Source: Escherichia phage naswa. Taken from it: DNA of 64,000 nt. The position numbers and the translations under genes are program-made. The notes beneath the pieces were generated by a model. The model was given only the letters and a program-made list of their open reading frames with translations. It did not search any database and had not been told where the DNA came from. Where the stretch lies: sequence record MN850595.1; one strand, written 5' to 3'. Shown one piece after another: positions 1-64,000 of this stretch. Numbering within the stretch: the stretch's first letter is position 1; each line of letters begins with the position of its first letter.

Positions 1-230
1 CACATACCCCACAAGTGATCTGTGATATCTCTGATGAAATATCCCTCGCCGAGGTTTGTATTCACACTGTAAGCTGATTCGTGATCTCCGCAAATATAAC
101 GGAAGGCAGTGTACTCTTTACCTGGTGTGAAGTGAGTATCCATTAGTATGGCTGTTAAAGAATAAGGGTCTCGAAAGCCCAAGAACTTTAGTTTAACAAT
201 TTCGACATTTACATCTGCAAGATTATCCAT
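1..230 (-). CDS. hypothetical protein, partial (C-terminus beyond window start)
   Basis: Minus-strand ORF with ATG at 228-230 and GGAGA-like SD upstream; >=76 codons open to window edge; absent from track because no stop in window. Confidence 0.4.
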   Translation of the reverse strand, partial: MDNLADVNVEIVKLKFLGFRDPYSLTAILMDTHFTPGKEYTAFRYICGDHESAYSVNTNLGEGYFIRDITDHLWGM

Positions 231-391
231 GACGATCTCCTCTGTTTGGTTGGTGAGAATTATATATAGATCTGGTGGTGGCGTCAAGCTTAATTTTAAG
301 AGATCTGAGAGGGTATTTTATTCAGGAAGGCAATCGCACAGGGTGGAGAAATTTATGAAGGCACAGGCCTCGTTTGAGGCCTTAAATTCTA

Positions 392-772
392 TTATGACAC
401 TTTGACATAGCGCTCTGACAAAGCTGGGAAGCCAAAAGTAGTGCCTATACTACCATAGGCTATCCACCATTGGAGTTCATCGTGACACCATTTTCCGATC
501 AGGAAGGTGCTGGGATAGCGGGTCAGTATTTTGGCATAAGCTTTAGGATCTGCATCTTCTGGGATAATGATGCTTGGAATATCTTTGTTATGACCACAGC
601 AGCAGTTTAGCGTTTTCAAACCTGCTGCCCACAAACTCATGATAGGCTTAGCCATACACTTATCAAGGCACACACGTTTTTTGCCGTCACGAAGATTTTT
701 AGGCACATCAACGATAACACTTGGATGCTTGGCACCTTTTACTTTCCAATTATAGGATTTACACTTGCACAT
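392..772 (-). CDS. hypothetical Cys-rich protein
   Basis: Track ORF 126 aa; several Cys clusters (CKCK, CCCGHNKD); co-oriented with neighbours. Confidence 0.45.
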   Translation of the reverse strand: MCKCKSYNWKVKGAKHPSVIVDVPKNLRDGKKRVCLDKCMAKPIMSLWAAGLKTLNCCCGHNKDIPSIIIPEDADPKAYAKILTRYPSTFLIGKWCHDELQWWIAYGSIGTTFGFPALSERYVKVS

Positions 773-998
773 TTAATCAGTCTCCGTCTAGAAAGCCGCA
801 CTATACGTTTTTGAGGTATACTTTACTTAAAGTCTTTATCACCTGCCACGATTGCATGAATCCACTCATTGTGATGCTCAATAGCGGTGAGATGTAACAT
901 GATGTAGTGATCGTCATTGCCAAACATGATATGATAGGCTTTGGCAGCATTTTGATATAACTTCCACATCAGGTAATGATATCTTCGCCTCATGGCTC

Positions 999-1469
999 TT
1001 ACTCCGGTTCAGGATCTGGGTAATCTTCAATAATAAAGGGCCATCCGTTCCGCTTAGCCTCAGACTTATACTCAATCTCCTTCATTGCAAACTCTAACTG
1101 ATTCTTAGCCGGAATACATGCCGGAGAATCATCAATCCAGATATCTGGGTAGATATCAAACTGCGCCAGGTAGGCTGCCTTCTGAACACCACCTGTGTAG
1201 AACACACCAACATCGAGCTCCTTGCGCCAATACTCAATGTCTACATTGTCTTGAGTAATGAATCGGAAAGTCACAAGGTAGACTGTCCACCCCTCCTTCT
1301 TCAGATCCCTGATCAGGCGGGAGAAGATGAAAGGGCTCGCATTAAACGTTCCATCAAAGTCGATGGCAATGATGTGCGTGCCGTGGCGAGTCTCATATGG
1401 ATTGCTCGTGGTAAGATTGCTGTAATTAAAAGGGACTTCTTCCCCGCAGTAGCTGTAGTCCATATTCAC
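999..1469 (-). CDS. HAD-superfamily phosphatase (possible nucleotidase / polynucleotide phosphatase)
   Basis: DxDGT motif 'IAIDFDGTF' plus downstream 'WIDDSP' acidic motif typical of HAD fold. Confidence 0.55.
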   Translation of the reverse strand: MNMDYSYCGEEVPFNYSNLTTSNPYETRHGTHIIAIDFDGTFNASPFIFSRLIRDLKKEGWTVYLVTFRFITQDNVDIEYWRKELDVGVFYTGGVQKAAYLAQFDIYPDIWIDDSPACIPAKNQLEFAMKEIEYKSEAKRNGWPFIIEDYPDPEPE

Positions 1470-1741
1470 ACCTTCTCGTTGATAAATTTACGGGCGGTTT
1501 GGTGAGTTGTTTCTGCTGTCTTCAGAATGATATTAATTTTATCGTCAAGATCATTCATCTCGGCAGTTAATTCAGGAATCTCTCCGGCATGCATGGTGAA
1601 ATCATACATAGACATGCCCAAGATCTCATTGATGCGGCGGTTGCATTCTGCAGCACGCTGGTTCATTTTCCAAGCTAACACCAAAGCCTCCTGCGTAGCC
1701 TCTAGTGCAAAATCTAATACGTCGGCCTCTTCTTTCGTCAT
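1466..1741 (-). CDS. hypothetical protein
   Basis: Track ORF 91 aa; start overlaps stop of upstream gene; co-directional. Confidence 0.45.
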   Translation of the reverse strand: MTKEEADVLDFALEATQEALVLAWKMNQRAAECNRRINEILGMSMYDFTMHAGEIPELTAEMNDLDDKINIILKTAETTHQTARKFINEKV

Positions 1742-1798
1742 CTTAGTCTCTCCTGTTGTATTGTTGGTAGGTGTATGAATACCTTATAACTCACCTTT

Positions 1799-2365
1799 TT
1801 ATTCAAACTGCAATAGTAAGTCCACCACCGCGCTAGGTCTGTCAACAAATTCCCCAGGTCCACATGCCCACAGAGGGTATCCGTCTACATACCGCCAAAT
1901 CCAACCTGCAGTGTGGAGTTCGAGCAGGGCAGTACCGTCCTTACTGTCAACCACTCTTTCCCACAGTGTCGGGCAGCGAAGCTTGAGGATCGGATCCCCT
2001 CCCTTATACCCATCCATGTAGATACCCATTGCAAAGTTCAGCATCATCTTTTTGTGCACTGATCTTTTACTGAGGGTACTCATCACTTCCTCTTTGTGAA
2101 TGTTTGTAAGCTTCTCCTTGGCTACCCGCAGATCGTTGCAACCATTGTTCAGCAGATCTTCCAGACACTTGATCCGAAGGTCGTGAATGTCTTTGTCGTG
2201 TACCGTTGGCACAGGGTCGTAGCGGTATAGCACTGTTGATACAAGGTTGCTCGGGTGTGGGTCTGACAGCAACCCATAACCCCAATACTCTTCTGTATCT
2301 GAAAGGACAAGACACCCAATGTCTCTGTCAAGCTTTCCTGTGTTGTAAGCCACATTGACCGCCAT
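1799..2365 (-). CDS. hypothetical protein
   Basis: Track ORF 188 aa; no motif recognised. Confidence 0.5.
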   Translation of the reverse strand: MAVNVAYNTGKLDRDIGCLVLSDTEEYWGYGLLSDPHPSNLVSTVLYRYDPVPTVHDKDIHDLRIKCLEDLLNNGCNDLRVAKEKLTNIHKEEVMSTLSKRSVHKKMMLNFAMGIYMDGYKGGDPILKLRCPTLWERVVDSKDGTALLELHTAGWIWRYVDGYPLWACGPGEFVDRPSAVVDLLLQFE

Positions 2366-2367
2366 GA

Positions 2368-2613
2368 CTATAGCTCCACTAGCAAAGTGCTTTCAAAGTG
2401 ACGTTCATGCAGACCGTTGTAAGGGACCACTTCCACAACGCCATCACGGACATATGGGGCCATCATGGTGGTATAATCTCCAAACGGGTTGGTATTGTCA
2501 CTAACCACAACCACCTTCTGCCCTTCCTTGGCAGAGTGCCAAATAGATCTGCACTTCATCAGGTGTTCGAGAGCCCCAGGTAAAATTTTGTTACGTTCTT
2601 TACGGGTCTTCAT
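2368..2613 (-). CDS. hypothetical protein
   Basis: Track ORF 81 aa; compact spacing with flanking genes. Confidence 0.45.
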   Translation of the reverse strand: MKTRKERNKILPGALEHLMKCRSIWHSAKEGQKVVVVSDNTNPFGDYTTMMAPYVRDGVVEVVPYNGLHERHFESTLLVEL

Positions 2614-3059
2614 AACAGGTATAGCTCCTTATGAAAGTGATCTTTTAATTTCTCACTGAGAAACTTCTTGATACCTTCCTCTAAAGTGTTTTCGATGTAG
2701 TCCAGCTTAACTGCTTCGATGGACATATCATAGATCGCCAGCTCTAAGCTGTCAAGTCCCATCATAGCATGAACCATAAGATTTTCATCTTCAGATACAT
2801 TCAGGGGACTTCCTATAACATCTGGAGGCAGAATAGTTTCCCAATTATTCTGGGTGGTAGTTCTCCCTCCCTCTACTTTACGGCGCAGTTCGAATGTGTT
2901 CTTAGTGTAGAACACTTCATAAGAAACGATACGACTGTCGCTCTCGTAATAAACGAAGTTCAGGTAGGAGCCTAGCCGCAGTCGGCAAACTTCTACCCCA
3001 AACCATTGTTTCTTATAAGAATTCAGGCTAATGCTGTCGCATTCACGTTTGCTCAACAC
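2610..3059 (-). CDS. hypothetical protein
   Basis: Track ORF 149 aa; ATGA-type overlap with downstream gene. Confidence 0.5.
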   Translation of the reverse strand: MLSKRECDSISLNSYKKQWFGVEVCRLRLGSYLNFVYYESDSRIVSYEVFYTKNTFELRRKVEGGRTTTQNNWETILPPDVIGSPLNVSEDENLMVHAMMGLDSLELAIYDMSIEAVKLDYIENTLEEGIKKFLSEKLKDHFHKELYLL

Positions 3060-3075
3060 GGCTCTCTCCTTTTTG

Positions 3076-3312
3076 TTAATCTTCGTAAATCAGGATTTCT
3101 GCTTTAGGTTTTCGTGCTTTCATGTCCAGCTCTATCCAGTGCACCATAGCTGTTTCAAGAAAAACAGCCTGGATGCATCCGTCCTCAGCAGCGTGTCCTA
3201 GCAGCATAACAAGATCTTCTCCTTCGTCATCTGCATCACGAACATACAGAATCTCCCCGGGTTCAAAATCTTTAACAACCTGATTGTTGGATAATTTACG
3301 AATTTTCGCCAT
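3076..3312 (-). CDS. small protein, tandem paralogue family (member 4)
   Basis: 78 aa; shares basic N-terminus, 'PGEIL' core and acidic tail with the three genes upstream. Confidence 0.5.
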   Translation of the reverse strand: MAKIRKLSNNQVVKDFEPGEILYVRDADDEGEDLVMLLGHAAEDGCIQAVFLETAMVHWIELDMKARKPKAEILIYED

Positions 3313-3313
3313 A

Positions 3314-3577
3314 TTAGAAACCCTCTAAAAAGCTCTTGTAGAAAATAATTTCAGTATCTACACCAGTCACGATCTTATCGTTCCTGATTTCATCTGTAAG
3401 GTAGGTGTCAAAACGCAGAACCTGTGTGGTGTTGTCACACATCCACTCAGCTGTGACCATTGCGAAAATCTTAGCATCTTCATTATCTGGTGTGAATGTT
3501 ACCACCTCACCGCACTTAAACTTTTCGATAGGCTGAGTGTTAGCTTTCGGTTCTGCGATAGTGATTTTTGTGGTCAT
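3314..3577 (-). CDS. small protein, tandem paralogue family (member 3)
   Basis: 87 aa; 'CGEVVTF' core; stop/start abuts neighbours. Confidence 0.5.
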   Translation of the reverse strand: MTTKITIAEPKANTQPIEKFKCGEVVTFTPDNEDAKIFAMVTAEWMCDNTTQVLRFDTYLTDEIRNDKIVTGVDTEIIFYKSFLEGF

Positions 3578-3840
3578 TATTCTCCTCCTTCTTTTGAATA
3601 GCTTGTCTCTCCAAGGATGGTAATTTTGGTGTCAAGCTCTGTAACTTTCATGTTTGGCGGCAGATCGTACAACTCATTATTTTCTAAATCGAACCCCCAC
3701 ACACAATGTTCTCCTGTTTTGACAATCATAACTATGTTTTGAATGCCGTCTCCGTCGCAACTTACCACGGTCCCACACGGAAAGCTGTCTGCACGCTTTT
3801 TGTTCTTCACCTTAGAATTGAATACAATGCTGGTAGCCAT
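3577..3840 (-). CDS. small protein, tandem paralogue family (member 2)
   Basis: 87 aa; starts MAT..., 'CGTVVS' core, 'ILGE' near C-terminus; overlapping stop/start. Confidence 0.55.
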   Translation of the reverse strand: MATSIVFNSKVKNKKRADSFPCGTVVSCDGDGIQNIVMIVKTGEHCVWGFDLENNELYDLPPNMKVTELDTKITILGETSYSKEGGE

Positions 3841-4103
3841 TATTGTTCCTCCACCATAACTTCGCCAATAATTTCTATGCAGGCATCCATTTCTGTAACA
3901 ACCAAACTGTGAGGTAGTTCTACAAACACCTTTCTGAACAGGTCAAATACCCCAACATATATGTTTGCAGGATGTGATTTTACAACAAGTGCTGTATTCA
4001 CATCCCCAAGTTCATCAACAAACATCACCACAGTGCCTGGAGCTACTGAGGACAGATACTTCTTAGTTTTACGGTTTGATGCAAATTTTAACTCTGTTGC
4101 CAT
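3840..4103 (-). CDS. small protein, tandem paralogue family (member 1)
   Basis: 87 aa; starts MAT..., 'PGTVVM' core, 'IIGE' near C-terminus. Confidence 0.55.
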   Translation of the reverse strand: MATELKFASNRKTKKYLSSVAPGTVVMFVDELGDVNTALVVKSHPANIYVGVFDLFRKVFVELPHSLVVTEMDACIEIIGEVMVEEQ

Positions 4104-4118
4104 AAATAACCTCCTCTC

Positions 4119-5600
4119 TTACTTAGCGTACTCGATTAATTCCACAGTTTTACCAAAGCTCGGGATATAATTTTTATTATACCCCTCAGTGAGGACCCAT
4201 AGAGTATCGTACTTTTTCCACTTGTTGTCAACAACCTTTTGTTCAAAGTTATGCTCAAAGTATAGGTCGGTCAGGACGATGACATCTTTTGCATTAGGTA
4301 TGTTGGCATCCAGATACTCGAACACGCAAGCAGCTGTTGTGCCCCATGTTGAGTGGACCTCATAGTTGATCATCTCGTCTATGTTGCCGCGAGTGTATAC
4401 TTTAACCTCTCCAACCTCAGTTGACCAACAGAACATTGTAACCTTAAACTCTTTATACAGATTGCACAATCCGGTGATTTCATTGAACATTTTCTTTAAA
4501 GTTCTTTGAGAGATCGAGCCAGAAACGTCTAAAGCCACCACAATATCTATAGTGTTTTCCGGATTACGACCAGGAACAATAACGTGCTGGTTCTTGTTTA
4601 TAGCCCCAACTTTTCGCATTGTGCTGGTCAAAGACCCAGATCGGCGACCAGGTTTTCTGTAGGTCAGTTCGGCCTTTCTTTTAGACAACATACGTTGCTT
4701 AATGATGTCTATATAGTTGATTACAGGCTTACCTCTGTTCTTGACAAACTCACGCACCGCCTCAGGGCAACGGCCTCCGGACGCTTGCATTGCTGCCTCC
4801 AGCATATCACCAGAGTCCTGCATGGCCTGATCTTTATCAGATTGGCTGATTACAGGTTGTGGCTGATCATACCCCATAGCCTTTCCAAGATTATCACTGG
4901 TGCCACCGTTCCCACTCATGTGATCATCGGTTTGTCGCTTATCACTTTGAGAGTTCTCACCTTTACCGTTCTTACTTTTACCGTTATTCTGATCTCTTTG
5001 CTTATCAAGAACTGCATAAACGTTCTCAGCAATCCATCCATGAAACTTCATGTCGCAGTAGCAGCTGGCTAAGAAGCCAAAAGGCTTACCTTTCATGAAC
5101 GTAGTGCTTTTCCCCTTCGGGAAGAAAACACAAGGGGGTTTGCTAAAGTCAACCACAAGGCCTGTGTTGATAACGTGATCACAAGCAATATTGAACAGTT
5201 CCGGCTCAAAGCTTTTACCACGGACTAGGTGATCACAGATAATATGCCCCACCTCATGTGACAGAAGGAAGGCCACCTCTTTCACAGATTTTGGGGAATA
5301 GAAAACTTCAGCCATCTCAAACTGCTCGTCAGTTAGAGAAGCCTTAAGAATAGCCTTGCGCTCATCAGCCAATCCCATAATGAACTCAGGACTGTAATAG
5401 ATGCGTTTATGGTCGGTTGCCATGGTGGAGCACCATGTGTGGTTTTCTACGAACTGCAACCCTGACAGTAGTGTGCCATAAAACGGCAGCTTTTCAAGGA
5501 GATACATACGTGCAGCCTGCAACATTCTCAGGGCATCATCTTTCTGCGAGGCAATGATTTCTGAACTTCTGCTATCCATTAAAACTCCAGAAGGGGCCAT
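4119..5600 (-). CDS. metallopeptidase-like (HExxH) / VWA-domain protein
   Basis: 493 aa; 'HEVGH' zinc-peptidase motif in N-terminal half; 'VALDVSGSIS' (DxSxS MIDAS-like) in C-terminal half; Gly/Ser/Asp-rich linker. Confidence 0.65.
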   Translation of the reverse strand: MAPSGVLMDSRSSEIIASQKDDALRMLQAARMYLLEKLPFYGTLLSGLQFVENHTWCSTMATDHKRIYYSPEFIMGLADERKAILKASLTDEQFEMAEVFYSPKSVKEVAFLLSHEVGHIICDHLVRGKSFEPELFNIACDHVINTGLVVDFSKPPCVFFPKGKSTTFMKGKPFGFLASCYCDMKFHGWIAENVYAVLDKQRDQNNGKSKNGKGENSQSDKRQTDDHMSGNGGTSDNLGKAMGYDQPQPVISQSDKDQAMQDSGDMLEAAMQASGGRCPEAVREFVKNRGKPVINYIDIIKQRMLSKRKAELTYRKPGRRSGSLTSTMRKVGAINKNQHVIVPGRNPENTIDIVVALDVSGSISQRTLKKMFNEITGLCNLYKEFKVTMFCWSTEVGEVKVYTRGNIDEMINYEVHSTWGTTAACVFEYLDANIPNAKDVIVLTDLYFEHNFEQKVVDNKWKKYDTLWVLTEGYNKNYIPSFGKTVELIEYAK

Positions 5601-5612
5601 CGGCCCCTGTCA

Positions 5613-6656
5613 TTATTTAACGTGTTTGAAAATACCTGCCAACTCGGTCATTGTCATGCGGGTGGTCTTCATAAGATCTGTCATAGCTTTCTCCATAATT
5701 GGAGATACTACCATAAAGTTTCCTTTAGTGAAACCTTTATTCCAGTCGGTCACCAACAGGGGTTTAAGTCCAGCTCCAAGACGTTCACCAGTTAAAGCAC
5801 AGCATTTGCGAATATACGAACTCTTAAATTGGCTGAACGACAGATCAACTTTCATACCTACATCGTAGAACGTTTGACAATAGAAAGTGTAAGCTTTGGC
5901 AATCTCAACATCATCAGGTAGTGCAGGAACCTCTTCTGTAAGCTCCTCTTCGACCTCCTGAGTCTCTTTTTCCTCTTCATGCACCTGTTGCGTCATTTCT
6001 TCAATCTCTTCTGTGATAGGCTCGTTTACAATGTCGGAAATGTGCTTCTTGGGTGCACGATAAGTAACTTTAGACATCGGTAGCATATCTTCCTCCTCTT
6101 CTTCGTCAAAGAGTGCTAGTTTATCCTCTTCCGTTCCATATTGCAAGATGAAATCTTCAAAAGTATAATCACCTTTCAATTTCTCCATACGCTCTTCGCT
6201 CAGGTGGAGCATCATCTGCTGGACAATTTTTCGATCAGTTTCGTCTTTAATCAAGACTGCAGTCTTTTTATCTACCAGACAGTCCTTTAGAGAGTTGCAT
6301 CTCAATCCCACCACACAACAGTTATCAACCGCATAAGGACCTTCATCATCTATCCGCTCCAGAGATGGGTAGAAAGGATTCCCCAGCCCGTTTTCATCTG
6401 TGTGCATGTCAAAAGGTATAAGGGTATAGTCGCATACTCCATCTCCTAAAAGTTTTTTACCAAATAGGAGGTATTCTTCCCATGACAGGTCGAACTCTAT
6501 ATCTCGTTTCCGTGCGTTATTCTGTTTGCGTCTATATTTTTTGAGCAAGCGCTCTAACTCTTCTGGTGTATAATATTTTTCAAGATTCATGAGTCGTCTC
6601 TCGTGCTCTGTAAGTGAAGAAATCGTATCAATTGTCTCAACAGATGTCAACATCAA
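5613..6656 (-). CDS. hypothetical acidic protein (possible fusion of two modules)
   Basis: 347 aa; Glu-rich central region; in-frame internal ATG at 6077 preceded by GAGGAGG, encoding 'MSKVTYRA' shared with the plus-strand gene at 7921. Confidence 0.5.
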   Translation of the reverse strand: MMLTSVETIDTISSLTEHERRLMNLEKYYTPEELERLLKKYRRKQNNARKRDIEFDLSWEEYLLFGKKLLGDGVCDYTLIPFDMHTDENGLGNPFYPSLERIDDEGPYAVDNCCVVGLRCNSLKDCLVDKKTAVLIKDETDRKIVQQMMLHLSEERMEKLKGDYTFEDFILQYGTEEDKLALFDEEEEEDMLPMSKVTYRAPKKHISDIVNEPITEEIEEMTQQVHEEEKETQEVEEELTEEVPALPDDVEIAKAYTFYCQTFYDVGMKVDLSFSQFKSSYIRKCCALTGERLGAGLKPLLVTDWNKGFTKGNFMVVSPIMEKAMTDLMKTTRMTMTELAGIFKHVK

Positions 6657-6663
6657 AAACGTG

Positions 6664-6692
6664 TTGACTTTACTCTAACTCCACAATATAGT
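6664..6692 (+). promoter_or_regulatory. sigma70-like promoter (TTGACT-N17-TATAGT)
   Basis: Hexamers read directly in the divergent intergenic region upstream of 6733. Confidence 0.45.
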
Positions 6693-6732
6693 GCACCCAT
6701 TCGAAAGAAAACTAACATAGGAGCACTTACTT

Positions 6733-7632
6733 ATGGCAAATCTTAACAGTTTTAGTACGCGGTGGAAACAGGACATAACAACCAATCTTTCAGCTGGGGA
6801 CATCCTTTCTGCAATTTACGAGGCTTTAGATGATAAAGCTACTTCAAAAGCGGTTTGTACCAACCCATTAATTCCTATAGTGATGAAGGTTATTGAGCGT
6901 AGATTGGTATCTGGGTCTGATAAGTGGACATATTTAGATAATGAAGGACACACCTATTCCAATGGGTATGTCGATATAAAAGTAGAATACGCGGTATCAT
7001 ACCGCCGGAGCGGTTCTGTAACTTTCAACTTCTCTGGAGGTTTTCGATCTCTGGCTACCTCACCTTTTGTTTCCTCAGAGGAGAAGTATGAGCTGCCATT
7101 TCTTTGGATGATGGCTAACGCGACAGGAAAAACCCCCGTTAGCATCCGAGTAAAATACAACTACAACGGATCTAGTAAGATCTATGCCGAAAGTGTCTCA
7201 GCAAGTTTTTATTTTGTGATGGGGGATGGAATCCTCAAACATATAAAGATGTGCGATATGCATGATGTTATAAATGAAGTGACTGATAAGAATGTTCTAG
7301 TGAAAGACCTCAACAATTTTTATACACCTGGAGACTATTACGTCAGCCGTCCACTGTGCATCTTTAATGCCGCACACCCTCTAGGTGAGTATTTGATCGC
7401 CAATAGCGATATTGCCAATAACCGCTTCGAGGTAGCAAGAGTTCAGAATGAGGTATTGACATCTTGCAAGAGCGGTGATAAGTTTACCGAAGAAGAGATG
7501 GGTGTTTTAGAAATGATGGGATATAAGTGTAGCCTTTGGGTAGATGAGGTGTTTAATGATTGCATCTATGGACAGGATATTTACCCATTAAAGAAGTATA
7601 CTGATACAAGTTTAATTTATGCGAGGGTTTGA
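6733..7632 (+). CDS. hypothetical protein
   Basis: Track ORF 299 aa; first gene of plus-strand arm. Confidence 0.5.
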   Translation: MANLNSFSTRWKQDITTNLSAGDILSAIYEALDDKATSKAVCTNPLIPIVMKVIERRLVSGSDKWTYLDNEGHTYSNGYVDIKVEYAVSYRRSGSVTFNFSGGFRSLATSPFVSSEEKYELPFLWMMANATGKTPVSIRVKYNYNGSSKIYAESVSASFYFVMGDGILKHIKMCDMHDVINEVTDKNVLVKDLNNFYTPGDYYVSRPLCIFNAAHPLGEYLIANSDIANNRFEVARVQNEVLTSCKSGDKFTEEEMGVLEMMGYKCSLWVDEVFNDCIYGQDIYPLKKYTDTSLIYARV

Positions 7633-7907
7633 CTATGATGAAGGCATGTGGTAATGTATATTACGTCGGTGAACATGTTCAGGCAGACAGTGTGTGGAAA
7701 TCTATTAAGTCCACCACTGACGATGCCTTTCTGAGTGGACTATGTTTCCCCAATCCGGGAGACATCCTCCCTCATCCTGGAGATTTTGTTGTCAACAAGA
7801 TGGACGGTTATACCGTGTGCCTGATGGTTGAAAAAATCTTTTTAGACACTAGACACAATCACCGTCTTGTGTTAAAATTTCAAGAATGTAAAATGACAAT
7901 TGCCTAA
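7629..7907 (+). CDS. hypothetical protein
   Basis: Track ORF 92 aa; ATGA overlap with upstream gene. Confidence 0.45.
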   Translation: MTMMKACGNVYYVGEHVQADSVWKSIKSTTDDAFLSGLCFPNPGDILPHPGDFVVNKMDGYTVCLMVEKIFLDTRHNHRLVLKFQECKMTIA

Positions 7908-7920
7908 GGAGACCTTACCG

Positions 7921-8277
7921 ATGTCTAAAGTTACTTATCGTGCAGCTATTTACTGCAATGAACACCCAATCAATAATGATGGTCACTGCCTTTTTAAAGA
8001 AAATCAATTGGGCTGTATTGTCCTCCCTGATGAAGGGGAAGGTTATCTGATTGCATTGACAGGGTTTGAACCTGAGGCTCTGGAAGCCAATCTGGACTAC
8101 CTGGTAGAAGAGGGTGCTGCAGACCTGGTTGCCAATGGCCTCTCCATAAGCCTTGACGAAGTAGAGCGCTTCATGGGCAATTACCGTGTAGTGCGTGAGT
8201 TTACTATCGAGGTGGAAACTCCCGAGTGGAGTAGCCATGAAACTAATGCCGAAGAAAAAGAAGAGGAGGTAGAATAA
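7921..8277 (+). CDS. hypothetical acidic protein
   Basis: Start moved to ATG 7921 (AAGGAG 8 nt upstream); N-terminus 'MSKVTYRA' repeated inside 5613..6656; Glu-rich C-terminus. Confidence 0.5.
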   Translation: MSKVTYRAAIYCNEHPINNDGHCLFKENQLGCIVLPDEGEGYLIALTGFEPEALEANLDYLVEEGAADLVANGLSISLDEVERFMGNYRVVREFTIEVETPEWSSHETNAEEKEEEVE

Positions 8278-8534
8278 TGAAAGTGCAGATCTTGACTAAT
8301 GCCGAGAAGATGTTTATTGAAGATACACCTTTTGAAGCTGGTGAGCTACAGTTCGTTTATTTTGTTGACTTAGATAAGGTGTTTCCTGCACTGAATCTAG
8401 GTTTGGATGAAGTTCCTCATAAGGTTTTGTGCCAAGTTGTTCGTGCCTTAGCGGCAGAGGGGGAGTTCCACACCCTTCAAGATGTCCAGACCTACGGGTA
8501 TCTTGAACTACAACGAGAAGAAGAGGTGGACTGA
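8277..8534 (+). CDS. hypothetical protein
   Basis: Track ORF 85 aa; ATGA overlap. Confidence 0.45.
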   Translation: MKVQILTNAEKMFIEDTPFEAGELQFVYFVDLDKVFPALNLGLDEVPHKVLCQVVRALAAEGEFHTLQDVQTYGYLELQREEEVD

Positions 8535-8536
8535 TA

Positions 8537-8917
8537 ATGGCTCAGTGGAAGACGACAGTTGACCTTCATGATCAGTGGTTAGGACGCATCACTGAAGACG
8601 GGAAGCTAGTGGAGTGGGACAATAAGCATGTTAGCGAGTTGGCAAGTATTGTGGCTGGCAAGTTACGCTCCAAGTTCCCTGAACAACTGGATCCTGATAG
8701 TTCAAAGTTCGATCCTGAGTTGGAGGATGTTGTATACTACTTCGATACCGTGGATGACTACGATGCGTGGTTTGCAGCACGGGAGCTTTACCCACAAGGC
8801 TCTGCTATGCGCCGGATGGAAGAAGATTATCCTCCGTGTGAGCAATTCAATAGTGCAATGACTTGCCTCTATGATTGGGCAGATAAGAACCTTGTCTGGA
8901 TTCGGACTGCATTTTAG
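8537..8917 (+). CDS. hypothetical protein
   Basis: Track ORF 126 aa. Confidence 0.5.
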   Translation: MAQWKTTVDLHDQWLGRITEDGKLVEWDNKHVSELASIVAGKLRSKFPEQLDPDSSKFDPELEDVVYYFDTVDDYDAWFAARELYPQGSAMRRMEEDYPPCEQFNSAMTCLYDWADKNLVWIRTAF

Positions 8918-8961
8918 TGGGCAGGAATGGCGGCAAGGATGCCGCTTAAGGAGTAGTAGAG

Positions 8962-9231
8962 ATGTTATACCAGCAATATGAACTTCGTGCAGAAAAAGAG
9001 TTAAATTTTGACAAAGATATTCACAGATATTATTATGGGAAAGTTAGAGGGCAAGCAAGAAAGTGTACTCCAACACTCTTTTATGCCAGCAGACGACTAG
9101 CGCCAGAAGAGGCAACAGCAGAAAGGGTTGCGTACAACTGGAGAGTCACGTATGATATTGACAGATTCGATGTGATATCTGTTTTGGAAAACTTTGAAAA
9201 CACTTACACACAAGTAGAGGACTTTTACTAA
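8962..9231 (+). CDS. hypothetical protein
   Basis: Track ORF 89 aa; stop overlaps start of the ATPase gene. Confidence 0.45.
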   Translation: MLYQQYELRAEKELNFDKDIHRYYYGKVRGQARKCTPTLFYASRRLAPEEATAERVAYNWRVTYDIDRFDVISVLENFENTYTQVEDFY

Positions 9232-10415
9232 TGTCAAGAAACGTATTCGAAAGTGGTCAAATCACTGTCCGTGAGTTGCCAGCTATTATTCAGTTTGCCC
9301 AACGTCATAGCCGATCTGTCCTAATTTTGGGACCAATGGGTGTGGGTAAAAGCCAGGTGATGAAGCAGATCGCTGATAATATGTTCGGTGAGCGAGATGA
9401 CAACCTTGTTGACGTGCGACTGTCAGATAAAGATCCTGCCGACTTATCTGGGCTACCTATCCCTGTAGAAGCGGATGGAACTACACGTACAGTGTTTGCA
9501 ATTCCAGAATTTTGGCCTGCGGATCCTGACTGGAGCGGAATTATCTTTCTGGATGAGCTCACTCATGCAGATAACTACCTGCAAAAGGTTGCAATGCAAA
9601 TTATGCTTGACCACAAGTGCGGCACCTATGCATTCCCTAAGGGTTCTGTTTTTGTGGCTGCGGGTAACCGTTCTACAGATGGTGCGGTTCTTTCGGCGCT
9701 CGAAGCCCCTCTGGCTAACCGTTTTATCATTGTAGAGGTTACAAGCAATGCAGAGGTGTTTATTGAGGACTACGCATTCCTCAACGGGGTTCACTCCTCT
9801 GTAATTGGGTATCTGAAAAGAGTTCCATCAGCTATTGATAATTATGAGGCTATGGCTGAGATTAATTGTCCATCTTTTGCCACACCACGATCTTGGGTTG
9901 CTGCATCTGACATCTTGCACGATTTTGACAGCGGTATTATTTCTGACGCTATGGCCCGTGTTCTTCTGCAAGGTGCTATTGGTCACACTGCAGCGGTAGA
10001 GATCTGGACATACCACACCAAGAAACGCAATTTACCGGAAATCGGTCGGATTATGGCAGGTGGCTGCAAAGAATACGTAGGCCCTAAGCAGCCAGACATT
10101 TTGTGGATTCTTGGATCTGAAGGTTGTATCGCTATTCGTAATATGATGGAAAATGCAAGTATCTCAGACGAAGATCTTGTCAGCTGCGTGGCAAACTTCC
10201 TCGATTTCCTTTGGGAAAACTTCAAGGACGAGAACCGAGATTTTGTATTCTCAGTCTTTATGGCGATGATGAAACCTAATGCCTTAGGAAATGCCTTGCT
10301 TATCGGTAAAGGGCGTGACAAGATTGTTGCTCAGCTGATCAAAGCATACCCAAACCTGATGAAGATTGTAAAAGAGTTTGGTGAAGAGTTTAGCGCCATT
10401 TTGGCTAAAGCTTAA
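9231..10415 (+). CDS. MoxR-like AAA+ ATPase
   Basis: Walker A 'GPMGVGKS', Walker B-like 'IIFLDEL', ~390 aa single AAA module. Confidence 0.65.
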   Translation: MSRNVFESGQITVRELPAIIQFAQRHSRSVLILGPMGVGKSQVMKQIADNMFGERDDNLVDVRLSDKDPADLSGLPIPVEADGTTRTVFAIPEFWPADPDWSGIIFLDELTHADNYLQKVAMQIMLDHKCGTYAFPKGSVFVAAGNRSTDGAVLSALEAPLANRFIIVEVTSNAEVFIEDYAFLNGVHSSVIGYLKRVPSAIDNYEAMAEINCPSFATPRSWVAASDILHDFDSGIISDAMARVLLQGAIGHTAAVEIWTYHTKKRNLPEIGRIMAGGCKEYVGPKQPDILWILGSEGCIAIRNMMENASISDEDLVSCVANFLDFLWENFKDENRDFVFSVFMAMMKPNALGNALLIGKGRDKIVAQLIKAYPNLMKIVKEFGEEFSAILAKA

Positions 10416-10425
10416 GGGGGGTTGT

Positions 10426-10806
10426 ATGGCTAAAGTAGGTAAGCGGGGAAACTACCTGGTGGTATTGACCGAGGAGCCGGAGAAGGAGTACGAATGCAGC
10501 TCCACTTGCGTGATCGATATCCGAGAAAAAGATGTAGATGAAATCTGGTTTAAAATATTGGACGCTTGCGATAGCAGTGATTATTTCTTCATTTATGTCA
10601 ACGATAAGGCTGGATTCTTCCATGACGACGGAGAGTTGCCGTATGAAATCTATGAACTTGTAGAGGCTTGCCATCGTGGAGATGCGGAGTTGTTTGGCCT
10701 ACGGCTGAAAAGCGGTAAATTCTTCTATCAAGATGAGTGCATGAATCTTCATAACTTTGTAGAGGGAACTTGCAACGATGGAGAGATTTTGGCACACTAC
10801 GATTAA
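10426..10806 (+). CDS. hypothetical protein
   Basis: Start moved to ATG 10426 behind AAGGGGGG SD (track start 10378 overlaps the ATPase gene). Confidence 0.45.
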   Translation: MAKVGKRGNYLVVLTEEPEKEYECSSTCVIDIREKDVDEIWFKILDACDSSDYFFIYVNDKAGFFHDDGELPYEIYELVEACHRGDAELFGLRLKSGKFFYQDECMNLHNFVEGTCNDGEILAHYD

Positions 10807-10817
10807 TTTCTAAGACC

Positions 10818-10845
10818 TCCCCCGCTTCGGCGGGGATTTTCTATT
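10818..10845 (+). terminator. rho-independent terminator
   Basis: CCCCGC-TTCG-GCGGGG hairpin followed by ATTTTCTATTT. Confidence 0.55.
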
Positions 10846-10855
10846 TGGAGTCATT

Positions 10856-11356
10856 GTGAAAATTAAGATCTTTGCTATTATTTTGAGCGCACTTTTATCG
10901 CTGCCTGTTGTTGCAGCACCAAAACAAAAAGTATATCATACTTGCAAGCCCTCAGATACTAAGGAAAACATTCTGGCATGCAATATCTACAGGGAGGCTA
11001 GAGGGGATGGCACGATGGGTATGCTGGCATCAGGGTTTGCCACACTAAACAGGAAATCTCACCCCAAATACCCAGACACTATAAGAAAGATTGTCTACCA
11101 ACCTAACCAGTTTTCGTGGACAAACCACGGCAAAACTTTTAAGGTGACAGAAAAAGATTCATGGGATCACGCTAAAAGTCTTGCAAAGATGCTTCTAAAG
11201 GTCTATAATAACAACCATGTTGCATACATGGCTATGGACATAACAGGTGGAGCAACACACTACCATACAACCAAAGTACGACCGAAATGGGCAAAAAAGA
11301 TGCAGAGGACAGCTCAATTCGGGAGTCATATCTACTACAAGGAGCGCAATAAATGA
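10856..11356 (+). CDS. secreted SleB/CwlJ-like cell-wall hydrolase
   Basis: N-terminal signal-peptide-like segment; 'NIYREARGDG' and 'IVYQPNQFSW' resemble Hydrolase_2 signatures. Confidence 0.5.
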   Translation: MKIKIFAIILSALLSLPVVAAPKQKVYHTCKPSDTKENILACNIYREARGDGTMGMLASGFATLNRKSHPKYPDTIRKIVYQPNQFSWTNHGKTFKVTEKDSWDHAKSLAKMLLKVYNNNHVAYMAMDITGGATHYHTTKVRPKWAKKMQRTAQFGSHIYYKERNK

Positions 11357-13335
11357 TTGTAAACAGTAATGAAACTAAAGCAGTACTAACCGGAAATATG
11401 GAGGTCACCAGGGGCTCAATTTCTCTGAACAAAGAGACTTTTGGGCTAATCATTAAAGGGATTTACGAAGATAAGGTGCTGGCAAGCTGCCGTGAACCAA
11501 TCTTCAATGCTGTGGACTCCCATGTTGAGTCTGGACGGGGTGATGTACCGATCATCATTCACTCTCCTACAGACCTTGAACCATACTTCTTTGTGCAGGA
11601 CGTTGGATTGGGCATGTCGGAAGAGATGGTCCGCAACACTTTCATGAACCTCGGGGAGTCAACCAAGCGCAACAGCAACGCTCTGGTAGGTAATAAAGGT
11701 GTAGGTTCAAAGGCCCCGTTCAGCATGGTGGACACTTTCGATGTGATCAGTGTGCACAACGGTGTTGAAAGCACATATCTGTTGTTCTTGGATCAGGGTA
11801 TCCCAAACGTTACCAAGATCCGCGAGCGAAAGACTGAAGAGCACAACGGGGTAAAAGTTCAGTTCCATGTTAAGAAAGAGCATGTTCTGAAATATCGCAC
11901 TGCTATTGCGTCATGCCTACGCTATGCAAAGTTTCCGTTTACCGTTACCGACCCTATGACCAGTAAGATGCTGGAAGGTGACAAGGTTGAGGCGCAGTAT
12001 CGCTACGAGAAAGATGGTTGGAAAATGACTATCCTGAAAGGTTATACCAGCTCTGATGAGAGCCGTGTGGTGATGGGACACCAACCTTACCGCTCTAAGT
12101 TTCTGGAAACATTGACAGACTACCCTGCAATCTGTGTAGAGATCCCTATCGGGGATTGCAATATTAACCCTGGGCGCGAATGGACCATAGAGGGGCACGA
12201 CGATGGTGGATTCCAGGATCGCCTGGAGGCCTTTGTCAAAGAAGGTATACGTCTTCGTGGGGCAGAAGTTGTTGCGGAATTGGAGACAGCAAAAACATCC
12301 TCAGAAGCACGTGAGATGATGAAGAACAGTGGAGTGTTCGGACACATCTTCGGCAAAAACTTTATGTGGAACCGTTGGGAAGAAACAGGGCTTGGCGACT
12401 TAGGCGATTGTGAAATTTTCGCTGGCGGCTTAAATAAAGGCCGCATAGGCTATGCTCGTTACGGAAAGTCGGAGTTCTTACGAGGTGTATACCTTGTATT
12501 TAACGACGGAGACGGCAAATATAACCGAAATAAGTGTAACTACTTAAGCGAGATCACCGGACGCAACGTTTTCTATTGCCGTAACACGGATCTGATGGAA
12601 GAGTTTAAAGAAGCGGCACACCACCCGTTCTTTGCAGATACGGTCAAATTGTTATCAGAGCTCCCTCGCCGTCCTGTAAAGAAAGGTGAAACAAAAACTC
12701 ACTATGAGCCAGGGTATTGGGTTAAAAAACTTGAGAAAGATGGTTACTTCCGTCGTGAGCGTATTACTAAGGCAGAGTTCAAGAAGATTAAGCACTGCAT
12801 TCCTTATGAGGGTGATATCCAACGTGGAAGTTGTTGGCTGGGACAGCTAAGTAACATCTACCAGCAAAATTATGACCGTGTGCGTGCGGCACTCCAGATT
12901 CCTGAAGGGGAAGATCTGTACCTGGTATCAGAATCTCGTCTGCTTTGGACTGATCCTGATTGCCAGTATGTTACAGAGAAAAATGTGGAACATTTGTTGA
13001 AAGAGGACGCCTGGAAATTCTTACTGACTCGCGCAGCAAATGAAACTTCATATGACAGCCTGTATAGACAATTAGGGAAAATTATCCCCATGCAAGATTT
13101 TGGAAATTATCGGCCACATTTCCACAAGTGGGAAGGTAACACCGCGTGGAAGCACAGTGAGCTAAATCATCGTGCCAAAATCTTAATCGCCAACCGAGTC
13201 AAGTGCGGGAAGGCCTATATTGCAAGATTGGAAAAGAAATATCCACTTTTGAAGCATGTGGGCTTGAAATATTGGGACACTCCTGCTATGATTGAATACC
13301 GTGAACTGATCGACGCAAAGAATAACACCAAATAA
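11353..13335 (+). CDS. rIIA: rIIA-like protein with GHKL (Bergerat-fold) ATPase domain
   Basis: N-box 'EPIFNAVD', G1 'DVGLG', G2 'GNKGVG' within first 130 aa; 660 aa; followed by an rIIB-sized gene. Confidence 0.55.
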   Translation: MIVNSNETKAVLTGNMEVTRGSISLNKETFGLIIKGIYEDKVLASCREPIFNAVDSHVESGRGDVPIIIHSPTDLEPYFFVQDVGLGMSEEMVRNTFMNLGESTKRNSNALVGNKGVGSKAPFSMVDTFDVISVHNGVESTYLLFLDQGIPNVTKIRERKTEEHNGVKVQFHVKKEHVLKYRTAIASCLRYAKFPFTVTDPMTSKMLEGDKVEAQYRYEKDGWKMTILKGYTSSDESRVVMGHQPYRSKFLETLTDYPAICVEIPIGDCNINPGREWTIEGHDDGGFQDRLEAFVKEGIRLRGAEVVAELETAKTSSEAREMMKNSGVFGHIFGKNFMWNRWEETGLGDLGDCEIFAGGLNKGRIGYARYGKSEFLRGVYLVFNDGDGKYNRNKCNYLSEITGRNVFYCRNTDLMEEFKEAAHHPFFADTVKLLSELPRRPVKKGETKTHYEPGYWVKKLEKDGYFRRERITKAEFKKIKHCIPYEGDIQRGSCWLGQLSNIYQQNYDRVRAALQIPEGEDLYLVSESRLLWTDPDCQYVTEKNVEHLLKEDAWKFLLTRAANETSYDSLYRQLGKIIPMQDFGNYRPHFHKWEGNTAWKHSELNHRAKILIANRVKCGKAYIARLEKKYPLLKHVGLKYWDTPAMIEYRELIDAKNNTK

Positions 13336-13345
13336 GGAGACAGCT

Positions 13346-14551
13346 ATGATTTTCATCTACGAACATTTCAAAACTCGTAAAGAAGCACGCGACCGCCGTG
13401 CAGAACTTGAGAAGAAGGGTTTCACATGTGCTATTGAGAAAGGTACTACAACATGGACACTGGCAGTAGGTGCCCCAGAGCTGTTTGATCCTGACCGAGA
13501 CAGTGTCTGCTATACCCGTGAGGATTTTGAAACCCGCGAAGAGGCCCGTTTATTCCGCTACGGACTGGAAGACAACGGTAAGTACGCCATGATCTTAGAT
13601 TCAGGTGAAGGTTCCGTTAAACGTTGGGGCGTGGTATACCCACTGTGTGTTGTTCACGGTGTGGGGGTCACTGGGGTAGCAATCAAGTCAGAAGAACCTT
13701 TAGTAGAAGTCAAAGATCCGGTGCTGGAAGTGGTGAGCAGTGTGTCTCAGCAACAGTCTCGAAGCATCGAGCCTTTGGTAGTTATTTGCGGGGAACTCCT
13801 CCAGATCACCTGCAACGAAGGCATTTTTGAAATTCGCCGCAGCGAAAGTGAGGAAGTTTACCAGAAAGTCTTCGACCATATTTCTGTTCAGGAATATGAT
13901 GAGGCAATTGGTGAAATCCTTGTCTGGCTGGAACGCAAGAATGAGTTCACCACACTTGCAGACAACCTGATCATGAAAGATGGTAAGCTCTACTACTACG
14001 GTGTAGAGATGCGATCCACCATTGCAAAGAAAATTGAGGAAGATTATGTAGATGGAACACTGGACGACCGATATGTTAAATTCCTTGTCCGTCTGCTACG
14101 CAACCCGTCTGCAAAATCTGTGAACATGCTCTACGATTTCATGCAGGCTAATGACATCCAGGTTGCAGAAGATGGTCGAATCATTTGCTATAAGGGGGTT
14201 CAGTTTAACGGGAGCAGGTGGGTGGATTGGCACAGCGGTAAAGTTCCACAATACCAGGGTGCTTTTGTGTCCATGCCTCGTAACTTTGTAGAAGATGATC
14301 CGGAAGCTGCGTGTTCTTATGGCCTGCACTGCGCCAGCAAAGAGTATGCAGCGGGCTATGGCACTGTAATGATGGTTATGGTTGACCCTGCGGATGTGGT
14401 TAGTGTGCCATACCAACACAACAGTGCTAAGTGCCGTGCATGCCGCTACGAAATAGTAGCAGCACCGGAATCACGCAAAGATGGCGATCCGATTGAATAC
14501 GTAGTTGACCGTGATGGTAACATCATCGACATTATCTACGAGGAGGCGTAA
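13346..14551 (+). CDS. rIIB-like protein (by position only)
   Basis: 401 aa directly downstream of the rIIA-like gene; internal ~45-aa duplicated module near N-terminus; no motif verified. Confidence 0.35.
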   Translation: MIFIYEHFKTRKEARDRRAELEKKGFTCAIEKGTTTWTLAVGAPELFDPDRDSVCYTREDFETREEARLFRYGLEDNGKYAMILDSGEGSVKRWGVVYPLCVVHGVGVTGVAIKSEEPLVEVKDPVLEVVSSVSQQQSRSIEPLVVICGELLQITCNEGIFEIRRSESEEVYQKVFDHISVQEYDEAIGEILVWLERKNEFTTLADNLIMKDGKLYYYGVEMRSTIAKKIEEDYVDGTLDDRYVKFLVRLLRNPSAKSVNMLYDFMQANDIQVAEDGRIICYKGVQFNGSRWVDWHSGKVPQYQGAFVSMPRNFVEDDPEAACSYGLHCASKEYAAGYGTVMMVMVDPADVVSVPYQHNSAKCRACRYEIVAAPESRKDGDPIEYVVDRDGNIIDIIYEEA

Positions 14552-15921
14552 TGGAAAAAGGGCAGTATGACGTAGGCACAGATGCTGCCCTCATTGCAAT
14601 CATGAGTGGTGAGAATGTCTTCGTTTCAGGACCTGCAGGTTGTGGGAAGACGTATCTCATCAACATGATCCAGTCAATGTATGGAGACTCTTGCATAACG
14701 GTTGCCCCGACAGGGGTAGCCGCTTTAAACGTTAATGGAGCAACAGCACACCGAACATTCGATCTTGCAGCAGGTGTGAGCATGGAGTCGGACTGGACCG
14801 CAATAAGGGCAAAAACAGCAAAGCCTTTGAAAAGCAAGGCATTTACCATCCTAATTATCGATGAAATCTCTATGATCCGTGCTGATAAGTTTATAGAGAT
14901 GGATAGGAAACTCCGCTTCCTTCGAAAAAATGACAAACCTTTCGGAGGCATACAGGTCATATTGTTTGGCGATTTTTACCAGGCACCTCCTGTTGTCTCT
15001 TCTATGGAGAAGGAAGCCTACTTCAACTTCTACCATACGGACCTGTGTTGCTACACCGAATCTTGGAAAGAGCTTGACCTCCACAACATAGCCCTAATAG
15101 ATCAGTTCCGACAGGAGTCTATTCGATTTGCCACAATGCTTAACTGTGTTCGTGAGGGTCGTCGCATAAAAGAGGTTGTAGCAGAACTTAATGCTCGCTG
15201 TTACAAAGGTGGTGTACCAACAGATGCTCTCACAATTTGCGCCACCAACAAACAAGCAGAGGAAGTAAACAGAAGGTTCTATGATGCCATCAACGCCCCA
15301 GAGAAGGTATACACTGGTGAAATGAAGGGTAAGTTTCCCTCCACCCTGCCAGTTGAGCAGGAGATGAAGTTGAAAATTGGCATGAAAGTTATGATAACCG
15401 CCAACGATGTTGACCCGACGCACAAAGTACCTTATTATGTTAACGGAACACGTGCCACAATTGTTAAATTTAAGAACAAGGCGGTGGTGGTAGAGCTTGA
15501 AGATGGAACACAGGTTGACATAGAGCAGAGGTTGTGGGAGAATAACGAGTATAAGCCCTCTCAGAGATACAACATTGCAGAAAGGAAGATGGAGAAGTTT
15601 ATAGAGAGGGTAGTGATTGGGTCATACAAGCAACTTCCTCTGAAATCTGGGTACGCCGTAACATCTCATAAAAGTCAAGGACTTACGCTAGATTGTTACA
15701 ACCTAGACCTTGGAAAGAACGGAGCTTTCTCTCCTGGGATGACGTATGTCGCTTTGAGTAGAGTTAAGACAATACAAGGAATAAACTTGTTGCGTCCCCT
15801 AAGAGAAGTTGACATTATTGTTGACCCGCGAGTAGTAGAGTTTTACAATACAACATTCCCTGACTTAGACAAAATTGTCAGGAAAGATTTTGAAACCAGA
15901 GCAGAAGAGGGGGACGTATGA
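14551..15921 (+). CDS. SF1B DNA helicase (Dda/RecD/Pif1-like)
   Basis: Walker A 'GPAGCGKT', motif II 'IIDEISM', C-terminal 'VTSHKSQG' and 'YVALSRV' signatures. Confidence 0.8.
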   Translation: MEKGQYDVGTDAALIAIMSGENVFVSGPAGCGKTYLINMIQSMYGDSCITVAPTGVAALNVNGATAHRTFDLAAGVSMESDWTAIRAKTAKPLKSKAFTILIIDEISMIRADKFIEMDRKLRFLRKNDKPFGGIQVILFGDFYQAPPVVSSMEKEAYFNFYHTDLCCYTESWKELDLHNIALIDQFRQESIRFATMLNCVREGRRIKEVVAELNARCYKGGVPTDALTICATNKQAEEVNRRFYDAINAPEKVYTGEMKGKFPSTLPVEQEMKLKIGMKVMITANDVDPTHKVPYYVNGTRATIVKFKNKAVVVELEDGTQVDIEQRLWENNEYKPSQRYNIAERKMEKFIERVVIGSYKQLPLKSGYAVTSHKSQGLTLDCYNLDLGKNGAFSPGMTYVALSRVKTIQGINLLRPLREVDIIVDPRVVEFYNTTFPDLDKIVRKDFETRAEEGDV

Positions 15922-16259
15922 GTTTGTGGAGAAATATCGTTAACTACGTGTGTGGCAATCCGACTCCTGAAGAGAAGGATGTTGTGATTCACGATTTTAC
16001 TAAAAGATCTCGTGAAAAAGATCTACTGCTAACAAAGGTGACTGATAAAGATCCTGCAGTAGGGGACTGGGCAGGTTTTGCGTTTACATCGGACAAATAC
16101 ACCTTTAACAAAGGTGACTACCTTGTTGTGGATTTTAACGAAGACATTGAGGGTGCTGAACCTTACTATCAAACCCTTATTGTTGCAGGGTGTGTTAATC
16201 TCTCTGCAGGTATGCACAGTTTGATTCTTTTTGAGCTTGACTCTGAAGACCTTGAGTAG
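15918..16259 (+). CDS. hypothetical protein
   Basis: Track ORF 113 aa; ATGA overlap with helicase stop. Confidence 0.45.
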   Translation: MSLWRNIVNYVCGNPTPEEKDVVIHDFTKRSREKDLLLTKVTDKDPAVGDWAGFAFTSDKYTFNKGDYLVVDFNEDIEGAEPYYQTLIVAGCVNLSAGMHSLILFELDSEDLE

Positions 16260-16320
16260 TAAGATGTGAGTATAAAGGGGAGGCACTCCTCCCCACAAAA
16301 ACTAAGGAGAGCACCAAACG

Positions 16321-17646
16321 ATGAGTAAAACCAAATTAGAACTAACCTGGATAGGTAAAAACGAGCGCAAAAAGTTAGAGCCGCACATTTTGTTAGAAGA
16401 TTCTAGCAAGTCTTACCACAGCCAGAAAGTGACCGAAAACGATATTTTTGATAATAAACTGATTTTTGGAGATAACTTATTAGCATTGAAGGCGCTAGAG
16501 CAAGAGTATGCAGGCAAAGTGAAGTGTGTTTACATAGACCCGCCATTCAATACCGGGAGGGCTTTTGAGCACTACGATGATAGCCTGGAGCATTCCATTT
16601 GGCTGGGCTTAATGAGGGATAGGTTAGAAATAATTCGTAATCTTCTAAGTGATGATGGGGTAATATTCGTTCACTTAGATGATTGCGAAATGGCGTATTT
16701 AAAAGTTTTGATGGACGAGATTTTTGGTCGTGCAAATCAGTTAAATACCATATCGATGACCACAAATTCCCCTTCGGGATTTAAGGCAACAGGAGCCACA
16801 GTTTTCTCCACAGCAAACTTTTTGCTTGTATATGCAAAAGATCGCACCCAGAAACCGCTTAATAAAATCTATATACCTAAAGGGTACGATACAGGATATA
16901 ACAAATACCTATTAAACCCGGATGACCATTATAAAAATTGGACGTGGTGCAGTATTGCCGATGCGTTTGCAAAGGCCAATGGCTATAAGGATGCAAAAGA
17001 AGCCAAGAAAAAACTGCCTGACACATTCGATGATGAATTAGCACAATTCGCAATTGATAATGCAGAACGTGTATTTCAATCTGTTGCAATTGGTGGTGGT
17101 GCTAAAATAAAGAGAAAAGAAACTATCGAGAAGTCAAAGAAAGATAGGGATAAGGTTTATGTACATCCAAATGAGGATGTTGAAGGATTTTATATCGCAA
17201 ATGGTAGGCAAATGGTCTTTTACTCCAATAGGCTTTTGGAAATTGACGGTGAGATGCAACCTGCGGAACTAATAACTGATGTTTGGACAGACATTAGTTG
17301 GAATGGAATAGCAAATGAAGGCGGCGTTAGTTTCAAAAATGGGAAAAAACCAGAAGCGCTTTTGAAGCGGATTTTCGAAATGTGTACGCGAGAAGGCGAT
17401 TTGGTATTGGATTCATTCGGTGGTTCGGGAACTACTGCTGCTGTAGCTCACAAGATGAAAAGACGTTGGATCTCAATCGAGCTAGGTGATCATTGTCATA
17501 CCCATATTATTCCGCGCTTGGAAAAAGTGATCGATGGCGAAGATCAAGGTGGTATTTCTAAGTCTGTAAGCTGGCAAGGTGGTGGTGGCTTCCGTTATTA
17601 CAAACTCACCCCGGCCTTAGTTGCGAAAGATAAGTCTGATCAATAA
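16321..17646 (+). CDS. DNA methyltransferase, beta-class amino-MTase (N6-adenine or N4-cytosine)
   Basis: Catalytic 'DPPF' motif precedes SAM-binding 'FGGSGTT' (motif IV before I). Confidence 0.75.
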   Translation: MSKTKLELTWIGKNERKKLEPHILLEDSSKSYHSQKVTENDIFDNKLIFGDNLLALKALEQEYAGKVKCVYIDPPFNTGRAFEHYDDSLEHSIWLGLMRDRLEIIRNLLSDDGVIFVHLDDCEMAYLKVLMDEIFGRANQLNTISMTTNSPSGFKATGATVFSTANFLLVYAKDRTQKPLNKIYIPKGYDTGYNKYLLNPDDHYKNWTWCSIADAFAKANGYKDAKEAKKKLPDTFDDELAQFAIDNAERVFQSVAIGGGAKIKRKETIEKSKKDRDKVYVHPNEDVEGFYIANGRQMVFYSNRLLEIDGEMQPAELITDVWTDISWNGIANEGGVSFKNGKKPEALLKRIFEMCTREGDLVLDSFGGSGTTAAVAHKMKRRWISIELGDHCHTHIIPRLEKVIDGEDQGGISKSVSWQGGGGFRYYKLTPALVAKDKSDQ

Positions 17647-17659
17647 AGAGTACAATCAA

Positions 17660-17965
17660 ATGATGAAACGTTATAAACCATACACTTTTGAAATCGATTT
17701 CGAACTTGACGATATGTTCACTGTGGAAGCTCAGGCAGTTGTCCAGTTGCCAGACCCAGAGTGTCGTGATTCTGATGTTGACTATTATGGATTTAGACAG
17801 ATCACTGATGTGCATGTTTACCACAACGGTGAAGAGGTGGACTTCCACCAATTGCCAAACGATATGCGCCACTCAATTTACAAACGTGCAGCCCGTGAAC
17901 TAGAGTCCTATCTGGATGCAGCGACGACAGCAGCTGCATTTGCTGAAGAAGTGGGAGGTTTCTGA
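17660..17965 (+). CDS. hypothetical protein
   Basis: Track ORF with start moved to first ATG downstream of the MTase stop. Confidence 0.4.
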   Translation: MMKRYKPYTFEIDFELDDMFTVEAQAVVQLPDPECRDSDVDYYGFRQITDVHVYHNGEEVDFHQLPNDMRHSIYKRAARELESYLDAATTAAAFAEEVGGF

Positions 17966-18360
17966 TGATTACAGGTGTGAAGATTATCCAATACCACTTA
18001 ACCAAATTGGAAGATGCTGAAAAAGAGCTTGCAGAAGTTCTAAATAGTGGATATACTTTGCTATCATGCGCCTGCTCAGACACCTACGCTGTGTGGACAC
18101 TTATCCGGAAGGAGGAGCCTGCAGGGATCTTGGTGCCAAACCCTAAGATTATCAGTGAAGTGGATGACTGCTCTCAGGACGGCCTGTCAGAAGACTGGGA
18201 AGCATGGGAAGGTGGTGAAAACCCTGCACCAGGTAAGTGGGTAAAATACAAACTACGTAGCGGTGCACAGCACGCTGGATACTCTGATAACCTGGACTGG
18301 AGTCATTCTTCACCGGAATCATTGGTAAGTGCATATGATATCGTTGCTTTTCAGGAATAA
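17965..18360 (+). CDS. hypothetical protein
   Basis: Track ORF 131 aa; ATGA overlap. Confidence 0.45.
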   Translation: MITGVKIIQYHLTKLEDAEKELAEVLNSGYTLLSCACSDTYAVWTLIRKEEPAGILVPNPKIISEVDDCSQDGLSEDWEAWEGGENPAPGKWVKYKLRSGAQHAGYSDNLDWSHSSPESLVSAYDIVAFQE

Positions 18361-18372
18361 GGAGAGAGTGTT

Positions 18373-18855
18373 ATGTCAGATTTTATGTGGAAAGTAGGTT
18401 ATGCCTCTCCTGAAATGTGCGAGGCTTGCTTTGTAAAAATAGGCCGCGAGGATATTGACAAAGTGATCTTTAAGTTTCGTGATGTATCTGTGATCGGCAA
18501 CCGAGTGCTTAAGCACTTAAAGAATCTGAAGCTCACCAAAAAGAAGTTCTTCGGACTTTTCGAAGAGAAAGTTGATGCTTGGACCCATTGCATTCAGGAA
18601 GCTAAATCTCACTACAGTGCTATCGTTACCCCAGAACGGGTAGCCAAGATGGAAGGATTCATCAACAGCACAGAGTTTGAGTGCCTAAAGGCTGCCCTTA
18701 ATAGTTATCCAAAGTGCCTCAAACACCTTGACAAGTATGTAGAAAAGGATGGGGAAATGTATCTCACCCTGGACGCATATTATGAGATGCAAGAAATTTT
18801 AAATTTAGATTTGACATTGGTATCCACCGAGTATACAATAGGTATCCGGGTTTAA
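18373..18855 (+). CDS. hypothetical protein
   Basis: Track ORF 160 aa; AGGAGAGAG SD upstream. Confidence 0.5.
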   Translation: MSDFMWKVGYASPEMCEACFVKIGREDIDKVIFKFRDVSVIGNRVLKHLKNLKLTKKKFFGLFEEKVDAWTHCIQEAKSHYSAIVTPERVAKMEGFINSTEFECLKAALNSYPKCLKHLDKYVEKDGEMYLTLDAYYEMQEILNLDLTLVSTEYTIGIRV

Positions 18856-18861
18856 CACTAG

Positions 18862-18888
18862 GCCCTGCCCGAAAGGGTGGGGCTTTTT
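18862..18888 (+). terminator. rho-independent terminator
   Basis: GCCCTGCCC-GAAA-GGGTGGGGC hairpin (G-U pairs) then TTTTT; same hairpin at 29008. Confidence 0.6.
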
Positions 18889-18906
18889 GCATTAGGAGAC
18901 AGCAAA

Positions 18907-19671
18907 TTGAAATTTATCTACAAAGAACACTACCACAAAGGTGTTGTGTGGAGTCTATTTGACGGGTCTGGTGGTGCAGTCATTGACTGGGCAAAAGCTG
19001 GGTACCTGTGCCTGTGCTTTAATGCAGAAGGCGCTGATCACGGCAGTTATGCAGAGGTTATAACCGATCATCCCAACATTCACTATGTGGATTATTGGAT
19101 TGACCCATGGTTCCCTCAGGAAACTTTTTGCATGTACCCAGCTCCAGACTTTATTCTTGCATTTCCTCCGTGCACGCATTTAGCGGTATCAGGTGCTGCA
19201 CATTTTAAGAAAAAGCTGGCTAAGGACCCTCTGATCCAAATTAATGCCGTAAAGGATGCTCGGGTTGCGGAAGAGCTGGGAGAGATTTACGATTGCCCGT
19301 GGCATGTAGAGAATCCTGTGGGTGTTATGTCCACACTGTGGCGCAAACCTGATTACCGTTTTCATCCTTCTGACTATGGTGGGTATTTACCGGAGGATGA
19401 TGTAAACCCTTGGTTTCCTGAATTTATAGCTCCACGTGATGCCTATCCAAAAATAACTTGCGGCTGGATAGGTAATGGATTTATAATCCCGCCCACAAAA
19501 CCTGTCCCGCAAATAGTTGACGCGGTTAGCGGGTATTCTATGCAACACGCCAAGCTGGGTGGAAAGAGTGCAAGAACGAAGATGATTCGAAGTCTCACAC
19601 CACGTGGCTGGGCAAAAGCCGTATTCTTAGCAAACGAGCCTGTAGTAAGGAGCAGAATTAATGGGAAGTAA
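18907..19671 (+). CDS. putative C5-cytosine DNA methyltransferase-like protein
   Basis: 'FDGSGG' (FxGxGG-like), 'FPPCTHLAVSG' (PC motif) and 'VENPVG' (ENV-like); start placed at TTG 18907 after terminator with TAGGAGA SD. Confidence 0.4.
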   Translation: MKFIYKEHYHKGVVWSLFDGSGGAVIDWAKAGYLCLCFNAEGADHGSYAEVITDHPNIHYVDYWIDPWFPQETFCMYPAPDFILAFPPCTHLAVSGAAHFKKKLAKDPLIQINAVKDARVAEELGEIYDCPWHVENPVGVMSTLWRKPDYRFHPSDYGGYLPEDDVNPWFPEFIAPRDAYPKITCGWIGNGFIIPPTKPVPQIVDAVSGYSMQHAKLGGKSARTKMIRSLTPRGWAKAVFLANEPVVRSRINGK

Positions 19672-21739
19672 ATTTATGGCATCTGCATACAACCGTTTCG
19701 GTGAGCCAAACCCGAAAGCAACTAAGTATAAAAGTGGGGGGAGTGTGAAACGAGACTATCGTGATGAAAAAGAAGTTGAAACTGTAGAGACTGTTTTAGA
19801 AAATACTAAAATTGTCCCTGTCCCACAACAAAATATCGGTCTGATGGCTGCACAATATTTTGGTGTGCGATCAGCATTGTCCCAAGAAGACGGTGTGACA
19901 GTCACTGCAACATATTTCCCATATTACGACCGCTACGGAAATCTGTCTGGTTTCAAAAAGCGTGACTGGACTATTCCTAAAGAGCAAAGGGGCCATTTCT
20001 CCGTTGTTGGCATCGTAAAGGCCAACTCCCAGATGTTTGGTCAAAAGCTGTGTGCATCTTCCAACAACCGTAAGCAGATTAACGTTTGTGAGGGAGAAGG
20101 TGATGTTATTGCAGCATGGCAGGCTGCATATCAGATACAAGTAAAAGGGATTCTCACCAACGCTAAAGCCCCGGCAAAGGTGAAGCAGTGGGCTAAAGAG
20201 GTCCAGGACGGGATCGACGCAGTTATCAACGGTGGTGATCTGGCAGGAAAACCCTGCCTGCCTTTTGTTGGAATTAACTGTGGATGTGCAAACGCAGTAG
20301 ATACTTTTGCAAACAATGAGAAGTTTATCCGTAGCTATGGAACAGTTGTGCTGGCAATGGATAACGATGCAGCTAACGAGGTAGAGAAGCAAAAACACGT
20401 CATTAAAGGTGTTGAGGCCACGCACAATATCGCAGCATTTTTGATGTCTGATAACGTTTACCACGTAGAATACCCCGGTGAAGTAAATGACCCTGACGGT
20501 GTAAAAGATATCCGAGACATGCTGAAGGCTAAAAAGCTGGAAGATATTGTCAACATGTTCCGGCACCCTGTTAAATATGTGCCTGATGCTGTGTCGGATT
20601 TAGAAGACTTCTCTATCGAGTCTTTGCGGAAAAAGACTTCCAACGGGGTAGATATCAGTGCAGAGTTCCCAAAACTGCAAAAAATGCTAAAAGGCTTGCA
20701 CAAAGGGACACTTGTAATGCTTACAGGTCCATCAGGCGGCGGTAAAACAACCGTGGCTAAAAAACTGGAACACTGTATTGCAAGATACCTAATGGACCCG
20801 ACATGCCCGAAGGCCGATGACTATGAAGAGGATGATCGTCTATGCATGATCCATCTTGAGGAGGATCCAGAGGAAGCAATTAACTCCTTGTATGCAAACC
20901 AGTTAGGGTTTGATGTTAAAGAGTTTGTTGAAGATCCTAGCCAGTTTTTAACTGATCAAGAACACGCAGAGATTCACCAATCATGGGCAAAAGCTGGAAA
21001 AATCAAAGTGTTCAAACATTTCGGGTCTATTCCGGTGGACGAGTTGATTACCAAGCTTAAGCAAATGGTTTGCCTGTACCATTGTCGTTATATTGTGCTG
21101 GATCACCTGTCCATGGTAATTTCAGGGCTTAATGTTAAGGATGAGCGAAAAGAACTGGACATGGCTATGACCCAACTGGCTGCGTTTTGTAAGCAGTTTA
21201 ACGTGTTTATCTTGGTGATCGCTCACCTCAAACGTACAGAGATTGTGCCCCCTAAGGACAAGGATGGTAACCCATTACCTTTCTGGTATCCTGTGCGAAA
21301 AGAGAATTTGCGAGGATCGGCTGGGCTTGAACAGTTGAGTTGGGTAGTCATAGGTGTCGAGGCCGAAGAAATGGTGGATCGTTCTCGTGGACGTGTCCGT
21401 CTGGTAGGTCTTAAAAACCGTCCAGCAAAAACTTTAGGTATTGCTGACACTTTAGTTATGGATCCGCATACAGGTAAGTTCCATGATGCCAGTAATTGGT
21501 ACTGGGACAAAGAAATGCAGATGTTCACAGACGGAGAAGGTGGGGAGGTTGTTTGGAGACCTCAGGCTATGTTTGAGGATCAGGAGCATGCAGTTGTAGA
21601 AACACCTATGGGCAAGGTTGTGGCTGATAAGGTTGTAACACCCACTGTCAAGCCTATTGACACGCAGGAAGACCTCCAATACGATGATCCATCCTCTGAT
21701 CCGGTCCCTGGTTTTGAGGATGATGAAACACCTTTTTAA
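19661..21739 (+). CDS. DNA primase-helicase (TOPRIM + DnaB/gp4-like helicase)
   Basis: Acidic TOPRIM-like 'CEGEGD'; Walker A 'GPSGGGKT', Walker B 'IVLDHL'; acidic C-terminal tail '...FEDDETPF'. Confidence 0.75.
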   Translation: MGSKFMASAYNRFGEPNPKATKYKSGGSVKRDYRDEKEVETVETVLENTKIVPVPQQNIGLMAAQYFGVRSALSQEDGVTVTATYFPYYDRYGNLSGFKKRDWTIPKEQRGHFSVVGIVKANSQMFGQKLCASSNNRKQINVCEGEGDVIAAWQAAYQIQVKGILTNAKAPAKVKQWAKEVQDGIDAVINGGDLAGKPCLPFVGINCGCANAVDTFANNEKFIRSYGTVVLAMDNDAANEVEKQKHVIKGVEATHNIAAFLMSDNVYHVEYPGEVNDPDGVKDIRDMLKAKKLEDIVNMFRHPVKYVPDAVSDLEDFSIESLRKKTSNGVDISAEFPKLQKMLKGLHKGTLVMLTGPSGGGKTTVAKKLEHCIARYLMDPTCPKADDYEEDDRLCMIHLEEDPEEAINSLYANQLGFDVKEFVEDPSQFLTDQEHAEIHQSWAKAGKIKVFKHFGSIPVDELITKLKQMVCLYHCRYIVLDHLSMVISGLNVKDERKELDMAMTQLAAFCKQFNVFILVIAHLKRTEIVPPKDKDGNPLPFWYPVRKENLRGSAGLEQLSWVVIGVEAEEMVDRSRGRVRLVGLKNRPAKTLGIADTLVMDPHTGKFHDASNWYWDKEMQMFTDGEGGEVVWRPQAMFEDQEHAVVETPMGKVVADKVVTPTVKPIDTQEDLQYDDPSSDPVPGFEDDETPF

Positions 21740-21797
21740 TGTTTAACAAAGAGTGGGAGGGGTAGTACAACCGCCTCCCCTTTAAGGAGAACTGTAT

Positions 21798-24575
21798 ATG
21801 AGCATGTGGTCGTTCGATTTTGAGTCATCCGGTTTGCTGGAAGACCCAGATCTTTATTATCACTGCGGTCTGTTTAAAGAGCTGAATAAGAACCGTTTTA
21901 TGCTGTTCCTTCCTCTAAATGACCGCACACACTACTCCGGGGAGGATATAGAAAAGGCTAAGAACTTCATTCTGGCAAAGAAAACTCTTTATAAAGATTT
22001 TGAAGTTCGCATAGCAGATTTTTCGGAGTTGGAAGGTTGGCTTACAGGCAATTCTGACTGGTCACCAACAGCTTTGAACTGCCATAACTGCTACAGTTAT
22101 GACTTTATGCTGATGGAAAGATTATCCGGTATTCATTTTGATATGTTCCGTGATCCTAAATGCATGGGGACTATCAACGACCACCAGGTTAACCTGTTTG
22201 ATACGTTGGCGATGAGCAGAATCTTGTGGCCTGATCGCCCTTTACCAAAAGGTTGTCCGGACTCTGTATTCAACCCGGTTACTAAGAAAATGCAGCCTGT
22301 TGGTCCTCACGGCCTTATGGCATGGGGCTACGCCCTTGGTAACCAGAAAGTTCAAATTGATGACTGGCGCGATCTTCCGTTGTGGAAGTATGTGGATCGT
22401 GTATTCGAGGACGTTATCATCCAGGAGCTGCTCTGGAAAGAGCTGGTAGCGGAATCAAAAGGCGTATTCTACGGCAAATCTGACATGCAGAACTTTATGT
22501 ACGATCCAGCCAAAGAGAAGCCGAAAGGGTTCAAGAAAATCACCTGGAAGAACGCATTACGCCGAGGCATGCTGCAGCACTTCCTGATGGAGCTGCAGGC
22601 CCGTCAGGGTGTGTATTTCGACATAGATGGGGCTATTGCCTTACGTGACCGTTGCGATGCGTGGATGAAAGAGATCGCTGATCGTGTTGAACCTCAACTT
22701 CCTTTAAAAGAGTTGTCAATGTCTCAGCGGCCCAAGTTCCCTGAAAAGCCGTTTAACCAAGACGGGACAATCTCCAATAATGGTTGGAAATGGTTAAAAG
22801 ATAAGCTTGGCTATCCTGTAGACATGAGCGCTTTAGAATTCAAAGCCCCGCCTAAGCGAGCATTTACCTCCACAGGAGATGTCAGCAAGATGGGGATAAA
22901 ATGGTGCGAAGAGATGGGCTGCAAAGACCCCGACAAGATGGCTGATTTCTTGAGAGGTTATATTAAGGGCACCTCCACACCACAACCTTTACCTAAAGAG
23001 CTGATGGATCAGGCAATAAGTGATCTGCAGCAGAAGCGAATGCCTGACTGCAAGATACCTATGAAAATCAGCAATCAGGACGACATTAAGCGATACCTGA
23101 TCAGTGCTGGTTGGCTTCCGACAATGTGGAGAACTAAGGATGTAACTAAGGACAGCAAGAAGAAAGCTCTACCTGATGCAGATGTTGATGCACGAGTATA
23201 TGCATACATGGACGAGCTTTTAGAGTCAGAGTATTGTGACCTAATTATCAACTTCTGGAACAAAACTGATGCTAAGTTTCAGACAACAGTGCACAAGTTC
23301 CGAAGCTTTCCTAACTCCGAAAGGATTAAAAAGGAAGTGTTCGGGAAAATACGCAGAAAAGCCAGGGCACTTATTACTTCTCCGCAACTGAAAGATACGT
23401 TTGGACACCTATGTCCGAATCTTGAAAAATTGAACGGAGAGATGGCTAAAGATATCGTCTTGTGGTTATCATTGCGAAACCGCAGATCGGTCCTTGATCC
23501 AATCAAGGAGGATAAGGTTGATACTGGTCTTCTTAATCACCCACGTTTGAAGATTGACCATAAGCTTCCTGCTAAAAGCTCTGGATTAACAAACACTTCC
23601 CGACAGAAACACAGTATTTGTGCAAACATGCCTAAACCATCTCCTAAAGTGGTTATGGGTAAAGAGATGCGTAGCTTGTGGGGTGTTCCTCCTGGATACT
23701 TTGAGATCGGTATTGACGGGTCCAACTTAGAGCAGCTTATCGGGGCTTGGGGTGCCTTTGAGTTCGACAACGGCTTGTACTATGATGTTGTAAGTAACGG
23801 AGACGCACACCAAAACAATGCTGAAGCATATACAAAAGTAGCAGGCAGAGAGGTGTCTCGTAACGACGGTAAACCTATCACGTATGGGGTTATGTACGGG
23901 GCACAAAAAGATAAAGTTGCAGATATGCTGGATATCTCCCCAGAGTTGGGGCAAAGGGTGATCGATGCACTTTGGGATGCCAACCCCGGTCTTAAGGGGC
24001 GCAAAGAGGATCTGGAGAAATTCTGGGAAGCAACAGGTAAGAAGTTTATCTACTCTTTTGATGGTCATGCTATCTGGACCCGATCTAAACACTCTTTACT
24101 TAATGCATACCAACAAAATGGTGGTGCATCGCTGTGTGACTTAGTTGGGATACTCATGCACCACCAAATGGTGAAGCGTGGGTGGTACGATGAAGGTGTC
24201 CGTCGTATTATCTATTACCATGACGAATATCAGCTTCAAGTGCCTGACACACCGAAGTATAAGACTGTGTACACCTTCGACACAATTGAAGAACTGGAAG
24301 CATTTAAGGCAGAGCAGGAAGCCAAACTTCATGTGTTCGACGGTCATAAGTACAAAAAGGTACGCAAGGATGAGGACGGAAACGAAGTGGTTGACAGAGA
24401 CGGAAACACGGTGTACGATCCTATCCTGAACGATGACGGAAAGCTTGAACTTATCTGGAGCCCTGTGGGTGAAATGGTGGTGCATTGCTTCTGGCAAGCT
24501 TCTAAAATGATGGGAGTCCCGTTCCAGATCACAGGTGAATACTTGTGTGGTCGTAATTGGGGTGATTGTCACTAA
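21798..24575 (+). CDS. DNA polymerase, family A, with 3'-5' exonuclease
   Basis: Exo I 'FDFE'; Pol A motif A 'DGSNLEQL', motif B 'RNDGKPITYGVMYG', motif C 'YYHDE'. Confidence 0.85.
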   Translation: MSMWSFDFESSGLLEDPDLYYHCGLFKELNKNRFMLFLPLNDRTHYSGEDIEKAKNFILAKKTLYKDFEVRIADFSELEGWLTGNSDWSPTALNCHNCYSYDFMLMERLSGIHFDMFRDPKCMGTINDHQVNLFDTLAMSRILWPDRPLPKGCPDSVFNPVTKKMQPVGPHGLMAWGYALGNQKVQIDDWRDLPLWKYVDRVFEDVIIQELLWKELVAESKGVFYGKSDMQNFMYDPAKEKPKGFKKITWKNALRRGMLQHFLMELQARQGVYFDIDGAIALRDRCDAWMKEIADRVEPQLPLKELSMSQRPKFPEKPFNQDGTISNNGWKWLKDKLGYPVDMSALEFKAPPKRAFTSTGDVSKMGIKWCEEMGCKDPDKMADFLRGYIKGTSTPQPLPKELMDQAISDLQQKRMPDCKIPMKISNQDDIKRYLISAGWLPTMWRTKDVTKDSKKKALPDADVDARVYAYMDELLESEYCDLIINFWNKTDAKFQTTVHKFRSFPNSERIKKEVFGKIRRKARALITSPQLKDTFGHLCPNLEKLNGEMAKDIVLWLSLRNRRSVLDPIKEDKVDTGLLNHPRLKIDHKLPAKSSGLTNTSRQKHSICANMPKPSPKVVMGKEMRSLWGVPPGYFEIGIDGSNLEQLIGAWGAFEFDNGLYYDVVSNGDAHQNNAEAYTKVAGREVSRNDGKPITYGVMYGAQKDKVADMLDISPELGQRVIDALWDANPGLKGRKEDLEKFWEATGKKFIYSFDGHAIWTRSKHSLLNAYQQNGGASLCDLVGILMHHQMVKRGWYDEGVRRIIYYHDEYQLQVPDTPKYKTVYTFDTIEELEAFKAEQEAKLHVFDGHKYKKVRKDEDGNEVVDRDGNTVYDPILNDDGKLELIWSPVGEMVVHCFWQASKMMGVPFQITGEYLCGRNWGDCH

Positions 24576-24624
24576 TGTAAACTATCAACACATGGAAGTG
24601 TTGTTGAGCAAAGAGGAGACTTTT

Positions 24625-24909
24625 ATGGTAGTAGAACCAACAAAAACATTTACATCCATGACTATTCCTGTTATTATGCAGGTGGAGTGTGTTCAGGTAT
24701 CTCAAGTGTGGCCTGGCACCAAAATCCCGACAGGGCCTGATTTCTTTCAGGTTGGCAAAGTGTACAATGTCTGGAAGGCACCAGATTGTTACCCTTTCAT
24801 CAAAGATGACCGTGGGATGCTGTGGTATCTTGGAAATGATTTGACACTGCACCTTGGGAATGCTATTATTGCAGTATTCAGACTTAACAAGAAGGAGACT
24901 GATCAATGA
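24625..24909 (+). CDS. small protein, WY/WF paralogue group
   Basis: Start moved to ATG 24625 behind AGAGGAG; 'GKVYNVW...DDRGMLWYL' pattern shared with next two genes. Confidence 0.45.
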   Translation: MVVEPTKTFTSMTIPVIMQVECVQVSQVWPGTKIPTGPDFFQVGKVYNVWKAPDCYPFIKDDRGMLWYLGNDLTLHLGNAIIAVFRLNKKETDQ

Positions 24910-25133
24910 CGACTTTGGTTAAAGCTACCTTTGTAGAAGAAAAGATGACAGACCTGTCATTCTTTAAAGAAGGAAAGACCTACGAGGTTTATTACGATAA
25001 AGCTCGTGCAAATAAAATGATTAAAGACGAGGAAGGGGTTGCCTGGTTTATCTCCCATCTGGCAAACGGTGAGTATCATATCTACGGAACCACCCTGCTT
25101 GCCAAGTTTGTAGCTGTTGAAGAGGACCTATGA
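24906..25133 (+). CDS. small protein, WY/WF paralogue group
   Basis: 75 aa; 'GKTYEVYY...DEEGVAWFI'. Confidence 0.5.
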   Translation: MTTLVKATFVEEKMTDLSFFKEGKTYEVYYDKARANKMIKDEEGVAWFISHLANGEYHIYGTTLLAKFVAVEEDL

Positions 25134-25324
25134 AAGTAAAGTATCTGGCTGAGGGTATGAGTAGGTATTTCACCCTTGGTGAAGAATATTGGCCATTTAC
25201 AAGCAACGGCGATGTCTACGTGAAAGATAATTTCGGCACGCCATGGTTTTTGCACCCTAACGGGTTAGGGTATTCTATTTATCGCAGTGCAATGAGCGAC
25301 ACAACCCTTGCAGAGTTTGTATAG
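25130..25324 (+). CDS. small protein, WY/WF paralogue group
   Basis: 64 aa; starts MKVKYL; 'GEEYWPF...NFGTPWFL'. Confidence 0.5.
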   Translation: MKVKYLAEGMSRYFTLGEEYWPFTSNGDVYVKDNFGTPWFLHPNGLGYSIYRSAMSDTTLAEFV

Positions 25325-25334
25325 AGGAGGTAGA

Positions 25335-25706
25335 ATGTTAGTAAAAGGTACTCACACAGTCAAACAACGTATCGAAGTTGAGATCGATGACTGCGAGCTG
25401 AAGCATATTTTACGGTCATGTTCCAACGTTTTGCTCCTTAGTATTCTCCAGGAGCGAGCGGAGAACGAGTTCTTAAATGCACTGGCAGGCCGCCCTGGTG
25501 ATTTCTGTGTGCGTAAGCGTGGTGACAACAAGTCATGGCTGTGGGAGATAGACGCAGAATGGGATTACCATAAAAATGAGGGTATAGATGAACCTATTCG
25601 TGAATTGACGGACAACGAGGTTCAGATGTACAATGAAGTTTGTCAGTGGGCAAAAAGTCAACAAACTTATCTTGATCCTTGGTGGATGATCGAAAATAGT
25701 CGTTGA
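25335..25706 (+). CDS. hypothetical protein
   Basis: Start moved to ATG 25335 behind AGAGGAGG SD. Confidence 0.45.
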   Translation: MLVKGTHTVKQRIEVEIDDCELKHILRSCSNVLLLSILQERAENEFLNALAGRPGDFCVRKRGDNKSWLWEIDAEWDYHKNEGIDEPIRELTDNEVQMYNEVCQWAKSQQTYLDPWWMIENSR

Positions 25707-25782
25707 CAGGAAGTAAGATTAGATATAAGATGCTTCACACAAACAGAGCGTTGATTGTTTAACACTTAAGGAGACCGCTAAG

Positions 25783-26037
25783 ATGAAAATTACTCTGAAG
25801 CCAGAATGCGTTGAAAATGACCGAGCTTTTAAAGATTGCACAATCGGTGCAATTTATGAAGCAGAGTTTTGTGAGAACCCTTTGGTAAAAGCCCTTCTGG
25901 AAGAAGGAGCTCCTCTATCACAGGAAGAGCTTGATGAGTTGGAAAACTCAGCACAGTGCCTTACCTTTAAAGATGATGAAGGAGACTCTGTCTGGTGCAC
26001 TGTTAATGAAGTAGTTTTTGTAAAACCTGAACATTAA
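25783..26037 (+). CDS. small protein, paralogue pair A
   Basis: 84 aa; 'KPECVENDRAFKDCT' matches next gene. Confidence 0.5.
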   Translation: MKITLKPECVENDRAFKDCTIGAIYEAEFCENPLVKALLEEGAPLSQEELDELENSAQCLTFKDDEGDSVWCTVNEVVFVKPEH

Positions 26038-26100
26038 TGCTTGACAACAGTCATAGGGCCTACTATAATGGCCCTATCAAAACGAAAGGGGACCACAGCA

Positions 26101-26373
26101 ATGACCAAACAATATCAACGAATTAAAGCCAAGGTTAAGCCAGACTATCTGGAGAAGGACTCTGCTTTTCGGGACTGCACAGCTGACAAAGTTTACACAG
26201 GGGCCGTCCTGTTGAACGATGAACTTGAAGTAGATATTCTGGGTAAAGAGGCCACTATTAAGGACGACCAAGGCGATTATGTTTGCTGCACCACACGTGA
26301 GCTAGAAATCTTAGAATACTTCGGTGAAATCTTCACCTCTCTTGATGATTACTTAGATGATGAGGAAGCGTGA
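26101..26373 (+). CDS. small protein, paralogue pair A
   Basis: Start moved to ATG 26101; 'KPDYLEKDSAFRDCT'. Confidence 0.5.
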   Translation: MTKQYQRIKAKVKPDYLEKDSAFRDCTADKVYTGAVLLNDELEVDILGKEATIKDDQGDYVCCTTRELEILEYFGEIFTSLDDYLDDEEA

Positions 26374-26762
26374 TGAAAAATATTTGGGATATCGATATCT
26401 TTGAAGCCTCTAAGCTTGATGGTGCTGATGGAGTGATTATGGTGTCTGATGGCAAAGCAACACTAACTTCCGGAGATATCATCTATGCCTTGGACGAGCT
26501 GGCGCTTCTGAAATCTACCGGTAACACTTTAGAGGAGCGTCTTCAAGGCTTCGCCTTCAAAGAAGGCACAAATACCGCCATGATGTGCACCACACGGACA
26601 GTTCAAGTTGGTAACGGTGTCTATATGATCATTGCTGTGTGTCCTAAATTCAGCAACGTCAACAAAGATGATGCTGACGCTGTCAACGATGTGGTTGTTC
26701 TCTTCGTGGGTGACGCTATGGCAGATCTGATGAATGCAGGAGAAGCAGCAAATGAAGACTGA
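26370..26762 (+). CDS. hypothetical protein
   Basis: Track ORF 130 aa; ATGA overlap. Confidence 0.5.
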   Translation: MMKNIWDIDIFEASKLDGADGVIMVSDGKATLTSGDIIYALDELALLKSTGNTLEERLQGFAFKEGTNTAMMCTTRTVQVGNGVYMIIAVCPKFSNVNKDDADAVNDVVVLFVGDAMADLMNAGEAANED

Positions 26763-27054
26763 AAACATCACCCCCGCAGGGTTCTTAAAAGTATACCGTG
26801 AACTGCTATATACTACAGAGGACAGTGTTCTAGAGTATCCAGAATATCTTTTGCTGTATAAGTATCTGCAGGAGGCTGGTGAAAATCTGCCAGTTAGTGC
26901 AGAAGGTGGTCCGAACTGGATATACAGCGCATGGAGAAAGGTTGACATTCTCCCAGATCCAGGTAAAGATATGGTAGTTTGGCAGCTTATCAACAACATT
27001 GGGATTCCAATCTTTGATGAAGCTGTTAAAATCTATTTTGAACTTGACGATTAA
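26752..27054 (+). CDS. hypothetical protein
   Basis: Start moved to ATG 26752 behind GGAGAAG. Confidence 0.45.
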   Translation: MKTENITPAGFLKVYRELLYTTEDSVLEYPEYLLLYKYLQEAGENLPVSAEGGPNWIYSAWRKVDILPDPGKDMVVWQLINNIGIPIFDEAVKIYFELDD

Positions 27055-27071
27055 TATCAGGAGACCTTAAG

Positions 27072-27317
27072 ATGACTGAAGTAGTTGCTCGCGCAGGACA
27101 GAAAGTACGTTGTGTTGAAGTAGGTTTTGGTGGCAAAGGGTGTCAAAACTTGACTCAAGGTAAGGAATACGCTGTTATTTCTGGTGGTGGCGACGAAAGT
27201 ATTGTGTTCGAGGGCCACATCCTGGATGCTGAAAACTTTGAAATCTTTGACGACGATGGGGATCCGATCACCTGCCTGCTGGACGGGAATTGGGGAACTT
27301 TCGAAGTGATTGGCTAA
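27072..27317 (+). CDS. hypothetical protein
   Basis: Track ORF 81 aa; AGGAGA SD upstream. Confidence 0.5.
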   Translation: MTEVVARAGQKVRCVEVGFGGKGCQNLTQGKEYAVISGGGDESIVFEGHILDAENFEIFDDDGDPITCLLDGNWGTFEVIG

Positions 27318-27400
27318 CAAATACCTATTGTAATTTGCAGAAGGGGATGCTAAAATAGTGTCTCCTTCTATGTTGTTCAAATAAAATCGGAGATTCCATA

Positions 27401-27766
27401 ATGGAACAAATGAACGATCAAGCGTCGGTTGCGATGAACGAGCAAGAACAACCTCAAGAATTTTTCTTAGGGTTAAGTAAAGATCAAGTGTCTCTTCTGC
27501 TAGTGCTTTCTTCTTTCATGGGAAGACTTCAGGAGCTCACACAACAACCAGAGGCTGAACAATTATTTCAAGCTCTGCGTGAAGAAGAAAAATATCGTCG
27601 TTTGGACTATGCCTTAGGTTGGGTAGCTCAACAACGAGATATGCTGATGGCCCTCTCTGGGACCACAAGTTTTGCAATGGGGCTGTTGGCTCAAGTTCAG
27701 GACAAATTAATTCAAGCAGGGTTTGCACACACGGCAAACACTAACGAAGAACAAGGAGACAAATAA
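27401..27766 (+). CDS. hypothetical protein
   Basis: Track ORF 121 aa directly upstream of SSB. Confidence 0.5.
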   Translation: MEQMNDQASVAMNEQEQPQEFFLGLSKDQVSLLLVLSSFMGRLQELTQQPEAEQLFQALREEEKYRRLDYALGWVAQQRDMLMALSGTTSFAMGLLAQVQDKLIQAGFAHTANTNEEQGDK

Positions 27767-28992
27767 TGAGCGTTATTCAACAATTCGCTAACCCGATGAA
27801 TCCGCGTGAAACTGTTTTACTGGCTCACGGCATGATTAAACGTGTCAGCATCAAGCCTATCAAAGGTGCTGATCCTACAACAGGTATTAAAACCACTGTG
27901 TGGCAAGGTAAGAAAATTGAATCCAGCCACACCATCTCTTTACTGATTTCTGAACTGGATTCCTCTGATAACCTGCTTCAAGGTGGTGAAGAAGTTTGGA
28001 TCAGCATGGGTGATAAGCTGCTTAAACCTGGTCATCAAGACTCTGTCTCTGTTAAAATTGATGACAAGTGGGAAACCGTAACGCCGGGATGGATCGTAAA
28101 TATCCCTTTGAAGGCAAACGAGCATAACGGTAAGACCTATTACAAAGGCTCACTGGCTAAGATGGTCAAGCTGGGTGCAGGAGAGGCTCCAGCAGCGACT
28201 CAGCAGCAAAAACAGCAACAAGGTGCACAATCACAAGGCCAGAAGCAGAAACCTCAGCAGAATGCCAATCAGGACGTTTTACGCATCTATGGCGATGTGA
28301 CTCAGATTGTTGGCAACGTGGTTACTGTTAATGACCACAAGATTGGCGAAGGTGCTATGGTTGTAACTGATGAGCAGCTTAAAGACCTGGTGGTAGGTGG
28401 TCGTGTTGCAGCCATTGTTGACAAAGACACCGGAAACATTATCAGTGGTTTCAAAGCCTACCCCCCTAAGGCAGAGAACGGCACTCAAGGCTCCGGTGGC
28501 AAGCGTAAATCCTCTTACGACCCTATCGGTGTGGAAACGGGGCATAGCATCAATGCGTTGCAGATCATCCTGGATCGCGGGTTTAAGGTAGACGACCCAC
28601 TGGGCGTGGCTAAAACACTGCACGTAGTCACCATTGAGCTTAAGAAAGAGTATGCTCAAGCCACCAACCGAACTGAAGATGAAGTAGGTGCCAGTGTCGG
28701 TAATGCGGTGTTGAACGCTTGTCGCCGTATTGACAAGAAAACGAAAGTTGATGATTTTGCAGCGGCAATTACTGCAGAAGCAAAAGATGTCTTGACTAAT
28801 CTGGCTGAACCGTTGTACGATTGGATCAAGAACGGTGCTGGGTCAACTGACTATCAAGAACCCCAGGCTGCCAAACAGGAAGCAGCTCCACAGCAAAACA
28901 CTGTAGACGCTCCTCCTGTAAATGATGAGGAAGATGACCCAATGGATCAGAATCCAGCACAGTATACCTTTGATGATGACATCCCTTTTTAA
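27766..28992 (+). CDS. ssb: single-stranded DNA-binding protein
   Basis: C-terminal 'DDDIPF' matches the canonical bacterial SSB acidic tip; Gln-rich linker; sits in the replication module. Confidence 0.6.
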   Translation: MSVIQQFANPMNPRETVLLAHGMIKRVSIKPIKGADPTTGIKTTVWQGKKIESSHTISLLISELDSSDNLLQGGEEVWISMGDKLLKPGHQDSVSVKIDDKWETVTPGWIVNIPLKANEHNGKTYYKGSLAKMVKLGAGEAPAATQQQKQQQGAQSQGQKQKPQQNANQDVLRIYGDVTQIVGNVVTVNDHKIGEGAMVVTDEQLKDLVVGGRVAAIVDKDTGNIISGFKAYPPKAENGTQGSGGKRKSSYDPIGVETGHSINALQIILDRGFKVDDPLGVAKTLHVVTIELKKEYAQATNRTEDEVGASVGNAVLNACRRIDKKTKVDDFAAAITAEAKDVLTNLAEPLYDWIKNGAGSTDYQEPQAAKQEAAPQQNTVDAPPVNDEEDDPMDQNPAQYTFDDDIPF

Positions 28993-29007
28993 CATCTAGT
29001 TAACATA

Positions 29008-29035
29008 GCCCTGCCCGAAAGGGTGGGGCATTTTT
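29008..29035 (+). terminator. rho-independent terminator
   Basis: Same GCCCTGCCC-GAAA-GGGTGGGGC hairpin as at 18862, followed by ATTTTTG. Confidence 0.6.
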
Positions 29036-29054
29036 GTATAAGGAGATCTGAAAA

Positions 29055-29471
29055 ATGACATTAGAAGATATCATTGTTAAGCCTGAGAACTATGACCAAT
29101 ACAACCTGTCAACTCAATCTGTAGACCTTGGATGCGCCACGGTCAGTGCGTGGCTGGTTAACGGAAAAGAGCTGGATAAATGCTTAGAAGCTCACATGTC
29201 TATTAACAAGTTTCTGGATGAAAATACTCACTGGCTTGAGGGTGCAGGCGTATATGCTTCATGGTTGGATAGTATGGGATTCGACTACCAATCTGAAGAG
29301 GGGTGGTGGAGCTATTTAGCTATCTGTCCAGAGACGCTACAATGCTTCATGAAATATTCTGAAGATTTGGAGTACCGGGCGGTGGTTGATAGTGCTATTG
29401 CCCGTTATAGCCGTAAACCTTTTTCCCACGACATTAAAACTGTGGAAGAATTTGTTGAAGTTTTCTGTTGA
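29055..29471 (+). CDS. hypothetical protein
   Basis: Track ORF 138 aa; AAGGAGA SD. Confidence 0.5.
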   Translation: MTLEDIIVKPENYDQYNLSTQSVDLGCATVSAWLVNGKELDKCLEAHMSINKFLDENTHWLEGAGVYASWLDSMGFDYQSEEGWWSYLAICPETLQCFMKYSEDLEYRAVVDSAIARYSRKPFSHDIKTVEEFVEVFC

Positions 29472-29567
29472 CACAGATTGAAAGGTGTGCAATTATAACT
29501 TCATAGAACGGGAGGACGTGATGAACGAAGAAAACTGGGATGTATAACTAACAGGAGGCCACTGCCC

Positions 29568-29765
29568 ATGATTTATCGAATCCGTGTAAGAGAAGATGCA
29601 CCAGGCTGTTACTTTGACTGGCGTGGGTGGTGGTTTATCCACCCAATGGATGGACTCACAGATAGAATGCTGGATGCTGCCCTTTACACAGATACCGACA
29701 TAGAATATAATCTCTATCTGAAGGACGGTATAGATAACGGCCTGTTTGAAGCAATTCCTGTGTAA
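29568..29765 (+). CDS. hypothetical protein
   Basis: Track ORF 65 aa; CAGGAGG SD. Confidence 0.4.
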   Translation: MIYRIRVREDAPGCYFDWRGWWFIHPMDGLTDRMLDAALYTDTDIEYNLYLKDGIDNGLFEAIPV

Positions 29766-29833
29766 GAGACTGTGATAGCTATGTTTTATGATCTTCCTGT
29801 AGCGCCACCACCTGTTGAACCAGGAGAACTAAG

Positions 29834-30259
29834 ATGATCTATGAAATGCCAAAACTGATTCGTGACGATGCCCAAAACGCTCACACCATTATTATGGGCA
29901 AACGCATGGATATTATTTGTCATAAAGATTTCTGGGAAGGAAGTTACTTCACAGAGTATTTTGGTAAACTGGACAATGGTCTGCTGATCCAGTTCTACAC
30001 CGATGCGGAAAACAACATTCCCTGGGAGTTCGAAACTGAAGATGTCCATAAACTTTTCACCTTCCTCGGTATTAAGGTTAAGGCCAAGTTTGAAGAAGGT
30101 GAGTGCGACGATTGTGGATTTTATGAGGTAACAGATTTCTACCTTCCTAGCGGTAAGAACCTTTACTATGAAAGCCACTTCGGTAACTCCAATATGCCAC
30201 AGTGCTGGACTGAGTTTTTTGAAATTGCGGAAGAGGAGCTGGCTTACCGTGATTATTGA
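29834..30259 (+). CDS. hypothetical protein
   Basis: Track ORF 141 aa; GGAGAA SD. Confidence 0.5.
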   Translation: MIYEMPKLIRDDAQNAHTIIMGKRMDIICHKDFWEGSYFTEYFGKLDNGLLIQFYTDAENNIPWEFETEDVHKLFTFLGIKVKAKFEEGECDDCGFYEVTDFYLPSGKNLYYESHFGNSNMPQCWTEFFEIAEEELAYRDY

Positions 30260-30707
30260 TACTGTAGAGGGAGATTTAATCTCCCTTTTTAAGAGCGGTG
30301 CTGGTCACCTGATCCACGGTTGTAACTGCTTCCACACAATGGGCAAGGGTATAGCAAAACAGATTGCCCGTGAGTTTCCTCAAGCACTGTCAGCCGACAA
30401 AGAGACTAGATACGGTTGCCTAAGTAAACTGGGTGCGTTCTCCCGATGGGAGCACTTATCTCCGATAGGTATTGTCTACGGAATCAATCTATATACCCAG
30501 TTCTACCCAGGACCTAATGCTGAGTATTTCTCAATCCTGAAAGGCTTTGAGCTAGTCAATGAAGTATTCAGCGGATCGACTTTACCATTCTACATCCCTA
30601 AGATCGGGTGCGGCATAGGCGGTTTGAAGTGGGAACACGTAGAGGACGTTATTAACCTTGCCACTTTCGACATAGATATTGTCGTGGTGGAGTACAAAAA
30701 GTGTTGA
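30249..30707 (+). CDS. macro-domain-like protein (ADP-ribose binding/processing)
   Basis: 'HLIHGCNCFHTMGKGIAKQIAREFP' and 'PKIGCGIGGL' resemble macro-domain nucleotide-binding loops; start at GTG 30249 (alternative ATG 30168). Confidence 0.5.
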   Translation: MIIDTVEGDLISLFKSGAGHLIHGCNCFHTMGKGIAKQIAREFPQALSADKETRYGCLSKLGAFSRWEHLSPIGIVYGINLYTQFYPGPNAEYFSILKGFELVNEVFSGSTLPFYIPKIGCGIGGLKWEHVEDVINLATFDIDIVVVEYKKC

Positions 30708-30958
30708 CGACCATCTTCTGAGGTGATATAGTTTCCACGACAACTAAGAGAGGAGAGCACTGTGGAGACTAAAATCTTAATTCTTGCTGTGGTAGATACA
30801 ACCGAAGGAGCTATATTCGAATCTGCAGGAGGGTATTTCTACCTACCATACGGAAAAAGAACTTCCGAGCCAAGTAAAGATTCAATCCTCAAAGTGTTCC
30901 CGTGTGCTTTCTGGCTGGAGATTTTGGTATAAGATTGCAGAGGATTTGGGAGAGAATT

Positions 30959-31153
30959 ATGAGAAACAAGAAAGAACTTTACTCCGGTGAGTGGATCAAC
31001 GATCAACAGGTGGGAGAGGTAACCTGCTTCCGATGTTTTACCAGGTACAATCTTAAAACTGCACCAAAAAGTGTTCCAAAGACTGACGGTTACTACATAA
31101 AAGAACCTCATTGCCCAAAATGTAAATGCCGATTGTACTGGAGCAATCTGTAA
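30959..31153 (+). CDS. small zinc-ribbon-like protein
   Basis: Start moved to ATG 30959; CxxC ... CxxC ('CFRC', 'CPKCKC'). Confidence 0.4.
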   Translation: MRNKKELYSGEWINDQQVGEVTCFRCFTRYNLKTAPKSVPKTDGYYIKEPHCPKCKCRLYWSNL

Positions 31154-31216
31154 GAGGTTGACATCTGAAAACTGCAGTGTATAATATACGCATAAACTAA
31201 CAGAGGGTGATGTATT

Positions 31217-31408
31217 ATGGTAATTTTTAACCGGGATGGTATCATAGTTAGACAGCACCCGTTCCTTGAATACTATCAAATTGAGCAATGGTGCTACGGG
31301 GATTGCAGTCACTCCTATGGGCAAAGTTGGGGATATCGTACAGTTTTTGAATCCACAGACCTTGACAAAGTAAAACAGAAAGTTTTAGAACTTCTTAACA
31401 ACAAGTGA
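31217..31408 (+). CDS. hypothetical protein
   Basis: Track ORF 63 aa. Confidence 0.4.
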   Translation: MVIFNRDGIIVRQHPFLEYYQIEQWCYGDCSHSYGQSWGYRTVFESTDLDKVKQKVLELLNNK

Positions 31409-31418
31409 GTATCGTGCC

Positions 31419-31751
31419 ATGGTAACATTGGAAAGACGTAAAGCTATTGCCGCCACACTGGCAGACATCTTTTGGGATTGTAATTTAAAATCTACCCGAA
31501 ATTGTGGTGCATCTGTAGATGTATTATTCCCACGGCCTACTATTGTTGCAATGGGCAACCTGCTCGATGTGGTATATGGAGCATGGGACAAGGAAGGTGG
31601 ATTCTATATCTGGCAACCTGACTACGGGACTTGGAAAGAGGTTAGTGGTTCTTCGGACTTCACTCCTGCAGTGGCTAAAATGGATGGCTGGAAAATCTAT
31701 GTCGGTAACGACATGGAACTGAAAGGCGAAATTGTTTACTGGTTACCTTAA
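31419..31751 (+). CDS. hypothetical protein
   Basis: Track ORF 110 aa. Confidence 0.45.
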   Translation: MVTLERRKAIAATLADIFWDCNLKSTRNCGASVDVLFPRPTIVAMGNLLDVVYGAWDKEGGFYIWQPDYGTWKEVSGSSDFTPAVAKMDGWKIYVGNDMELKGEIVYWLP

Positions 31752-31772
31752 GAAAGTCCAGGAGATAAAGTT

Positions 31773-32018
31773 ATGAACAAAGGGTGGACATTTGTAGACG
31801 GCGTTAAAAACATGCCTCTAGGAAAGTATATTGTAGCCATGGCAGATGAGAATGGCAAGGTTGATTTCGGAGTTTGCGAGGTTGTTCTTGCAGGATCTGG
31901 TGACTATGCTCACAAAACTGGGATAATTAACGGTCATTTCTACTTTGATTACAACCCTGTTGTGGCGTATATGGCTATGCCAGAGTTCGAGCTCCCAAAG
32001 GAAGGTGCAGATGTTTAA
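31773..32018 (+). CDS. hypothetical protein
   Basis: Track ORF 81 aa. Confidence 0.45.
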   Translation: MNKGWTFVDGVKNMPLGKYIVAMADENGKVDFGVCEVVLAGSGDYAHKTGIINGHFYFDYNPVVAYMAMPEFELPKEGADV

Positions 32019-32208
32019 GCTTAAATCTGCATGGAACATCGCTGTGGGGGACGAGATCCGTATCCCAGGTGGAAAGACCATTATGAAAATATCTCGTATC
32101 GAGTACGAAGGTGATCGTGTATTTCATATCTTTGCAGAAGATGGTCGAGAAATTTATATACAGGCAGGCTCTCACATCTATATTCGTAAGAAAGGGGAGG
32201 ACAAATGA
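32011..32208 (+). CDS. hypothetical protein
   Basis: Start moved to ATG 32011 behind AAGGAAGG; overlaps stop of upstream gene. Confidence 0.4.
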   Translation: MFKLKSAWNIAVGDEIRIPGGKTIMKISRIEYEGDRVFHIFAEDGREIYIQAGSHIYIRKKGEDK

Positions 32209-32534
32209 CAGAGATCATCATTTCAACTGCAGGGTATGTATTCCTGACAATCATTGCGCTGGCTATTCTGGTGGCGGTGTATGGATTTGTTATCCTTCCT
32301 ATTCTTGAGACATTTAGTTTGTGTCGGTGTTGGAGAAAAGCTTACGGTCCACAACCATGGAAGGACTGGCCCCACCTGGTGCGCTTAGCGTTCTCTTATG
32401 CTTACGATCACTCCAGTAGTGCATGCATAACCGGATACCACGCCCACAACTGGAGCTGGGAAGGGTTGAGGAAATGGAATGTTACAAAGACCATACCTCT
32501 GCGCATGTACAAACCTAAAAACAAAGACAACTGA
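32205..32534 (+). CDS. membrane protein
   Basis: 109 aa; hydrophobic helix 'YVFLTIIALAILVAVYGFVILPIL'. Confidence 0.5.
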   Translation: MTEIIISTAGYVFLTIIALAILVAVYGFVILPILETFSLCRCWRKAYGPQPWKDWPHLVRLAFSYAYDHSSSACITGYHAHNWSWEGLRKWNVTKTIPLRMYKPKNKDN

Positions 32535-32569
32535 TACTTGAAAATTCCTGGCATATCAAGTATAAGGGG

Positions 32570-33060
32570 GATTTCTAAAATGGATTTCCTCCTTTTGATA
32601 TTTCACCGGGCTGGATATTTTAAAATTCTTAGAAAATCAGAAAATGGATCGAAAACTAAAATGGATTTTTCAGAGTAGGCGCGACAAGCTGAATAGCTCA
32701 TCCTATCGTTTGCACCATATTCCAGACCACCATTATAGATTTCCCACACATGCTAACCTCCCTCTACTAGAACTTCCTCCACTTACCCTTGACCTTCTAT
32801 GGTAACAATCTAACCACTATCTTGAAGTTGCGGTGCAGCTTTCCAGGTACTCGATCTACTTTTCATTTCAGGGCTTGGATTTTCTGAAAATTTTTCTCGA
32901 TAAATTTCTCAGTACTCGATCTGTTTTTCGTTTTCTGAATCGGATTTTCTGGAAATCGTTCCGGATCTCGACCTGAAATTTTTGGGGACGAAATCTATTT
33001 TTCGTTTTCAGAAATGGATTTTTAAAATTTCTATATGGGAATATTTTATGGGGCACTGTT
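32570..33060. repeat. AT-rich degenerate tandem direct repeats (~70-bp period)
   Basis: Recurring 'TACTCGATCT(A/G)(C/T)TTTTC(A/G)TTT(T)C(A/T)G', 'GGATTTTCTG(G)AAA' and 'AAAATGGATTT' units; non-coding. Confidence 0.5.
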
Positions 33061-33083
33061 TTATAGGAAATTGTTACGGAGGG

Positions 33084-33101
33084 TAATTAGCATGCTAATT
33101 A
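33084..33101. promoter_or_regulatory. perfect 18-bp palindrome TAATTAGCATGCTAATTA
   Basis: Read directly; lies in non-coding region. Confidence 0.45.
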
Positions 33102-33167
33102 AATTTATTAAATGCGAGGGATTCTTATTTAGAATTTTGAATGATAATTATTCTCGTTTGCAGAATA

Positions 33168-33349
33168 ACGGGCAGGCCCGGTGATTGTCTCCCGGCCCCT
33201 GCTGCCCCGGCTTGTTATTATAGTATCACACAGGACAAAGAAGGCAAGGATTTTTTGCATAAATTTTTAAATGATAATGATAACCGTTCTCATTTTATGA
33301 AGCGCCCATCCCCGGTGGTTGTCTCCCCCGTCACCGGTGCCTGCCGTCC
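33168..33349. repeat. two direct copies of a GC-rich imperfect-palindrome element (~45 bp)
   Basis: 'GGCAGGCCCGGTGATTGTCTCCC...' at 33168-33211 and '...CCGGTGGTTGTCTCCCCCGTCACCGGTGCCTGCC' at 33305-33349; third inverted copy at 42738-42787. Confidence 0.5.
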
Positions 33350-33499
33350 TTTCGATAGGTATATTATGCCGCCTGGCGGGGCCGCTGTCAACACTTTTCA
33401 AAAAATTTTTCTAACCTGATGCGCTAACCGTTGCAACCTGGCGGGGCCAGCCTGGCAGGTCCGCACTATAAAGTAAACAGCTACAGAAGAGGTACAAAA

Positions 33500-33658
33500 A
33501 TGAAAGGTAATGCTACTCGCCTGGGAAATGTAGTGATTAATGATACGGAAGCTATCGCCCTGGTTGAAAAGGTTATGGCGGGAGCGTTGGAACATAAAGA
33601 AGAGTACGAAAAAATGGTGGTTAACCTGGCGGGGGGCGGCAGGTGGATTCTATCATAA
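33500..33658 (+). CDS. hypothetical small protein
   Basis: 52 codons from ATG 33500 behind AGAAGAGG; partly overlaps CCTGGCGGGG repeat, so coding status uncertain. Confidence 0.3.
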   Translation: MKGNATRLGNVVINDTEAIALVEKVMAGALEHKEEYEKMVVNLAGGGRWILS

Positions 33659-33677
33659 AAATAATTTAAAATAGTCG

Positions 33678-33705
33678 TTGACAACAAGGTTAATCATGGT
33701 ATTAT
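33678..33705 (+). promoter_or_regulatory. sigma70-like promoter (TTGACA-N16-TATTAT)
   Basis: Hexamers read directly. Confidence 0.5.
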
Positions 33706-33755
33706 TACCCTACAAGGTGAACAACACCGCACTAACCAGTAAAGAGGATAAATTT

Positions 33756-33953
33756 ATGAACGCATACGGGATCAAAGTACGTCGCAACACTCGCCAGGTG
33801 GTCACCAATCAAGTGATTTGCCGGGTGGATGTAACCATCAACAACGGGCAAGGCCTTTATAAATTTCGTCGCGGTCATAGCTATACCCTGCAACAGCTTA
33901 ATCGTTGCGCCCTGACAAAAGGTCAGATCAACCACTGGTTTAATAAAAAATAA
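33756..33953 (+). CDS. hypothetical small protein
   Basis: Start moved to ATG 33756 behind AAAGAGGA. Confidence 0.4.
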   Translation: MNAYGIKVRRNTRQVVTNQVICRVDVTINNGQGLYKFRRGHSYTLQQLNRCALTKGQINHWFNKK

Positions 33954-33956
33954 GTA

Positions 33957-33985
33957 TTGACATACAGTCCGACACCAAATACACT
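33957..33985 (+). promoter_or_regulatory. sigma70-like promoter (TTGACA-N17-TACACT)
   Basis: Hexamers read directly. Confidence 0.5.
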
Positions 33986-34017
33986 AAAAGCACAAAAGAC
34001 ACTAAGAGGATAAAATC

Positions 34018-34416
34018 ATGAAAACCACTACCTTTAATTTTGATAATGCAGACTTTTCTTTTTCTGATGTCAAGAACTGCCGCCGTGATCGTGGATTTTA
34101 CAAGGCTTATAATCTGGTGGGCCTGGACGATGACAATAATTTGCACGAAGTAGCTGAGATCCGGTATTATGCCGCCGCCAGCGGGAACACTCACTACTGC
34201 GTGTTTTGGATTCACGACAACAAGAACAATAAGTACGGTTATACTGGCGGCAAGGCGAGCGGTCACGGTTACGATAAAGCTAACGCAGCACTTGAGAGCG
34301 CATTAAATGCTATGGGGATCACTGCCGACGGCTGGATCTACGAAGAAGAGTTTTTGTCGGCACTTGCTGACCACCTGGGCTATAAAAAACACATTGTAAC
34401 ATGCGCCCACGAATAA
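34018..34416 (+). CDS. hypothetical protein
   Basis: Track ORF 132 aa; AAGAGGA SD. Confidence 0.5.
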   Translation: MKTTTFNFDNADFSFSDVKNCRRDRGFYKAYNLVGLDDDNNLHEVAEIRYYAAASGNTHYCVFWIHDNKNNKYGYTGGKASGHGYDKANAALESALNAMGITADGWIYEEEFLSALADHLGYKKHIVTCAHE

Positions 34417-34422
34417 AAATCA

Positions 34423-34450
34423 TTGACACGCTGCAAAATTTAAGTAAACT
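34423..34450 (+). promoter_or_regulatory. sigma70-like promoter (TTGACA-N16-TAAACT) with 5' leader hairpin
   Basis: Followed by GGCGGGAA-TGTT-TCCCGCC stem-loop at 34461-34479 and CA-rich leader. Confidence 0.5.
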
Positions 34451-34498
34451 AGACACAAAAGGCGGGAATGTTTCCCGCCAGCACAAAGGAAAAAGATC

Positions 34499-34894
34499 AT
34501 GAATAAGAACGTACGCCGCATCATGAACGAACTGGCAAACGATGAAAAAATTATTGATATGCATTTGGTCAACATTTGCCGCCGTTGTGTAACATATAAC
34601 AACCGCGCCGCAAAAGCGCGTGAGATGAACGCAAAAGGCACCTTAAAGCCCTTTCAGGTGGTTGTAAAATCTATAACTAGCGCAGCAGGCCAGGCGCAGG
34701 ACCACAACAACGAGAGCGCTAATATTGATCCGTCTTACGTAATGAAACGGATCCGGACTTGCAAGAATAAAGAGCAGGTATATAACGTCATAGATTGGCT
34801 GGACTCCCTGGGCGATGTGGTTTACAATAGGTTTTCTGCAGCTATCGAGATCCAGCTTGACAGATTGGACGGGAAAGTACTAAAAACTTATTGA
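34499..34894 (+). CDS. hypothetical protein
   Basis: Track ORF 131 aa. Confidence 0.5.
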   Translation: MNKNVRRIMNELANDEKIIDMHLVNICRRCVTYNNRAAKAREMNAKGTLKPFQVVVKSITSAAGQAQDHNNESANIDPSYVMKRIRTCKNKEQVYNVIDWLDSLGDVVYNRFSAAIEIQLDRLDGKVLKTY

Positions 34895-34896
34895 GT

Positions 34897-34942
34897 TTAT
34901 TTTTAGATGGCCTTGACACCAGGGCCATCAATAAAGTAAACT
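34897..34942 (+). promoter_or_regulatory. repeated promoter/operator element (copy 1): palindrome GATGGCC-TTGACA-CCAGGGCCATC with TAAACT -10
   Basis: 45-bp element 'TTATTTTTAGATGGCCTTGACACCAGGGCCATCAATAAAGTAAA' also at 35518 and 39251. Confidence 0.55.
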
Positions 34943-34974
34943 AACCACAGTTGAGCGGAAAAGGGGGCTTAAAG

Positions 34975-35094
34975 ATGAGCACTACACGCCAGCACACAAA
35001 GGTAACCATCATCGTTTGCATCATTGGGTACATCCTGGCGCAAATGTTGATGGGTAGCGCCAACGGTGTCGCAAAATTTTTCTTAAACTTTTAA
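34975..35094 (+). CDS. small hydrophobic peptide (39 aa)
   Basis: ATG behind AAAGGGGG; hydrophobic core 'IIVCIIGYILAQMLMG'; below track length cutoff. Confidence 0.3.
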   Translation: MSTTRQHTKVTIIVCIIGYILAQMLMGSANGVAKFFLNF

Positions 35095-35122
35095 TTGACA
35101 AGCTAACTTAAATCGATATAAT
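35095..35122 (+). promoter_or_regulatory. sigma70-like promoter (TTGACA-N16-TATAAT)
   Basis: Consensus hexamers read directly. Confidence 0.55.
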
Positions 35123-35173
35123 AAGCACATAAACGGGAAAACTTCCCAGAACACACAAAAGGAGAAAAACACC

Positions 35174-35515
35174 ATGACTACTATGACCGCCTCAGAAAAA
35201 GCTATGCAGATCGCTGAACTGAAAAAACAGATCGCAGACCTTGAGAATAAGATCGATAACTTTGAAATCGACGAGGACAAGTACGACGAAAACTATGATG
35301 AATGGTTAGACGAGATCTACGGCGAAATTATGATCGGAAACATTTCTTTTCTTCCGTCGCGTATCCTCAAGGAGCTAGATCCTATCGCTTACCGCTGCGG
35401 ATTTAGCGACTACATCGACAGCCTGGATATTGAGGACGATGAAGAATACCAGGAATTACAGACAGAGTTAGAAGAAGCAAAAGAAGAGCTTGCGGAGCTG
35501 GAAGAAAACGAGTAA
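35174..35515 (+). CDS. highly acidic small protein (DNA-mimic candidate)
   Basis: 113 aa; long Asp/Glu runs and coiled-coil-like heptads. Confidence 0.5.
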   Translation: MTTMTASEKAMQIAELKKQIADLENKIDNFEIDEDKYDENYDEWLDEIYGEIMIGNISFLPSRILKELDPIAYRCGFSDYIDSLDIEDDEEYQELQTELEEAKEELAELEENE

Positions 35516-35517
35516 GC

Positions 35518-35562
35518 TTATTTTTAGATGGCCTTGACACCAGGGCCATCAATAAAGTAAAC
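35518..35562 (+). promoter_or_regulatory. repeated promoter/operator element (copy 2)
   Basis: Identical 45-bp element to 34897. Confidence 0.55.
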
Positions 35563-35604
35563 TTTATACTGTTAACACTGAACTAATGCATAGGAGTTAA
35601 AACC

Positions 35605-35850
35605 ATGGCAGCACTAATCACCAAATATTATGCCCCTACCAACACCAAAAGCGCCCGTATCATGGTAAAAGGCTTCGGACGTAAAAAGGTGTACACCTGG
35701 GATTATGCCTTAGACACGGAAGACAACTACACCAACGCAATGACCGATTTTATTAATGAACTAAATAAGCAGATCTTGACAAGTTATAAAGTGACCGATA
35801 TTGCTTATATAGGTGAAGGCGGGATCTGTTTTGTAGGCATTGTGAAATAG
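35605..35850 (+). CDS. hypothetical protein
   Basis: Track ORF 81 aa; 'ATAGGAGTTAAAACCATGGC' start context identical to gene at 40217. Confidence 0.5.
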   Translation: MAALITKYYAPTNTKSARIMVKGFGRKKVYTWDYALDTEDNYTNAMTDFINELNKQILTSYKVTDIAYIGEGGICFVGIVK

Positions 35851-35924
35851 TTATTTTTTCGGTGGTCCTGGTTGCAGGGCCATCTATAAAGATAATTTAT
35901 TAACACCATGAAAGGAGAAAGTAC

Positions 35925-36278
35925 ATGATCAGCGGGGCAAGTTTTATTATTGGCGCTATTGCTACGGCTTTAATTGTAAATAAGATCCAGGATAAAAAGG
36001 AAAGAGGAAGTACCGCCCTTGCAGAATATCCATTTTGGGCATTCAACGATAACGAAGATTATATTATAAAGTATAAAAATAAAGAAGGTGACCAAGTAAC
36101 ACCGCGACCGATCCCGGCTTACAAAATGCAGGAAACACTATACCGCCTGGAGGCGGGAGGCGCAAAAATTGTAGACTTTTGGGGATACGACCACACAGAT
36201 CAGGAAGTTATAAAGCGCCGTATCCGGGCTATTCAGGCCAATATTGAAGTTAGCAAGGGGGGAATATATGAAAATTAA
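35925..36278 (+). CDS. hypothetical protein (N-terminal hydrophobic segment)
   Basis: Track ORF 117 aa. Confidence 0.5.
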   Translation: MISGASFIIGAIATALIVNKIQDKKERGSTALAEYPFWAFNDNEDYIIKYKNKEGDQVTPRPIPAYKMQETLYRLEAGGAKIVDFWGYDHTDQEVIKRRIRAIQANIEVSKGGIYEN

Positions 36279-36465
36279 TTTCGAGAAAATTGTAAAGCGC
36301 CCTCATGATTCCGAAGAGCTGCCAGAACGCCGCCAGCGTAACAATAAACTGAATAAGCCAAAAAGGTTTGGGAAGATCTGGCGTAATCATTATGATCGTA
36401 AATTGCCCGGCCTACTTTTGGAACGTGAACGACAGGCAGAACGATACCGCCATAAAGACAAATAA
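36268..36465 (+). CDS. hypothetical basic protein
   Basis: Start moved to ATG 36268 behind AAGGGGGG; Arg/Lys-rich. Confidence 0.4.
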   Translation: MKINFEKIVKRPHDSEELPERRQRNNKLNKPKRFGKIWRNHYDRKLPGLLLERERQAERYRHKDK

Positions 36466-36471
36466 CAACCA

Positions 36472-36498
36472 ACGCCCCGCCATTGTGCGGGGCTTTTT
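36472..36498 (+). terminator. rho-independent terminator
   Basis: GCCCCGC-CATTGT-GCGGGGC hairpin then TTTTTATTT. Confidence 0.6.
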
Positions 36499-36646
36499 AT
36501 TTCTATCCTACGAATAGCGCCCCTGGTTGGCCCCACAAACGCCACAAAAGCCCCTACCTATGCAATCCCCTTTCTTGACCTGAAAACAACGTCTAGGGCC
36601 GTTTTATGGCGTTAAAAATATTATTGACAGTGATTTTATTCAAAGC

Positions 36647-36675
36647 TTGACACCTTGGAATAGTCCGGATATACT
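36647..36675 (+). promoter_or_regulatory. sigma70-like promoter (TTGACA-N17-TATACT)
   Basis: Hexamers read directly; track ORF 36647 starts inside the -35 and is rejected. Confidence 0.5.
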
Positions 36676-36706
36676 AACCACATCAAAGCAAGAAGGAGTA
36701 AACGCC

Positions 36707-36967
36707 ATGCGTAAATTAAAAAATTTTGATAAAGTAGATGTTGTCCTGAATAATTTTTACTACTGCAATAATAAAGCCGTTTGGTGGCGTGATAGTTCCA
36801 CCGATAAAGTTAAAGCGCGCTTTCTCCAGGGGCACTGGCAAGGCCGCCCAGTGATTAAAATCTTAGGGCAATTGGTAGCGTTTAAAAATTGCCACCGTGT
36901 TGACGACGTTGAAGATATTTTGAACATTTTACGCCACAATAATTTAAAAAATAGTGTTGACAAGTAA
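36707..36967 (+). CDS. hypothetical protein
   Basis: Start moved to ATG 36707 behind AGAAGGAG. Confidence 0.45.
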   Translation: MRKLKNFDKVDVVLNNFYYCNNKAVWWRDSSTDKVKARFLQGHWQGRPVIKILGQLVAFKNCHRVDDVEDILNILRHNNLKNSVDK

Positions 36968-36984
36968 GCCTCAATAAGTATACT
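36957..36984 (+). promoter_or_regulatory. sigma70-like promoter (TTGACA-N16-TATACT) with leader hairpin
   Basis: Followed by GGCGGGAA-AACT-TCCCGCC at ~36996-37013. Confidence 0.5.
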
Positions 36985-37041
36985 TAAACACACAGGCGGG
37001 AAAACTTCCCGCCACTAACAAAGAAAATAGGAGAAAATATC

Positions 37042-37665
37042 ATGACCACCGTTAACATTACTACAGGTTACAATTTATCTTTCGACGTGCTGACCGACGA
37101 ACAAAAAGAAAAAGCCGTTGAAATGGTCCGCGAAAGAGAAGAACACAGCGGGGATAATTTTTTTGCAGAAAGTGTAATTGAATACTATAAAGAATATGTT
37201 TTTCCAGAGTATGGCCTTGAAGATACCGAAGTACATTGGTCAGGCTTTTGGTGCCAGGGTGACGGCGCGTCAATCAGTGCGGAAAACGTGGATTTAGAAA
37301 AATTCTTGCGTAAAGTAAAGGCCCTGACCAAGTTCCGATCAATTCGTCACTTGTTCGGCACAATGCACGATGGCGAGCTATCCGCAAGTGTTGAGCGTGA
37401 TCCATATAGCCGCTATAGTCACGAAAACACTGTAAGCGGGTACATCGATACTACATGGCTAGACCTGACCGCCAAACAAGAAAATAAAGTGGAAGATCTG
37501 GAAGAGCTGATCACCGAGACGGTACGGGAGCTATCCCGCAAGGTTTACGTAGACCTGGAGGAGGCCTATCTTGAGCAATTTACCGCCGAAAACTTGATCG
37601 GCCTTATCGAGGCAAATGATTGGCGGTTTGATGTGGATGAGCATGGCGAGATGAGTTTTTCATAA
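37042..37665 (+). CDS. hypothetical protein
   Basis: Track ORF 207 aa; TAGGAGAA SD. Confidence 0.55.
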   Translation: MTTVNITTGYNLSFDVLTDEQKEKAVEMVREREEHSGDNFFAESVIEYYKEYVFPEYGLEDTEVHWSGFWCQGDGASISAENVDLEKFLRKVKALTKFRSIRHLFGTMHDGELSASVERDPYSRYSHENTVSGYIDTTWLDLTAKQENKVEDLEELITETVRELSRKVYVDLEEAYLEQFTAENLIGLIEANDWRFDVDEHGEMSFS

Positions 37666-37672
37666 ATAAAGT

Positions 37673-37700
37673 GTTGCAATAATCTAAAAACCTGCTATAT
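37673..37700 (+). promoter_or_regulatory. sigma70-like promoter (TTGCAA-N16-TATATT) with leader hairpin
   Basis: Followed by GGGGCAAG-ACG-TTTGCCCC stem-loop. Confidence 0.45.
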
Positions 37701-37754
37701 TAAAACTCAAGGGGCAAGACGTTTGCCCCCACACAAAACAAAGAGGAAAACATC

Positions 37755-38135
37755 ATGAAAAACACTACTAAAGCTATTGACACCGTCATGTTTAACCTGG
37801 TTACATTCCGTGAAGATATGAAAGATCTTCCTCGTGAAACAGTGTGCGACCATATCGAAAACTATCGCAAACTAATCAAAGAGTTGCCTTTAAAACGTGA
37901 TCAATATGCGGCTAACGCCATGCTTAATGCCATGATCAAAAAGATGATCCAGTGTGATTTAACCCTGGCCTATGATTATGCAGGCGGTCGTTTTGCAGTA
38001 TACAATCAGCCCGTGCCCGGTATGAGCACCACCGAAGAATTGCACGCGCTCAATCTAAAACAAGACGTGTGGGATAGTATGCCTCGCGTGGTGGTATGGG
38101 TAGAAAGCGGAAAGATTTACGGCGATAATTTTTAA
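37755..38135 (+). CDS. hypothetical protein
   Basis: Track ORF 126 aa; AAGAGGAAAA SD. Confidence 0.5.
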   Translation: MKNTTKAIDTVMFNLVTFREDMKDLPRETVCDHIENYRKLIKELPLKRDQYAANAMLNAMIKKMIQCDLTLAYDYAGGRFAVYNQPVPGMSTTEELHALNLKQDVWDSMPRVVVWVESGKIYGDNF

Positions 38136-38199
38136 TCAGGTAGCAGGCGGCATATTTGCCGCCTTATTGTTAATCAGAACTGTAAAAGAGGTACATAGA

Positions 38200-38571
38200 A
38201 TGGAATTTATTATTTTGGCTGTATTTGTTGCCTTGTTCAACGCCTGGATCGCTGGCAAGATGGGTAGATCCGCCTTTTTATGGTTTATTATATCTATTTT
38301 CCTGGGGGTGGTTGCAACTATTGTACTTGTTATCCTTGCAATTGTTGACAAGGGGAATAATAGAAAGGGTAAAGTATTTTCAGACCTGTACGACGCTCAA
38401 ACGTTTGTCAACGCCTATTATAGTGATCTTCCAGTCTCCCTACGCTGCAGCCTGGCACAACAAGTTTTCGATGAGGCTAAAACCAGAGATCAAGCCCATG
38501 AGATATGTTTAACTGAGGCGGATCGCCTATTTGAGAGGAATAGAAAATATGTGGGCCAACCGTTTAAATAA
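38200..38571 (+). CDS. membrane protein (two predicted TM helices)
   Basis: Start moved to ATG 38200 behind AAAGAGG; 'FIILAVFVALF' and 'WFIISIFLGVVATIVLVILAIV'. Confidence 0.5.
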   Translation: MEFIILAVFVALFNAWIAGKMGRSAFLWFIISIFLGVVATIVLVILAIVDKGNNRKGKVFSDLYDAQTFVNAYYSDLPVSLRCSLAQQVFDEAKTRDQAHEICLTEADRLFERNRKYVGQPFK

Positions 38572-38770
38572 TGCCACATTAATTAATCCCTTTAGTGAAG
38601 ATTTGAAGCCAGCCGCCTGGCGTGATGGATTCAATAACGAACGCTTTATTTTCAAGCCTGATCTTGAGGAATTTTATAACAATGGATCGAACAACGACAG
38701 AGATAATTTTTCTTGTGGTGTGCGTAGTGATGGTACTCCTGGGGGCCATTGTAAACCACGTCACTACTAA
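38549..38770 (+). CDS. hypothetical protein
   Basis: Start moved to ATG 38549 behind GAGAGGAA. Confidence 0.35.
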   Translation: MWANRLNNATLINPFSEDLKPAAWRDGFNNERFIFKPDLEEFYNNGSNNDRDNFSCGVRSDGTPGGHCKPRHY

Positions 38771-38913
38771 CAGGGGGAAAGGGGGAGACGATGACACCCA
38801 AGGATAAGCCCCGCACCGATAAGGCGCGCCGTGTTATGGTATGGCTTGAGATCATCGCCCTTGAAATATTGTTAGGGGTAGGGATGTACTTTATCGCTGT
38901 AAGTAACTAAGAA

Positions 38914-38945
38914 CGGCCCCCCGATCATGGGGGCCTATCTTTTAA
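38914..38945 (+). terminator. rho-independent terminator
   Basis: GGCCCCCC-GATCAT-GGGGGCC hairpin then TATCTTTT. Confidence 0.5.
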
Positions 38946-38951
38946 AAAAAT

Positions 38952-38991
38952 TCTTCCGGGGTGTTGCAATCCGGTCCGGAATGTGGATAAT
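38952..38991 (+). promoter_or_regulatory. sigma70-like promoter (TTGCAA-N16-GATAAT) with -35 bracketed by TTCCGG/CCGGAA
   Basis: Hexamers and palindrome read directly. Confidence 0.4.
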
Positions 38992-39047
38992 AACAATCAA
39001 CGGGGAGCTAATCCCCACCACCACAAAAACCAGAAAGGAGAAACAAA

Positions 39048-39248
39048 ATGAGCAACAATATCCGCGTTATTAACTTCAAAAAAGAAGAAAAAATTGCCGT
39101 GCTGATTGACGGTCAAGAAATCTTCAAGGGCGACTATGAAGATCATCAAACGGCGATTAGTATCACTCGCGTGATTGGTTACCATAATTTTTACCCCCAA
39201 GGCGCTGAGGCAGCGGTTAAACGAATCAAAGAGATTGTAGGCCTGTAA
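39048..39248 (+). CDS. hypothetical protein
   Basis: Track ORF 66 aa; AAAGGAGAAA SD. Confidence 0.5.
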   Translation: MSNNIRVINFKKEEKIAVLIDGQEIFKGDYEDHQTAISITRVIGYHNFYPQGAEAAVKRIKEIVGL

Positions 39249-39250
39249 AA

Positions 39251-39295
39251 TTTATTTTTAGATGGCCTTGACTCCAGGGCCATCAATAAAGTAAA
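39251..39295 (+). promoter_or_regulatory. repeated promoter/operator element (copy 3, TTGACT variant)
   Basis: 'TTTATTTTTAGATGGCCTTGACTCCAGGGCCATCAATAAAGTAAA'. Confidence 0.5.
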
Positions 39296-39333
39296 TTTAA
39301 ACCCTGTTAAAAATACCACGCAGTTAACAAGGA

Positions 39334-39642
39334 GTGATAGACATGTTTATCCAGGCTAATAATCTTTATTTCTTTGATGGTCAGATCGTAGACGGCGTGG
39401 AGGTGGAAATCACCGGGTGCCCTGGCGGTCAGGTTATGACTTTTCGGAATAATGCCTTTGATGATTCTCATATCGTTATGAGAATGGAAGTTAGTAAGCT
39501 GGATGACAAGAAAACACTTATCGACTATTCCGTCAAAGATCATCCAGACTACCACATGATCTATGGTGATTTGTGCATTGTTGACCGTGACAAGGTTGGC
39601 GGCATTGTGATCGCTATTGTGAACGATGTTTTCTCAAACTAA
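39334..39642 (+). CDS. hypothetical protein
   Basis: Track ORF 102 aa; AAGGAG SD. Confidence 0.5.
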   Translation: MIDMFIQANNLYFFDGQIVDGVEVEITGCPGGQVMTFRNNAFDDSHIVMRMEVSKLDDKKTLIDYSVKDHPDYHMIYGDLCIVDRDKVGGIVIAIVNDVFSN

Positions 39643-39659
39643 TTTCAGCAGGTAATTTT

Positions 39660-40010
39660 ATGAAAGTAAAACTATATTACCTTAATGAGCTTAACCCCCT
39701 TGCCCAGGTCCGCGCCCTGGCTAATACCTTGATTTGTGAGAAATCTGTATATTGTGTTGAGCTTAACGCCATGCGTGAACGTCTCAAAGGTGGTTACTTT
39801 GACATCCATGCTGCAATCAACGGCCTGAATATAGAATTTATCCGCTTACGTAACAGCCGCCAGAATCTGGCAAGAATGGAACAAGATCCGGCCCACCTTC
39901 GTAAGCTGGTTATTGAAAATCATCTGATGTTTAATGCCGATGGTGATTATTACCATTTTCACCGTAAACGCTGGTACCGTAGCGGCAATATAGGAAAGAA
40001 TGCAAAATAA
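39660..40010 (+). CDS. hypothetical protein
   Basis: Track ORF 116 aa. Confidence 0.5.
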   Translation: MKVKLYYLNELNPLAQVRALANTLICEKSVYCVELNAMRERLKGGYFDIHAAINGLNIEFIRLRNSRQNLARMEQDPAHLRKLVIENHLMFNADGDYYHFHRKRWYRSGNIGKNAK

Positions 40011-40044
40011 GGCCCCTGGCAGGGCCTGCAGCGATATAATCACA

Positions 40045-40078
40045 TAAAGGCTATGCGGTTGCATAGCCTTTATTATTT
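40045..40078 (+). terminator. rho-independent terminator
   Basis: AAAGGCTATGC-GGTT-GCATAGCCTTT hairpin then ATTATTTT. Confidence 0.6.
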
Positions 40079-40216
40079 TGGCGTTACAGCGGCCCCCAAG
40101 GCGCTTAAAAAATTTTTAAAGAAGTACTTGCATCAAGTCCTACAATATGGATAATAAAGGGTGTCGGGGGGCGGTGAGGCCTCCAATCATTAACCGGATA
40201 GATAGGAGTTAAAACC

Positions 40217-40501
40217 ATGGCTATTGTTACCGTTGGCGATGTAGTGGAAATGGAAGCAAAATACTTAAAAGCGGGTATGCATATCCTACGCAACGATCTT
40301 GAACTAGTCCTGACAATGGTTGACTATAACCCAGGGCAAGATTATCCAAGCATCGACTACTTTTTTGAGTATGTTGATGAAGAGTTGAAAGAGGATGAGG
40401 CCTATTGCGGTGAGTTCTGCAATTTCTTTTGTCCTGATGAGGTTGTAAAGGTTATCTATCAACCTGGCGTACCTTTCCCGCTGCACGCTATCAATAAATA
40501 A
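40217..40501 (+). CDS. hypothetical protein
   Basis: Track ORF 94 aa; TAGGAG SD. Confidence 0.5.
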   Translation: MAIVTVGDVVEMEAKYLKAGMHILRNDLELVLTMVDYNPGQDYPSIDYFFEYVDEELKEDEAYCGEFCNFFCPDEVVKVIYQPGVPFPLHAINK

Positions 40502-40564
40502 ACCTGGTGGGGCCGAAAAGGCCCCCTCCTGAAACTATGAAAAAATAAAGAGAGGTAAATCATC

Positions 40565-40798
40565 ATGATGGAACAAATTAAACGCGCTGAGTCTATTAAT
40601 GGCAATGTGATCTATTTTGTCAGCAAAAACGAAAAAGGCGTACCATATGCGGCGGTAATAGTACAACCTGACGGCGATTATTGGTTTACTGTATACGGAT
40701 CTTATTCTTTCGGGCGTCCGGTTCATGATAGAATTTTGAAAGTAGCAAATCCGACCGGGAAAAATATCACAGCAGAAAAATTTTTTGAAAATAGTTGA
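40565..40798 (+). CDS. hypothetical protein
   Basis: Track ORF 77 aa; AGAGAGG SD. Confidence 0.5.
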   Translation: MMEQIKRAESINGNVIYFVSKNEKGVPYAAVIVQPDGDYWFTVYGSYSFGRPVHDRILKVANPTGKNITAEKFFENS

Positions 40799-40822
40799 CA
40801 TGACCATATAAGACTGTAATAT
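40795..40822 (+). promoter_or_regulatory. sigma70-like promoter (TTGACA-N16-TAATAT) with leader hairpin
   Basis: Followed by GGGGGGCAAC-AA-GCCCCACC and CCACAAAGAGGA leader. Confidence 0.5.
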
Positions 40823-40874
40823 ATAAATCAAAGGGGGGCAACAAGCCCCACCAACCACAAAGAGGATAAAAATC

Positions 40875-41054
40875 ATGGCTATTATTGCAAAGACTGAGAT
40901 CGTAGGCTTAGATTCTATTCTCCTCGCATATGAGGAAGCTATAGAAATGTATGTGGTTTCCTATGGTGAGTATATTCGTGAATATAAATCTATTGATCTG
41001 GCTTTTGAATGTTATATTCGCCAGGTAAATAAAGCATATGATGATTATCGTTAA
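40875..41054 (+). CDS. hypothetical small protein (59 aa)
   Basis: ATG 40875 behind AAGAGGA; below track cutoff; translated by eye. Confidence 0.4.
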   Translation: MAIIAKTEIVGLDSILLAYEEAIEMYVVSYGEYIREYKSIDLAFECYIRQVNKAYDDYR

Positions 41055-41060
41055 AATAGT

Positions 41061-41088
41061 TTGACAACAATTACAAATCGGGTAGAAT
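41061..41088 (+). promoter_or_regulatory. sigma70-like promoter (TTGACA-N16-TAGAAT)
   Basis: Followed by 'TGTATTTCGTAGGGCGG' leader (also at 41581) and GGCGGCA-ATGA-TGCCGC hairpin. Confidence 0.5.
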
Positions 41089-41139
41089 GTATTTCGTAGG
41101 GCGGCAATGATGCCGCTCACAACTAAAAGAGAGATCATC

Positions 41140-41334
41140 ATGGCGCTTAAAAAACTAACAAGCAATACTCGTTGGGATGAAATCGACGGGGAAGTTTACA
41201 TTTTTGCCCGTAAACCAGGGGATCAAAAATGGTCAAAGGCTTTTACTTGCCATCCTGCAACAATAGATCTGATAAAAAGTCAAGGACTACGTGAAGCAGT
41301 AGCAAGAAGTTTACTGATCCCTTGTAAAAATTAG
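41140..41334 (+). CDS. hypothetical small protein
   Basis: Start moved to ATG 41140 behind AAAGAGAG. Confidence 0.45.
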   Translation: MALKKLTSNTRWDEIDGEVYIFARKPGDQKWSKAFTCHPATIDLIKSQGLREAVARSLLIPCKN

Positions 41335-41345
41335 TTTGACAACAG

Positions 41346-41373
41346 TCAACAATCTGGTAAAGTGTACTACATA
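41346..41373 (+). promoter_or_regulatory. sigma70-like promoter (TTGACA-N16-TAAAGT)
   Basis: Followed by GCGGGAA-TACT-TCCCGC hairpin and 'CCATTAATGAGGGTA' leader. Confidence 0.5.
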
Positions 41374-41411
41374 GCGCGGGAATACTTCCCGCCATTAATG
41401 AGGGTAATTTA

Positions 41412-41549
41412 ATGAAAACTTTCAACGCAACAGCCTCGACAATTGGTTATATTATTACAGTACAAGCCGTGGATCTGGTAGCAGCAGCAAACAAGATTAA
41501 AAAGATGATTCCGCCAGGTAGTGAATTTTCCGTTTGGGAAGTAAAATAA
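41412..41549 (+). CDS. hypothetical small protein (45 aa)
   Basis: ATG 41412 behind GAGGGTAA; below track cutoff. Confidence 0.35.
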   Translation: MKTFNATASTIGYIITVQAVDLVAAANKIKKMIPPGSEFSVWEVK

Positions 41550-41552
41550 ATC

Positions 41553-41580
41553 TTGACAATAGTTTATTACTTGATAGACT
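41553..41580 (+). promoter_or_regulatory. sigma70-like promoter (TTGACA-N16-TAGACT)
   Basis: Followed by 'TGTATTTCGTAGGGCGG', hairpin and 'CCATTAATGAGGGTA' leader. Confidence 0.5.
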
Positions 41581-41632
41581 GTATTTCGTAGGGCGGGGCA
41601 ATAAGGCAACGCCCATTAATGAGGGTAGAATC

Positions 41633-41737
41633 ATGTTAGAGAAAATTTTCACGGTTGTAGTAGTTGGCCTGGCATTATCGGTTGGAGTGGTTGCAACTAT
41701 GGCTAACATGATCCTATCTTCCCACGGTATCGGTTAA
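41633..41737 (+). CDS. small hydrophobic peptide (34 aa)
   Basis: ATG 41633 behind GAGGGTAG; 'FTVVVVGLALSVGVVATMANMIL' single TM-like segment. Confidence 0.35.
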   Translation: MLEKIFTVVVVGLALSVGVVATMANMILSSHGIG

Positions 41738-41738
41738 G

Positions 41739-41963
41739 GTGAATCAAATGATCACGAATAAGACAGGTAAAACAGAATTTTTACGCGGCTTGCAAATAGG
41801 TAAGCCTGAGATCTGGCATTGCACTAAAACACCACGTGACGAAATGAAAGACTTCACCGCCACGCTGCAACGGGTAAAGATATCCATCACGCAGAAAAAG
41901 GCCTTGATAGTGGTGGAAGGTGAGATCCCTCAAACCGTTGTTATAGTTGAGCGTACAGCATAG
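41739..41963 (+). CDS. hypothetical protein
   Basis: Track ORF 74 aa. Confidence 0.4.
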   Translation: MNQMITNKTGKTEFLRGLQIGKPEIWHCTKTPRDEMKDFTATLQRVKISITQKKALIVVEGEIPQTVVIVERTA

Positions 41964-42054
41964 TTTAATTTATAGCGATACCTGAAAATTAACCAATAAA
42001 TCATAAACAGGCGGTTACCGCCGCCTTAAACGTAGCAGAAAGAGGCTAGACACA

Positions 42055-42339
42055 ATGAAAAAGATGATCGCAGTAGTTGCCCTGGTTGTTGGACTTAATG
42101 CGCCTGTAATGGCTAAAGAGCTGGCAAAAGAGGTTAATCTAACGGATATCCATGCCGTCAATAAAATCGGGGTTACTTATCGCTTATGCCTTGCCGCTAA
42201 AACTTTTAATGACGGCACAACAGAGTACTACGGATTCGAGGGTATCCGGTGCGGTGAGCTTGCTCGCGACCTTAAGGAAGATCCAGACCTGGAAGATCTG
42301 CCCATCACCGTAAACGGTAAAGCTTACGTAAACCGTTAA
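42055..42339 (+). CDS. secreted small protein
   Basis: 94 aa; signal-peptide-like 'MKKMIAVVALVVGLNAPVMA'; leader hairpin GGCGG-TTA-CCGCC upstream. Confidence 0.5.
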   Translation: MKKMIAVVALVVGLNAPVMAKELAKEVNLTDIHAVNKIGVTYRLCLAAKTFNDGTTEYYGFEGIRCGELARDLKEDPDLEDLPITVNGKAYVNR

Positions 42340-42488
42340 CCGTGAAAAAGATAATCATTACCTTGGGGATTGTGGCGGGATCGCTGGCGCTCTTTCCCCT
42401 TATGGTTAGATATGTGCTGATCAGTATTGTCCTGGTGGTCAGTGATCTACTAGAAACGGTTGGCACCTTGTTTTAAAGAGCGATAAAA

Positions 42489-42680
42489 ATGAATGTTGAA
42501 CAAGTTAGAAAGGTATTGGCGGTACTGCGTTATCATAATCATAGAAAGGTCATAGACGATCCTGATTATGTTGATTCAAGTCTGGAAGAGGATACACTAC
42601 AAGCCATAAGTAACATGCAAGAATTGCTAAAGCGCATGACAGAGAAAAACCGACCGGACTACATAGGCGAAAAAATATAA
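42489..42680 (+). CDS. hypothetical protein
   Basis: Track ORF 63 aa. Confidence 0.45.
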   Translation: MNVEQVRKVLAVLRYHNHRKVIDDPDYVDSSLEEDTLQAISNMQELLKRMTEKNRPDYIGEKI

Positions 42681-42695
42681 TCCTTATTAACTAGA

Positions 42696-42726
42696 AAACA
42701 GGGCTTGCAATGGTCCTGTTTTTTGT
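42696..42726 (+). terminator. rho-independent terminator
   Basis: AACAGG-GCTTGCAATGGT-CCTGTT hairpin then TTTTGTT. Confidence 0.45.
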
Positions 42727-42737
42727 TATACTTATTA

Positions 42738-42787
42738 CACGGCAGGCACCTGGCGACGGGGGGAGACAATCACCGGGCCTGCCTGTC
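42738..42787. repeat. GC-rich imperfect-palindrome element (inverted copy)
   Basis: Reverse complement carries 'GGCAGGCCCGGTGATTGTCTCCCCCCGTC..CAGGTGCCTGCC', matching the two copies at 33168-33349. Confidence 0.5.
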
Positions 42788-42808
42788 ATATAAGAACTAT
42801 AAAAACCG

Positions 42809-42837
42809 TTGACATCTGCCAGGTGGTGGGGTAACAT
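42809..42837 (+). promoter_or_regulatory. sigma70-like promoter (TTGACA-N17-TAACAT) with leader hairpin
   Basis: Followed by GGGGCAAAAGTGCCC-like hairpin and ACACAACAACCAGAAGAGAGG leader. Confidence 0.45.
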
Positions 42838-42891
42838 TTATCTTGAAGGGGCAAAAGTGCCCACACAACAACCAGAAGAGAGGAAAACATT

Positions 42892-43164
42892 ATGTCAAGC
42901 TGGATTAATCAAGAAGTCGAATCACGTTTTAATGCTATTTGGGATCTCATCGAAAAAGAGGACGGAACATCAAGCCCTTATCTCAATAATCTTGAATTCC
43001 ATTTCGTGGAAGCGATGAACGCAGAACATGATCACGAAGGTGGTGCGGATGAGTTCGCTAAAGGGTATGGCTTCAACAATGCCAACGAAATGATCGAGGC
43101 GGTTGTACTCCAGGCTGAGGAAGATTATCAATTAAAAACGCTTGAATTCTGCCGCCGTAAGTAA
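42892..43164 (+). CDS. hypothetical protein
   Basis: Track ORF 90 aa. Confidence 0.5.
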   Translation: MSSWINQEVESRFNAIWDLIEKEDGTSSPYLNNLEFHFVEAMNAEHDHEGGADEFAKGYGFNNANEMIEAVVLQAEEDYQLKTLEFCRRK

Positions 43165-43224
43165 TAAGATAATGACACGGGCCAAAAGGCCCACTAATCA
43201 GAACCACACAAAGAGAGAAAGAAA

Positions 43225-43443
43225 ATGACAACCCGTAAAATTAAAGTTGTTTGCATTGAATCGACTGGGGGCGCTTTTGTAGTTGGTCAGGAATATAATG
43301 CGGTTTTAATGGGTACGGATTGGAAGGTTAAAGGCCTTAATGGTTACGAGTACGGCACTACTTGCGGCTTGCGTGGTCGAATCGGATACGTGAGTTTAGA
43401 CAATAAAGAAAAATTTGTTTTCGACACCGTTGTGAGTAAATAG
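43225..43443 (+). CDS. hypothetical protein
   Basis: Track ORF 72 aa; leader hairpin GGGCC-AAAA-GGCCC upstream. Confidence 0.5.
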   Translation: MTTRKIKVVCIESTGGAFVVGQEYNAVLMGTDWKVKGLNGYEYGTTCGLRGRIGYVSLDNKEKFVFDTVVSK

Positions 43444-43521
43444 CATGAATTGCTAAAGACTGATCTGCGAACTGCTGTATTATCAACTAATCAAAACGAA
43501 CCGCATAAAGAGGAAAACATC

Positions 43522-43785
43522 ATGAAACGTCTGGATCAGCTTAAATTAGTTCAGTACATGGCCTACAGAATTCTTGAAGTCCAAAAAGGTAGCAAAAAAG
43601 AGGTTTGCGAGAAAGCTTATAAGATCTTTACTCGCAAAAAAGATGACTGGATGCTACGCCAGACCAAAAAATCCGATATCCTGGGGTACCTGGAAGAAGA
43701 GATCCGGCTTGAAGAACAAGAAGAGATCCGCCGCAGTGAGGCAGATTATCAGGCAGCTTGGGAAAACTGGATGAGCAACAAATAA
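43522..43785 (+). CDS. hypothetical protein
   Basis: Start moved to ATG 43522 behind AAGAGGAAAACATC leader. Confidence 0.45.
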   Translation: MKRLDQLKLVQYMAYRILEVQKGSKKEVCEKAYKIFTRKKDDWMLRQTKKSDILGYLEEEIRLEEQEEIRRSEADYQAAWENWMSNK

Positions 43786-43842
43786 TACAACAAGTTACGG
43801 TCAGGGGGGTAATAAAGCCCCTTGATCACATAAAAATTATGC

Positions 43843-43880
43843 TATCCCTGGTTGACAGGGATCGGCAGTTTTGCTATATT
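43843..43880 (+). promoter_or_regulatory. sigma70-like promoter (TTGACA-N17-TATATT) with -35 inside palindrome ATCCCTGG-TTGACA-GGGAT
   Basis: Hexamers and palindrome read directly. Confidence 0.5.
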
Positions 43881-43929
43881 CTTTTTTGAAGGGGAGTTGT
43901 AAGAAAATTAACTAAGAGGTAAAAACACC

Positions 43930-44349
43930 ATGAACATTAAATCTAATAATCCGGCATATAGCTTTGATAACGCTTTTTGTCACGGTCCGGCGGCGAAAGG
44001 ATTCGAAATCGATGGTAAACTAATTATTGTCAATGTTGACGGGGAAGAGGTTGCAGTATATCCGGTGGCAGACGTTAAAAGCCGTCTACAATGCCGCATG
44101 GATGTTACCGCCTATCAGCTTGATCCGGTCCGCATAGTTGCCCTGGTCCTGGAAGAAGAAATTAAAGCCATGCACCATAGCAACAGATTTATTGGTGACG
44201 CGCAGGATAATATGAAAGTATGCCGCCATAAAGTTAATGAAGTGCTTAAAGAGTACGGCTATAAAGATCTTATGATCAAACGCGAGGAAAAATTCCGCTA
44301 CCGTAACGACCTGGCAAATCGGATTTTTGAAATATACGAATCATTATAA
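43930..44349 (+). CDS. hypothetical protein
   Basis: Track ORF 139 aa; last gene of plus-strand arm. Confidence 0.5.
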   Translation: MNIKSNNPAYSFDNAFCHGPAAKGFEIDGKLIIVNVDGEEVAVYPVADVKSRLQCRMDVTAYQLDPVRIVALVLEEEIKAMHHSNRFIGDAQDNMKVCRHKVNEVLKEYGYKDLMIKREEKFRYRNDLANRIFEIYESL

Positions 44350-44367
44350 TTTTTTAACTGAATTATC

Positions 44368-44393
44368 AAGGGGCTTAGGCCCCTTTCTTTTTG
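44368..44393 (+). terminator. rho-independent terminator
   Basis: AAGGGGC-TTAG-GCCCCTT hairpin then TCTTTTTG. Confidence 0.6.
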
Positions 44394-44399
44394 TCTGCT

Positions 44400-46840
44400 C
44401 TTCCCCCCCTACCATAAACGGCCCTACCTGGCAAGTGGAATAATTGACGAGCCATCAATCCCACACACTGTACAAATATACATGGAAAATAACTATTGCA
44501 TAATTTTTCATTGTGTGGTAGCAAGGCCATTTTTACCCGTTTTACCTTCCAAAATTGCACGTAATGCCGCTATTGCACAAATTTTAACCTGATGCACATC
44601 TCCAATATCTTGTCAACAACTAAAAATCTTTATAAGTCATGCACTTACATAACCACAAAAGCGTGTTCTACGTGAAAAATCGAGTATAACTATAGCCGCC
44701 AGATCTCAGAATTTACGTACGCTCACCAGTCTATAGCCTGCTAAGTATTTATTCCAACCATAGAATAACGGAATAGTCAATACCTGCATAAAATAATTAT
44801 TCGTGTAAACTGCATAACATAAATCGGCTAGGATGTCAACATTTTTCGTAAACAGCTCGAAATTATAACGGTGAGTTATAATAAACAGAGAAATCTTTAG
44901 TCGTCTAATGTTTACTGTACATTACTATACTGACTGGAATCATTAGATGACTAAGAGAAAGATAAGAAATCATTAACAATGCAATTGTTTTATTCGTAAC
45001 AATAAGGCAACTATGCAAACGAATGGCATGGCGCGACGGAGTCGCGACATAATATAAAAGCAGTAACCATCACCCCCGTGATAGTTTGTCTGCAAACTAT
45101 TAATCAGATCATAGTTGCCTTGTATTTAGTTAATCATGACATAACAAGCAGGGCAACTATAGATCTGCTAATAGTTGCCCTGCTTTTATATTATGTCATG
45201 CTAATTATAATCAGTGCGATTATTGTCATGTATAATTATTGTCATGCAAACGAATGGCATGGCTGATTATCGGTGTGTAAACAGTCAATCATGTAAATGG
45301 TTAGCATGTGAACAATCAGGAATGTAAACAATCCAGTGTGTAAACTAATAGGTGTGTAAAAGTGTCATGTTGTGTCAGTTAGGTCACATTATGTCAGACA
45401 AGTTTTTCTCCTCTTTGTCAAGTGCTGCATGAAAAATTTACAAGCTTGTATGGTAGCATTTTTGCGGCCCTGTTTACATTCAGGAGTGTATGTATAATCC
45501 TTGGTGTGTGGGCGTTTAGACGTCTAGACGGTTGGAAGTATGCAGGTCAATATCTAATCTATTGGCTGCTAACTATATCCCACACAAATGATAAGAAATA
45601 TAATTGTTATATGCGTAAACTGTAACTCATGTTATCAATCCCTGTATGTATCGCCAGTGGTGCGCATAATGGGTATTATGTTAAATTGCCCGTAATGATA
45701 ACTATTCTCACAATGATAGGTATTCTCATTCACCCCCACAAGATAGGTTGCAAATGTTGTGCCACTGTGTGAACGGCCTAGCCTATTAATTTGCCTCACT
45801 GCCTTGATATTTGAGAATTGTTATAAGAATGAGAAGTATTCCCATTTCGTCCGCCTGGCAGCACTCCAGTCGCTACCGGCTCCTGACAGGGCAGCTCTCC
45901 TGTAGGTCAGGTCAAAATCGTGGTAGAATTGGGCCTATTCAGATATTTCTGGCTGACTCTTCAGGTCTGTGTGAGAAAAGCCAACCTTTCCGGCGGCGGG
46001 GAGGGGTCAATTAAAAAATTTACGTGGTGTATGAAGCGCTCTTCAGGTAAGGCAGGTATTATGTGATGAAACCCTCTTCAGGCAATGATATTTGTGGGTG
46101 TGATATTTGCTGGAAAGCCAGATATGACGGGACTCCCGGCGGGGCAGGGGTAGTACAGACAGGGAAAATATGGGGGATGTAGTTGGGGAAATTGATCAGG
46201 CAGGTAGAGTATGGAATATGTTACAAGTATGTTAAATATGGAGGTTGAATATCTGCAGGATTTGTGTGTAAAATCAAAGACTTAAGTGGTGTTGTGGTAT
46301 TTTCTATAAATAATTCAAGTTTAATAGGTAATATTTGTCTCTATCCACTTTGTGTGGTAAACAGATTCAGATGAAATTGGTTTACAAGTGTATACATAAT
46401 ATACAAATTAAAGATACAAGAAACCCCCCTCCCCCTTCGGCTACCATTCACCTTTTCCTCTGACTGGTACTTAAACACTTATTCAGACTCTTCAGGTTAT
46501 CACCCATATATCATATGGCAGTGACTGGTGTCCTCCGGCCCCTCTTTCGTCACCCGTCCGCTTCGCCATGCTAATGCCATAGCCAATGGTTCGGTTGTTC
46601 ACCCTGTTCACTCAGGTGTATCTCCATACCCCTTCAAACCGAAGAGAACAGAAAACCCGAATTACTCGGTAAAAGAAAAGAGAAGAACTTAATTTTATCA
46701 GGATAGGCAAGAATGTCAAGGCATGACTGCTCACTAAACAAGCAAACAGTCATGTGTGGTAGGTAAGTGATTGTGGTGGTAGGAAATTTAGTTGAAAGAT
46801 GTGTTATAGGTGCGCTTCCAGCACTTTAGCCGGGCAGCTA
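44400..46840. other. ~2.4-kb non-coding convergence region with several repeat families (candidate origin / packaging / terminus region)
   Basis: No long co-directional ORF; 20-bp direct repeat at 45013 and 45244; ATAGTT(G/T) palindromes 45082-45182; six TGTAAAC-like iterons 45276-45361; CTCTTCAGG x5 from 45957. Confidence 0.5.
45276..45361. repeat. six iteron-like repeats (TGTAAAC core, 14-17 bp period)
   Basis: Cores at 45276, 45293, 45307, 45323, 45339, 45355. Confidence 0.5.
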
Positions 46841-46848
46841 ATTGTGTG

Positions 46849-47064
46849 TCAGTCTAGCGGTTCATCCTCTACTTCACTGAAATCAATGTTCATGGTCTCT
46901 TCCCAACCATCGATCTCAGCACAAGAGTGGAGTTCTTTAGGGTTTACTCCCAAAGCCTCAGCAACAGAGTCTATATTTAACACCTCTGGCAGGTATGATT
47001 CATCGAATTCAAGGTAAATCAGGCCACGAGTGTTGTCAGCTCCACCAAATATCTCTATCTTCAT
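46849..47064 (-). CDS. hypothetical small protein
   Basis: Track ORF 71 aa; starts MKIEIF like other small proteins on this arm. Confidence 0.45.
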   Translation of the reverse strand: MKIEIFGGADNTRGLIYLEFDESYLPEVLNIDSVAEALGVNPKELHSCAEIDGWEETMNIDFSEVEDEPLD

Positions 47065-47185
47065 AAAATCTCCTCTGGGAATGAGAGTGTGAACAGGGTT
47101 TTATACGTTCCAATGCACAAGAATTATACACGTTTGCCTCTTCAGGCCATGCTTTAGCATGAGGAACCTGTGTGGGCTCGGTGCT

Positions 47186-47398
47186 TCATAGTCTACCACC
47201 TCTGAACTCTTCGTGCTCAGGCATAATAGAGAACCAGATATCTACGATGTCCTCCCACGTCAGGTCATCAGCCTCAGGATCTGTCTGGGACGAAGATGAA
47301 GAGTCCTCAGAATCTAAGTTTCCCTCTTTAACTGGCTCATCCAAGGGACATATGGTCACTCCTTCGGATGTCTCTTCAGATGCATGTGTGTTGATCAT
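47186..47398 (-). CDS. hypothetical acidic small protein
   Basis: Track ORF 70 aa; Ser/Asp/Glu-rich. Confidence 0.4.
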   Translation of the reverse strand: MINTHASEETSEGVTICPLDEPVKEGNLDSEDSSSSSQTDPEADDLTWEDIVDIWFSIMPEHEEFRGGRL

Positions 47399-47700
47399 GT
47401 TCCACCCGTGAGTATTCCGGCAACAGCCGCTATGGAAGTAATGATCATCAGGATCACCACTAAAACTTCAGACAATGTTCTCATTGTGTATTCCATATTC
47501 TCCAAACTGTGTGTGGATACTATCACGGGAGCGGTAATGTGTCAACAGCAACGCCGCGAGGGTTTGGTTAAAATCCGAGCGTATGGTGATTTGGGTCAAA
47601 ACGGACGTGCGTTCTCGCTACGCTCGAAAGAGAGACTTGTTTGTAGAAAGCTCTTAAACGCTCTGTAACGAGATTATCTGTCCAAGGTATGCAATCGTGC

Positions 47701-47734
47701 ACCAAATAAAGAAAAGGACGCCACAGAGCGTCCT
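47701..47734 (-). terminator. rho-independent terminator (minus strand)
   Basis: AGGACGC-CACAGA-GCGTCCT hairpin followed on minus strand by TTTTCTTTATTT. Confidence 0.5.
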
Positions 47735-47758
47735 AGGTGTCTTAAATTTGATATTTTG

Positions 47759-48058
47759 CTATACCCATGAGGGCTTATCAAGGTTGGAGTAGCTGAAAGG
47801 TGTCAAAAGGTGACTGTCAAAATCCCTCAAACTATCCAAATCTTTTTCCTCGTCCTGACACCATCTGTGCCTACATTTATTGTTGTAGTGCATAGAATGC
47901 ATAGCGTTCTGCAACTTAACAGGTACAAGTGATTCAGGAGTAGATAGTATTGTTGGGTATGCCAGAACCACCTCAAACAGTGGAAACACATCGAAACTAA
48001 AGTCTACCTCTGCAGAGGTTGATGGCATGTAGGAGTATTTAGCCGCCTTTGTAGACAT
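47759..48058 (-). CDS. hypothetical protein
   Basis: Start moved to internal ATG behind GAGGTGG (track start 48070). Confidence 0.4.
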   Translation of the reverse strand: MSTKAAKYSYMPSTSAEVDFSFDVFPLFEVVLAYPTILSTPESLVPVKLQNAMHSMHYNNKCRHRWCQDEEKDLDSLRDFDSHLLTPFSYSNLDKPSWV

Positions 48059-48066
48059 AATCCACC

Positions 48067-48393
48067 TCACACAGGTTTGATAATACCTTTACCGAATAAC
48101 TCTTCGTATCTAATCTTATCCGGATCCCACTCCTGGATAATTTCGAAGACAATATCCAACCCAGGGATAATCACTTCTCCAGTGTCAAGTTTGGCAAGAA
48201 CAAAACCAGAAGGTTGAATGGTTTCCCAGTTACGACGATTGGAATAGAAGACCTCAAAAATATCACCGACCTTGATCTGTTGATCAAGATGTTCAAGATT
48301 CTCTTTCATATAGACGCAGCGGATTTTTCGTGCAGGCCATAGACCGCCTGCATCACGCTCATTCAATTCTTTTACAGTGATTGGTATACCCAT
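48067..48393 (-). CDS. hypothetical protein
   Basis: Track ORF 108 aa. Confidence 0.5.
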   Translation of the reverse strand: MGIPITVKELNERDAGGLWPARKIRCVYMKENLEHLDQQIKVGDIFEVFYSNRRNWETIQPSGFVLAKLDTGEVIIPGLDIVFEIIQEWDPDKIRYEELFGKGIIKPV

Positions 48394-48423
48394 CTCAAAT
48401 CTCCTTCATAGATAGTAAAAAGA

Positions 48424-48450
48424 GGGGCCCAAGCCCCTCTCTTTGTCATT
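48424..48450 (-). terminator. rho-independent terminator (minus strand)
   Basis: GAGGGGC-TTGG-GCCCCTC hairpin followed on minus strand by TTTTTAC. Confidence 0.55.
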
Positions 48451-48754
48451 ATTCTACAGAGCGTTTGAACAGAATGTCTGCCTCAGACATGTGCTCAACC
48501 TCTTCTTCGATTTTAGCGCGACGTTTTTCAGCCTCATAGCGAATATCGAACTCGGTAGCCACCAGAGATTTGATGAATTTAGGAGAATACAGGTGATCCT
48601 GCTTCTCAACGAGAATGATATCCTTAATGGCATCTTTCAGATCTTTAATCTGAAGTTGGAGTTCTACCAGTTCTTCGATTGTTTTGCGAAGGCGATCACG
48701 CTCTGCAGTGTCAGAAGGAAGAGAGGTGAACAGTTCAACTTTAGATTTAGCCAT
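48449..48754 (-). CDS. hypothetical coiled-coil protein
   Basis: Track ORF 101 aa; heptad-like charged pattern. Confidence 0.5.
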   Translation of the reverse strand: MAKSKVELFTSLPSDTAERDRLRKTIEELVELQLQIKDLKDAIKDIILVEKQDHLYSPKFIKSLVATEFDIRYEAEKRRAKIEEEVEHMSEADILFKRSVE

Positions 48755-48782
48755 CGTAAGAGTCTCCTTATGTTGTTTTAAA

Positions 48783-49100
48783 TTAACGTTCTACAAAAAT
48801 ACCGTTCAGTTCAATAACCAGGAATTTCTGGTCTTCACTATCGTCTCGTGCCAGCACCTCACAGACGTATCGGTCATCCCCATCATCATCGCAGTCAAAT
48901 ACAAGACTGAGGACTTTATCATGGTAAACCTTCGCCACTACCGCCTCGTAAGTATTGCCGATTGTGAATCCAAGATAATCTCCGATGCATTTGACAACAA
49001 CATGGTCTCCAGCATTTAAGTCAATCTTCGTCATTACTGCGCTCCTTGGGTAATAATACTGTATGTAAAACTTTAACCAGAGATGTGAATAACGCCCCAA
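48783..49100 (-). CDS. hypothetical protein
   Basis: Track ORF 105 aa. Confidence 0.5.
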   Translation of the reverse strand: MGRYSHLWLKFYIQYYYPRSAVMTKIDLNAGDHVVVKCIGDYLGFTIGNTYEAVVAKVYHDKVLSLVFDCDDDGDDRYVCEVLARDDSEDQKFLVIELNGIFVER

Positions 49101-49189
49101 AACACACCGATAGCGCTAAAACAGACAAGGCCATCATTAAAGCTTCAGTAAAATCAGTCATTCCTCACCTCTTGTTAGTCACTATACTA

Positions 49190-49453
49190 TCATTTATCCT
49201 TGTCGTCAAGAACTTTTTTAAATCTTTCAGGGATATCTCCCGTTCTTAGATAGTTCATGACCTCGCAAGGTTCCCACTTGAATTTCTTACAGAGCAGGGC
49301 GGCTGAGATTGTTTCATTGCGAAAAGAAAGGATATTAATATCCCATTCTGAGAACCCCAACTTCCGAAGGGTAGCTACAGAAATCCTCACCGCAACCCAG
49401 CAGCAAAAACATGCAACAAACGCCACTGCTATAACCCACATCAGGATGTTCAT
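49190..49453 (-). CDS. membrane protein
   Basis: 87 aa; N-terminal 'ILMWVIAVAFVACFCCWVAV' hydrophobic helix. Confidence 0.45.
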   Translation of the reverse strand: MNILMWVIAVAFVACFCCWVAVRISVATLRKLGFSEWDINILSFRNETISAALLCKKFKWEPCEVMNYLRTGDIPERFKKVLDDKDK

Positions 49454-49542
49454 ACAAGCACCTCACTGAAATACAAGACACAGTGTTAAGGTTACTGACC
49501 AGCAAATAATTAGCAGGACCATTGCAACCTTGGCAAGATTTA

Positions 49543-49830
49543 TCATAGTGCCTCTAAGATTTCATATCCTTCAGGTCGAAATACAAGCCACTCCGTGGCT
49601 CCGTTTGGTCGATACGCTTTATACAGAACAACCTGATCTCGGCACATGCACATGGCTACATAGTTTTCATCCACACCTGCAGCCTGCATTGCAGCTTCTT
49701 CTCCGGCAACTGCTTTGCTTACAACCTCCTTAGTAGGCAGGTGTGCGATCAGCTCGTCACCATCATTAATTCCAAAATGGCTGAGTTCTCCATTGGTATC
49801 TTTAATCTTAATCTTAACCAGATCTTTCAT
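49543..49830 (-). CDS. hypothetical small protein
   Basis: Track ORF 95 aa. Confidence 0.5.
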   Translation of the reverse strand: MKDLVKIKIKDTNGELSHFGINDGDELIAHLPTKEVVSKAVAGEEAAMQAAGVDENYVAMCMCRDQVVLYKAYRPNGATEWLVFRPEGYEILEAL

Positions 49831-50159
49831 TAGTCTTCCTCCAGGTTCAAAGGCCCTAAGATTTCATATGCCAGATTAGAAGTTACCAGAGGGTCTTCTG
49901 CATCTTTAGTATTATACCACCCGTGAATAACCAGAGTCCCACTCTGTTTCATATCTAACTGGAACTGTTCTGCAGTTTCCTCATCCATCTCTAAGATCTC
50001 CATAAGGTACTTGATGTTAGGAAGGTATGCAGCTGTTACAGTTCCCTCCACCAAACCTTCGGGCCAACCTACATCCGGATGACAAGTAGGAACCAGATTA
50101 GTCAGCTTAATAGTGTACGCTTTTTCTGCACGAGCCTTCAGTAACGGGTCAATCTTCAT
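49830..50159 (-). CDS. hypothetical small protein
   Basis: Track ORF 109 aa; overlapping stop/start. Confidence 0.5.
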   Translation of the reverse strand: MKIDPLLKARAEKAYTIKLTNLVPTCHPDVGWPEGLVEGTVTAAYLPNIKYLMEILEMDEETAEQFQLDMKQSGTLVIHGWYNTKDAEDPLVTSNLAYEILGPLNLEED

Positions 50160-50509
50160 TATTCGTCCTCCTCTTCGGTGCCTGCTTCCAGTAATAAGTT
50201 AAGAATATCTTCTGCACAAGGTTCATAGAACTCTTGGCCTTCATTATCGATGATTTTGTAGTCATCTCCACGAATAATCAGGGGATCACTCTCAAAATTA
50301 TCGAGACCTTTAACAACGACAACACGATCGATTGCCATCATTGTAAGAACTTTATCGACATCTTCCTCTGCTACACCATACTGCAGCAGAATGTCTTTGG
50401 TAGGAGGAACAGCATCCACCACAACGCCGTTACCAAAACCTTCTGGAAGTTTAGCTAAAATATCTTCCGGAACCACATTCACATCAAAACCGGTAATTTC
50501 TACTTTCAT
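50159..50509 (-). CDS. hypothetical small protein (MKVEITG... N-terminus)
   Basis: Track ORF 116 aa; acidic C-terminus. Confidence 0.5.
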   Translation of the reverse strand: MKVEITGFDVNVVPEDILAKLPEGFGNGVVVDAVPPTKDILLQYGVAEEDVDKVLTMMAIDRVVVVKGLDNFESDPLIIRGDDYKIIDNEGQEFYEPCAEDILNLLLEAGTEEEDE

Positions 50510-50770
50510 TTACAGCACCTCTTCGTCAACTACTTCATAAAAATGGCCTGGGATTGCAATAGCGTTCTCACCTTCACCTACAAACACAGTTCCGTCAAGA
50601 ATCAACATCATAAGAATTTCTGTAATATCCTCTTCCGGAACGTTGCCAAAACCTTTAATCAGCTCGTAGGTTGGAATATTTACCTCTAAGATGTCACCAT
50701 CTTTAGAACGGAAATCAACACCGTCCTGAATCTCTGCCGTTTCAAGGTTTTTCAACTTAATCTTCATCAA
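50510..50770 (-). CDS. hypothetical small protein
   Basis: Track ORF 86 aa; MMKIKLK start, '...YEVVDEEVL' end. Confidence 0.5.
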   Translation of the reverse strand: MMKIKLKNLETAEIQDGVDFRSKDGDILEVNIPTYELIKGFGNVPEEDITEILMMLILDGTVFVGEGENAIAIPGHFYEVVDEEVL

Positions 50771-50846
50771 TCGGTCTCCTGTCTTGTTAAGATGAAGGTA
50801 TTATTTCACACAGGGTTGGCGTTGTCAACACCTGTGTGCAAGAAAA

Positions 50847-51242
50847 TTACTGAAACAGTGCGGATAAATTACCTTCTGGTGGGAACTTATCTGCCAAAAA
50901 CGGTGTTAGCACAGTAGCCTTCTGAAGATCTGGGGTCCACTCGTTGTTCAGAACATCCCAGTAGTACGCAATGTTGCTGTGTGGGTGCCGCATTACGAAC
51001 TTTTTCCCTTCGTAGTCATCTGAAACCTCTACAGAAGAAATAACAACAGAATCTTCAAGGGTTTCTTCATAGAAAGATCCGCCTTCAAATTTCCAACGAG
51101 ATGCAAGAGCCCCTGCCTTGAACGCTGCAGATAACGGACTGTCGGCAAGAACATACATTTCTTGCACTCTGTCGCTGCGATCTTTGCTTCTTACGTTGTA
51201 TACAGTATCTGAGCTATACTCAACACGGTATAGGCTTACCAT
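50847..51242 (-). CDS. hypothetical protein, paralogue of 53054..53452
   Basis: 131 aa; shared 'HP.S...YW......WTP' segment. Confidence 0.5.
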   Translation of the reverse strand: MVSLYRVEYSSDTVYNVRSKDRSDRVQEMYVLADSPLSAAFKAGALASRWKFEGGSFYEETLEDSVVISSVEVSDDYEGKKFVMRHPHSNIAYYWDVLNNEWTPDLQKATVLTPFLADKFPPEGNLSALFQ

Positions 51243-51601
51243 TACCGCACCTCCTCAATAACTTCCACATCTGAACCCACCACAAATGCAAAAGGACAGG
51301 TTTCATGAAAGACATCCGGATCTCCGCCAAGCTTGCTAACAATTTCTCCACCACTAATAAACACAAGCTCACCGATATTCATCAGATTGCTGAAATAGTA
51401 CCCATAATGATTAAAGAATGCAGCAGGGTCAGGTAGACTAGTAGCCTCAAGCACTACATCGGTTGAGGTTACTTTCTTATCATAACCTCTCGCCTTTTGA
51501 GATGCAAGATCTGCAGAATCCTCAGGAGACCGGAGATGCACAGGAATTGTTTCACCAATAAAGCGTACTTTCATATTATCACCCAACAACCATAGCTTCA
51601 A
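51242..51601 (-). CDS. hypothetical small protein
   Basis: Track ORF 119 aa; ends '...DVEVIEEVR'. Confidence 0.5.
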   Translation of the reverse strand: MKLWLLGDNMKVRFIGETIPVHLRSPEDSADLASQKARGYDKKVTSTDVVLEATSLPDPAAFFNHYGYYFSNLMNIGELVFISGGEIVSKLGGDPDVFHETCPFAFVVGSDVEVIEEVR

Positions 51602-51842
51602 AAGGAGTCATGAACGAATAAACGGCATCATCATCTGCTTCAGGGAATGCTCCCAAAGACTTCATGTCTGAGCCCTTGACAAATACAAGGTTTTGATCAA
51701 AAGCTTCTTGGGGGTCAATCCGATACATATTTCGTAGAATATTACTTACCTCCTCATCAAGAGGTGAGTATGCTGTGCACGTTTTTCCGATCAAGCTTTG
51801 AGAATCAGGGTATCCACCTGAAGTTTTAAAATAAACAATCAT
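51579..51842 (-). CDS. small protein, MKVK-family member (divergent)
   Basis: 87 aa; 'VFVKGSDMKSLGA' matches family core. Confidence 0.45.
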   Translation of the reverse strand: MIVYFKTSGGYPDSQSLIGKTCTAYSPLDEEVSNILRNMYRIDPQEAFDQNLVFVKGSDMKSLGAFPEADDDAVYSFMTPFEAMVVG

Positions 51843-51933
51843 ATAATATCACCTCTGGTAAGAGATTGGGATTCCTTTCCCACAAATAATTACAAATCTT
51901 ACTTAGCGAGGAAGTATGCTAATCCAAGCAGGA

Positions 51934-52203
51934 TTATTCCTCTACAATCTCATACACATCAGGAGTTACAATCAACTCTTCTCCATTACCAGGTGCAACA
52001 AACACCACCAAACCCTCAGGTGTGTGCTTTTTAGCCATCTCGATAACATCTTCTCGCAGAGCTGGCTCCATCAGATCAAAACCTTCACCCAGGGCATCAC
52101 GAACCACCTTCATATAGTCCACTGGTTGTGCTTCAACAATCATGCCTTCAACCAGACCACAATTTTTGTCTGCCAGCTCAGTTTTGAATAATTTAATTTT
52201 CAT
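51934..52203 (-). CDS. hypothetical small protein
   Basis: Track ORF 89 aa; MKIKLF start, '...YEIVEE' end. Confidence 0.5.
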   Translation of the reverse strand: MKIKLFKTELADKNCGLVEGMIVEAQPVDYMKVVRDALGEGFDLMEPALREDVIEMAKKHTPEGLVVFVAPGNGEELIVTPDVYEIVEE

Positions 52204-52340
52204 TTAGAGGTCTCCTCAATTATTTGATATTAATAGCCGTAACCTAACACATTAACTACAACTGCGATTGCAAACATAATTTCAAAGCATGCAATCTCTA
52301 CATTTGGGACTAATTTCTTAATCACACCCATTGTAGCACC

Positions 52341-52661
52341 TCATTCTCCAAAGTCAATCTTTACTTTGCCTTTCCCCTTACCTTTCTTTCCACCGCATTT
52401 AGCCAGCTGACGTGCTGCAACATCTACCATACGGTCAGTTGCCTCGTAAGCATCACTGCCTTTAGCCTTGGCAATAACTTCTTTTCCAGAATTGTCAAAA
52501 ATGAACGCCATAACTTCCTGGTGATCATTTTCAACTTTTACACTCACACGTGCATAGTTAACAGAGGGATGTAAACGCTCCAGCTTGGACATTTTGCGGG
52601 AAATAAAAGATACCATACCTTCTGTGATTTCTACATTGTTGCCAGTGATTTCAATTTGCAT
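52341..52661 (-). CDS. hpf: ribosome hibernation-promoting factor (HPF/RaiA family) homologue
   Basis: 'MQIEITGNNVEITEG' N-terminus and 'ARQL(A)K' C-terminal motif as recalled for bacterial HPF; ~100 aa; Lys/Gly-rich tail. Confidence 0.7.
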   Translation of the reverse strand: MQIEITGNNVEITEGMVSFISRKMSKLERLHPSVNYARVSVKVENDHQEVMAFIFDNSGKEVIAKAKGSDAYEATDRMVDVAARQLAKCGGKKGKGKGKVKIDFGE

Positions 52662-52745
52662 AACGTGTTCCTTTTAAGGAAGAGGGAATAACTATCTCTC
52701 TTTGAAAACAATGATACTAAATCTGAAGCGTTGTGTCAACAGTTT

Positions 52746-53036
52746 TTACAGCTTGTTGTCGATAGTTTTTAAAATATCCACAGCAAGATCTGCCATTTTT
52801 CGAACATACTCTGCAAACTCAACAGGATCCTTGATCAAAGAATTCACAGGGTCGTACCCTAGAGCGTTTAAAATGGCTGCAGCATCTACAACCTTCTCAT
52901 CATTTGCGAAGATCTCTCCGTCAAACTTGTAGGTCCATTTTGAGTCAACCTTAGCAGAGCAGGGTTTGTCCATGCTTGTTACACCATCGTCTTTAAACTC
53001 TCCTGCGTTATCAATATTTAGAATTAAATCCATCAT
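52746..53036 (-). CDS. hypothetical small protein
   Basis: Track ORF 96 aa. Confidence 0.5.
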   Translation of the reverse strand: MMDLILNIDNAGEFKDDGVTSMDKPCSAKVDSKWTYKFDGEIFANDEKVVDAAAILNALGYDPVNSLIKDPVEFAEYVRKMADLAVDILKTIDNKL

Positions 53037-53053
53037 GGTGACACCTCACTGTT

Positions 53054-53452
53054 TCAGTTTAGCTTTTCTTCAACAACCCCATAACTTGGGGCAGAGTCAA
53101 GAGCTTTCTGGTTTAAAAGTGGCGTAGCAGAATCTGCAAACGGTGTCCAAGTTTTTGTTCTGGCATTCCAGTAATGCTTCACTCTGGAATCTGGATGCAC
53201 TATAACAAAAACTTTTTCACTTGTCAACACATTAATTTCTTCTACACCCTTGCTGATAATTTCTCCGTCATAGCCCCCAGTCTGGTATCCTTCGTACCAG
53301 GTTCTTGCATAGGCATAGCCAGCCTGCCAGCATGCAGCCTCCTCCGAGGTGGAGACTACGTAGAAGTCTTTCTCAAATTCCGGAATACGCCCTTGCTTTA
53401 CGCTCCAAGCTCCGCGAATTTTCATTGTTACTTTGAAAAGCTTGTTCTTCAT
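53054..53452 (-). CDS. hypothetical protein, paralogue of 50847..51242
   Basis: 132 aa; 'VHPDSRVKHYWNARTKTWTP'. Confidence 0.5.
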   Translation of the reverse strand: MKNKLFKVTMKIRGAWSVKQGRIPEFEKDFYVVSTSEEAACWQAGYAYARTWYEGYQTGGYDGEIISKGVEEINVLTSEKVFVIVHPDSRVKHYWNARTKTWTPFADSATPLLNQKALDSAPSYGVVEEKLN

Positions 53453-53453
53453 A

Positions 53454-53708
53454 CTACCGCTCTACAATCTCTACATCTGTTCCTACACCGAAGGCATAGT
53501 AATGTTCTTCCCCAAAGTAATACTTGGGGACACCCGCTTTGATCAGATCTAACCCGCGAATAAATACCACACCGTGTGATACAGTGGAATGCTTCTGACG
53601 CACAGGATCGTTGTCAGGCAACCATTCAAAGTACACCGCAGGTACAACCTTTCCCTTCAGGAAGGATTGTCCCAAGTAGACGTTAGAATCAAGAATTTTA
53701 ACCTTCAT
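53454..53708 (-). CDS. small protein, MKVK family
   Basis: 84 aa; MKVKIL start, 'VFIRGLDLIKAGV' core, '...DVEIVER' end. Confidence 0.55.
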   Translation of the reverse strand: MKVKILDSNVYLGQSFLKGKVVPAVYFEWLPDNDPVRQKHSTVSHGVVFIRGLDLIKAGVPKYYFGEEHYYAFGVGTDVEIVER

Positions 53709-53925
53709 TCTCGTCCTCCACTATCTCTACATCCTCACCAAGGGCAAAGTTGTAGGTCCACTGGCTGTCAAAGCAGTCCTGAGATGCACCAGCGGCAATA
53801 AGATCTGCACCTTTTATTTTTAAAAGGTCAGGATAATCTTCGTTAGGGATAGCGGTAAACACTTTCCCCACTAAGGGCTCCTGACCAATATAGAAGCTTG
53901 AATCTAAAACTTTAACTTTCATCAA
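53698..53925 (-). CDS. small protein, MKVK family
   Basis: 75 aa; MMKVKVL start, 'LKIKGADLIAAGA' core, '...DVEIVEDENEG' end. Confidence 0.55.
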   Translation of the reverse strand: MMKVKVLDSSFYIGQEPLVGKVFTAIPNEDYPDLLKIKGADLIAAGASQDCFDSQWTYNFALGEDVEIVEDENEG

Positions 53926-54209
53926 CGGTCTCCCTCAGGCGGTTGTGGGACGTAAACACTGTTACGAATATCGTCAGCAGTGTAGTAATAAGTGGTTCCA
54001 ACCCTATCTCGGGCTGCAATGTACTCTGCTATACCAGCAAGTGCCATTGATTTGGTGGCGTATCTTCCCCACTCGTTAGCTCCCCAGTAGAATTTAGACC
54101 AGTAGGGAATAAGACCGAACAAATATACCTTTTGACGAACTTCCCAGTAAGTGCCTTTTCCGACAAGTTTAAACTCTACTTCACTACTGTTAATCTTTTT
54201 CATTATCAA
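53922..54209 (-). CDS. hypothetical protein
   Basis: Track ORF 95 aa; ATGA overlap. Confidence 0.5.
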   Translation of the reverse strand: MIMKKINSSEVEFKLVGKGTYWEVRQKVYLFGLIPYWSKFYWGANEWGRYATKSMALAGIAEYIAARDRVGTTYYYTADDIRNSVYVPQPPEGDR

Positions 54210-54502
54210 TCTCCCTCTACCGTGGTCGGATTGTCAGTAAGAAATTGAGCATTGGCTGGAGGCACGCCTGACATTTTCCACACAACCATAAGTTTATAAC
54301 CAGGCACTCTATTAAGTGCAGATCGAGTAGAGTTTGTGCACGTATACTTTCGCTTTCCAAACCCGTTCTCCATCATAATCCAGTACCCAGTATCTTTGTC
54401 ACCAGGTATCGGTAGACCACCTTCATCAACCCACTGAATTGACCACGGCACGATGGCTACAGCTTTATATTTAAACTTTTTAAACCACTCAAAAAGTTTC
54501 AT
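54206..54502 (-). CDS. hypothetical protein
   Basis: Track ORF 98 aa. Confidence 0.5.
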   Translation of the reverse strand: MKLFEWFKKFKYKAVAIVPWSIQWVDEGGLPIPGDKDTGYWIMMENGFGKRKYTCTNSTRSALNRVPGYKLMVVWKMSGVPPANAQFLTDNPTTVEGD

Positions 54503-54597
54503 AATTCAGCCCCGCATAGACATAATCACTATAAACAGGCAAACAATGAATCCGAATGCCACGCCACCCATAAACGTTAATATTGATGCAATCATAG

Positions 54598-54783
54598 TCA
54601 ATCAGCCTCGCCTGGCAACTCTTCTACCTTAACATGCCGAAAAGTGTTACCGTAATGGTTGATCCATGACATCAGCTCACTTTCTTGCTCTTCCTCTGGG
54701 ATGAACTCTCGAATACTGACAAGTTTTAAGAAAACCCAATCACAATCTGCACCCATTCTACCAGACAGACAATAGTGCTTCAT
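54598..54783 (-). CDS. hypothetical small protein
   Basis: Start moved to internal ATG 54783 behind GGAGGG to remove overlap with upstream gene. Confidence 0.4.
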   Translation of the reverse strand: MKHYCLSGRMGADCDWVFLKLVSIREFIPEEEQESELMSWINHYGNTFRHVKVEELPGEAD

Positions 54784-54802
54784 AAAAACCCTCCCGCCCG
54801 GT

Positions 54803-54997
54803 TTAGAATATTGCTTCTTCCATTGCGCCTGAGAGCAACAAAGAGGTGATCTGGCTAACATTCATCTCAGACTCTACTTCCTCCCCTTTGAAAGGTTCGC
54901 GGCAGAATAGGACTGTTTCAGGACTTTTACTTCGAACAATATAATACAAATCATTCAATGTGTTGTAGTAATAAGTGTTAAAACGTAAGTTTTTCAT
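54803..54997 (-). CDS. hypothetical small protein
   Basis: Track ORF 64 aa. Confidence 0.4.
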   Translation of the reverse strand: MKNLRFNTYYYNTLNDLYYIVRSKSPETVLFCREPFKGEEVESEMNVSQITSLLLSGAMEEAIF

Positions 54998-55281
54998 TTT
55001 CTAGTCCTCTTCTTAGATTTTTGGGGAGAAACGCTTTCTGCAATACGAGACAGACGTTCTTCTGAAGCCTTACCTACTCCAGGTTTTTTGAGTGGATTAT
55101 CTTTATGACCACAATCCAACTGGATATTGGATACCTCTCCAACTTTGTAAGTCAATTCTAGCAAAAGGTTGTCGTCCTTGTCAAATGTTTTTACGATAAA
55201 TTTTTTATCGTTCTCCTGAACTTCATATCTGGTACCTGCAGTATACAGCATGGTGCCATCAGCATAGGATATCCAAATCAT
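54994..55281 (-). CDS. hypothetical protein
   Basis: Track ORF 95 aa; ATGA overlap. Confidence 0.5.
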   Translation of the reverse strand: MIWISYADGTMLYTAGTRYEVQENDKKFIVKTFDKDDNLLLELTYKVGEVSNIQLDCGHKDNPLKKPGVGKASEERLSRIAESVSPQKSKKRTRK

Positions 55282-55625
55282 TGAGCCTCCTTTTGCTGCA
55301 ACAGCATTAACTCTTTGTTAGAAATCTTTACTGCTGTTTTTATTGTTCCATCTTCACGAAACCACGACCAGAACTCTACAGTGTCACCACTATCAAGTAA
55401 AGCATGCCCATGGTAAAAATCTTTGTCCTTAGACAGTTTCTCATCTATATCTGCATCAACACATTCGTGATCCATAGCATTTTGCCTGAACGCATCGGTT
55501 ATGCCAATGCACGCCTTGCTCTCAAGACTGGTATATCCGATATCTTTTAATTCAGTTTCCCAAGTCCAGTACCCTATAAAAGCTAAAACAGCTACCCACA
55601 GTAATAACGTTTTAATCTTTGGCAT
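55278..55625 (-). CDS. secreted or membrane-anchored protein
   Basis: 115 aa; N-terminal 'LLLWVAVLAFIGYWTW' hydrophobic segment. Confidence 0.5.
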   Translation of the reverse strand: MPKIKTLLLWVAVLAFIGYWTWETELKDIGYTSLESKACIGITDAFRQNAMDHECVDADIDEKLSKDKDFYHGHALLDSGDTVEFWSWFREDGTIKTAVKISNKELMLLQQKEAQ

Positions 55626-55687
55626 TCTCTCTACCTCTTTCTTAGTTTATTTCACTATGGCACATCCTTTGTGCCATATCTCAACTA

Positions 55688-56158
55688 CTACTTAAATAGT
55701 AGTTCAAAATAGTGCAAAATTAACAGAAGTTGAACTACACCTAGTGCAACGGCGAGTATGTTAATCTTAGAATCGAAAAACTTCTTAACTTTTACTCTAA
55801 AAGGTTCCTTAATGTCCTTTACGATCCTATCTATAGATGACCTCATATCTCTGATTACCATCCTGAACATTAAAGACGGATGCTCCCCCATCTCTGTAAC
55901 GGAATCGAAAACATACTCTCTTCGGTCATAAGGGCCGCCAGCTCTGCGTATTAACCTCTCCACAGAGACCTCGAACGTCACACCTGTAACGTAATCATCT
56001 ATAACAAGTCGTGACGGGTCTTTACCTTTACTATCAAGAGGTATCAAAGTTATCTTTCCAGATTTTGTTAAAATTTCCCCTTTTTCAAGCAAGGTGTACC
56101 AATGCTCTCTGCCAAGACTGTTGAGGCACGTTTTTACATATTTAACAAACATCGTCAC
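55688..56158 (-). CDS. hypothetical protein with C-terminal TM anchor
   Basis: 156 aa; C-terminal 'ILAVALGVVQLLLILHYF'. Confidence 0.5.
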   Translation of the reverse strand: MTMFVKYVKTCLNSLGREHWYTLLEKGEILTKSGKITLIPLDSKGKDPSRLVIDDYVTGVTFEVSVERLIRRAGGPYDRREYVFDSVTEMGEHPSLMFRMVIRDMRSSIDRIVKDIKEPFRVKVKKFFDSKINILAVALGVVQLLLILHYFELLFK

Positions 56159-56340
56159 CCCTCATCGCACGTCTGATATAACCACTCTATAAAATCTTGA
56201 TACCATTCGCCCTCTGAGCGCTCCGTAGGCCAATAATCTTCACCCTCTCGTGCATTAAAATCTGAGTATTCAACTTTCCACTCCTTTACCAGCTCGTGGA
56301 GAAGGTTTTCAGCCTGCTCTAAAGATTTATTTTTTACCAT
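56155..56340 (-). CDS. hypothetical small protein
   Basis: Start moved to ATG 56340 behind AAAGGAGA (track start 56358). Confidence 0.4.
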   Translation of the reverse strand: MVKNKSLEQAENLLHELVKEWKVEYSDFNAREGEDYWPTERSEGEWYQDFIEWLYQTCDEG

Positions 56341-56559
56341 TGCTGTCTCCTTTTTCAAGATAGTTATACATCAGAACTGCACCACCTAAGATGGCTACCA
56401 GTAACAATACCCCAGATAGCATCTCAATAAACATGGCTTGAAACACTGGAAGGCCTCCCTAAATTAACGCACCATTTTAAATACATGCTCTTTTCCCATA
56501 AAGGTGCCTGGCTAAGATCTGCGTAGAACGCAATCTCTTTAAGAACAGTATAAACAGTT

Positions 56560-56796
56560 TTAGGTGCGGTCTCCATCCCTACCCTCCTTTTTCTCCTTAC
56601 GGATATTCTTGTAGTAATCAACCAGGCACATTATCACGATGAAGATAACAACAGGCCAAAAAGGTGCAGCAGTGATGATGGTGATAAAATCATCAAACTT
56701 CACCCTTCGTCTGGACACGATGCATACACCTGTCAAGAATACCGCTGTTATAACGGACATTACCAGGTAACCTATTAGCACAACATTTATACTCAT
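56560..56796 (-). CDS. membrane protein (two TM segments)
   Basis: 78 aa; 'VVLIGYLVMSVITAVFLTGVCIV' and 'FWPVVIFIVIMCLV'. Confidence 0.5.
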   Translation of the reverse strand: MSINVVLIGYLVMSVITAVFLTGVCIVSRRRVKFDDFITIITAAPFWPVVIFIVIMCLVDYYKNIRKEKKEGRDGDRT

Positions 56797-56826
56797 TGGT
56801 CCTCCCTTTGTAGGTTAAATTGTATA

Positions 56827-57360
56827 CTACAAATGGCAACTGAGGGTGTCAAGAAAATTATCCCGTTCTTTCTCAGAGTTTTCATGGGTGTAGCTGAAAA
56901 ACATATCGAGAATAACCTTATTGATATATTCCAGCTCCTCTGTGTTCAGATGCTTAGCAGGATCTACAATGACATCCCAAATATCATACAGACCACACTC
57001 ATGATACCCATAACGCCACTCAATTGTCAAGCTGAGCGGCAAATCTTTACCGTCACAAACAACCTTCCATCTACATATGTTGGTATCTGGTCGTATCTGT
57101 GCACGGTACACCTGTACAAAATCCAATTTGAATTTGAGGTACTCGTCATACAATTTAAGCACAAAGCTCTCGATTTGTGGAGACACTTTTGCAGCAAACT
57201 GTGCGTATTTGTACTTGCACTGGATGATCTTTCTGCGTTTTGCAGTTAAATTTTTTGCCGCCAGTTGTTCTTCAGTGTATCTCCACCTACGATCAACAAA
57301 CGCAACAGGGTCTTTGTCCCCATAGAGGTCTTCCCAGTTAATCAGAAGCATACCTGTCAC
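56827..57360 (-). CDS. hypothetical protein
   Basis: Track ORF 177 aa. Confidence 0.5.
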   Translation of the reverse strand: MTGMLLINWEDLYGDKDPVAFVDRRWRYTEEQLAAKNLTAKRRKIIQCKYKYAQFAAKVSPQIESFVLKLYDEYLKFKLDFVQVYRAQIRPDTNICRWKVVCDGKDLPLSLTIEWRYGYHECGLYDIWDVIVDPAKHLNTEELEYINKVILDMFFSYTHENSEKERDNFLDTLSCHL

Positions 57361-57590
57361 TCCTCCACAACTTCAAGGCCTTTACCGCCTCGCTCTGGCA
57401 GATTACTTAAAGATAGGTAATACATATAATCAGGAGAGATCCTGCCAGACTCTGCACCTGCAGCTAGTAAATCCTTCCCTTTAACCAGGACAACATTCTC
57501 GTTTGCAGATAGCCGTTTTGCTTCCACAATTTTACCAACACAGTCAACCAAGGAAGGGTACCCTAAATCTGTAAGAAATTTAACTTTCAT
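57357..57590 (-). CDS. small protein, MKVK family
   Basis: 77 aa; MKVKFL start, 'VLVKGKDLLAAGA' core, '...GLEVVEE' end. Confidence 0.55.
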   Translation of the reverse strand: MKVKFLTDLGYPSLVDCVGKIVEAKRLSANENVVLVKGKDLLAAGAESGRISPDYMYYLSLSNLPERGGKGLEVVEE

Positions 57591-57629
57591 GCTACCTCCT
57601 GCTTCTACCGTCCCTGGTAAGATAAATTA

Positions 57630-58031
57630 TTACTGAACAGAGCGCGGGGCTAGGAAGGATAACTCTTCTAAAGAGAAGATTTCATTTCCTACCACCCAAG
57701 TTGCTGGATCATCTGGGTCAACAGGCTGGATAATCATTACCTCATCCGCCTCGCACACACGTTTCCCACCTATAGTAGCGGAGTCAGCCACTAGCATACG
57801 AGGCTCTTCAGAAATGCACAGGTAACCTCCTCGGCCCACTGTTCCTTCCACAGGATCCTGCCCTTTGACCACAATGAATACCTTCTCTCCTGTGGCGATA
57901 TTACTTTGCACACTAACAGTTTGACCAACTTTAGATGTACCGATCTTGGTGGCTTCAAACATTAAATCCCGAATTACTGTTGCATAGTTGCCGGACACTT
58001 TCTTACCTTCTTTAGTAATCTCAATCTTCAT
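57630..58031 (-). CDS. hypothetical protein
   Basis: Track ORF 133 aa; MKIEITKEG start. Confidence 0.5.
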   Translation of the reverse strand: MKIEITKEGKKVSGNYATVIRDLMFEATKIGTSKVGQTVSVQSNIATGEKVFIVVKGQDPVEGTVGRGGYLCISEEPRMLVADSATIGGKRVCEADEVMIIQPVDPDDPATWVVGNEIFSLEELSFLAPRSVQ

Positions 58032-58303
58032 AATCTAGGCTCCTTAAATGAATCTATGTAATCAATTAAATCCCAAGCATCGCGATGGGCTGTCAGAGGG
58101 TATACTTCTCCGAGAGGGATCATAGCAATAAGTCTATCAAAAACCCAGTCTGGACGCAACATTTTATGGTGATATTCCCACTCACCTTCCACAGATTTTT
58201 TCTGAGTGATCAGGATCTCTGTGTAGTGTTTCGACTGTCTTGAGTAGATTGAAAATGACTTGTACATAAATGACCCCCTCTTGTTGAAAACAACAATACA
58301 CAA
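58028..58303 (-). CDS. hypothetical protein
   Basis: Track ORF 91 aa; ATGA overlap. Confidence 0.5.
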   Translation of the reverse strand: MCIVVFNKRGSFMYKSFSIYSRQSKHYTEILITQKKSVEGEWEYHHKMLRPDWVFDRLIAMIPLGEVYPLTAHRDAWDLIDYIDSFKEPRL

Positions 58304-58588
58304 CTACCAGGTTACTGTCAAGTAGGCAACCGTATTATTTTTCTCTGGGGAGATGCCAACAACATCTACCTGCAGACCTCCTGCCCTTAAATCTCCAACA
58401 ATGTGCGGGAAGTAATCTGAGAGATGCGATGGTAGATTTATCGAAAATCCGCACCCCAGAAAGCCTGCTAACGCTTTATTTTGTATCTCCCCTACAATCG
58501 CATCATAAATAGAGTTAAGCTCGTCAGGAAGCGTTACAGGACGTTTTAGCGCTAACTGGTGTAATTTGTCCTTAGCACTCATTTTCAT
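58304..58588 (-). CDS. hypothetical protein
   Basis: Start moved to ATG 58586-58588 overlapping upstream stop (ATGA); track start 58618. Confidence 0.45.
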   Translation of the reverse strand: MKMSAKDKLHQLALKRPVTLPDELNSIYDAIVGEIQNKALAGFLGCGFSINLPSHLSDYFPHIVGDLRAGGLQVDVVGISPEKNNTVAYLTVTW

Positions 58589-59118
58589 TTCAGGTCTACC
58601 TCTGGAGGTGCCAACCACATAAATGGCGGCAAGTCTAAACGGTTTTTCTTATCCCAGACAAAATATGCATATGCTTGCCCGTCAGTTCTGCCATTTGATT
58701 GAAAAGATGGACGCTTAGATATTGTGATCACAGTGGTAGGTGCATTATCAAGCCACCATTCAAATCTGGCTTTGCTTTCCAGAAAATTAAGACGCAAAAG
58801 CATAATAACTACGTCAGCATCTTTCAACGCCTTGTCTACAAACTCACGAGCCAAACTGTATGGTGGGTTGGTGATAATACAGTCAACATGGTTGTATTCT
58901 GTATTCAGATAGTCAACACCTTCTTGGATTTCTCCCCATGCAGATCCTAACGGCATACGTGAGTAGAACACACCTGAGGCACTATTCCTGCAAGGCTCTA
59001 AATAGGTCCAGTCTTCTGGGAACGGAATAAGGTCATACAGCCCTTCTGCACACCACTCCGGTGTCACATACTCATCGTAAGCGTTACGTTGTTCATCAGG
59101 TTTTCTAGCACAAGTCAT
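58585..59118 (-). CDS. small N6-adenine DNA methyltransferase (phage Dam-like)
   Basis: 'TNPPYS' catalytic motif; upstream 'YVTPEW...LEPC' segment as in compact phage Dam-type MTases; 177 aa. Confidence 0.6.
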   Translation of the reverse strand: MTCARKPDEQRNAYDEYVTPEWCAEGLYDLIPFPEDWTYLEPCRNSASGVFYSRMPLGSAWGEIQEGVDYLNTEYNHVDCIITNPPYSLAREFVDKALKDADVVIMLLRLNFLESKARFEWWLDNAPTTVITISKRPSFQSNGRTDGQAYAYFVWDKKNRLDLPPFMWLAPPEVDLK

Positions 59119-59127
59119 GCAAATCTC

Positions 59128-59160
59128 CAGATCATAAAAGCCCTCCGAAGAGGGCTTTAG
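59128..59160 (-). terminator. rho-independent terminator (minus strand)
   Basis: AAAGCCCTC-TTCG-GAGGGCTTT hairpin followed by TTTTAT on minus strand. Confidence 0.5.
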
Positions 59161-59169
59161 AATTAATGT

Positions 59170-60219
59170 TTAAGCTTCTTCGACAATTCCTGCACCCAGG
59201 ATTTTTTCATTGAGCTCTTTTGCTGTTTTAATAATATTGTCCACCAGACGCTTGCGAGTCTTATCTTTTACCTTAACCTCTTCACCGCCGTTCAGGGTTG
59301 TCTTCAATTGGGACAGAATGTCTTGAAGTTCAACGACAGAGAATCGCTGCAGATCTTCTGAAGTAATCTCACTCAGGGCAATTCTGACGGTCTCGCCACT
59401 TTCCATCTGCAGATTCAGGAACACAGTGTGAACATCACCTTTCGAACCACCCGCTTTTGCAGATTCAACAGCATGAACTAACTCATCTAAAGATGTGCAC
59501 TGGTGAATCTCCGGAAGACCTGCTTCACCTAACACGCCTTCTTCATCACCTTTTGCCAGAAGCTTTTTCGGTTTTTGTCCGTTCTGGATGCGTTGTATGT
59601 TGCCTTCATCCAGAATAATAGCTCCAGTGCGTGCTGCCAGCTCTTCTCCGTCCAACCACACTTCGCCACCAGCTGTGATGGATGCGATCTCATCTTCTGT
59701 CAGCACCCCACCGTAGTATTTTTCGATCAGGCGTTCAAAACGTTTTTTCCAGTAGCTGACCTGAGTATTCATGTTCACACCGTTACCATAAGTGCCACCT
59801 TGATAGTAGTGGAACATAAACTCTGTGTCCGGAGCCACAGTACGTTCTTTACAACCAAGCCATAAGATTGTTCCAGCAGAGCAGCACATCCCTTCAGCAT
59901 GTGCAACAACGCTTGCCTGAGACTCTCGGAATGCCTGCAGATAAGCCATTGCAATGTGCACGCAACCCCCAGGGCTATTGATGATCACCCGAATGCTTTC
60001 TTCCGGCTGAGCCATACGGATCGTCTGCAGACGAGACATATGATCTTGTAAGTCTTCCAAATCGTCGATATAAAGAACGTGGTCAACAACAGGTGTTGGG
60101 TAGCTGTATGTTTCCATGATACCGCCCGGCATACCAAACATTTTATTACTCATAGGTTCGAAACCGTTCTGTTTTTCTTTCATGCCGTGTACCATGGTTC
60201 TGCGAGGTGTTAAATTCAT
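59170..60219 (-). CDS. ClpP/S14-like serine peptidase with C-terminal extension
   Basis: 'VIINSPGGCV' and 'GMCCSAGT' resemble ClpP oxyanion/Ser regions; ~150-aa extra C-terminal region. Confidence 0.6.
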   Translation of the reverse strand: MNLTPRRTMVHGMKEKQNGFEPMSNKMFGMPGGIMETYSYPTPVVDHVLYIDDLEDLQDHMSRLQTIRMAQPEESIRVIINSPGGCVHIAMAYLQAFRESQASVVAHAEGMCCSAGTILWLGCKERTVAPDTEFMFHYYQGGTYGNGVNMNTQVSYWKKRFERLIEKYYGGVLTEDEIASITAGGEVWLDGEELAARTGAIILDEGNIQRIQNGQKPKKLLAKGDEEGVLGEAGLPEIHQCTSLDELVHAVESAKAGGSKGDVHTVFLNLQMESGETVRIALSEITSEDLQRFSVVELQDILSQLKTTLNGGEEVKVKDKTRKRLVDNIIKTAKELNEKILGAGIVEEA

Positions 60220-60279
60220 GAGAAATCCTTAATATTGGAAGTTGAAAGCTATTTATTTAAACCTGATTCACATTTACCT

Positions 60280-60591
60280 TTATTTAGCAATCACTATGGA
60301 ATACTTACGATTGTCAGAAGCATCACAACTCAATGATTGCCAGTCTACCACATACCACGTATCATTGTCAACAATTACTTTATCGCCTGTTCTGTAGCAA
60401 GTGCTGCTTTCAATAATTCGAGACTCGATAAAGAATCTGTGTCGGCGCTCACGTAGCAACGCTAAGTTAATTATATTACCACCGCTGTCCTTGGTCCACA
60501 CATTCTTGGATCCCTTATTTGCCAAAATTGTCTCGCCGTTATAGACAAACAGGCAGTATATTTTATTCAGTTTCTCTTGTATTGTAGCCAT
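60280..60591 (-). CDS. hypothetical protein
   Basis: Track ORF 103 aa. Confidence 0.5.
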   Translation of the reverse strand: MATIQEKLNKIYCLFVYNGETILANKGSKNVWTKDSGGNIINLALLRERRHRFFIESRIIESSTCYRTGDKVIVDNDTWYVVDWQSLSCDASDNRKYSIVIAK

Positions 60592-60619
60592 ACTGTCCTT
60601 CTCTCTGTTTTGTCCGATA

Positions 60620-60648
60620 ATAATATCTAAAGCTTACCTATTTGTCAA
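60620..60648 (-). promoter_or_regulatory. sigma70-like promoter (TTGACA-N17-TATTAT, minus strand)
   Basis: Hexamers read on reverse complement upstream of gene starting 60591. Confidence 0.5.
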
Positions 60649-60692
60649 CAACTGTTTTAGATATTTAAGGGTGGAATAACCACCCTTCTGTA

Positions 60693-61481
60693 TTACTCGG
60701 AAACAGGGGTCCAAATATGATTTGCACGATCCTCAATAAGATTGAGTGCGATTTGACGACCCAACCCGGAACGAACGACATCGTCTGGACTATCAAAGCT
60801 GATCATTCCAACCTCAGGATCTGGATGACGAGTAAAGAAATCCGTCACCCATGCAAGGCCAGATTTACCAGGGATGTCACGTTGGCTATTATCACCCATA
60901 ATTACAAGGGTGGCTTGATCAGAGATCCTTGTGATAATTGACAACATTTCTTCAGGGTTAGTTTGCTGTGCCTCGTCAATCAGGACAAAGCATCGCTCAT
61001 CGAAACTACGACCACGAATGCTTTCAACTTCACAAATCTCGATACGACTGTTCTGACCGTCTCCCAGCATTGCGGCAAAAGCACCTTTGCCAACACGACG
61101 ACAAATCGTGTCCATCATGCTTCGAAGATAGGGCCACAGTTTCTGCATTGCATTTCCGGGTTTAAATCCTGAAGTCTTTCCTGTCTGGACGTAAGGACGT
61201 GCAACAATGATCTTATCAATCTCGTTCTTACGCAGAAGATCACCTGCATATGCAGATGCCATAAATGTCTTACCGGATCCAAACACACCGTTTACAATAA
61301 TAATCTTACGTGACCCTAGATAATCAAGATACTTTTGCTGCTTCTTATTCATTGGTCGGAGAGCTGGAGCGGTGTGCTCTCTTTCGTCAGCAAATTTCTC
61401 AGCAGCCTTACGCAGGCGATCAGATTTGCGAGCCTCTCTAGCTTCATCACGCATGCGTTTTGTTTCTTTAGCTCGACCCAT
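60693..61481 (-). CDS. phoH: PhoH-like ATPase
   Basis: Walker A 'GVFGSGKT'; 'FVLIDEAQ' Walker B; PhoH-like size and order. Confidence 0.75.
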   Translation of the reverse strand: MGRAKETKRMRDEAREARKSDRLRKAAEKFADEREHTAPALRPMNKKQQKYLDYLGSRKIIIVNGVFGSGKTFMASAYAGDLLRKNEIDKIIVARPYVQTGKTSGFKPGNAMQKLWPYLRSMMDTICRRVGKGAFAAMLGDGQNSRIEICEVESIRGRSFDERCFVLIDEAQQTNPEEMLSIITRISDQATLVIMGDNSQRDIPGKSGLAWVTDFFTRHPDPEVGMISFDSPDDVVRSGLGRQIALNLIEDRANHIWTPVSE

Positions 61482-61519
61482 GTTGGGACTCCTTTCAGAT
61501 TGAGATGTGCCAAGTACTT

Positions 61520-61870
61520 TTACTGCAACAGTTTTTCAATAGCCGCTTCCATGCTGCTTGCAACAGCCTGAACTCGGATATTCATCTCTTCTTGGTGGAT
61601 CAGCTCCTTAAGCTCTTTAATGGTAAATTCTTTAGAGAAACCTTCCACCATAATCTTGTGCAAGGCTTCTTGCGTGTCTACTTGCAAGAACTTTTCCAGT
61701 TTGTTGGCAGAGGCTTCTAAATCAGCCCGAATACGAGGGTCATCTGTGCGATTCAGCATTAGGCGTAAGCCATCAAGATTAGTAGAAATAGCATCTGCAT
61801 GTTGAGTAACTAACCGTGGCAAAATGAGATCTACAAACTTATTAGCCAAATCGATACGTTCTTGTGTCAC
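61520..61870 (-). CDS. hypothetical protein
   Basis: Track ORF 116 aa; GTG start overlaps stop of upstream mini-ORF. Confidence 0.5.
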   Translation of the reverse strand: MTQERIDLANKFVDLILPRLVTQHADAISTNLDGLRLMLNRTDDPRIRADLEASANKLEKFLQVDTQEALHKIMVEGFSKEFTIKELKELIHQEEMNIRVQAVASSMEAAIEKLLQ

Positions 61871-61980
61871 TGTTGCACCCCCTCTTCATCTTCATGATGT
61901 TTCTTTTCACGCTTGTGTTTTTTCTTAAGCTCAAGCGCAATCTCTTTCTTGTACGCCTTCTTCAAGGCTTTTTTAGCCAT
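61867..61980 (-). CDS. Lys-rich mini-protein (37 aa)
   Basis: ATG behind GAGGAGG; 'MAKKALKKAYKKEIALELKKKHKREKKHHEDEEGVQQ'; below track cutoff; directly downstream of consensus promoter. Confidence 0.4.
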   Translation of the reverse strand: MAKKALKKAYKKEIALELKKKHKREKKHHEDEEGVQQ

Positions 61981-62009
61981 TTGGCACCTCCTCTGCTTTC
62001 ATTACGACA

Positions 62010-62039
62010 ATTATAACCGACTTAACAAAGCTTTGTCAA
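62010..62039 (-). promoter_or_regulatory. sigma70 consensus promoter (TTGACA-N18-TATAAT, minus strand)
   Basis: Both hexamers match consensus on reverse complement. Confidence 0.55.
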
Positions 62040-62042
62040 CGA

Positions 62043-62516
62043 TTAGTCAACCTGAACCCAACCATCTGCTACCTTTTTAAACATTCTTTGGTTATCACTG
62101 CCTCTAAAGGGTTTTTTGGTGGGGTTATCTTTTTCGTACTTACCGTCCATAATGTAATCAACACTATCTTTAATGTAATCGGGGACTTCTTCAAACAAAT
62201 ACCCTGTGTACACCCAGATAGTTTTTGTGTTGCCGAAGTGTTCACGGATAGCGCGAATGATCGAGTACATACCATCAATATTGTAAGGCGCTAAAGGTTC
62301 GCCACCGCATAATGTAACGCCAGTAATGTGTTTCGGCTCTATAGAGTGAAGTATACTCTCAATAGTGTCATTTGTTAACGGTTCCCCTTTAGCTGGTGAC
62401 CAAACACTTTTGTTTTGGCAACCGACGCAGTGATGTGGGCAACCAGAACAGAACACCGTTGTCCTAATGCCTGGGCCGTCAACCATGCTACACTCTATAA
62501 TATTAACAACATTCAT
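62043..62516 (-). CDS. nrdG: anaerobic ribonucleotide reductase activating protein
   Basis: Radical-SAM cluster 'CSGCPHHCVGC', 'VDGPGIRTTVF', 'CGGEPL', 'IWVYTGY', 'RGSDNQ' as in NrdG. Confidence 0.8.
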   Translation of the reverse strand: MNVVNIIECSMVDGPGIRTTVFCSGCPHHCVGCQNKSVWSPAKGEPLTNDTIESILHSIEPKHITGVTLCGGEPLAPYNIDGMYSIIRAIREHFGNTKTIWVYTGYLFEEVPDYIKDSVDYIMDGKYEKDNPTKKPFRGSDNQRMFKKVADGWVQVD

Positions 62517-62749
62517 TCCTTATCCTCTTTTAGGTAAGGATATTCAGGCCCACAATAAGCTCTATCCAAGAAAACAGCTTCTTCCCCTCTGGAATCAGTA
62601 GATCTATAATACCCATCACCATGGTAACTAACGAACCAGTGGCACCCATCATCGCTTTCTACTGTTGTGGCTCTGTCCGAATGAAAGATAATTTCGTAAT
62701 CCTTACCGAATGTAAACCATCTGTTAGCTTTTACACAGACACCTATCAT
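62513..62749 (-). CDS. hypothetical small protein
   Basis: Track ORF 78 aa; ATGA overlap with nrdG. Confidence 0.45.
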   Translation of the reverse strand: MIGVCVKANRWFTFGKDYEIIFHSDRATTVESDDGCHWFVSYHGDGYYRSTDSRGEEAVFLDRAYCGPEYPYLKEDKE

Positions 62750-62900
62750 AAGGAACCTCTCTTCTGTGATGTGCTTCTATTCAAGATAAACCTATAAAAG
62801 TCCATTTGATGAAGCCGTATAACTTTTTATACTTACGCTTCAGTGCTAACAATTTTATCTTGATTTTCTTGATAGATTTCCGCATTTCGACCCCTTATGC

Positions 62901-63017
62901 TTATAAGTACTCCGCATCGCATTCAGGGCAATGCCAAATAAAATCGTCCAGTGCCTTGCACCAACGAAGATTGCAACGACAACCACACTTGCAAATTTTA
63001 TAAATACCTGATGACAT
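62901..63017 (-). CDS. Cys-rich mini-protein (38 aa, zinc-ribbon-like)
   Basis: ATG behind AGGAGGTG; 'CKCGCRC...CPEC' pattern; below track cutoff. Confidence 0.4.
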   Translation of the reverse strand: MSSGIYKICKCGCRCNLRWCKALDDFIWHCPECDAEYL

Positions 63018-63069
63018 ACTGCACCTCCTTAGTTAATAGCATGTTTAAGATATGCATATCTTTCTACAA

Positions 63070-64000
63070 TCATTTACCACAAATCTTCTTGTATACCTCT
63101 TCTACCGTGTCAAACACTTCAGGCCTGTAGTAGAAAAACTCAGTGCTACCGTCAAATTTTACAGGAAAGTTTATTTTATACTTGCTCAAGGCCTTATGCA
63201 CAGATTTTTCTAAATCTACCATGTTTTGAGTTGATCCGCTCCATGTTTTTACTACGTGAAGAGTGTGGACACCTGCGCCAGATTTACGAGCACTGTTAAG
63301 CACCTCATTTTTCCTCCTGTGCATTTTAACGCATACACCGATTTTCATAAGTGTTGGCACTTCTAAGTCATCAACCATAATGTAGAGTTTACCGTACTCA
63401 TGAGATAAGAATCCATTTTGTGCGCATTTACAGCAGCCACGACCACTTTTTAGGTTATTAGGTTTAGCAGACCACTTATACCTACAAATTTTGCACCTAC
63501 ATTGCACTTTTGTGTTATCATTGGCAATTTTCTCTAATATTTCTATGTCTGGGTTGGCTTTGTGGATAATTGCAGCGTGCTCCTTATGGGTTAACGCTTG
63601 ACTTTTCCCACGTCTTAAGTCATAGCACTCTGGGCAGCCGTTTCTTTGGTATAAGTGGTTTTCAGGGTATTGTTCAAACACACCGTGTTCAGGGCAAACA
63701 ATTTTTACAGGCGTTCTCATGTTCGCATATTTGACTAATGAGTAATCGTACTTGTCCCCATGAACAGCCATAGCCTCTTTTATGAACTCTTCAGTGTTCT
63801 TTTTCGCTGACCCACCACACCTTGGACAACCATGATTCTTGAAAGCATGTGCCACAGGGGTTTGCCAGAACTCACCGTGCTCAGGACAAATTATACACAC
63901 AGGTGTCTTGTTGTTTTTATACTCCACTTTGAAGTAATCATATTTGTCACCATGTATAGTCTGAGCTTTTTCTATAAACTCTTCGGTTGTTAGTCTTCTC
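63070..64000 (-). CDS. homing-endonuclease-like protein (N-terminus beyond window end)
   Basis: Reading frame open to window edge; repeated 'HGDKYDY...CPEHG.F.Q.P..H...GCP.C' modules; C-terminal 'KIG...RR..E...LEK..H..L...GSTEFF' resembles GIY-YIG/T5orf172-type domain. Confidence 0.45.
   Translation of the reverse strand, partial: RRLTTEEFIEKAQTIHGDKYDYFKVEYKNNKTPVCIICPEHGEFWQTPVAHAFKNHGCPRCGGSAKKNTEEFIKEAMAVHGDKYDYSLVKYANMRTPVKIVCPEHGVFEQYPENHLYQRNGCPECYDLRRGKSQALTHKEHAAIIHKANPDIEILEKIANDNTKVQCRCKICRYKWSAKPNNLKSGRGCCKCAQNGFLSHEYGKLYIMVDDLEVPTLMKIGVCVKMHRRKNEVLNSARKSGAGVHTLHVVKTWSGSTQNMVDLEKSVHKALSKYKINFPVKFDGSTEFFYYRPEVFDTVEEVYKKICGK

Follow-up and report, generated by a model that had tools for sequence, protein, structure and literature searches.

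Background

Lactococcal phage phi50, as reportedly described by Hill et al. in 1991, captured a functional part of the LlaI methylase of plasmid pTR2030. In gut phages, the sharing of methyltransferases (MTases) with bacteria is common, 59% of the phage enzymes having a bacterial counterpart at more than 90% identity (PMC10477858). Among orphan enzymes, M.EcoGII (beta class, 349 aa) and Hia5/Hin1523 (alpha class, 281 aa) are non-specific adenine MTases, phage- or prophage-borne, and thought to be broadly protective (PMC5778455, PMC3299994). In the type III enzyme EcoP15I, the MTase domain of Mod ends at residue 516 and a C-terminal domain (CTD, residues 539-644) contacts the Res subunit extensively, whereas Mod2 methylates without Res and dimerises through its N-terminal and MTase domains (PMC4490356). 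Finally, Vequintavirinae were found to be ‘exceptionally susceptible’ to the six restriction-modification (R-M) systems tested with the BASEL collection, namely EcoKI, EcoCFT_I, EcoRI, EcoRV, EcoP1_I and EcoCFT_II (PMC8594841).

Three stand-alone methyltransferase genes in an rV5-like phage

The window analysed here, i.e. the whole stretch of 64,000 nucleotides, belongs to an rV5-like (Vequintavirus) phage of Escherichia coli. It is collinear with BASEL phage DrSchubert, and is 100% identical to phage magaca over positions 16000-20000 and to phage inoa over positions 58000-59500. A first-pass annotation had claimed three DNA MTase genes of different classes, all of them orphan, and the three open reading frames are indeed present:

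16321-17646, + strand: MTase1, beta-class N6-adenine-type MTase, a type III Mod without the C-terminal (Res-contacting) domain (441 aa; PF01555, PADLOC and PDB matches)
18907-19671, + strand: MTase2, minimal C5-cytosine-type MTase (254 aa; phrog_757, motifs, AF2 model and Foldseek)
58585-59118, - strand: MTase3, gamma-type NPPY amino-MTase reduced to its catalytic core, with no target-recognition domain (177 aa)

Their orphan status was borne out as well: the annotation of the collinear DrSchubert lists just these three MTases and no restriction nuclease, and the PADLOC nuclease models matched none of the open reading frames neighbouring the MTases. In particular, no res gene (ResIII/REase_III) was found among the neighbours of MTase1 or in the annotation of the collinear region of DrSchubert; the helicase encoded upstream of MTase1 was considered as a candidate Res and ruled out, as it is a PIF1-like SF1 helicase.

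The genes themselves are not new, all three being annotated in more than 100 GenBank relatives. What is new, as judged from sequence comparison, is that MTase1 reproduces, with near identity, one particular E. coli type III methylase minus its putative nuclease-docking part. The histories of the three genes are not the same either: MTase1 was added as an accessory insertion, and MTase2 and MTase3 occur in nearly all Vequintavirus records as well as in related genera of the subfamily Vequintavirinae. On balance, we think it rather probable that these are three independent orphan MTases with different histories, whose protection is narrow and specific to a cognate system, with no general shield.

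MTase1 is a type III Mod without its nuclease-docking domain

In MTase1, motif IV (VYIDPPF, with DPPF at residues 73-76) lies approximately 290 residues N-terminal to motif I (FGGSGTT, residues 366-372), with the target-recognition domain (TRD) in between. This beta-class order, together with a match to PF01555 (N6_N4_Mtase; E 3.8e-42, 145.2 bits versus a Pfam cut-off of 26.7), confirms the class first assigned to it. The best PDB matches are type III Mods (6k0w, 1.3e-28; 4zcf, 2.2e-24), and the PADLOC MTase_III profile PDLC03636 was matched at E 2e-204 over positions 2-444 of 575, positions 445-575 having no counterpart in MTase1. Consistently, the protein ends at about residue 523 of EcoP15I Mod in the alignment, between the MTase domain and the CTD: it keeps the N-terminal dimerisation region, the whole MTase domain and the TRD, and has nothing corresponding to the CTD (EcoP15I residues 539-644). 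The DPPF motif and the type III ancestry suggest m6A as its product, which is also the product of the characterised type III Mods EcoP15I and EcoP1I.

The closest bacterial counterpart is an E. coli Mod of 567 aa (P0242), to which residues 1-439 of MTase1 are 96% identical. The host protein is 567-568 aa long, the nucleotide identity to its gene is 94-95%, and this gene is chromosomal in 24 of the 5426 complete E. coli genomes (about 0.4%). A Res gene is its neighbour, both being part of a defence island that lies next to a tRNA-Sec gene, in the order HTH, SNF2/DrmD-like, AbiD, hypothetical, Mod, Res. An intact Res of 912 aa directly follows Mod in the carrier genomes (WP_024226319 for Mod, WP_024226320 for Res). 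The host Mod matches PADLOC MTase_III end to end (7e-285), and its Res matches both REase_III (9e-191) and the Pfam ResIII family.

Relatives of full length (560-600 aa, 58-76% identity) are the norm across many bacterial groups; given this norm, the transfer would have run from host to phage. In E. coli, the approximately 30 nt that precede the start of mod also resemble the ribosome-binding site (RBS) region of the phage, a stretch that could represent either recombination microhomology or a trace of flow from phage to host. A bacterial-looking relative of 442 aa (P0345) was examined as another possible phage capture and rejected, since it sits in an SNF2-hypothetical-Mod-TnsA-like cluster.

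Boundaries, distribution and selection of the captured segment

A blastn search of the whole window against the E. coli locus (L003) returned a single match, of 94% identity, whose limits define the insert. The features around it are:

16277-16294, no strand assigned: GC-rich terminator-like hairpin GGGGAGG-cact-CCTCCCC, between the upstream open reading frame and MTase1
16308-17655, + strand: captured mod fragment, homologous to the tRNA-Sec-adjacent E. coli island (blastn against L003)
17663-17965, + strand: downstream phage gene (start as annotated in DrSchubert); the insertion has its right junction in the RBS/ATG region of this gene

The segment begins 13 nt 5' of the ATG and runs 9 nt past the stop codon. 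Relative to the host gene, an 11-bp deletion at about codon 441 shifts the frame to a TAA, and is followed by about 20 nt that match the host but are out of frame (INKEYN). Junction alignments indicate that the hairpin is also kept at the empty site of MTase1-negative phages; in HeinrichReichert, the gene homologous to 17663-17965 comes straight after it. The GC content of the insert is 40.3%, versus about 45.5% in the phage flanks, a low value that is unusual with respect to the phage flanks and the E. coli island alike.

The open reading frame at 17621-17965 was considered as the missing CTD of a split gene and discarded: only a 12-residue out-of-frame remnant (INKEYN) matches, and the downstream open reading frame has no significant similarity to residues 440-567 of the host Mod beyond it. 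Its weak matches are to phrog_1573 and phrog_2060 (‘DNA methyltransferase’).

At 90% identity or more, MTase1 was retrieved in 87 phage records, all of them Vequintavirus, the next phage match being at most 45% identical. About 31 of 116 Vequintavirus records (approx. 27%) lack exactly this segment of about 1.34 kb, and its presence varies even within the species V. murica. Among BASEL phages, DrSchubert carries it and HeinrichReichert does not.

For MTase1, dN/dS is 0.094 with a dS of 0.19, indicating long-term purifying selection. The recognition domain is near-unchanged, with three substitutions between residues 180 and 340 (about 150 residues).

Three findings would agree with the truncation itself having been selected. 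At a different locus, another phage lineage (contig L014) carries a form of 444 aa truncated at nearly the same residue and with an almost identical recognition domain; in FV3-type phages, the open reading frame ends at nearly the same residue via a different junction; and the family's norm is the full length given above.

Proposed role of MTase1

The most likely role of MTase1 is pre-emptive methylation against that one type III system. Such an anti-restriction function is well supported, since the phage protein is near-identical to the Mod of a real system, the cognate Res is identified, the recognition domain is kept and the gene is under purifying selection. In this scenario, the fragment would have been captured from the E. 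coli type III system beside the tRNA-Sec gene. The CTD-less Mod would still dimerise and methylate the asymmetric site of the host system, as EcoP15I Mod2 does, an activity proposed by analogy with an enzyme that shares only conserved motifs with MTase1. Loss of the CTD would keep the phage Mod from recruiting Res, and progeny DNA from any host, being already modified, would escape the type III system at the next infection.

MTase2, a minimal C5-type enzyme

MTase2 was given a C5-cytosine label on first inspection, which its sequence and predicted structure uphold. It matches phrog_757 (‘DNA methyltransferase’) at 6e-87, and yielded no match in Pfam or NCBIfam, the gathering cut-off of PF00145 not being reached; PF00145 matches 5 of 42 homologues (best E 1.3e-6). 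The catalytic cysteine context, on which the assignment was said to hinge, is invariant across these 42 homologues (P87-P88-C89), as is E135-N136-P137, and F18, G20, S21 and G22 of the FDGSG motif are conserved in at least 90% of them; an IRSLTPRG motif is also found in the alignment. The C5 motif set (FxGxG, Pro-Cys, Glu-Asn) is thus complete, with ENP in place of ENV. A sequence search against the PDB gave nothing significant. The AF2 model (pLDDT 87.7) has a DNMT3-like fold: Foldseek pairs it with DNMT3A/3B catalytic domains in the PDB (E 6e-7 to 1e-4, TM about 0.5), and also with the prophage C5 MTase 3g7u. The family was detected by tblastn in 1503 phage records.

The stop codon of MTase2 overlaps the ATG (19661) of a primase/helicase gene, and just 5' of it lies one further feature:

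18811-18885, + strand: sigma-70-like promoter match TTGACA-17-TACAAT (18811-18839) and strong terminator-like hairpin (18860-18885); consensus scan, pattern matches only

An alternative GTG start at 18877 is open, but falls within this hairpin. MTase2 is probably co-translated with the replicative primase/helicase, and would probably place m5C on replicating phage DNA within a short motif.

MTase3, a catalytic core without a recognition domain

MTase3 lies immediately downstream of a ClpP-like protease gene (59170-60219) and matches phrog_799 at 8e-67. Its description as a compact NPPY, Dam-like enzyme held for the first part: NPPY is found in the window protein, and T-N-P-P is invariant among homologues. 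The Dam-like part was imprecise: PF02086 (D12-class alpha N6A MTase) has no match in MTase3 and the motif order is X-I-IV. MTase3 is at best a distant relative of the phage ‘Dam’ family, scoring 19.2 bits against PF05869 (cut-off 28.1) and 16.1 bits against TIGR01712 (cut-off 97). Among 50 homologues, family matches were to EcoRI_methylase (21), PF05869 (16, at E 0.01 or better), Eco57I (8), N6_Mtase (2) and RrnaAD (1). The motif order, with NPPY as motif IV, agrees with that of the gamma class (M.TaqI type, X-I-II-III-IV), and the catalytic fold is similar. The model is a single Rossmann domain with no separate recognition domain; its best fold match is M.TaqI, rRNA m6A MTases being almost as close, and the PDB sequence search gave nothing significant. 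Around distant homologues, whose contexts are phage-like contigs, no nuclease was found. A kinship with Hia5 or M.EcoGII was rejected, since class and size differ. The likeliest product of MTase3 would be m6A in DNA, the enzyme either having a low or atypical specificity or relying on a partner for recognition.

Restriction sensitivity and target sites

EcoRI and EcoRV are blocked by m6A within their sites, and the sensitivity of Vequintavirinae to both speaks against MTase3 methylating adenines efficiently without specificity. More generally, the three enzymes had been proposed to provide layered self-methylation as an anti-restriction device or, as another possible role, multi-site epigenetic marking. 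Anti-restriction is retained here for MTase1 only: the high sensitivity to the six R-M systems tested indicates that any protection is narrow rather than layered, and that neither MTase2 nor MTase3 confers visible protection in BASEL. In the window, CTAG and GTAC are depleted, GATC has an observed/expected ratio of 1.02 and CCWGG occurs 138 times. No MTase target could be deduced from these palindrome and short-motif statistics, the lack of avoidance of GATC and CCWGG being uninformative. In the searchable literature, neither methylomes nor restriction digests of rV5-like phages were found.

Alternative explanations

The frameshifting deletion that cuts MTase1, its absence from about a quarter of Vequintavirus with no obvious consequence and its split into two open reading frames in the record of typing phage 14 could be taken to mean that the gene is a non-functional leftover of accidental host recombination, passively carried. 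However, it is intact (441 aa) in more than 80 records, retains all catalytic motifs and the complete MTase domain, and has evolved under the purifying selection reported above. In addition, an equally truncated Mod is maintained in a second phage lineage and FV3-type phages reach nearly the same end residue through a different junction, which makes an inert remnant extremely improbable. MTase1 might also act beyond self-methylation, as a dominant-negative protein that directly poisons the restriction enzyme in infected cells carrying the cognate type III system, either by competing for recognition sites or by forming heterodimers with the host Mod, some of the resulting Mod2 complexes being unable to dock Res. 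In its dimerisation surfaces it matches the host Mod at 96% identity, and the three findings on the truncation given above would fit; still, we consider this additional mode of action very unlikely.

For MTase3, the substrate itself may be questioned. Its small size (177 aa), the lack of a TRD and a Foldseek top match to archaeal DIMT1 would suit an enzyme that methylates RNA (rRNA or tRNA m6A) or protein (HemK-like, on glutamine) during host take-over. NPPY is also shared by HemK-type enzymes and by some that make m6A in RNA, and one homologue, from a Vibrio phage, carries the annotation ‘dimethyladenosin transferase’. The family matches of its homologues nevertheless lean to DNA enzymes (RrnaAD in 1 of 50), and the related phage contig L014 has a PF02086 (D12) Dam-type DNA MTase in the same slot after ClpP. 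The N-terminal D-x-Y-x-T-P and E-P-C of MTase3 also mirror what we take to be motifs X and I of M.TaqI-type enzymes, and we regard a substrate other than DNA as quite unlikely. A broader proposal is that MTase2 and MTase3, possibly also MTase1, act in the physiology of the phage and not in anti-restriction; they could mark replicated or packaging-competent DNA, time transcription or tell phage from host DNA. The Dam-dependent packaging of P1 is a precedent. MTase2 and MTase3 are conserved in Vequintavirinae of Escherichia, Klebsiella, Cronobacter, Pectobacterium, Proteus and Erwinia, with differing R-M repertoires, and MTase3 is at least 99% identical across 108 records. In addition, relatives of MTase2, which overlaps the primase/helicase start, often lie beside helicase genes in unrelated phages, and R-M protection was not seen in BASEL. 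On the other hand, neither a regulated site nor an enriched motif came to light, MTase1 has an obvious cognate restriction system, and the BASEL panel comprises six systems only, so that cognate targets may lie outside it; a physiological role seems to us unlikely.

Significance

By itself, the presence of three orphan MTases is nothing unusual for an rV5-like phage. The locus provides a clean and testable case of a restriction arms race, in which a type III system would face a phage counter-gene made of its own Mod minus the docking domain. As MTase1 is present or absent in otherwise near-identical phages of a public collection, the gain in host range afforded by a captured methylase is directly measurable, and the enzyme could reveal which site is recognised by a type III system so far uncharacterised. 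These results are also relevant when Vequintavirus strains are chosen for phage therapy or STEC biocontrol. Lastly, the 254-aa C5 MTase and the 177-aa NPPY core represent very large phage families without known specificity that would be cheap to characterise.

Comparison with known systems

MTase1 resembles type III Mods (EcoP15I, Helicobacter pylori Mod, PADLOC MTase_III) in its beta-class order, its DPPF and FGGSGTT motifs and its succession of N-terminal, MTase and target-recognition domains. It differs from them in lacking the last 127 aa or so, aligned to the Res-contacting CTD of EcoP15I; and unlike type III R-M systems, the phage has no res, MTase1 being located in the replication module of a lytic phage. 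As with phi50 and LlaI, a lytic phage holds a near-identical copy of a methylase from its host species, the nuclease being absent. However, MTase1 comes from a type III donor and its end falls exactly in front of the nuclease-docking domain. In addition, the presence of MTase1 is polymorphic within one genus, and an equally truncated form exists in a second lineage at another locus.

MTase2 shares FxGxG, PC, EN(V/P) and a motif-X-like RS(L/W)(T/S)P with C5 MTases (PF00145; M.HhaI, M.HaeIII, DNMT3A/3B), and its predicted fold with the catalytic domain of DNMT3A/3B. Unlike PF00145 enzymes, its family is phage-specific (phrog_757) and only about 230-254 aa long with a very small recognition region, and MTase2 has PCT instead of PCQ and ENP instead of ENV.

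MTase3, finally, lacks the C-terminal or inserted recognition domain of the gamma MTases M.TaqI, HsdM and CamA, and all its HMM scores are under the curated cut-offs. It is not of the alpha class, unlike the Dam of E. coli or T4, and it differs from M.EcoGII and Hia5/Hin1523, both of which have a TRD region and are of another class and size.

Genome context of the three methyltransferase genes

The first-pass annotation had counted three DNA methyltransferase genes in the window, and this count is correct:

16321-17646, plus strand: MTase1, 441 aa; beta-class, with DPPF preceding FGGSGTT; PF01555 at 3.8e-42
18907-19671, plus strand: MTase2, 254 aa; C5-cytosine type; phrog_757
58585-59118, minus strand: MTase3, 177 aa; NPPY type; phrog_799

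The BASEL phage DrSchubert is collinear with the window, except for a homing-endonuclease gene missing from the latter, and its annotation names the same genes (in order, 'putative N6 adenine methyltransferase', 'Dcm-like C5 cytosine methyltransferase' and 'putative N6 adenine methyltransferase'), so that their presence was already on record. The 'putative homing endonuclease' gene (approx. 640 bp, DrSchubert 28996-29635) is cleanly missing at window position approximately 28988.

Phage magaca is 100% identical to window 16000-20000 and phage inoa to window 58000-59500; more than 110 further Vequintavirus (rV5-like myovirus) records match the window at 90-99%. Between 16 and 52 matching GenBank records (MG0656xx) are labelled Campylobacter phages (C12, C5, A142 and others), many giving C. 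jejuni as host. Among the matches listed, their identity to E. coli Vequintaviruses is 97-100% in these regions, and the Campylobacter labels look doubtful.

Between 44350 and 46850 (approx. 2.5 kb), at the meeting point of the plus-strand and minus-strand gene arms, all open reading frames (ORFs) are of 72 aa or less, and DrSchubert is likewise devoid of annotation. Neither a tRNA nor an Rfam family (E 0.1 or better) was found in this interval. It contains a GC minimum (0.34 at 44500-45000) and a single weak 18-bp tandem repeat (45694-45728), and may have a regulatory function or serve as an origin.

Origin of MTase1

From its sequence, MTase1 appears to derive from a host restriction system, as a captured fragment. 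The closest solved structures are type III Mod (modification) subunits, namely 6k0w and EcoP15I 4zcf, and an exact-sequence cluster look-up placed the protein in one 90% cluster with chromosomal E. coli proteins of 567-568 aa, whose residues 1-439 are 96% identical to it. A gene at 95% DNA identity was found in 24 of 5426 complete E. coli genomes, chromosomal every time, with no K-12 strain among the genomes listed.

In two of these E. coli genomes, the donor mod lies in an island adjoining the tRNA-Sec gene, in the order HTH, 964-aa SNF2/DrmD-like protein, AbiD, 206-aa protein, 568-aa Mod and 912-aa Res (the nuclease subunit). The island Mod matches PADLOC MTase_III end to end (7e-285), and Res matches REase_III (9e-191) as well as Pfam ResIII. 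The accessions of this Mod and Res are WP_024226319 and WP_024226320, and 2014C-3011, SMN152SH1 and CFSAN004176 are among the strains with the Mod. The island HTH (L003, E. coli 2014C-3011, 3115-12464) is mad1-like. On an unrelated contig (L012, 4985-10112), a 442-aa Mod with 65% identity again has an SNF2 protein in front of it, with a 186-aa protein, and the place of Res is taken by a TnsA-like nuclease-domain protein. The SNF2 proteins and the small ones beside these Mods may be functional parts of the systems.

As for the direction of transfer, family members from many bacterial groups (58-76% identity) are as a rule full-length, at 560-600 aa, whereas among phages MTase1 is limited to Vequintavirus (87 records at 90% identity or more, the next phage match being at most 45%). 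Because of this bacterial norm and this restricted phage occurrence, the short phage form would be the derived state, and host-to-phage transfer the economical reading.

Junctions and retained domains of MTase1

Window 16308-17655, which begins 13 nt before the ATG and extends 9 nt past the stop, is the sole match of the whole window to the E. coli island (blastn). Relative to the host mod, the phage gene carries an 11-bp deletion at codon approximately 441, which shifts the frame and leads to a TAA three codons on; approximately 20 nt of out-of-frame host sequence (INKEYN) follow, and homology stops where the next phage gene starts. The right junction of FV3-type phages (phage FV3, L006 2190-2345, versus window 17575-17680) is a different one, with the ORF ending at almost the same residue. 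There, host homology stops at ..KDKF and gives way to a diverged second copy (approx. 95 bp) of the upstream gene end (..LDSEEDLE*), with its hairpin and ribosome-binding site; the window-type junction retains 20 more host nucleotides, after the 11-bp deletion. These two junction types imply that mod was either captured twice or rearranged afterwards. At the other end, approximately 30 nt 5' of the E. coli mod start resemble the phage ribosome-binding region, which we take as microhomology used in recombination, although the resemblance could be read the other way.

A small ORF after MTase1 (17621-17965; phrog_4240, function not known) has weak matches to PHROG families labelled 'DNA methyltransferase' (phrog_1573, 2e-5; phrog_2060, 0.008). 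It was considered as the missing C-terminal domain of Mod, and rejected on comparison with the C-terminal part of the host Mod.

In profile alignment, the MTase1 stop falls close to residue 523 of EcoP15I Mod, whose MTase domain ends at 516 in the solved structure; EcoP15I Mod2 is a stand-alone methyltransferase that dimerizes via its N-terminal and MTase domains (PMC4490356). By positional alignment, all parts for dimerization, site recognition and methylation would thus be kept in MTase1, and the region corresponding to the Res-docking domain would be missing; the C-terminal region of the host Mod has no detectable sequence similarity to the EcoP15I C-terminal domain. The phage and host copies differ by a dS of 0.19, with a dN/dS of 0.094, and only three substitutions fall within residues 180-340. 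Given these values, MTase1 has very probably been kept functional, with the specificity of the host system.

Recurrence of MTase1

MTase1 is also an accessory and recurrent gene. The BASEL phages DrSchubert, JeffSchatz and JohannBauhin carry it. Exactly this segment of approximately 1.34 kb is missing from about 31 of 116 Vequintavirus records, including the BASEL phages HeinrichReichert and AlexBoehm; HeinrichReichert and Murica, which carries MTase1, belong to one species (V. murica). At the empty site, the downstream gene comes straight after the same hairpin and ribosome-binding site. A metagenomic phage contig (L014, SRR16894903), with no other DNA similarity to Vequintavirus, encodes a truncated Mod of 444 aa (7001-8335), whose recognition domain is almost identical to that of MTase1 and whose gene sits at a different locus, between PhoH and ClpP. 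Because the same truncated architecture is repeatedly retained, the truncation of Mod itself seems to be under selection. The gene order of this contig is Vequintavirinae-like (NrdD, NrdG, PhoH, ClpP); its nrdD appears in the gene calls as three genes, immediately flanked on both sides by HNH-domain genes.

MTase2 and MTase3

Both remaining enzymes belong to large families of small proteins. For MTase2, neither Pfam nor NCBIfam returned a match, and its family comprises over 3500 proteins, about 230 aa in length. The catalytic-cysteine context expected of a C5 enzyme is present: in a 42-member alignment, PPC and ENP do not vary, nor does most of an IRSLTPRG-type motif X, FDGSG is at least 90% conserved, and five of these members reach PF00145. 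An AlphaFold model (pLDDT 87.7) best matches the DNMT3A/3B catalytic domains (E 6e-7, TM about 0.5). MTase2 occurs in 1503 phage records (Drexlerviridae, Dhillonvirus, Klebsiella siphoviruses and other Vequintavirinae genera). Its stop overlaps the primase/helicase start, which suggests expression together with the replication genes. Just 5' of both genes (18811-18885) lies a near-consensus sigma-70 promoter match (TTGACA-17-TACAAT), directly followed by a strong terminator-like hairpin, an odd order for these elements.

The 'Dam-like' label of the first-pass annotation for MTase3 has to be corrected, as its X-I-IV motif order is that of the gamma class and differs from E. coli Dam. D-x-Y-x-T-P, E-P, T-N-P-P(Y/F) and several later positions are kept in homologues, and all Pfam similarities (EcoRI_methylase, PF05869, Eco57I) are sub-threshold. 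MTase3 is found in 543 phage records, and its position within Vequintavirinae is constant, just after the ClpP-like protease gene. In L014, this slot (9999-10886) holds a PF02086 Dam-type gene; together with the HMM matches, this favours DNA (m6A) over RNA or protein as the probable substrate. An ORF of 94-104 aa (58304-58618, minus strand; phrog_12158, function not known) overlaps the MTase3 3' end by approximately 34 nt, and in a distant phage contig (L010) an 88-aa ORF directly follows the MTase3 homologue. The former is a candidate partner for MTase3, which is devoid of a recognition domain.

Proposed anti-restriction by self-methylation

Pre-emptive self-methylation is the usual explanation for orphan methylases in phages. 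The phage Mod, devoid of the C-terminal domain, would methylate progeny DNA whichever host the phage grows in, so that virions would reach cells with this type III system already modified, and it should fail to recruit Res. That MTase1 also disturbs the host enzyme through heterodimerization is speculative and improbable.

The anti-restriction role proposed in the first-pass annotation is supported for MTase1 alone of the three, as a 96% copy of a host Mod paired with Res. In BASEL phenotyping, Vequintavirinae were 'exceptionally susceptible' to six of six R-M systems, on a panel without the island type III system (PMC8594841). Since all six restrict these phages, MTase2 and MTase3, whatever their action, are not a general shield. 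EcoRI and EcoRV are both blocked by m6A, and as both still restrict these phages, the domain-less MTase3 is unlikely to methylate adenines efficiently without sequence specificity. Short-motif statistics of the window were uninformative on the targets of MTase2 and MTase3.

Comparison with known systems

Phages commonly carry orphan methyltransferases, not infrequently several in one genome, and most of these enzymes have close bacterial relatives. Among gut phages, 34% encode a methyltransferase, 28% of those several, and 59% of the enzymes share more than 90% identity with a bacterial homologue (PMC10477858). The three genes are a well-resolved new instance of a known phenomenon. Their value lies in an immediately testable pairing, that of a defined type III system and its truncated phage-borne Mod, and in two very large families of minimal, so far uncharacterized methyltransferases (MTase2 and MTase3). 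The classical case is reportedly that of the lactococcal phage phi50 and pTR2030, where a lytic phage captured a functional part of a host methylase; MTase1 resembles it, as a probably functional part of a host methylase in a lytic phage.

What the first reader, a model, noticed from the sequence alone, without database searches (positions are those of the whole stretch)
19661..28992. Primase-helicase and SSB both end in acidic tails finishing with Phe
The primase-helicase ends ...FEDDETPF and the SSB ends ...DDDIPF. In T7-like replisomes the acidic, Phe-terminated tails of gp4 and gp2.5 compete for the same site on the polymerase; the family A polymerase sits between these two genes here.
Basis: partly seen in the sequence, partly recalled or inferred. 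Interest (0 to 1): 0.45.

Follow-up and report, generated by a model that had tools for sequence, protein, structure and literature searches.

The report
Matching acidic Pro-Phe tails on replisome proteins
In this rV5-like coliphage the T7-type primase-helicase and an SSB-like protein both end in a floppy acidic tail finishing in Pro-Phe, a conserved docking motif: the SSB one copies the tip of the host's own SSB, so this is a real but largely expected variant of known replisome "tail-docking" systems.

Summary
The window is Escherichia phage magaca (Vequintavirus, rV5-like). ORF 19661-21739 is a T7 gp4-type primase-helicase ending ...GFEDDETPF. ORF 21798-24575 is a T7 gp5-type family A polymerase. 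ORF 27766-28992 ends ...YTFDDDIPF. These are the only two of 252 ORFs ending acidic+Phe, and the only two ending PF. Both tips sit on ~50-residue disordered acidic linkers. Both are conserved as short linear motifs while the linkers vary.

The "SSB" is not a gp2.5 homolog. It has two beta/OB-type domains, a four-helix bundle and a tail, with no Pfam match. It is 405/408 identical to Bas52_0087. A 2026 preprint describes that protein as SSB-like, with an FDDDIPF tip resembling E. coli SSB, and as the trigger of the DRT10 defence. FDDDIPF equals the last 7 residues of E. coli SSB; relatives match all 12.

The T7-style reading (both tails dock on the polymerase) is plausible but untested. The polymerase keeps only two of the four T7 front-basic-patch residues. 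Host-SSB mimicry explains the SSB tail at least as well.

Aside: many phage SSBs, and some helicases, carry a conserved 14-16-residue cap (APIGLQY...) after the PF. I found no description of it.

The parts
19661..21739 (+). T7 gp4-type primase-helicase gene (692 aa)
   Evidence: phrog_239 'DNA primase/helicase' E 1e-159; Pfam DnaB_C/AAA_25. Best PDB sequence hit is T7 gp4. Foldseek on the AF2 model puts the two-domain T7 gp4 chains first, E 1e-29.
19778..20575 (+). Primase (RNA-polymerase/TOPRIM) domain, aa 40-305. Contains EGEGD (aa 144) and DNDAA (aa 234). No zinc-binding domain precedes it.
   Evidence: AF2 pLDDT >90 over aa 40-305; aa 1-36 disordered; 0 Cys in the first 70 aa. Aligns to the T7 gp4 primase domain.
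20648..21580 (+). SF4 (DnaB-family) helicase domain, aa 330-640, Walker A GPSGGGKT at aa 356
21581..21736 (+). Disordered acidic C-terminal linker of the helicase, aa 641-692 (13 D/E, 3 K/R)
   Evidence: AF2 pLDDT <50 for aa 641-692; composition; high column entropy in homologs.
21713..21736 (+). Helicase tail tip FEDDETPF (motif: acidic-[ETSC]-P-F-COOH)
   Evidence: PF end kept down to ~43% identity, including Vibrio-phage relatives.
21798..24575 (+). T7 gp5-type family A DNA polymerase gene (925 aa)
   Evidence: phrog_17/8888; Pfam DNA_pol_A below its gathering cut-off (31.8 vs 34.3 bits). Best PDB sequence hits are T7 DNA polymerase, E 7e-16.
22620..23096 (+). Enlarged thumb insertion (aa 275-433, 159 aa) at the position of T7's thioredoxin-binding region (111 aa in T7)
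   Evidence: MAFFT alignment with T7 gp5 and 6 relatives. Function not tested.
24039..24044 (+). Dibasic K748-K749, aligned to T7 gp5 R590-R591 of the 'front basic patch'. Candidate tail-docking residues.
   Evidence: HMMER and MAFFT alignments. G-K-[KR] is invariant in the 7 polymerases of this clade in the alignment (magaca, PVP-SE1, KpS8, phi92, L013-L015), where T7 has K-R-R; CR3 and L003 show it. T7 patch residues from PMC12339929.
27401..27766 (+). 121-aa ORF (phrog_7310, unknown function). Its stop overlaps the SSB-like start (ATGA), so it is probably co-translated. A small gene lies at the same position in PVP-SE1, phi92 and KpS8; their homology to this ORF was not tested.
   Evidence: annotation tables.
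27766..28992 (+). SSB-like protein gene (408 aa), phrog_4477; ortholog of Bas52_0087, the DRT10 trigger
   Evidence: 405/408 identical to Bas52_0087, with D252 and Y351 present. bioRxiv 10.64898/2026.04.29.721553.
27766..28179 (+). N-terminal beta domain (aa 1-138), OB-type
28276..28461 (+). Second small beta domain (aa 171-232). Absent from the ~275-310-aa relatives.
28522..28830 (+). Four-helix bundle (aa 253-355) with invariant G259, H260, N263. Y351 lies in it and D252 lies one residue before it.
   Evidence: The preprint places D252V and Y351C at a putative oligomerisation interface.
28852..28989 (+). Disordered acidic C-terminal linker, aa 363-408 (12 D/E, 1 K/R)
28969..28989 (+). Tail tip FDDDIPF, identical to the last 7 residues of E. 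coli SSB
   Evidence: PMC5872125 abstract gives DDDIPF as SSB-Ct.
29008..29035 (+). Terminator-like hairpin plus T-run directly after the SSB-like stop codon. No C-terminal extension and no homing endonuclease in this phage.

Best explanation
Both tails are C-terminal docking motifs (short linear motifs) of a T7-type replisome. Each protein carries a ~50-residue disordered, acidic linker that ends in x-Pro-Phe with a free carboxylate.

The hexameric primase-helicase would display six such tips, assuming it forms a gp4-like hexamer. The ssDNA-bound SSB-like protein would display many. I infer that the tips insert the terminal Phe into a hydrophobic pocket with a basic rim on partner proteins.

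The most likely common partner is the phage family A polymerase. That would tether the polymerase to the helicase and hand it over SSB-coated template, as T7 gp4 and gp2.5 do with gp5.

The SSB-like tip has a second property. It is a copy of the host SSB C-terminal tip, so it should also engage, or compete for, host SSB-interacting proteins such as exonuclease I.

Shown: gene identities, disorder, motif conservation, identity to the host tip.
Inferred: the partner(s), the shared pocket, and competition between the tails.
For: 1. T7-type helicase and polymerase.
2. Tails lie in regions with pLDDT <50. They are strongly acidic: 13 and 12 D/E against 3 and 1 K/R.
3. Motif-like conservation next to variable linkers, across 147 family representatives and 120 helicase clusters.
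4. The triad of helicase-PF, PolA and a ~390-aa protein ending [DE][DE]x[IV]PF keeps its gene order in Vibrio-phage-like contigs. There the third protein belongs to a different PHROG, so the tail outlives recognisable homology of the body.
5. The terminal dipeptide matches within each system: PF/PF here, DF/DF in T7.
6. The K-[KR] aligned to T7 R590/R591 is invariant in the clade. T7 tails bind that patch (PMC12339929; PMC8472574).
7. The tip is identical to E. coli SSB. The near-identical Bas52_0087 is genetically required for DRT10 activation, a system modulated by the SSB-tip partner ExoI/SbcB.
Against: - No binding test was possible, since no multimer prediction is available.
- Only 2 of the 4 T7 patch residues are kept, the T7 loop is missing, and the thumb insertion differs.
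- The helicase tip has a small or polar residue at -3 where the SSB tip has I/V/L, and it lacks the -7 aromatic. The two tips may therefore prefer different pockets.
- Relatives tolerate a 15-residue extension after the Phe on one protein: Bas54, PVP-SE1 and phi92 on the SSB-like protein, KpS8 on the helicase.
- In more distant lineages the helicase has no acidic tail at all (phi92 gp161, L060, L064).
- ssDNA binding by the SSB-like protein has not been shown.
Confidence: 0.5

Rival explanations
1. Host-SSB mimicry only. The SSB-like tip, and the helicase tip as a weaker copy, exist to plug into the host SSB interactome (ExoI, RecQ, PriA, chi of Pol III, RNase HI, UDG and others). They recruit useful host enzymes to phage forks or titrate harmful ones. 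The phage polymerase is not their target.
For: - 7 to 12 residues of identity to the E. coli SSB C-terminus, far more than an acidic+Phe rule needs.
- The same tip sits on canonical PF00436 SSBs of unrelated phages.
- DRT10 triggering by Bas52_0087, and its modulation by ExoI dosage.
- An HK620 SSB tip binds its own recombinase, which shows that phage SSB tips serve varied partners.
Against: - It does not explain why a helicase should carry the motif.
- It does not explain why the helicase version differs systematically at -3 and -7.
- The helicase and polymerase are T7-type, and in T7 the helicase tail binds the polymerase.
- The preprint reports no direct binding data.
Confidence: 0.3
2. Auto-regulatory tails. 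Each acidic tail mainly folds back onto its own DNA-binding surface (the OB cleft of the SSB-like protein; the helicase or primase DNA path) and competes with ssDNA, tuning affinity and cooperativity. Partner docking would be secondary.
For: This is established behaviour of the gp2.5 and E. coli SSB tails: background knowledge, mentioned in PMC12339929 and PMC5928155. The linkers are long and acidic.
Against: Charge alone would serve for auto-inhibition. It does not explain an invariant terminal Pro-Phe across >100 clusters, nor identity with the host tip.
Confidence: 0.1
3. The shared ending is a by-product of mobile DNA. Homing-endonuclease cassettes that insert at ...CCTTTT|TAA have spread a common 3' end between the two genes.
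For: - A homing-endonuclease gene lies exactly between the Phe codon and the stop in L002 and Bas54.
- An HNH gene follows the helicase in L003.
- The two tail-coding ends share GATGATGA and CCTTTTTAA, 19 of 30 nt.
Against: - The tails are conserved at the protein level in lineages with no endonuclease nearby, and over 43-100% identity ranges.
- The two motifs differ consistently.
- The DNA similarity follows from identical amino acids and codon usage.
- Endonuclease presence is sporadic.
Confidence: 0.03

Closest known systems
Bacteriophage T7 replisome: acidic, Phe-terminated tails of gp4 (…WSNDTDF) and gp2.5 (…EADEDGDF) that bind basic patches of gp5/thioredoxin
   Same: Homologous helicase-primase and polymerase. 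Both proteins carry disordered acidic tails ending in a C-terminal Phe. The last two residues match within the system. Part of the front basic patch is kept (K748, K749)..
   Different: - The tips end P-F, not D-F.
- The ssDNA-binding partner is unrelated to gp2.5.
- The helicase lacks the zinc-binding domain.
- The polymerase lacks the K587/K589 loop and has a 159-aa thumb insertion in place of the thioredoxin-binding loop region.
- No binding data exist.
Bacterial SSB C-terminal tip (SSB-Ct, E. coli …EPPMDFDDDIPF), the hub that recruits more than a dozen genome-maintenance proteins
   Same: The window protein ends FDDDIPF. PVP-SE1, KpS8 and several metagenomic relatives end, or contain, EPPMDFDDDIPF. 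The tip follows a long disordered linker after an OB-type domain..
   Different: The body is not a PF00436 SSB. It has two beta domains plus a four-helix bundle, no Pfam match, and unknown oligomeric state. A helicase in the same phage carries a related tip, which is not a feature of the bacterial system.
Bas52_0087 of phage RudolfGeigy (bioRxiv 10.64898/2026.04.29.721553): the 'SSB-like' trigger of the DRT10/UG17 reverse-transcriptase defence
   Same: It is the same protein (405/408 identical). The preprint already reports the AF2 architecture and the FDDDIPF resemblance to the E. coli SSB tip.
   Different: In my term searches of the preprint's text I found no mention of the primase-helicase tail, the polymerase, a T7-type tail competition, or the capped variants.
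HK620 SSB / Sak4 (PMC5928155)
   Same: A phage SSB whose last six residues (NDYPPF, also ending P-F) are needed to stimulate a cognate phage protein.
   Different: It acts in a recombination module, not a replisome. It is a distant homolog of bacterial SSB rather than a member of the phrog_4477 family.

Membership tests
T7 gp4-type bifunctional primase-helicase | C-terminal SF4/DnaB-family helicase domain with Walker A | tested here: met
   Pfam DnaB_C/AAA_25; PDB hit to T7 gp4, E 4e-16; GPSGGGKT at aa 356.
T7 gp4-type bifunctional primase-helicase | N-terminal RNA-polymerase/TOPRIM primase domain fused to the helicase | tested here: met
   Foldseek aligns about 580 columns to the two-domain gp4 chains (5IKN, 1Q57), E 1e-29. 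EGEGD and DNDAA motifs present.
T7 gp4-type bifunctional primase-helicase | Cys4 zinc-binding domain for primase site recognition | tested here: not met
   aa 1-36 are disordered and there is no Cys in the first 70 residues. This resembles the short gp4B/Twinkle-like state, so primase activity is uncertain.
T7 gp4-type bifunctional primase-helicase | Acidic C-terminal tail ending in Phe that binds the polymerase | tested here: inconclusive
   The tail is present and conserved. Binding is not testable here.
T7 gp5-type family A DNA polymerase | Pol A palm/fingers plus 3'-5' exonuclease, closest to gp5 | tested here: met
   T7 polymerase chains are the only PDB sequence hits, E 7e-16; phrog_17 E 9e-99. 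Pfam DNA_pol_A scores 31.8 bits, below its 34.3-bit cut-off.
T7 gp5-type family A DNA polymerase | Front basic patch K587/K589/R590/R591 | tested here: inconclusive
   Only the positions of R590/R591 are basic (K748, K749), and they are invariant in the clade. The loop with K587/K589 is deleted.
T7 gp5-type family A DNA polymerase | Thioredoxin-binding thumb loop | tested here: not met
   A longer, unrelated 159-aa insertion occupies the site. Use of thioredoxin was not tested.
T7 gp2.5-type SSB (PF21265 / DUF2815-like) | Sequence or profile homology to gp2.5 | tested here: not met
   BLASTP E about 0.9; no Pfam hit; no tblastn hit in the window with three gp2.5-type queries. Only a weak BFVD structural hit to a DUF2815 protein, E 0.01.
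Bacterial-type SSB (PF00436) | PF00436 OB domain | tested here: not met
   No Pfam hit at E <= 0.01. Canonical phage SSBs match the window only over the tail, E 0.002.
Bacterial-type SSB (PF00436) | C-terminal acidic tip D-D-D-I-P-F on a disordered linker | tested here: met
OB-fold ssDNA-binding proteins (structural class) | OB-type beta-barrel domain | tested here: met
OB-fold ssDNA-binding proteins (structural class) | Binds ssDNA | not testable with these tools
   No assay is available. The preprint also relies on prediction.

The most novel reading that the evidence does not exclude
Both tips are mimics of the bacterial SSB C-terminal tip, and the phage uses them as a two-state switch.

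With a free ...PF-COOH, the helicase hexamer and the SSB-like protein plug into the pockets that normally read host SSB, including the phage polymerase and host enzymes such as ExoI. This is also what SSB-sensing defences such as DRT10 detect.

The conserved 14-16-residue cap (APIGLQY...) occurs after the PF in at least 230 phage genomes. It is found on unrelated SSB families and on some primase-helicases. I propose it is a module, undescribed as far as I could find, that masks or re-targets the tip. It is exchanged between phages, sometimes together with homing endonucleases, under pressure from such defences.
Probability: 0.15. Interest if true: 0.7.

Novelty: new member of a known kind. Interest (0 to 1): 0.42.

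Why it matters
It extends the T7 tail-docking logic to a large, therapeutically used group of myophages: the rV5-like Vequintavirinae and their relatives.

It also shows the two classical systems converging. These are T7 acidic-Phe tails and the bacterial SSB-Ct hub. Here a gp4-type helicase and a non-canonical SSB-like protein both carry SSB-Ct-type tips.

This gives concrete, cheap experiments: tail peptides, delta-PF mutants, and K748A/K749A. Those experiments would show how these replisomes are held together. They would also show why this SSB-like protein triggers the DRT10 defence.

The capped variants supply natural mutants for the same question.

Tried and rejected
- **Polymerase homolog search.** It returned only proteins at 98% identity or more. 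It was useless for conservation or for a deep alignment, so I did not model the polymerase. I used polymerases from fetched relatives instead.
- **Extension as a homing-endonuclease artefact.** I first suspected this from L002, L003 and Bas54. I rejected it as a general explanation. PVP-SE1, phi92, KpS8, a Vibrio siphophage and a P22-like phage have the extension with no adjacent endonuclease. Third-codon positions vary while the peptide is kept.
- **Co-variation test.** I asked whether the helicase tip changes when the SSB-like tip is ...LDF or ...LPW. It was uninformative. In those lineages the helicase has no acidic tail (L060, L064) or the contig was too short (L061-L063).
- **T7 primary papers.** PMC2781589 and PMC6162179 are not held. 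PMC10143822 did not contain the terms I sought. The requirement for a free carboxylate, and the tail-swap results, therefore rest on my own knowledge.
- **DRT10 sensitivity of Bas52 (free tip) versus Bas54 (capped tip).** The preprint's text gives no per-phage values.
- **Single-sequence phmmer.** It did not link the Vibrio-phage ~390-aa proteins to the window protein. The family profile matched only the tail.

Full report
**What the window is.** The region is 100% identical to Escherichia phage magaca (MN850612.1), an rV5-like myophage of the genus Vequintavirus. More than 100 close relatives share the whole 9.3-kb stretch at 90-99% identity.

**Check of the observation.**
- ORF 19661-21739 (692 aa) ends ...SSDPVPGFEDDETPF.
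- ORF 27766-28992 (408 aa) ends ...NPAQYTFDDDIPF.
- ORF 21798-24575 (925 aa) lies between them.
- Of 252 ORFs of at least 60 aa on both strands, only these two combine at least 3 acidic residues in the last eight with a terminal Phe. Only these two end in Pro-Phe.
- A rough expectation is 0.08 such ORFs per 129 genes, so P(>=2) is about 0.003.

**The primase-helicase.**
- PHROG 239 'DNA primase/helicase' matches at E 1e-159, and Pfam finds the DnaB-type ATPase.
- T7 gp4 is the best solved relative by sequence. BLASTP gives 24.5% identity over 522 residues, spanning both domains.
- An AF2 model built on 30 diverse homologs has these parts:
  - a confident domain at aa 40-305;
  - a short linker;
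  - the helicase domain at aa 330-640;
  - a disordered stretch at aa 641-692.
- Foldseek puts the two-domain T7 gp4 chains first (E 1e-29, about 580 aligned columns), followed by Twinkle.
- TOPRIM-type EGEGD and DNDAA motifs are present. There is no zinc-binding domain: residues 1-36 are disordered and the first 70 residues contain no Cys.
- It is therefore a gp4-type protein without the module that T7 uses for primase site recognition.

**The polymerase.**
- The only solved relatives found by sequence are T7 DNA polymerase chains, at E 7e-16.
- I aligned it with T7 gp5 and with the polymerases of PVP-SE1, CR3, KpS8, phi92 and three Vibrio-phage-like contigs.
- The T7 'front basic patch' (K587, K589, R590, R591; PMC12339929) is only half kept. 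A 12-residue T7 loop, including K587, is absent. The positions of R590/R591 are K-K or K-R in every member of the clade (K748, K749 here).
- The thumb region that holds T7's thioredoxin-binding loop is 159 residues here against 111 in T7. It is conserved within the clade but unlike T7.

**The 'SSB'.**
- It has no Pfam hit, belongs to phrog_4477 (unknown function) and has no solved relative by sequence.
- It is not related to gp2.5.
- No gp2.5-type or PF00436-type gene is detectable elsewhere in the window.
- A gp2.5-type query against the phage collection hits T7-like podophages and Pelagibacter phages. No Vequintavirinae appear among the sampled rows.
- AF2 on 33 homologs gives these parts:
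  - a beta domain at aa 1-138;
  - a disordered Q/G-rich linker;
  - a small beta domain at aa 171-232;
  - a four-helix bundle at aa 253-355;
  - a disordered tail at aa 363-408.
- 'SSB-like' is therefore reasonable at fold level, but ssDNA binding is unproven.

**Prior art.** The protein is 405/408 identical to Bas52_0087 of phage RudolfGeigy, including D252 and Y351. A preprint of April 2026 (bioRxiv 10.64898/2026.04.29.721553) found that D252V and Y351C let the phage escape the DRT10 reverse-transcriptase defence. [quoted passage not shown] It also noted that FDDDIPF resembles the C-terminal tip of E. coli SSB, which binds ExoI/SbcB among others. In my term searches of that text I found no mention of the helicase tail or of a T7-type mechanism.

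**The tails as motifs.**
- *Helicase.* Right-aligned over homologs of 43-73% identity, position -1 is F in 100%, -2 is P in 90%, -3 is E/T/S/C/D, and -4 to -9 are 48-72% acidic. Upstream, column entropy rises to 3-3.7 bits.
- *SSB-like protein.* -1 F and -2 P are invariant, -3 is I/V/L, -4 to -6 are D/E/S, and -7 is F/W.
- *Family-wide.* In a profile search of 1.84 billion representatives, 106 of 147 family members end acidic-x-PF and 15 more end acidic-aromatic. Most of the rest are fragments.
- *Host identity.* E. coli SSB (PDB 1EQQ) ends EPPMDFDDDIPF. The window protein shares the last seven residues. PVP-SE1 gp038, KpS8 gp040 and several metagenomic relatives share all twelve.
- *T7 comparison.* T7's tails read ...WSNDTDF (gp4) and ...EADEDGDF (gp2.5). 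Each system uses its own terminal dipeptide on both proteins.

**Co-occurrence.**
- The helicase-PolA-...-SSB-like gene order, with both PF tips, recurs in three distant Vibrio-phage-like contigs (helicase 43-47% identical).
- In those contigs the ~390-aa protein at the end of the module belongs to another PHROG (2544). It matches the window family only in its tail...PMDFDDDIPF...FEEDVPF...FDDSIPF.
- Further out, the pattern breaks. phi92's helicase homolog and the helicases in L060 and L064 have no acidic tail. In L061 and L064 the SSB-like family protein (...DDDLPW) sits beside a true gp2.5-type SSB ending ...DQPF or ...GEEPF.
- That last point is a caution. In some phages this family coexists with another SSB, so it may have a more specialised role.

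**Most likely mechanism.**
- In T7, the acidic tails of the gp4 hexamer contact positively charged patches on gp5. Removing the gp4 tail lowers processivity about threefold (PMC8472574).
- The gp2.5 tail anchors on the front basic patch (PMC12339929).
- The helicase and polymerase here are homologous to their T7 counterparts. The tails are disordered and acidic, their terminal dipeptides match, and the dibasic site is conserved. The best single explanation is therefore that both tips dock on the phage polymerase and can compete there.
- The SSB-like tip can additionally engage host SSB partners.
- I put this at about 0.5. The more general statement, that both tips are functional protein-docking motifs, I put at about 0.9.
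- The main rival is that the tips address the host SSB interactome and not the polymerase (about 0.3).
- The two readings are compatible. From my own knowledge, not verifiable in the held library, a gp2.5 carrying the E. coli SSB tail supports T7 growth (Kong and Richardson 1998).

**An unexpected aside: a cap after the Phe.**
- A subset of homologs of both proteins continues past ...PF with a conserved peptide. Examples:
  - APVGLQYGKSRIHAL (cluster P0001, 533 members, 99% identical to the window protein);
  - APIGLQYGRNFIHCI (PVP-SE1 gp038);
  - APIGLQYGRNFLHCF (phi92 gp156);
  - APIGLQYAKHAIYVI (KpS8 primase/helicase).
- BASEL phage Bas54 (MaxBurger) carries it on its SSB-like protein, so viable cultured phages have it.
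- In L002 and Bas54 the extension and a homing-endonuclease gene are inserted exactly between the Phe codon and the original stop.
- Elsewhere no endonuclease is adjacent.
- The cap also follows EPPMDFDDDIPF on canonical PF00436 SSBs of a Vibrio siphophage and a P22-like Salmonella phage.
- 230 phage records cover at least 80% of a 27-residue tip-plus-cap query.
- A strict back-translated pattern, with about 0.001 chance hits expected, finds 36 IMG/VR contigs and 8 bacterial genomes.
- It comes in two main length classes: a 14-mer APIGLQYPALL.C[MI] and a 15-mer APIGLQYG[RK]..[IL]H.[ILF], plus two 16-residue variants among the 44 hits.
- Third-codon positions vary while the peptide is kept, which indicates selection on the peptide.
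- No held paper contains 'DIPFAP' and nothing in the PDB resembles it.
- In the few genomes I could check, at most one of the two proteins is capped:
  - magaca, Bas52 and JLBYU08 have neither capped;
  - Bas54 and PVP-SE1 have the SSB-like protein capped;
  - KpS8 has the helicase capped.
- From my own knowledge, docking of the bacterial SSB tip needs the free carboxylate of the last Phe. A cap should therefore mask or re-target the tip. I could not test what it does.

**Verdict.** The gene identifications are right for the helicase and polymerase, and approximately right for the 'SSB'. The T7 analogy is a sound but untested hypothesis. It has to be widened, because the SSB-like tip is the host SSB tip and that fact is already in the literature. 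This is a new member of a known kind. The capped tips are the part most worth a follow-up.

Noticed in passing
Not in the window (the stop at 28990-28992 follows the Phe directly). Seen in L002:4225-4272, L004 (Bas54_0087), L007:14183-14230 (PVP-SE1 gp038), L009:15421-15468 (phi92 gp156), L012:9391-9438 (KpS8 helicase), L010 and L011 (canonical SSBs), and L016-L059.: A conserved 14-16-residue C-terminal cap (APIGLQY...) directly follows the ...DDDIPF or ...D.TPF tip on unrelated phage SSB families and on some primase-helicases. It occurs in 230 phage records, 36 IMG/VR contigs and 8 bacterial genomes. The peptide is conserved while codons vary, and I found no literature or PDB match. It makes the Phe internal, so it should mask or re-target the tip.
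   Followed up: partly
L002:4244-4867; L004:2744-3367 (bas54_0088); L003:5121-5666: Homing-endonuclease genes lie immediately after the tail codons. In L002 and Bas54 the cassette (cap plus endonuclease) sits exactly between the Phe codon and the original stop of the SSB-like gene. In L003 an HNH_3 gene follows the capped helicase, but it is absent from the otherwise near-identical KpS8 junction.
   Followed up: partly
window 21710-21739 and 28963-28992: The DNA encoding the two tail tips shares GATGATGA and CCTTTTTAA (19 of 30 nt). This probably just reflects the same amino acids and codon usage. It could nonetheless offer a common target for recombination or homing.
   Followed up: no
window 19661-19777 (helicase aa 1-39): The gp4-type primase-helicase has no zinc-binding domain: the N-terminus is disordered and has no cysteines. 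How primer sites are chosen, or whether the primase is active, is open.
   Followed up: partly
window 22620-23096 (polymerase aa 275-433): The thumb insertion is about 50 residues longer than T7's thioredoxin-binding region. It is conserved across the clade and rich in both K/R (27) and D/E (25). It may be a clade-specific processivity or partner-binding module.
   Followed up: no
window 27401-27766: A 121-aa ORF (phrog_7310, unknown function) has a stop that overlaps the SSB-like start codon (ATGA). One depositor annotates it as 'putative SSB'. A small gene occupies the same position in PVP-SE1, phi92 and KpS8. It may be a partner subunit.
   Followed up: no
L061:336-1851; L064:10001-11371: In distant contigs the SSB-like family protein (ending ...DDDLPW) lies next to a T7 gp2.5-type SSB (PF21265) with its own acidic ...DQPF or ...GEEPF tail. 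The helicase there has no acidic tail. This suggests the family is not always the main SSB.
   Followed up: partly
L001:5138-8244; L005:7750-10803; L007:1323-4947: In several relatives the polymerase gene is interrupted: it is split or joined in JLBYU08 and Bas52, and carries a LAGLIDADG endonuclease in PVP-SE1. Many helicase homologs are ~975-1025 aa, and one carries intein (Hom_end) domains. The replication module is a hotspot for selfish elements. In this window both genes are intact.
   Followed up: no
window 16321-17646 and 18877-19671: Two DNA methyltransferase genes lie just upstream of the helicase: an N6/N4 type matching Pfam N6_N4_Mtase, and a phrog_757 'DNA methyltransferase' that relatives annotate as Dcm-like.
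   Followed up: no

What the first reader, a model, noticed from the sequence alone, without database searches (positions are those of the whole stretch)
30249..30707. Phage-encoded macro-domain-like protein
Motifs resembling macro-domain ADP-ribose binding loops are present. Macro domains remove ADP-ribose modifications and could counter ADP-ribosylating host defences such as DarT-type toxins, or act on NAD-derived signals.
Basis: partly seen in the sequence, partly recalled or inferred. Interest (0 to 1): 0.6.

Follow-up and report, generated by a model that had tools for sequence, protein, structure and literature searches.

The report
Phage macrodomain, Tk.4/AdfM anti-DarT family
This rV5-like E. 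coli phage gene encodes a small ADP-ribose-removing "macro" enzyme of the same widespread family as phage T4 Tk.4, which was recently shown to protect T4 from a bacterial defence that ADP-ribosylates DNA, so it is a real but ordinary counter-defence gene.

Summary

The window is a Vequintavirus, 100% identical over the 3 kb compared to Escherichia phage magaca. Some sister genomes already annotate this gene "macro domain protein" or "phosphatase".

The protein belongs to the T4 Tk.4 family (PHROG 335). It is 39% identical to T4 Tk.4 over the full length (E 3e-41). It is 69.5% identical to the gene at the tk.4 locus of a Krischvirus. A 2025 preprint shows that a tk.4 knock-out sensitises T4 to DarTG2, and names the gene adfM.

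One refinement: the whole clade has Gln (Q84 here) where DarG and TARG1 have the catalytic Lys. This is the SCO6735-type site, and SCO6735 is biochemically shown to cleave thymidine-linked ADP-ribose from DNA. The clade is not a DarG-derived antitoxin, unlike PhiKZ AdfM. It lacks the DarT-binding domain.

The most likely function is a thymidine-ADP-ribosyl-DNA hydrolase that counters DarT2. This is inferred, not shown. It is a new member of a known kind, of low interest.

The parts
30249..30707 (+). CDS of the 152-aa stand-alone macrodomain protein (GTG start, TGA stop). It belongs to the Tk.4/AdfM family, PHROG 335.
30233..30238 (+). GAGGAG Shine-Dalgarno sequence 10 nt upstream of the GTG start. 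It lies inside the 3' end of the upstream ORF.
   Evidence: sequence read directly
30315..30329 (+). H23-G-C-N26-C27 motif. N26 aligns with DarG N22, which the SCO6735 paper equates with SCO6735 N27. H23 aligns with Poa1p H23 and TARG1 H32, and with SCO6735 H24 if a constant +1 numbering offset is assumed.
30339..30356 (+). M31-G-K33-G34-I-A36, the first phosphate/ribose-binding GxG loop. K33 corresponds to SCO6735 K34 if a constant +1 numbering offset is assumed (not directly aligned).
30486..30500 (+). N80-L-Y-T83-Q84 motif. Q84 occupies the position of the catalytic Lys of DarG (K80) and TARG1 (K84), and so that of the essential Gln85 of SCO6735. It is Gln in 231 of 232 aligned family representatives.
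30597..30623 (+). P117-K-I-G-C-G-I-G-G125, the second diphosphate-binding loop. It has Gly at the TARG1 D125 position, as in DarG.
29834..30259 (+). Upstream 141-aa ORF of unknown function (PHROG 8157). It overlaps the macro start by 11 nt and is probably co-transcribed and translationally coupled. It is not related to T4 vs.
29683..29711 (+). Sigma-70-like promoter match (TTTACA-17-TATAAT, 11/12) upstream of the two-gene unit. This is a consensus match only. It would suggest host-RNAP (early) transcription.

Best explanation
The gene encodes a stand-alone macrodomain enzyme of the ALC1-like (TARG1/DarG/SCO6735/Poa1p) class. It belongs to the very large phage clade typified by T4 Tk.4 (AdfM).

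It most likely acts as an orphan, antitoxin-like counter-defence enzyme. The proposed sequence of events is:
1. The gene is probably transcribed from host-type promoters together with the small accessory genes downstream of the DNA polymerase.
2. The protein binds ADP-ribose that a host DarT2 toxin has attached to thymidine in single-stranded phage DNA.
3. It hydrolyses the ribose-thymine bond.
4. This releases ADP-ribose and restores a replicable template.

Catalysis is predicted to follow the SCO6735-type mechanism, not the lysine mechanism of DarG and TARG1. In that mechanism Gln84, held by Asn26, positions the distal ribose and a water-mediated step breaks the bond. The protein has no DarT-binding domain, so it should neutralise the product of the toxin rather than the toxin itself.

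Shown here: the macro fold, family membership, active-site residue pattern and purifying selection. Shown elsewhere: T4 tk.4 is required for resistance to DarTG2, and SCO6735 with Gln85 cleaves dT-ADP-ribose. Inferred: that this Vequintavirus protein has the same substrate and biological role, and the timing of its expression.
For: Identity and fold:
- Macro fold and binding loops.
- 39% identity, E 3e-41, end to end with T4 Tk.4.
- Same PHROG 335.
- 69.5% identity to the gene at the syntenic vs-tk.4-tk position of Krischvirus W115.

Function of relatives:
- A T4 tk.4 knock-out is sensitised to DarTG2, and the gene was named adfM.
- T4 lacking adfA and adfN stays DarTG2-resistant, which implied another factor.
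- The only hit in PADLOC and the only significant hit (E<0.01) in NCBIfam is DarG, over the macrodomain half.

Active site:
- Q84 aligns with DarG K80 and TARG1 K84.
- SCO6735 has Gln85 at that position, cleaves thymidine-linked ADP-ribose on DNA and protects against DarT. Q85A and N27S abolish or nearly abolish its activity.
- H23, N26 and Q84 are invariant or nearly invariant in 235 representatives.

Context:
- The longest domain fusions of this clade are to NADAR, the guanine-ADP-ribosyl-DNA hydrolase of DarG1 and AdfN.
- E. coli carries DarTG systems that ADP-ribosylate ssDNA (PMC7003065 abstract).
- dN/dS is 0.22.
- Repeated natural deletions and frameshifts of the gene in related genomes fit an accessory counter-defence gene.
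Against: - No biochemical data exist for any Tk.4-clade protein. The T4 evidence is genetic and comes from a preprint.
- No Vequintavirinae phage has been tested on DarTG2. The Bas54 transposon screen did not include it.
- The clade lacks DarG's catalytic Lys and its DarT-binding domain.
- By sequence the clade is equidistant from DarG, BT1257, TARG1, SCO6735 and Poa1p (58-67 bits). For T4 Tk.4 the nearest solved relatives are BT1257 and Poa1p, not DarG.
- It shares H23, N26 and S/T30 with Poa1p, an ADP-ribose-1''-phosphate phosphatase.
- A comparative-genomics survey argued that phage macrodomains mainly target small ADP-ribose derivatives (PMC9503650).
- 39% identity does not guarantee the same substrate.
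Confidence: 0.6

Rival explanations
1. It is a hydrolase for small soluble ADP-ribose derivatives, such as ADP-ribose-1''-phosphate (the legacy 'A1pp phosphatase' annotation), O-acetyl-ADP-ribose, or an ADP-ribose-derived immune signal or toxin. On this view it does not repair DNA.
For: - T4 Tk.4 and many homologues are annotated 'phosphatase' on the basis of an A1pp motif.
- The H23-x-C-N26-C27-x-x-T30 motif matches Poa1p's H23...N26...S30. H23 and S30 were chosen for mutagenesis in the Poa1p structures.
- Iyer et al. argue that phage Macro and NADAR domains mainly counter low-molecular-weight ADP-ribose derivatives.
Against: - The T4 tk.4 phenotype is specific to DarTG2, a DNA-modifying system.
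- Poa1p has Ser, not Gln, at the Q84 position and carries a large insertion.
- The H/N/Q residue set matches SCO6735, which acts on DNA and protein.
- The fusion partner NADAR has since been shown to be a DNA-ADP-ribose hydrolase in phages.
- No KptA/Tpt1 or 2H RNA-repair partner was found near the gene.
Confidence: 0.15
2. It removes ADP-ribose from proteins or RNA. It would either reverse a host ADP-ribosyltransferase defence other than DarT2, or tune ADP-ribosylation made by phage enzymes.
For: ALC1-like macrodomains are promiscuous. TARG1 and SCO6735 also de-ADP-ribosylate Asp/Glu-modified proteins.
Against: - Homology scans of the 10 neighbouring ORFs gave no Pfam hit and only function-unknown PHROGs, and no ADP-ribosyltransferase is annotated in the sister genome region corresponding to about window 1-49,000.
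- CmdTAC, an mRNA ADP-ribosyltransferase, defends robustly against T4 even though T4 carries Tk.4.
- There is no experimental link between the clade and protein substrates.
Confidence: 0.15
3. It is a non-catalytic ADP-ribose reader, or a decaying gene without function, because the catalytic lysine is missing.
For: Lys is replaced by Gln at the DarG K80 / TARG1 K84 position. Several related genomes carry deleted or frameshifted alleles.
Against: - Gln is invariant across the clade (231 of 232 aligned), as are H23 and N26.
- Gln85 is catalytically essential in SCO6735.
- dN/dS is 0.22.
- T4 Tk.4, which has the same Gln, has a clear phenotype.
Confidence: 0.04

Closest known systems
T4 Tk.4 = AdfM(T4), anti-DarT factor Macrodomain (bioRxiv 10.1101/2025.11.20.689424)
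   Same: - Same size and a single-domain architecture.
- 39% identity over the full length, E 3e-41.
- Same PHROG 335.
- Same signature motifs: HGCNC, MGxGIA, NLYTQ, P.IGxGxG.
- A Krischvirus Tk.4 at the syntenic locus is 69.5% identical to the window protein.
   Different: The genomic neighbourhood differs. It is not flanked by vs or tk, and the upstream ORF is unrelated to Vs. No phenotype has been tested for the Vequintavirus gene.
SCO6735 of Streptomyces coelicolor (PDB 5E3B), a thymidine-ADP-ribosyl-DNA and protein hydrolase
   Same: - ALC1-like macro fold.
- Gln at the catalytic-Lys position, stabilised by a conserved Asn.
- His and Lys (K33 for K34) equivalents are also present if a constant +1 numbering offset holds.
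- It is a stand-alone protein without a cognate DarT.
   Different: - Only about 22% identity.
- The window protein is about 5 residues shorter over the aligned span, which is consistent with lacking SCO6735's extended mobile loop carrying K89/K94.
- SCO6735 is a bacterial SOS-regulated gene, not a phage gene.
- A direct residue-by-residue alignment could not be printed. The equivalence rests on both proteins aligning to DarG K80 / TARG1 K84.
DarG (DarG2) antitoxin macrodomain (PDB 5M3I, 5M31/5M3E, 7OMU)
   Same: - N26 corresponds to N22.
- The Gly-rich second loop is like DarG's, not TARG1's Asp.
- DarG is the only defence-family model hit.
   Different: - Catalytic K80 is replaced by Q84.
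- There is no C-terminal DarT-binding domain: 152 aa against about 330-340.
- There is no adjacent darT.
- It scores 47-48 bits against an equivalog cut-off of 250.
PhiKZ gp104 = AdfM of chimalliviruses (PMC13309987)
   Same: A phage-encoded stand-alone macrodomain. It was shown to remove DarT2-made ADP-ribose from ssDNA and to protect against DarTG2.
   Different: It is a different clade.
- PhiKZ AdfM is a true DarG-like protein: E 9e-25 to Mtb DarG, an FPTK motif with K78, and 133-138 bits to the DarG models.
- It is only 20% identical to the window protein, E 1e-4.
BT1257 (PDB 2FG1/2AFC) and yeast Poa1p (6LFQ etc.)
   Same: - BT1257 also has the His, Asn and Gln residues.
- Poa1p shares the HxCNC...S/T motif.
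   Different: BT1257 has no known function. Poa1p is an Appr1p phosphatase with Ser at the Gln position and a long insertion.

Membership tests
Macro domain superfamily (Pfam PF01661) | Profile match above the curated threshold | tested here: met
   28 bits against a gathering score of 22, E 2e-6. Most family members carry a precomputed PF01661 hit.
Macro domain superfamily (Pfam PF01661) | Three-layer alpha/beta/alpha macro fold | tested here: met
   [not shown]
Macro domain superfamily (Pfam PF01661) | Conserved ADP-ribose-binding loops: N-terminal GD, the GxG loop and the Gly-rich diphosphate loop | tested here: met
   G8-D9, MGKGIA (31-36) and PKIGCGIGG (117-125) align with the liganded structures and are near-invariant.
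Macro domain superfamily (Pfam PF01661) | Binds ADP-ribose | not testable with these tools
   No docking or assay was available.
ALC1-like (TARG1/DarG/SCO6735/Poa1p) macrodomain class | Closer to this class than to the MacroD, viral Mac1, PARG or macroH2A classes | tested here: met
   [not shown]
Tk.4 / AdfM(T4) clade (PHROG 335) | Full-length homology to T4 Tk.4 | tested here: met
   39% identity, 64% positives, E 3e-41, residues 1-150 against 1-152. PHROG 335 at E 2e-59.
Tk.4 / AdfM(T4) clade (PHROG 335) | Clade signature HGCNC ... NLYTQ ... P.IG(C/A)G.(G/A)G | tested here: met
   All three motifs are present. In 235 representatives the counts are H23 226, N26 233, Q84 231 and G120 231.
Tk.4 / AdfM(T4) clade (PHROG 335) | Protects the phage from DarTG2 | not testable with these tools
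   Shown only for T4. The Bas54 (Vequintavirinae) library was not challenged with DarTG2.
DarG2 antitoxin | Catalytic lysine (Taq/Mtb K80) | tested here: not met
   Q84 aligns with the first K of FPTKK. K80 was identified by counting from the 5M31 chain with N22 as a control.
DarG2 antitoxin | C-terminal DarT-binding domain | tested here: not met
   The protein is 152 aa and matches only positions 3-142 of the 329/338-position DarG models.
DarG2 antitoxin | Encoded next to a darT toxin gene | tested here: not met
   The neighbours are small phage ORFs with no Pfam hit, in PHROGs of unknown function.
DarG2 antitoxin | Conserved active-site Asn (N22) | tested here: met
   N26 aligns with N22 and is invariant.
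SCO6735-type Gln-dependent dT-ADP-ribose hydrolase | Gln at the DarG K80 / TARG1 K84 position, with a stabilising Asn | tested here: met
   Q84 and N26. Equivalence to Q85 and N27 follows from the paper's statement that Q85 corresponds to K80/K84 and that N27 is the DarG Asn.
SCO6735-type Gln-dependent dT-ADP-ribose hydrolase | Extended mobile loop with K89/K94 after the Gln | tested here: inconclusive
   The aligned span is 133 residues in the query against 138 in 5E3B, which is consistent with the 5-residue loop being absent. No residue-level alignment was obtained.
Poa1p-type ADP-ribose-1''-phosphate phosphatase | H23 / N26 / S30 motif | tested here: met
   H23, N26 and T30 align with Poa1p H23, N26 and S30. 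The functional weight of these residues is known to me only from the PDB mutant titles.
Poa1p-type ADP-ribose-1''-phosphate phosphatase | Overall sequence and architecture match, including the central region | tested here: not met
   Only the N-terminal 45 and C-terminal 30 residues align for the window protein. Poa1p has Ser at the Q84 position and about 25 extra residues.

The most novel reading that the evidence does not exclude
The whole Tk.4 clade has at least 1,358 clusters at 50% identity and is present in about 5% of sequenced phage records. The most novel reading is that this clade is not a captured DarG. It would instead be an independent, Gln-dependent branch of ALC1-like macrodomains, together with SCO6735 and BT1257. 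Its substrate range would then be broader than, or different from, thymidine-ADP-ribose. For example, it might also reverse protein or other nucleic-acid ADP-ribosylation made by defence systems not yet described. In Vequintavirinae its main target might not be DarT2.
Probability: 0.2. Interest if true: 0.45.

Novelty: new member of a known kind. Interest (0 to 1): 0.25.

Why it matters
The finding assigns a probable counter-defence function (anti-DarTG2) to a gene that most Vequintavirus records still call "hypothetical protein". These phages are candidates for therapy, so this is useful for predicting their host range on DarTG2-carrying E. coli.

The residue analysis adds one point that was absent from the passages of the T4 preprint read here. 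The Tk.4/AdfM(T4) clade lacks DarG's catalytic lysine and carries the SCO6735-type Gln. The two phage proteins both named "AdfM" (T4 Tk.4 and PhiKZ gp104) are therefore different macrodomain lineages that probably use different chemistry. Nothing here opens a new kind of biology.

Tried and rejected
- **Single-sequence AF2 model.** It was useless (pLDDT 34.8, all-helical). Only the model built from the 49-sequence alignment was used.
- **Longer ORF from ATG 30168.** Rejected: it has no SD, it overlaps the upstream gene, and homologues start at the GTG position.
- **Neighbouring genes as functional partners.** The 10 neighbours have no Pfam hit and fall only in PHROGs of unknown function. The upstream overlapping ORF is not a Vs homologue.
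- **Second macro, NADAR or DUF4326 gene in the window.** tblastn found none.
- **Residue-level alignment to SCO6735 (5E3B).** The attempts failed because it never ranked in the five alignments shown. The equivalence is argued through DarG and TARG1 instead.
- **Literature search for 'AdfM' alone.** It returned mostly noise.
- **Data on Vequintavirinae plated on DarTG2.** None were found.
- **Direct DarG ancestry ('orphan antitoxin' in the strict sense).** Considered and rejected for this clade. PhiKZ AdfM scores 133-138 bits to the DarG models, against 47-48 bits here, and the clade is equidistant from all ALC1-like structures.

Full report
**What is there**

Window 30249..30707 (+) is a 459-nt CDS. 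The mechanical ORF call begins at ATG 30168, but GTG 30249 is the real start, for three reasons:
- A GAGGAG Shine-Dalgarno lies 10 nt upstream, whereas the ATG has none and sits inside the preceding gene.
- T4 Tk.4 (MIVKYIKGD...) and Krischvirus W115 (MIIDTVKGD...) start at the equivalent residue.
- Two sister genomes annotate exactly this 459-nt CDS.

The start overlaps the stop of the upstream 141-aa ORF (29834..30259) by 11 nt. The gene is under purifying selection, with dN/dS 0.22 against the NHEP1 orthologue.

**Whose genome**

The 3 kb around the gene is 100% identical to Escherichia phage magaca and at least 90% identical to 119 records, almost all Vequintavirinae (rV5-like myoviruses of E. 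coli). The gene sits in a long + strand block of small genes of unknown function. This block lies downstream of rIIA/rIIB, a helicase, two methyltransferases, a primase/helicase and the DNA polymerase. The block is dotted with sigma-70-like promoter matches, which are consensus matches only. In these records the gene is called 'hypothetical protein', 'phosphatase' or 'macro domain protein'.

**Is it a macrodomain?**

Yes. The sequence evidence is:
- Pfam Macro at 28 bits against a gathering score of 22.
- PHROG 335 at E 2e-59.
- A profile of 49 homologues hits only macrodomains in the PDB, at E 3e-17 to 6e-11 for the Mtb DarG macrodomain, BT1257, TARG1, SCO6735, Poa1p, Taq DarG and Thermosipho DarTG.

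The ADP-ribose-binding elements are all present and near-invariant across 235 family representatives. They are G8-D9, HGCN26C, MGKGIA and PKIGCGIGG.

**Which family**

The protein is 39% identical (64% similar) to T4 Tk.4 from end to end, E 3e-41. tblastn finds homologues in 2,717 of 50,697 phage records. These include the tk.4 genes of T-even phages at about 40-45% identity. Krischvirus W115, a T4-like phage, has a 69.5%-identical gene at the syntenic position between vs and tk. Only the macro gene is shared. The Vequintavirus upstream ORF is unrelated to Vs, so the macrodomain travels as a single-gene module.

An exhaustive profile search finds 1,358 clusters (50% identity) at E<=1e-30 and 10,410 at E<=1e-10. 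Almost all are stand-alone proteins of 145-170 aa. According to a published survey, macrodomains occur in 41% of myoviruses (PMC9503650).

**What the family does**

A transposon screen of T4 found tk.4 to be the single gene required in the presence of DarTG2. A clean knock-out became DarTG2-sensitive, and the authors renamed the gene adfM (bioRxiv 10.1101/2025.11.20.689424). This fits an earlier observation that T4 lacking adfA and adfN remains DarTG2-resistant (PMC11825919).

Independently, a macrodomain of nucleus-forming phages (PhiKZ gp104, also named AdfM) was shown biochemically to remove DarT2-made ADP-ribose from ssDNA and to be needed on DarTG2 hosts (PMC13309987). No biochemistry exists for the Tk.4 clade. 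The Vequintavirinae phage screened in the preprint (Bas54) was not challenged with DarTG2.

**A refinement: the active site is not DarG's**

In HMMER alignments the window's N80-L-Y-T-Q84 lines up with DarG's N-F-P-T-K and TARG1's L-I-T-K. I counted along the 5M31 chain, using N22 as a control, and the first K of FPTKK is K80. Q84 therefore replaces the catalytic lysine of DarG (K80) and TARG1 (K84). TARG1's D125 position is Gly, as in DarG.

The Gln is not a degenerate feature. It is present in 231 of 232 aligned family representatives, including T4 Tk.4, alongside near-invariant H23 and invariant N26.

There is a precise precedent. Streptomyces SCO6735 has Gln85 at the position of K80/K84 and cleaves thymidine-linked ADP-ribose from DNA with high turnover. 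It protects against DarT, and it is inactivated by Q85A/E and nearly so by N27S. The proposed mechanism has Gln85, locked by Asn27, holding the distal-ribose ring oxygen while a backbone-positioned water initiates cleavage (PMC9411070; review PMC9967889).

**Not a captured DarG**

The window protein scores 47-48 bits on the DarG models of PADLOC and NCBIfam, covering only their macrodomain half. PhiKZ AdfM scores 133-138 bits. PhiKZ AdfM matches only DarG structures (E 9e-25) and keeps the FPTK lysine. It is just 20% identical to the window protein.

The Tk.4 profile is about equidistant from DarG, BT1257, TARG1, SCO6735 and Poa1p, at 58-67 bits. T4 Tk.4 itself is closest to BT1257 and Poa1p. 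The two 'AdfM' proteins are therefore different lineages of the same class. The window protein also lacks DarG's DarT-binding domain and any neighbouring darT.

**Supporting context**

Among the top 150 representatives, the three longest proteins fuse this macrodomain to a NADAR domain, with DUF4326 in one of them. A fourth protein fuses it to DUF4326. NADAR is the guanine-ADP-ribosyl-DNA hydrolase of DarG1 and of phage AdfN. A Macro-NADAR fusion would cover both DarT chemistries.

The gene is also repeatedly lost. Vequintavirus-like contigs carry four inactivated alleles:
- A deletion joining the upstream ORF to the C-terminal half at a shared QFY.
- An in-frame deletion between two WEH codons.
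- Two frameshifted alleles.

That pattern suits an accessory counter-defence gene. CmdTAC, which ADP-ribosylates mRNA, still defends strongly against T4. Tk.4-type enzymes therefore do not reverse every ADP-ribosylation.

**Rivals**

The legacy 'phosphatase' label reflects an A1pp motif. The window protein does share H23, N26 and S/T30 with yeast Poa1p. A role on small ADP-ribose derivatives therefore cannot be excluded, and I give it about 0.15. De-ADP-ribosylation of proteins or RNA is plausible for this promiscuous class, also at about 0.15. An inactive reader is unlikely, given the invariant site and the selection (about 0.04).

**Verdict**

The gene is a new, uncharacterised member of a known and very common phage family whose T4 representative is an anti-DarTG2 factor. 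The main added value is the Lys-to-Gln (SCO6735-type) active site, which separates this lineage from the DarG-like AdfM of PhiKZ. Interest is low (0.25).

Noticed in passing
related contigs (proteins P0017, P0019, P0037, P0052); corresponds to window 29990-30506 and about 30446-30634: There are four natural inactivated alleles of the macro gene in roughly 135-kb Vequintavirus-like contigs.
- P0017 fuses residues 1-55 of the upstream ORF in frame to macro residues 84-152. This is a 508-nt deletion between two QFY-coding microhomologies.
- P0019 is an in-frame deletion between the two WEH codons.
- P0037 and P0052 are frameshifted.
The gene is dispensable and repeatedly lost.
   Followed up: partly
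proteins P0117, P0206, P0221, P0153 (metagenomic relatives): Tk.4-type macrodomains occur fused to NADAR (and DUF4326) domains in proteins of 302-570 aa. These may be bifunctional erasers of thymine- and guanine-linked DNA ADP-ribosylation. P0206 also has an uncharacterised N-terminal region of about 155 aa.
   Followed up: partly
window 29834-30259 (+): A 141-aa ORF of unknown function (PHROG 8157, no Pfam hit) overlaps the macro gene start by 11 nt. It may be translationally coupled. It is not related to T4 Vs, and I could not tell whether it cooperates with the macrodomain.
   Followed up: partly
window 31158-31185 (+), also 29468-29496, 29683-29711 and 30704-30732: There is a perfect sigma-70 consensus (TTGACA-16-TATAAT) plus several near-consensus promoters between the small genes around the macro gene. 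The scan found 17 promoter-like sites against 10.8 +/- 2.7 in shuffles. This suggests that many short host-RNAP-driven transcription units lie in this accessory block.
   Followed up: no
window 9231-10415 (+): This is a MoxR-type ATPase gene, annotated bas48_0063 in CarlMeissner. The same-numbered MoxR ATPase gene in Bas54 (bas54_0063), which I take to be the orthologue, is reported in the HIDEN-SEQ preprint as required to overcome the predicted defence system DS-28.
   Followed up: no
window about 43900-46350 (from locus L004 annotation): A stretch of about 2.4 kb has no annotated gene and separates the + strand and - strand gene blocks. The HIDEN-SEQ preprint notes a roughly 2-kb intergenic region in Bas54, between divergently oriented genes, that tolerated no transposon insertions. 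This is probably the equivalent locus (an origin or regulatory region?).
   Followed up: no
literature: Two unrelated-clade phage macrodomains, T4 Tk.4 and PhiKZ gp104, have both been named AdfM by different groups. They are about 20% identical or less and differ at the catalytic Lys/Gln position. This is a nomenclature trap for annotation transfer.
   Followed up: yes
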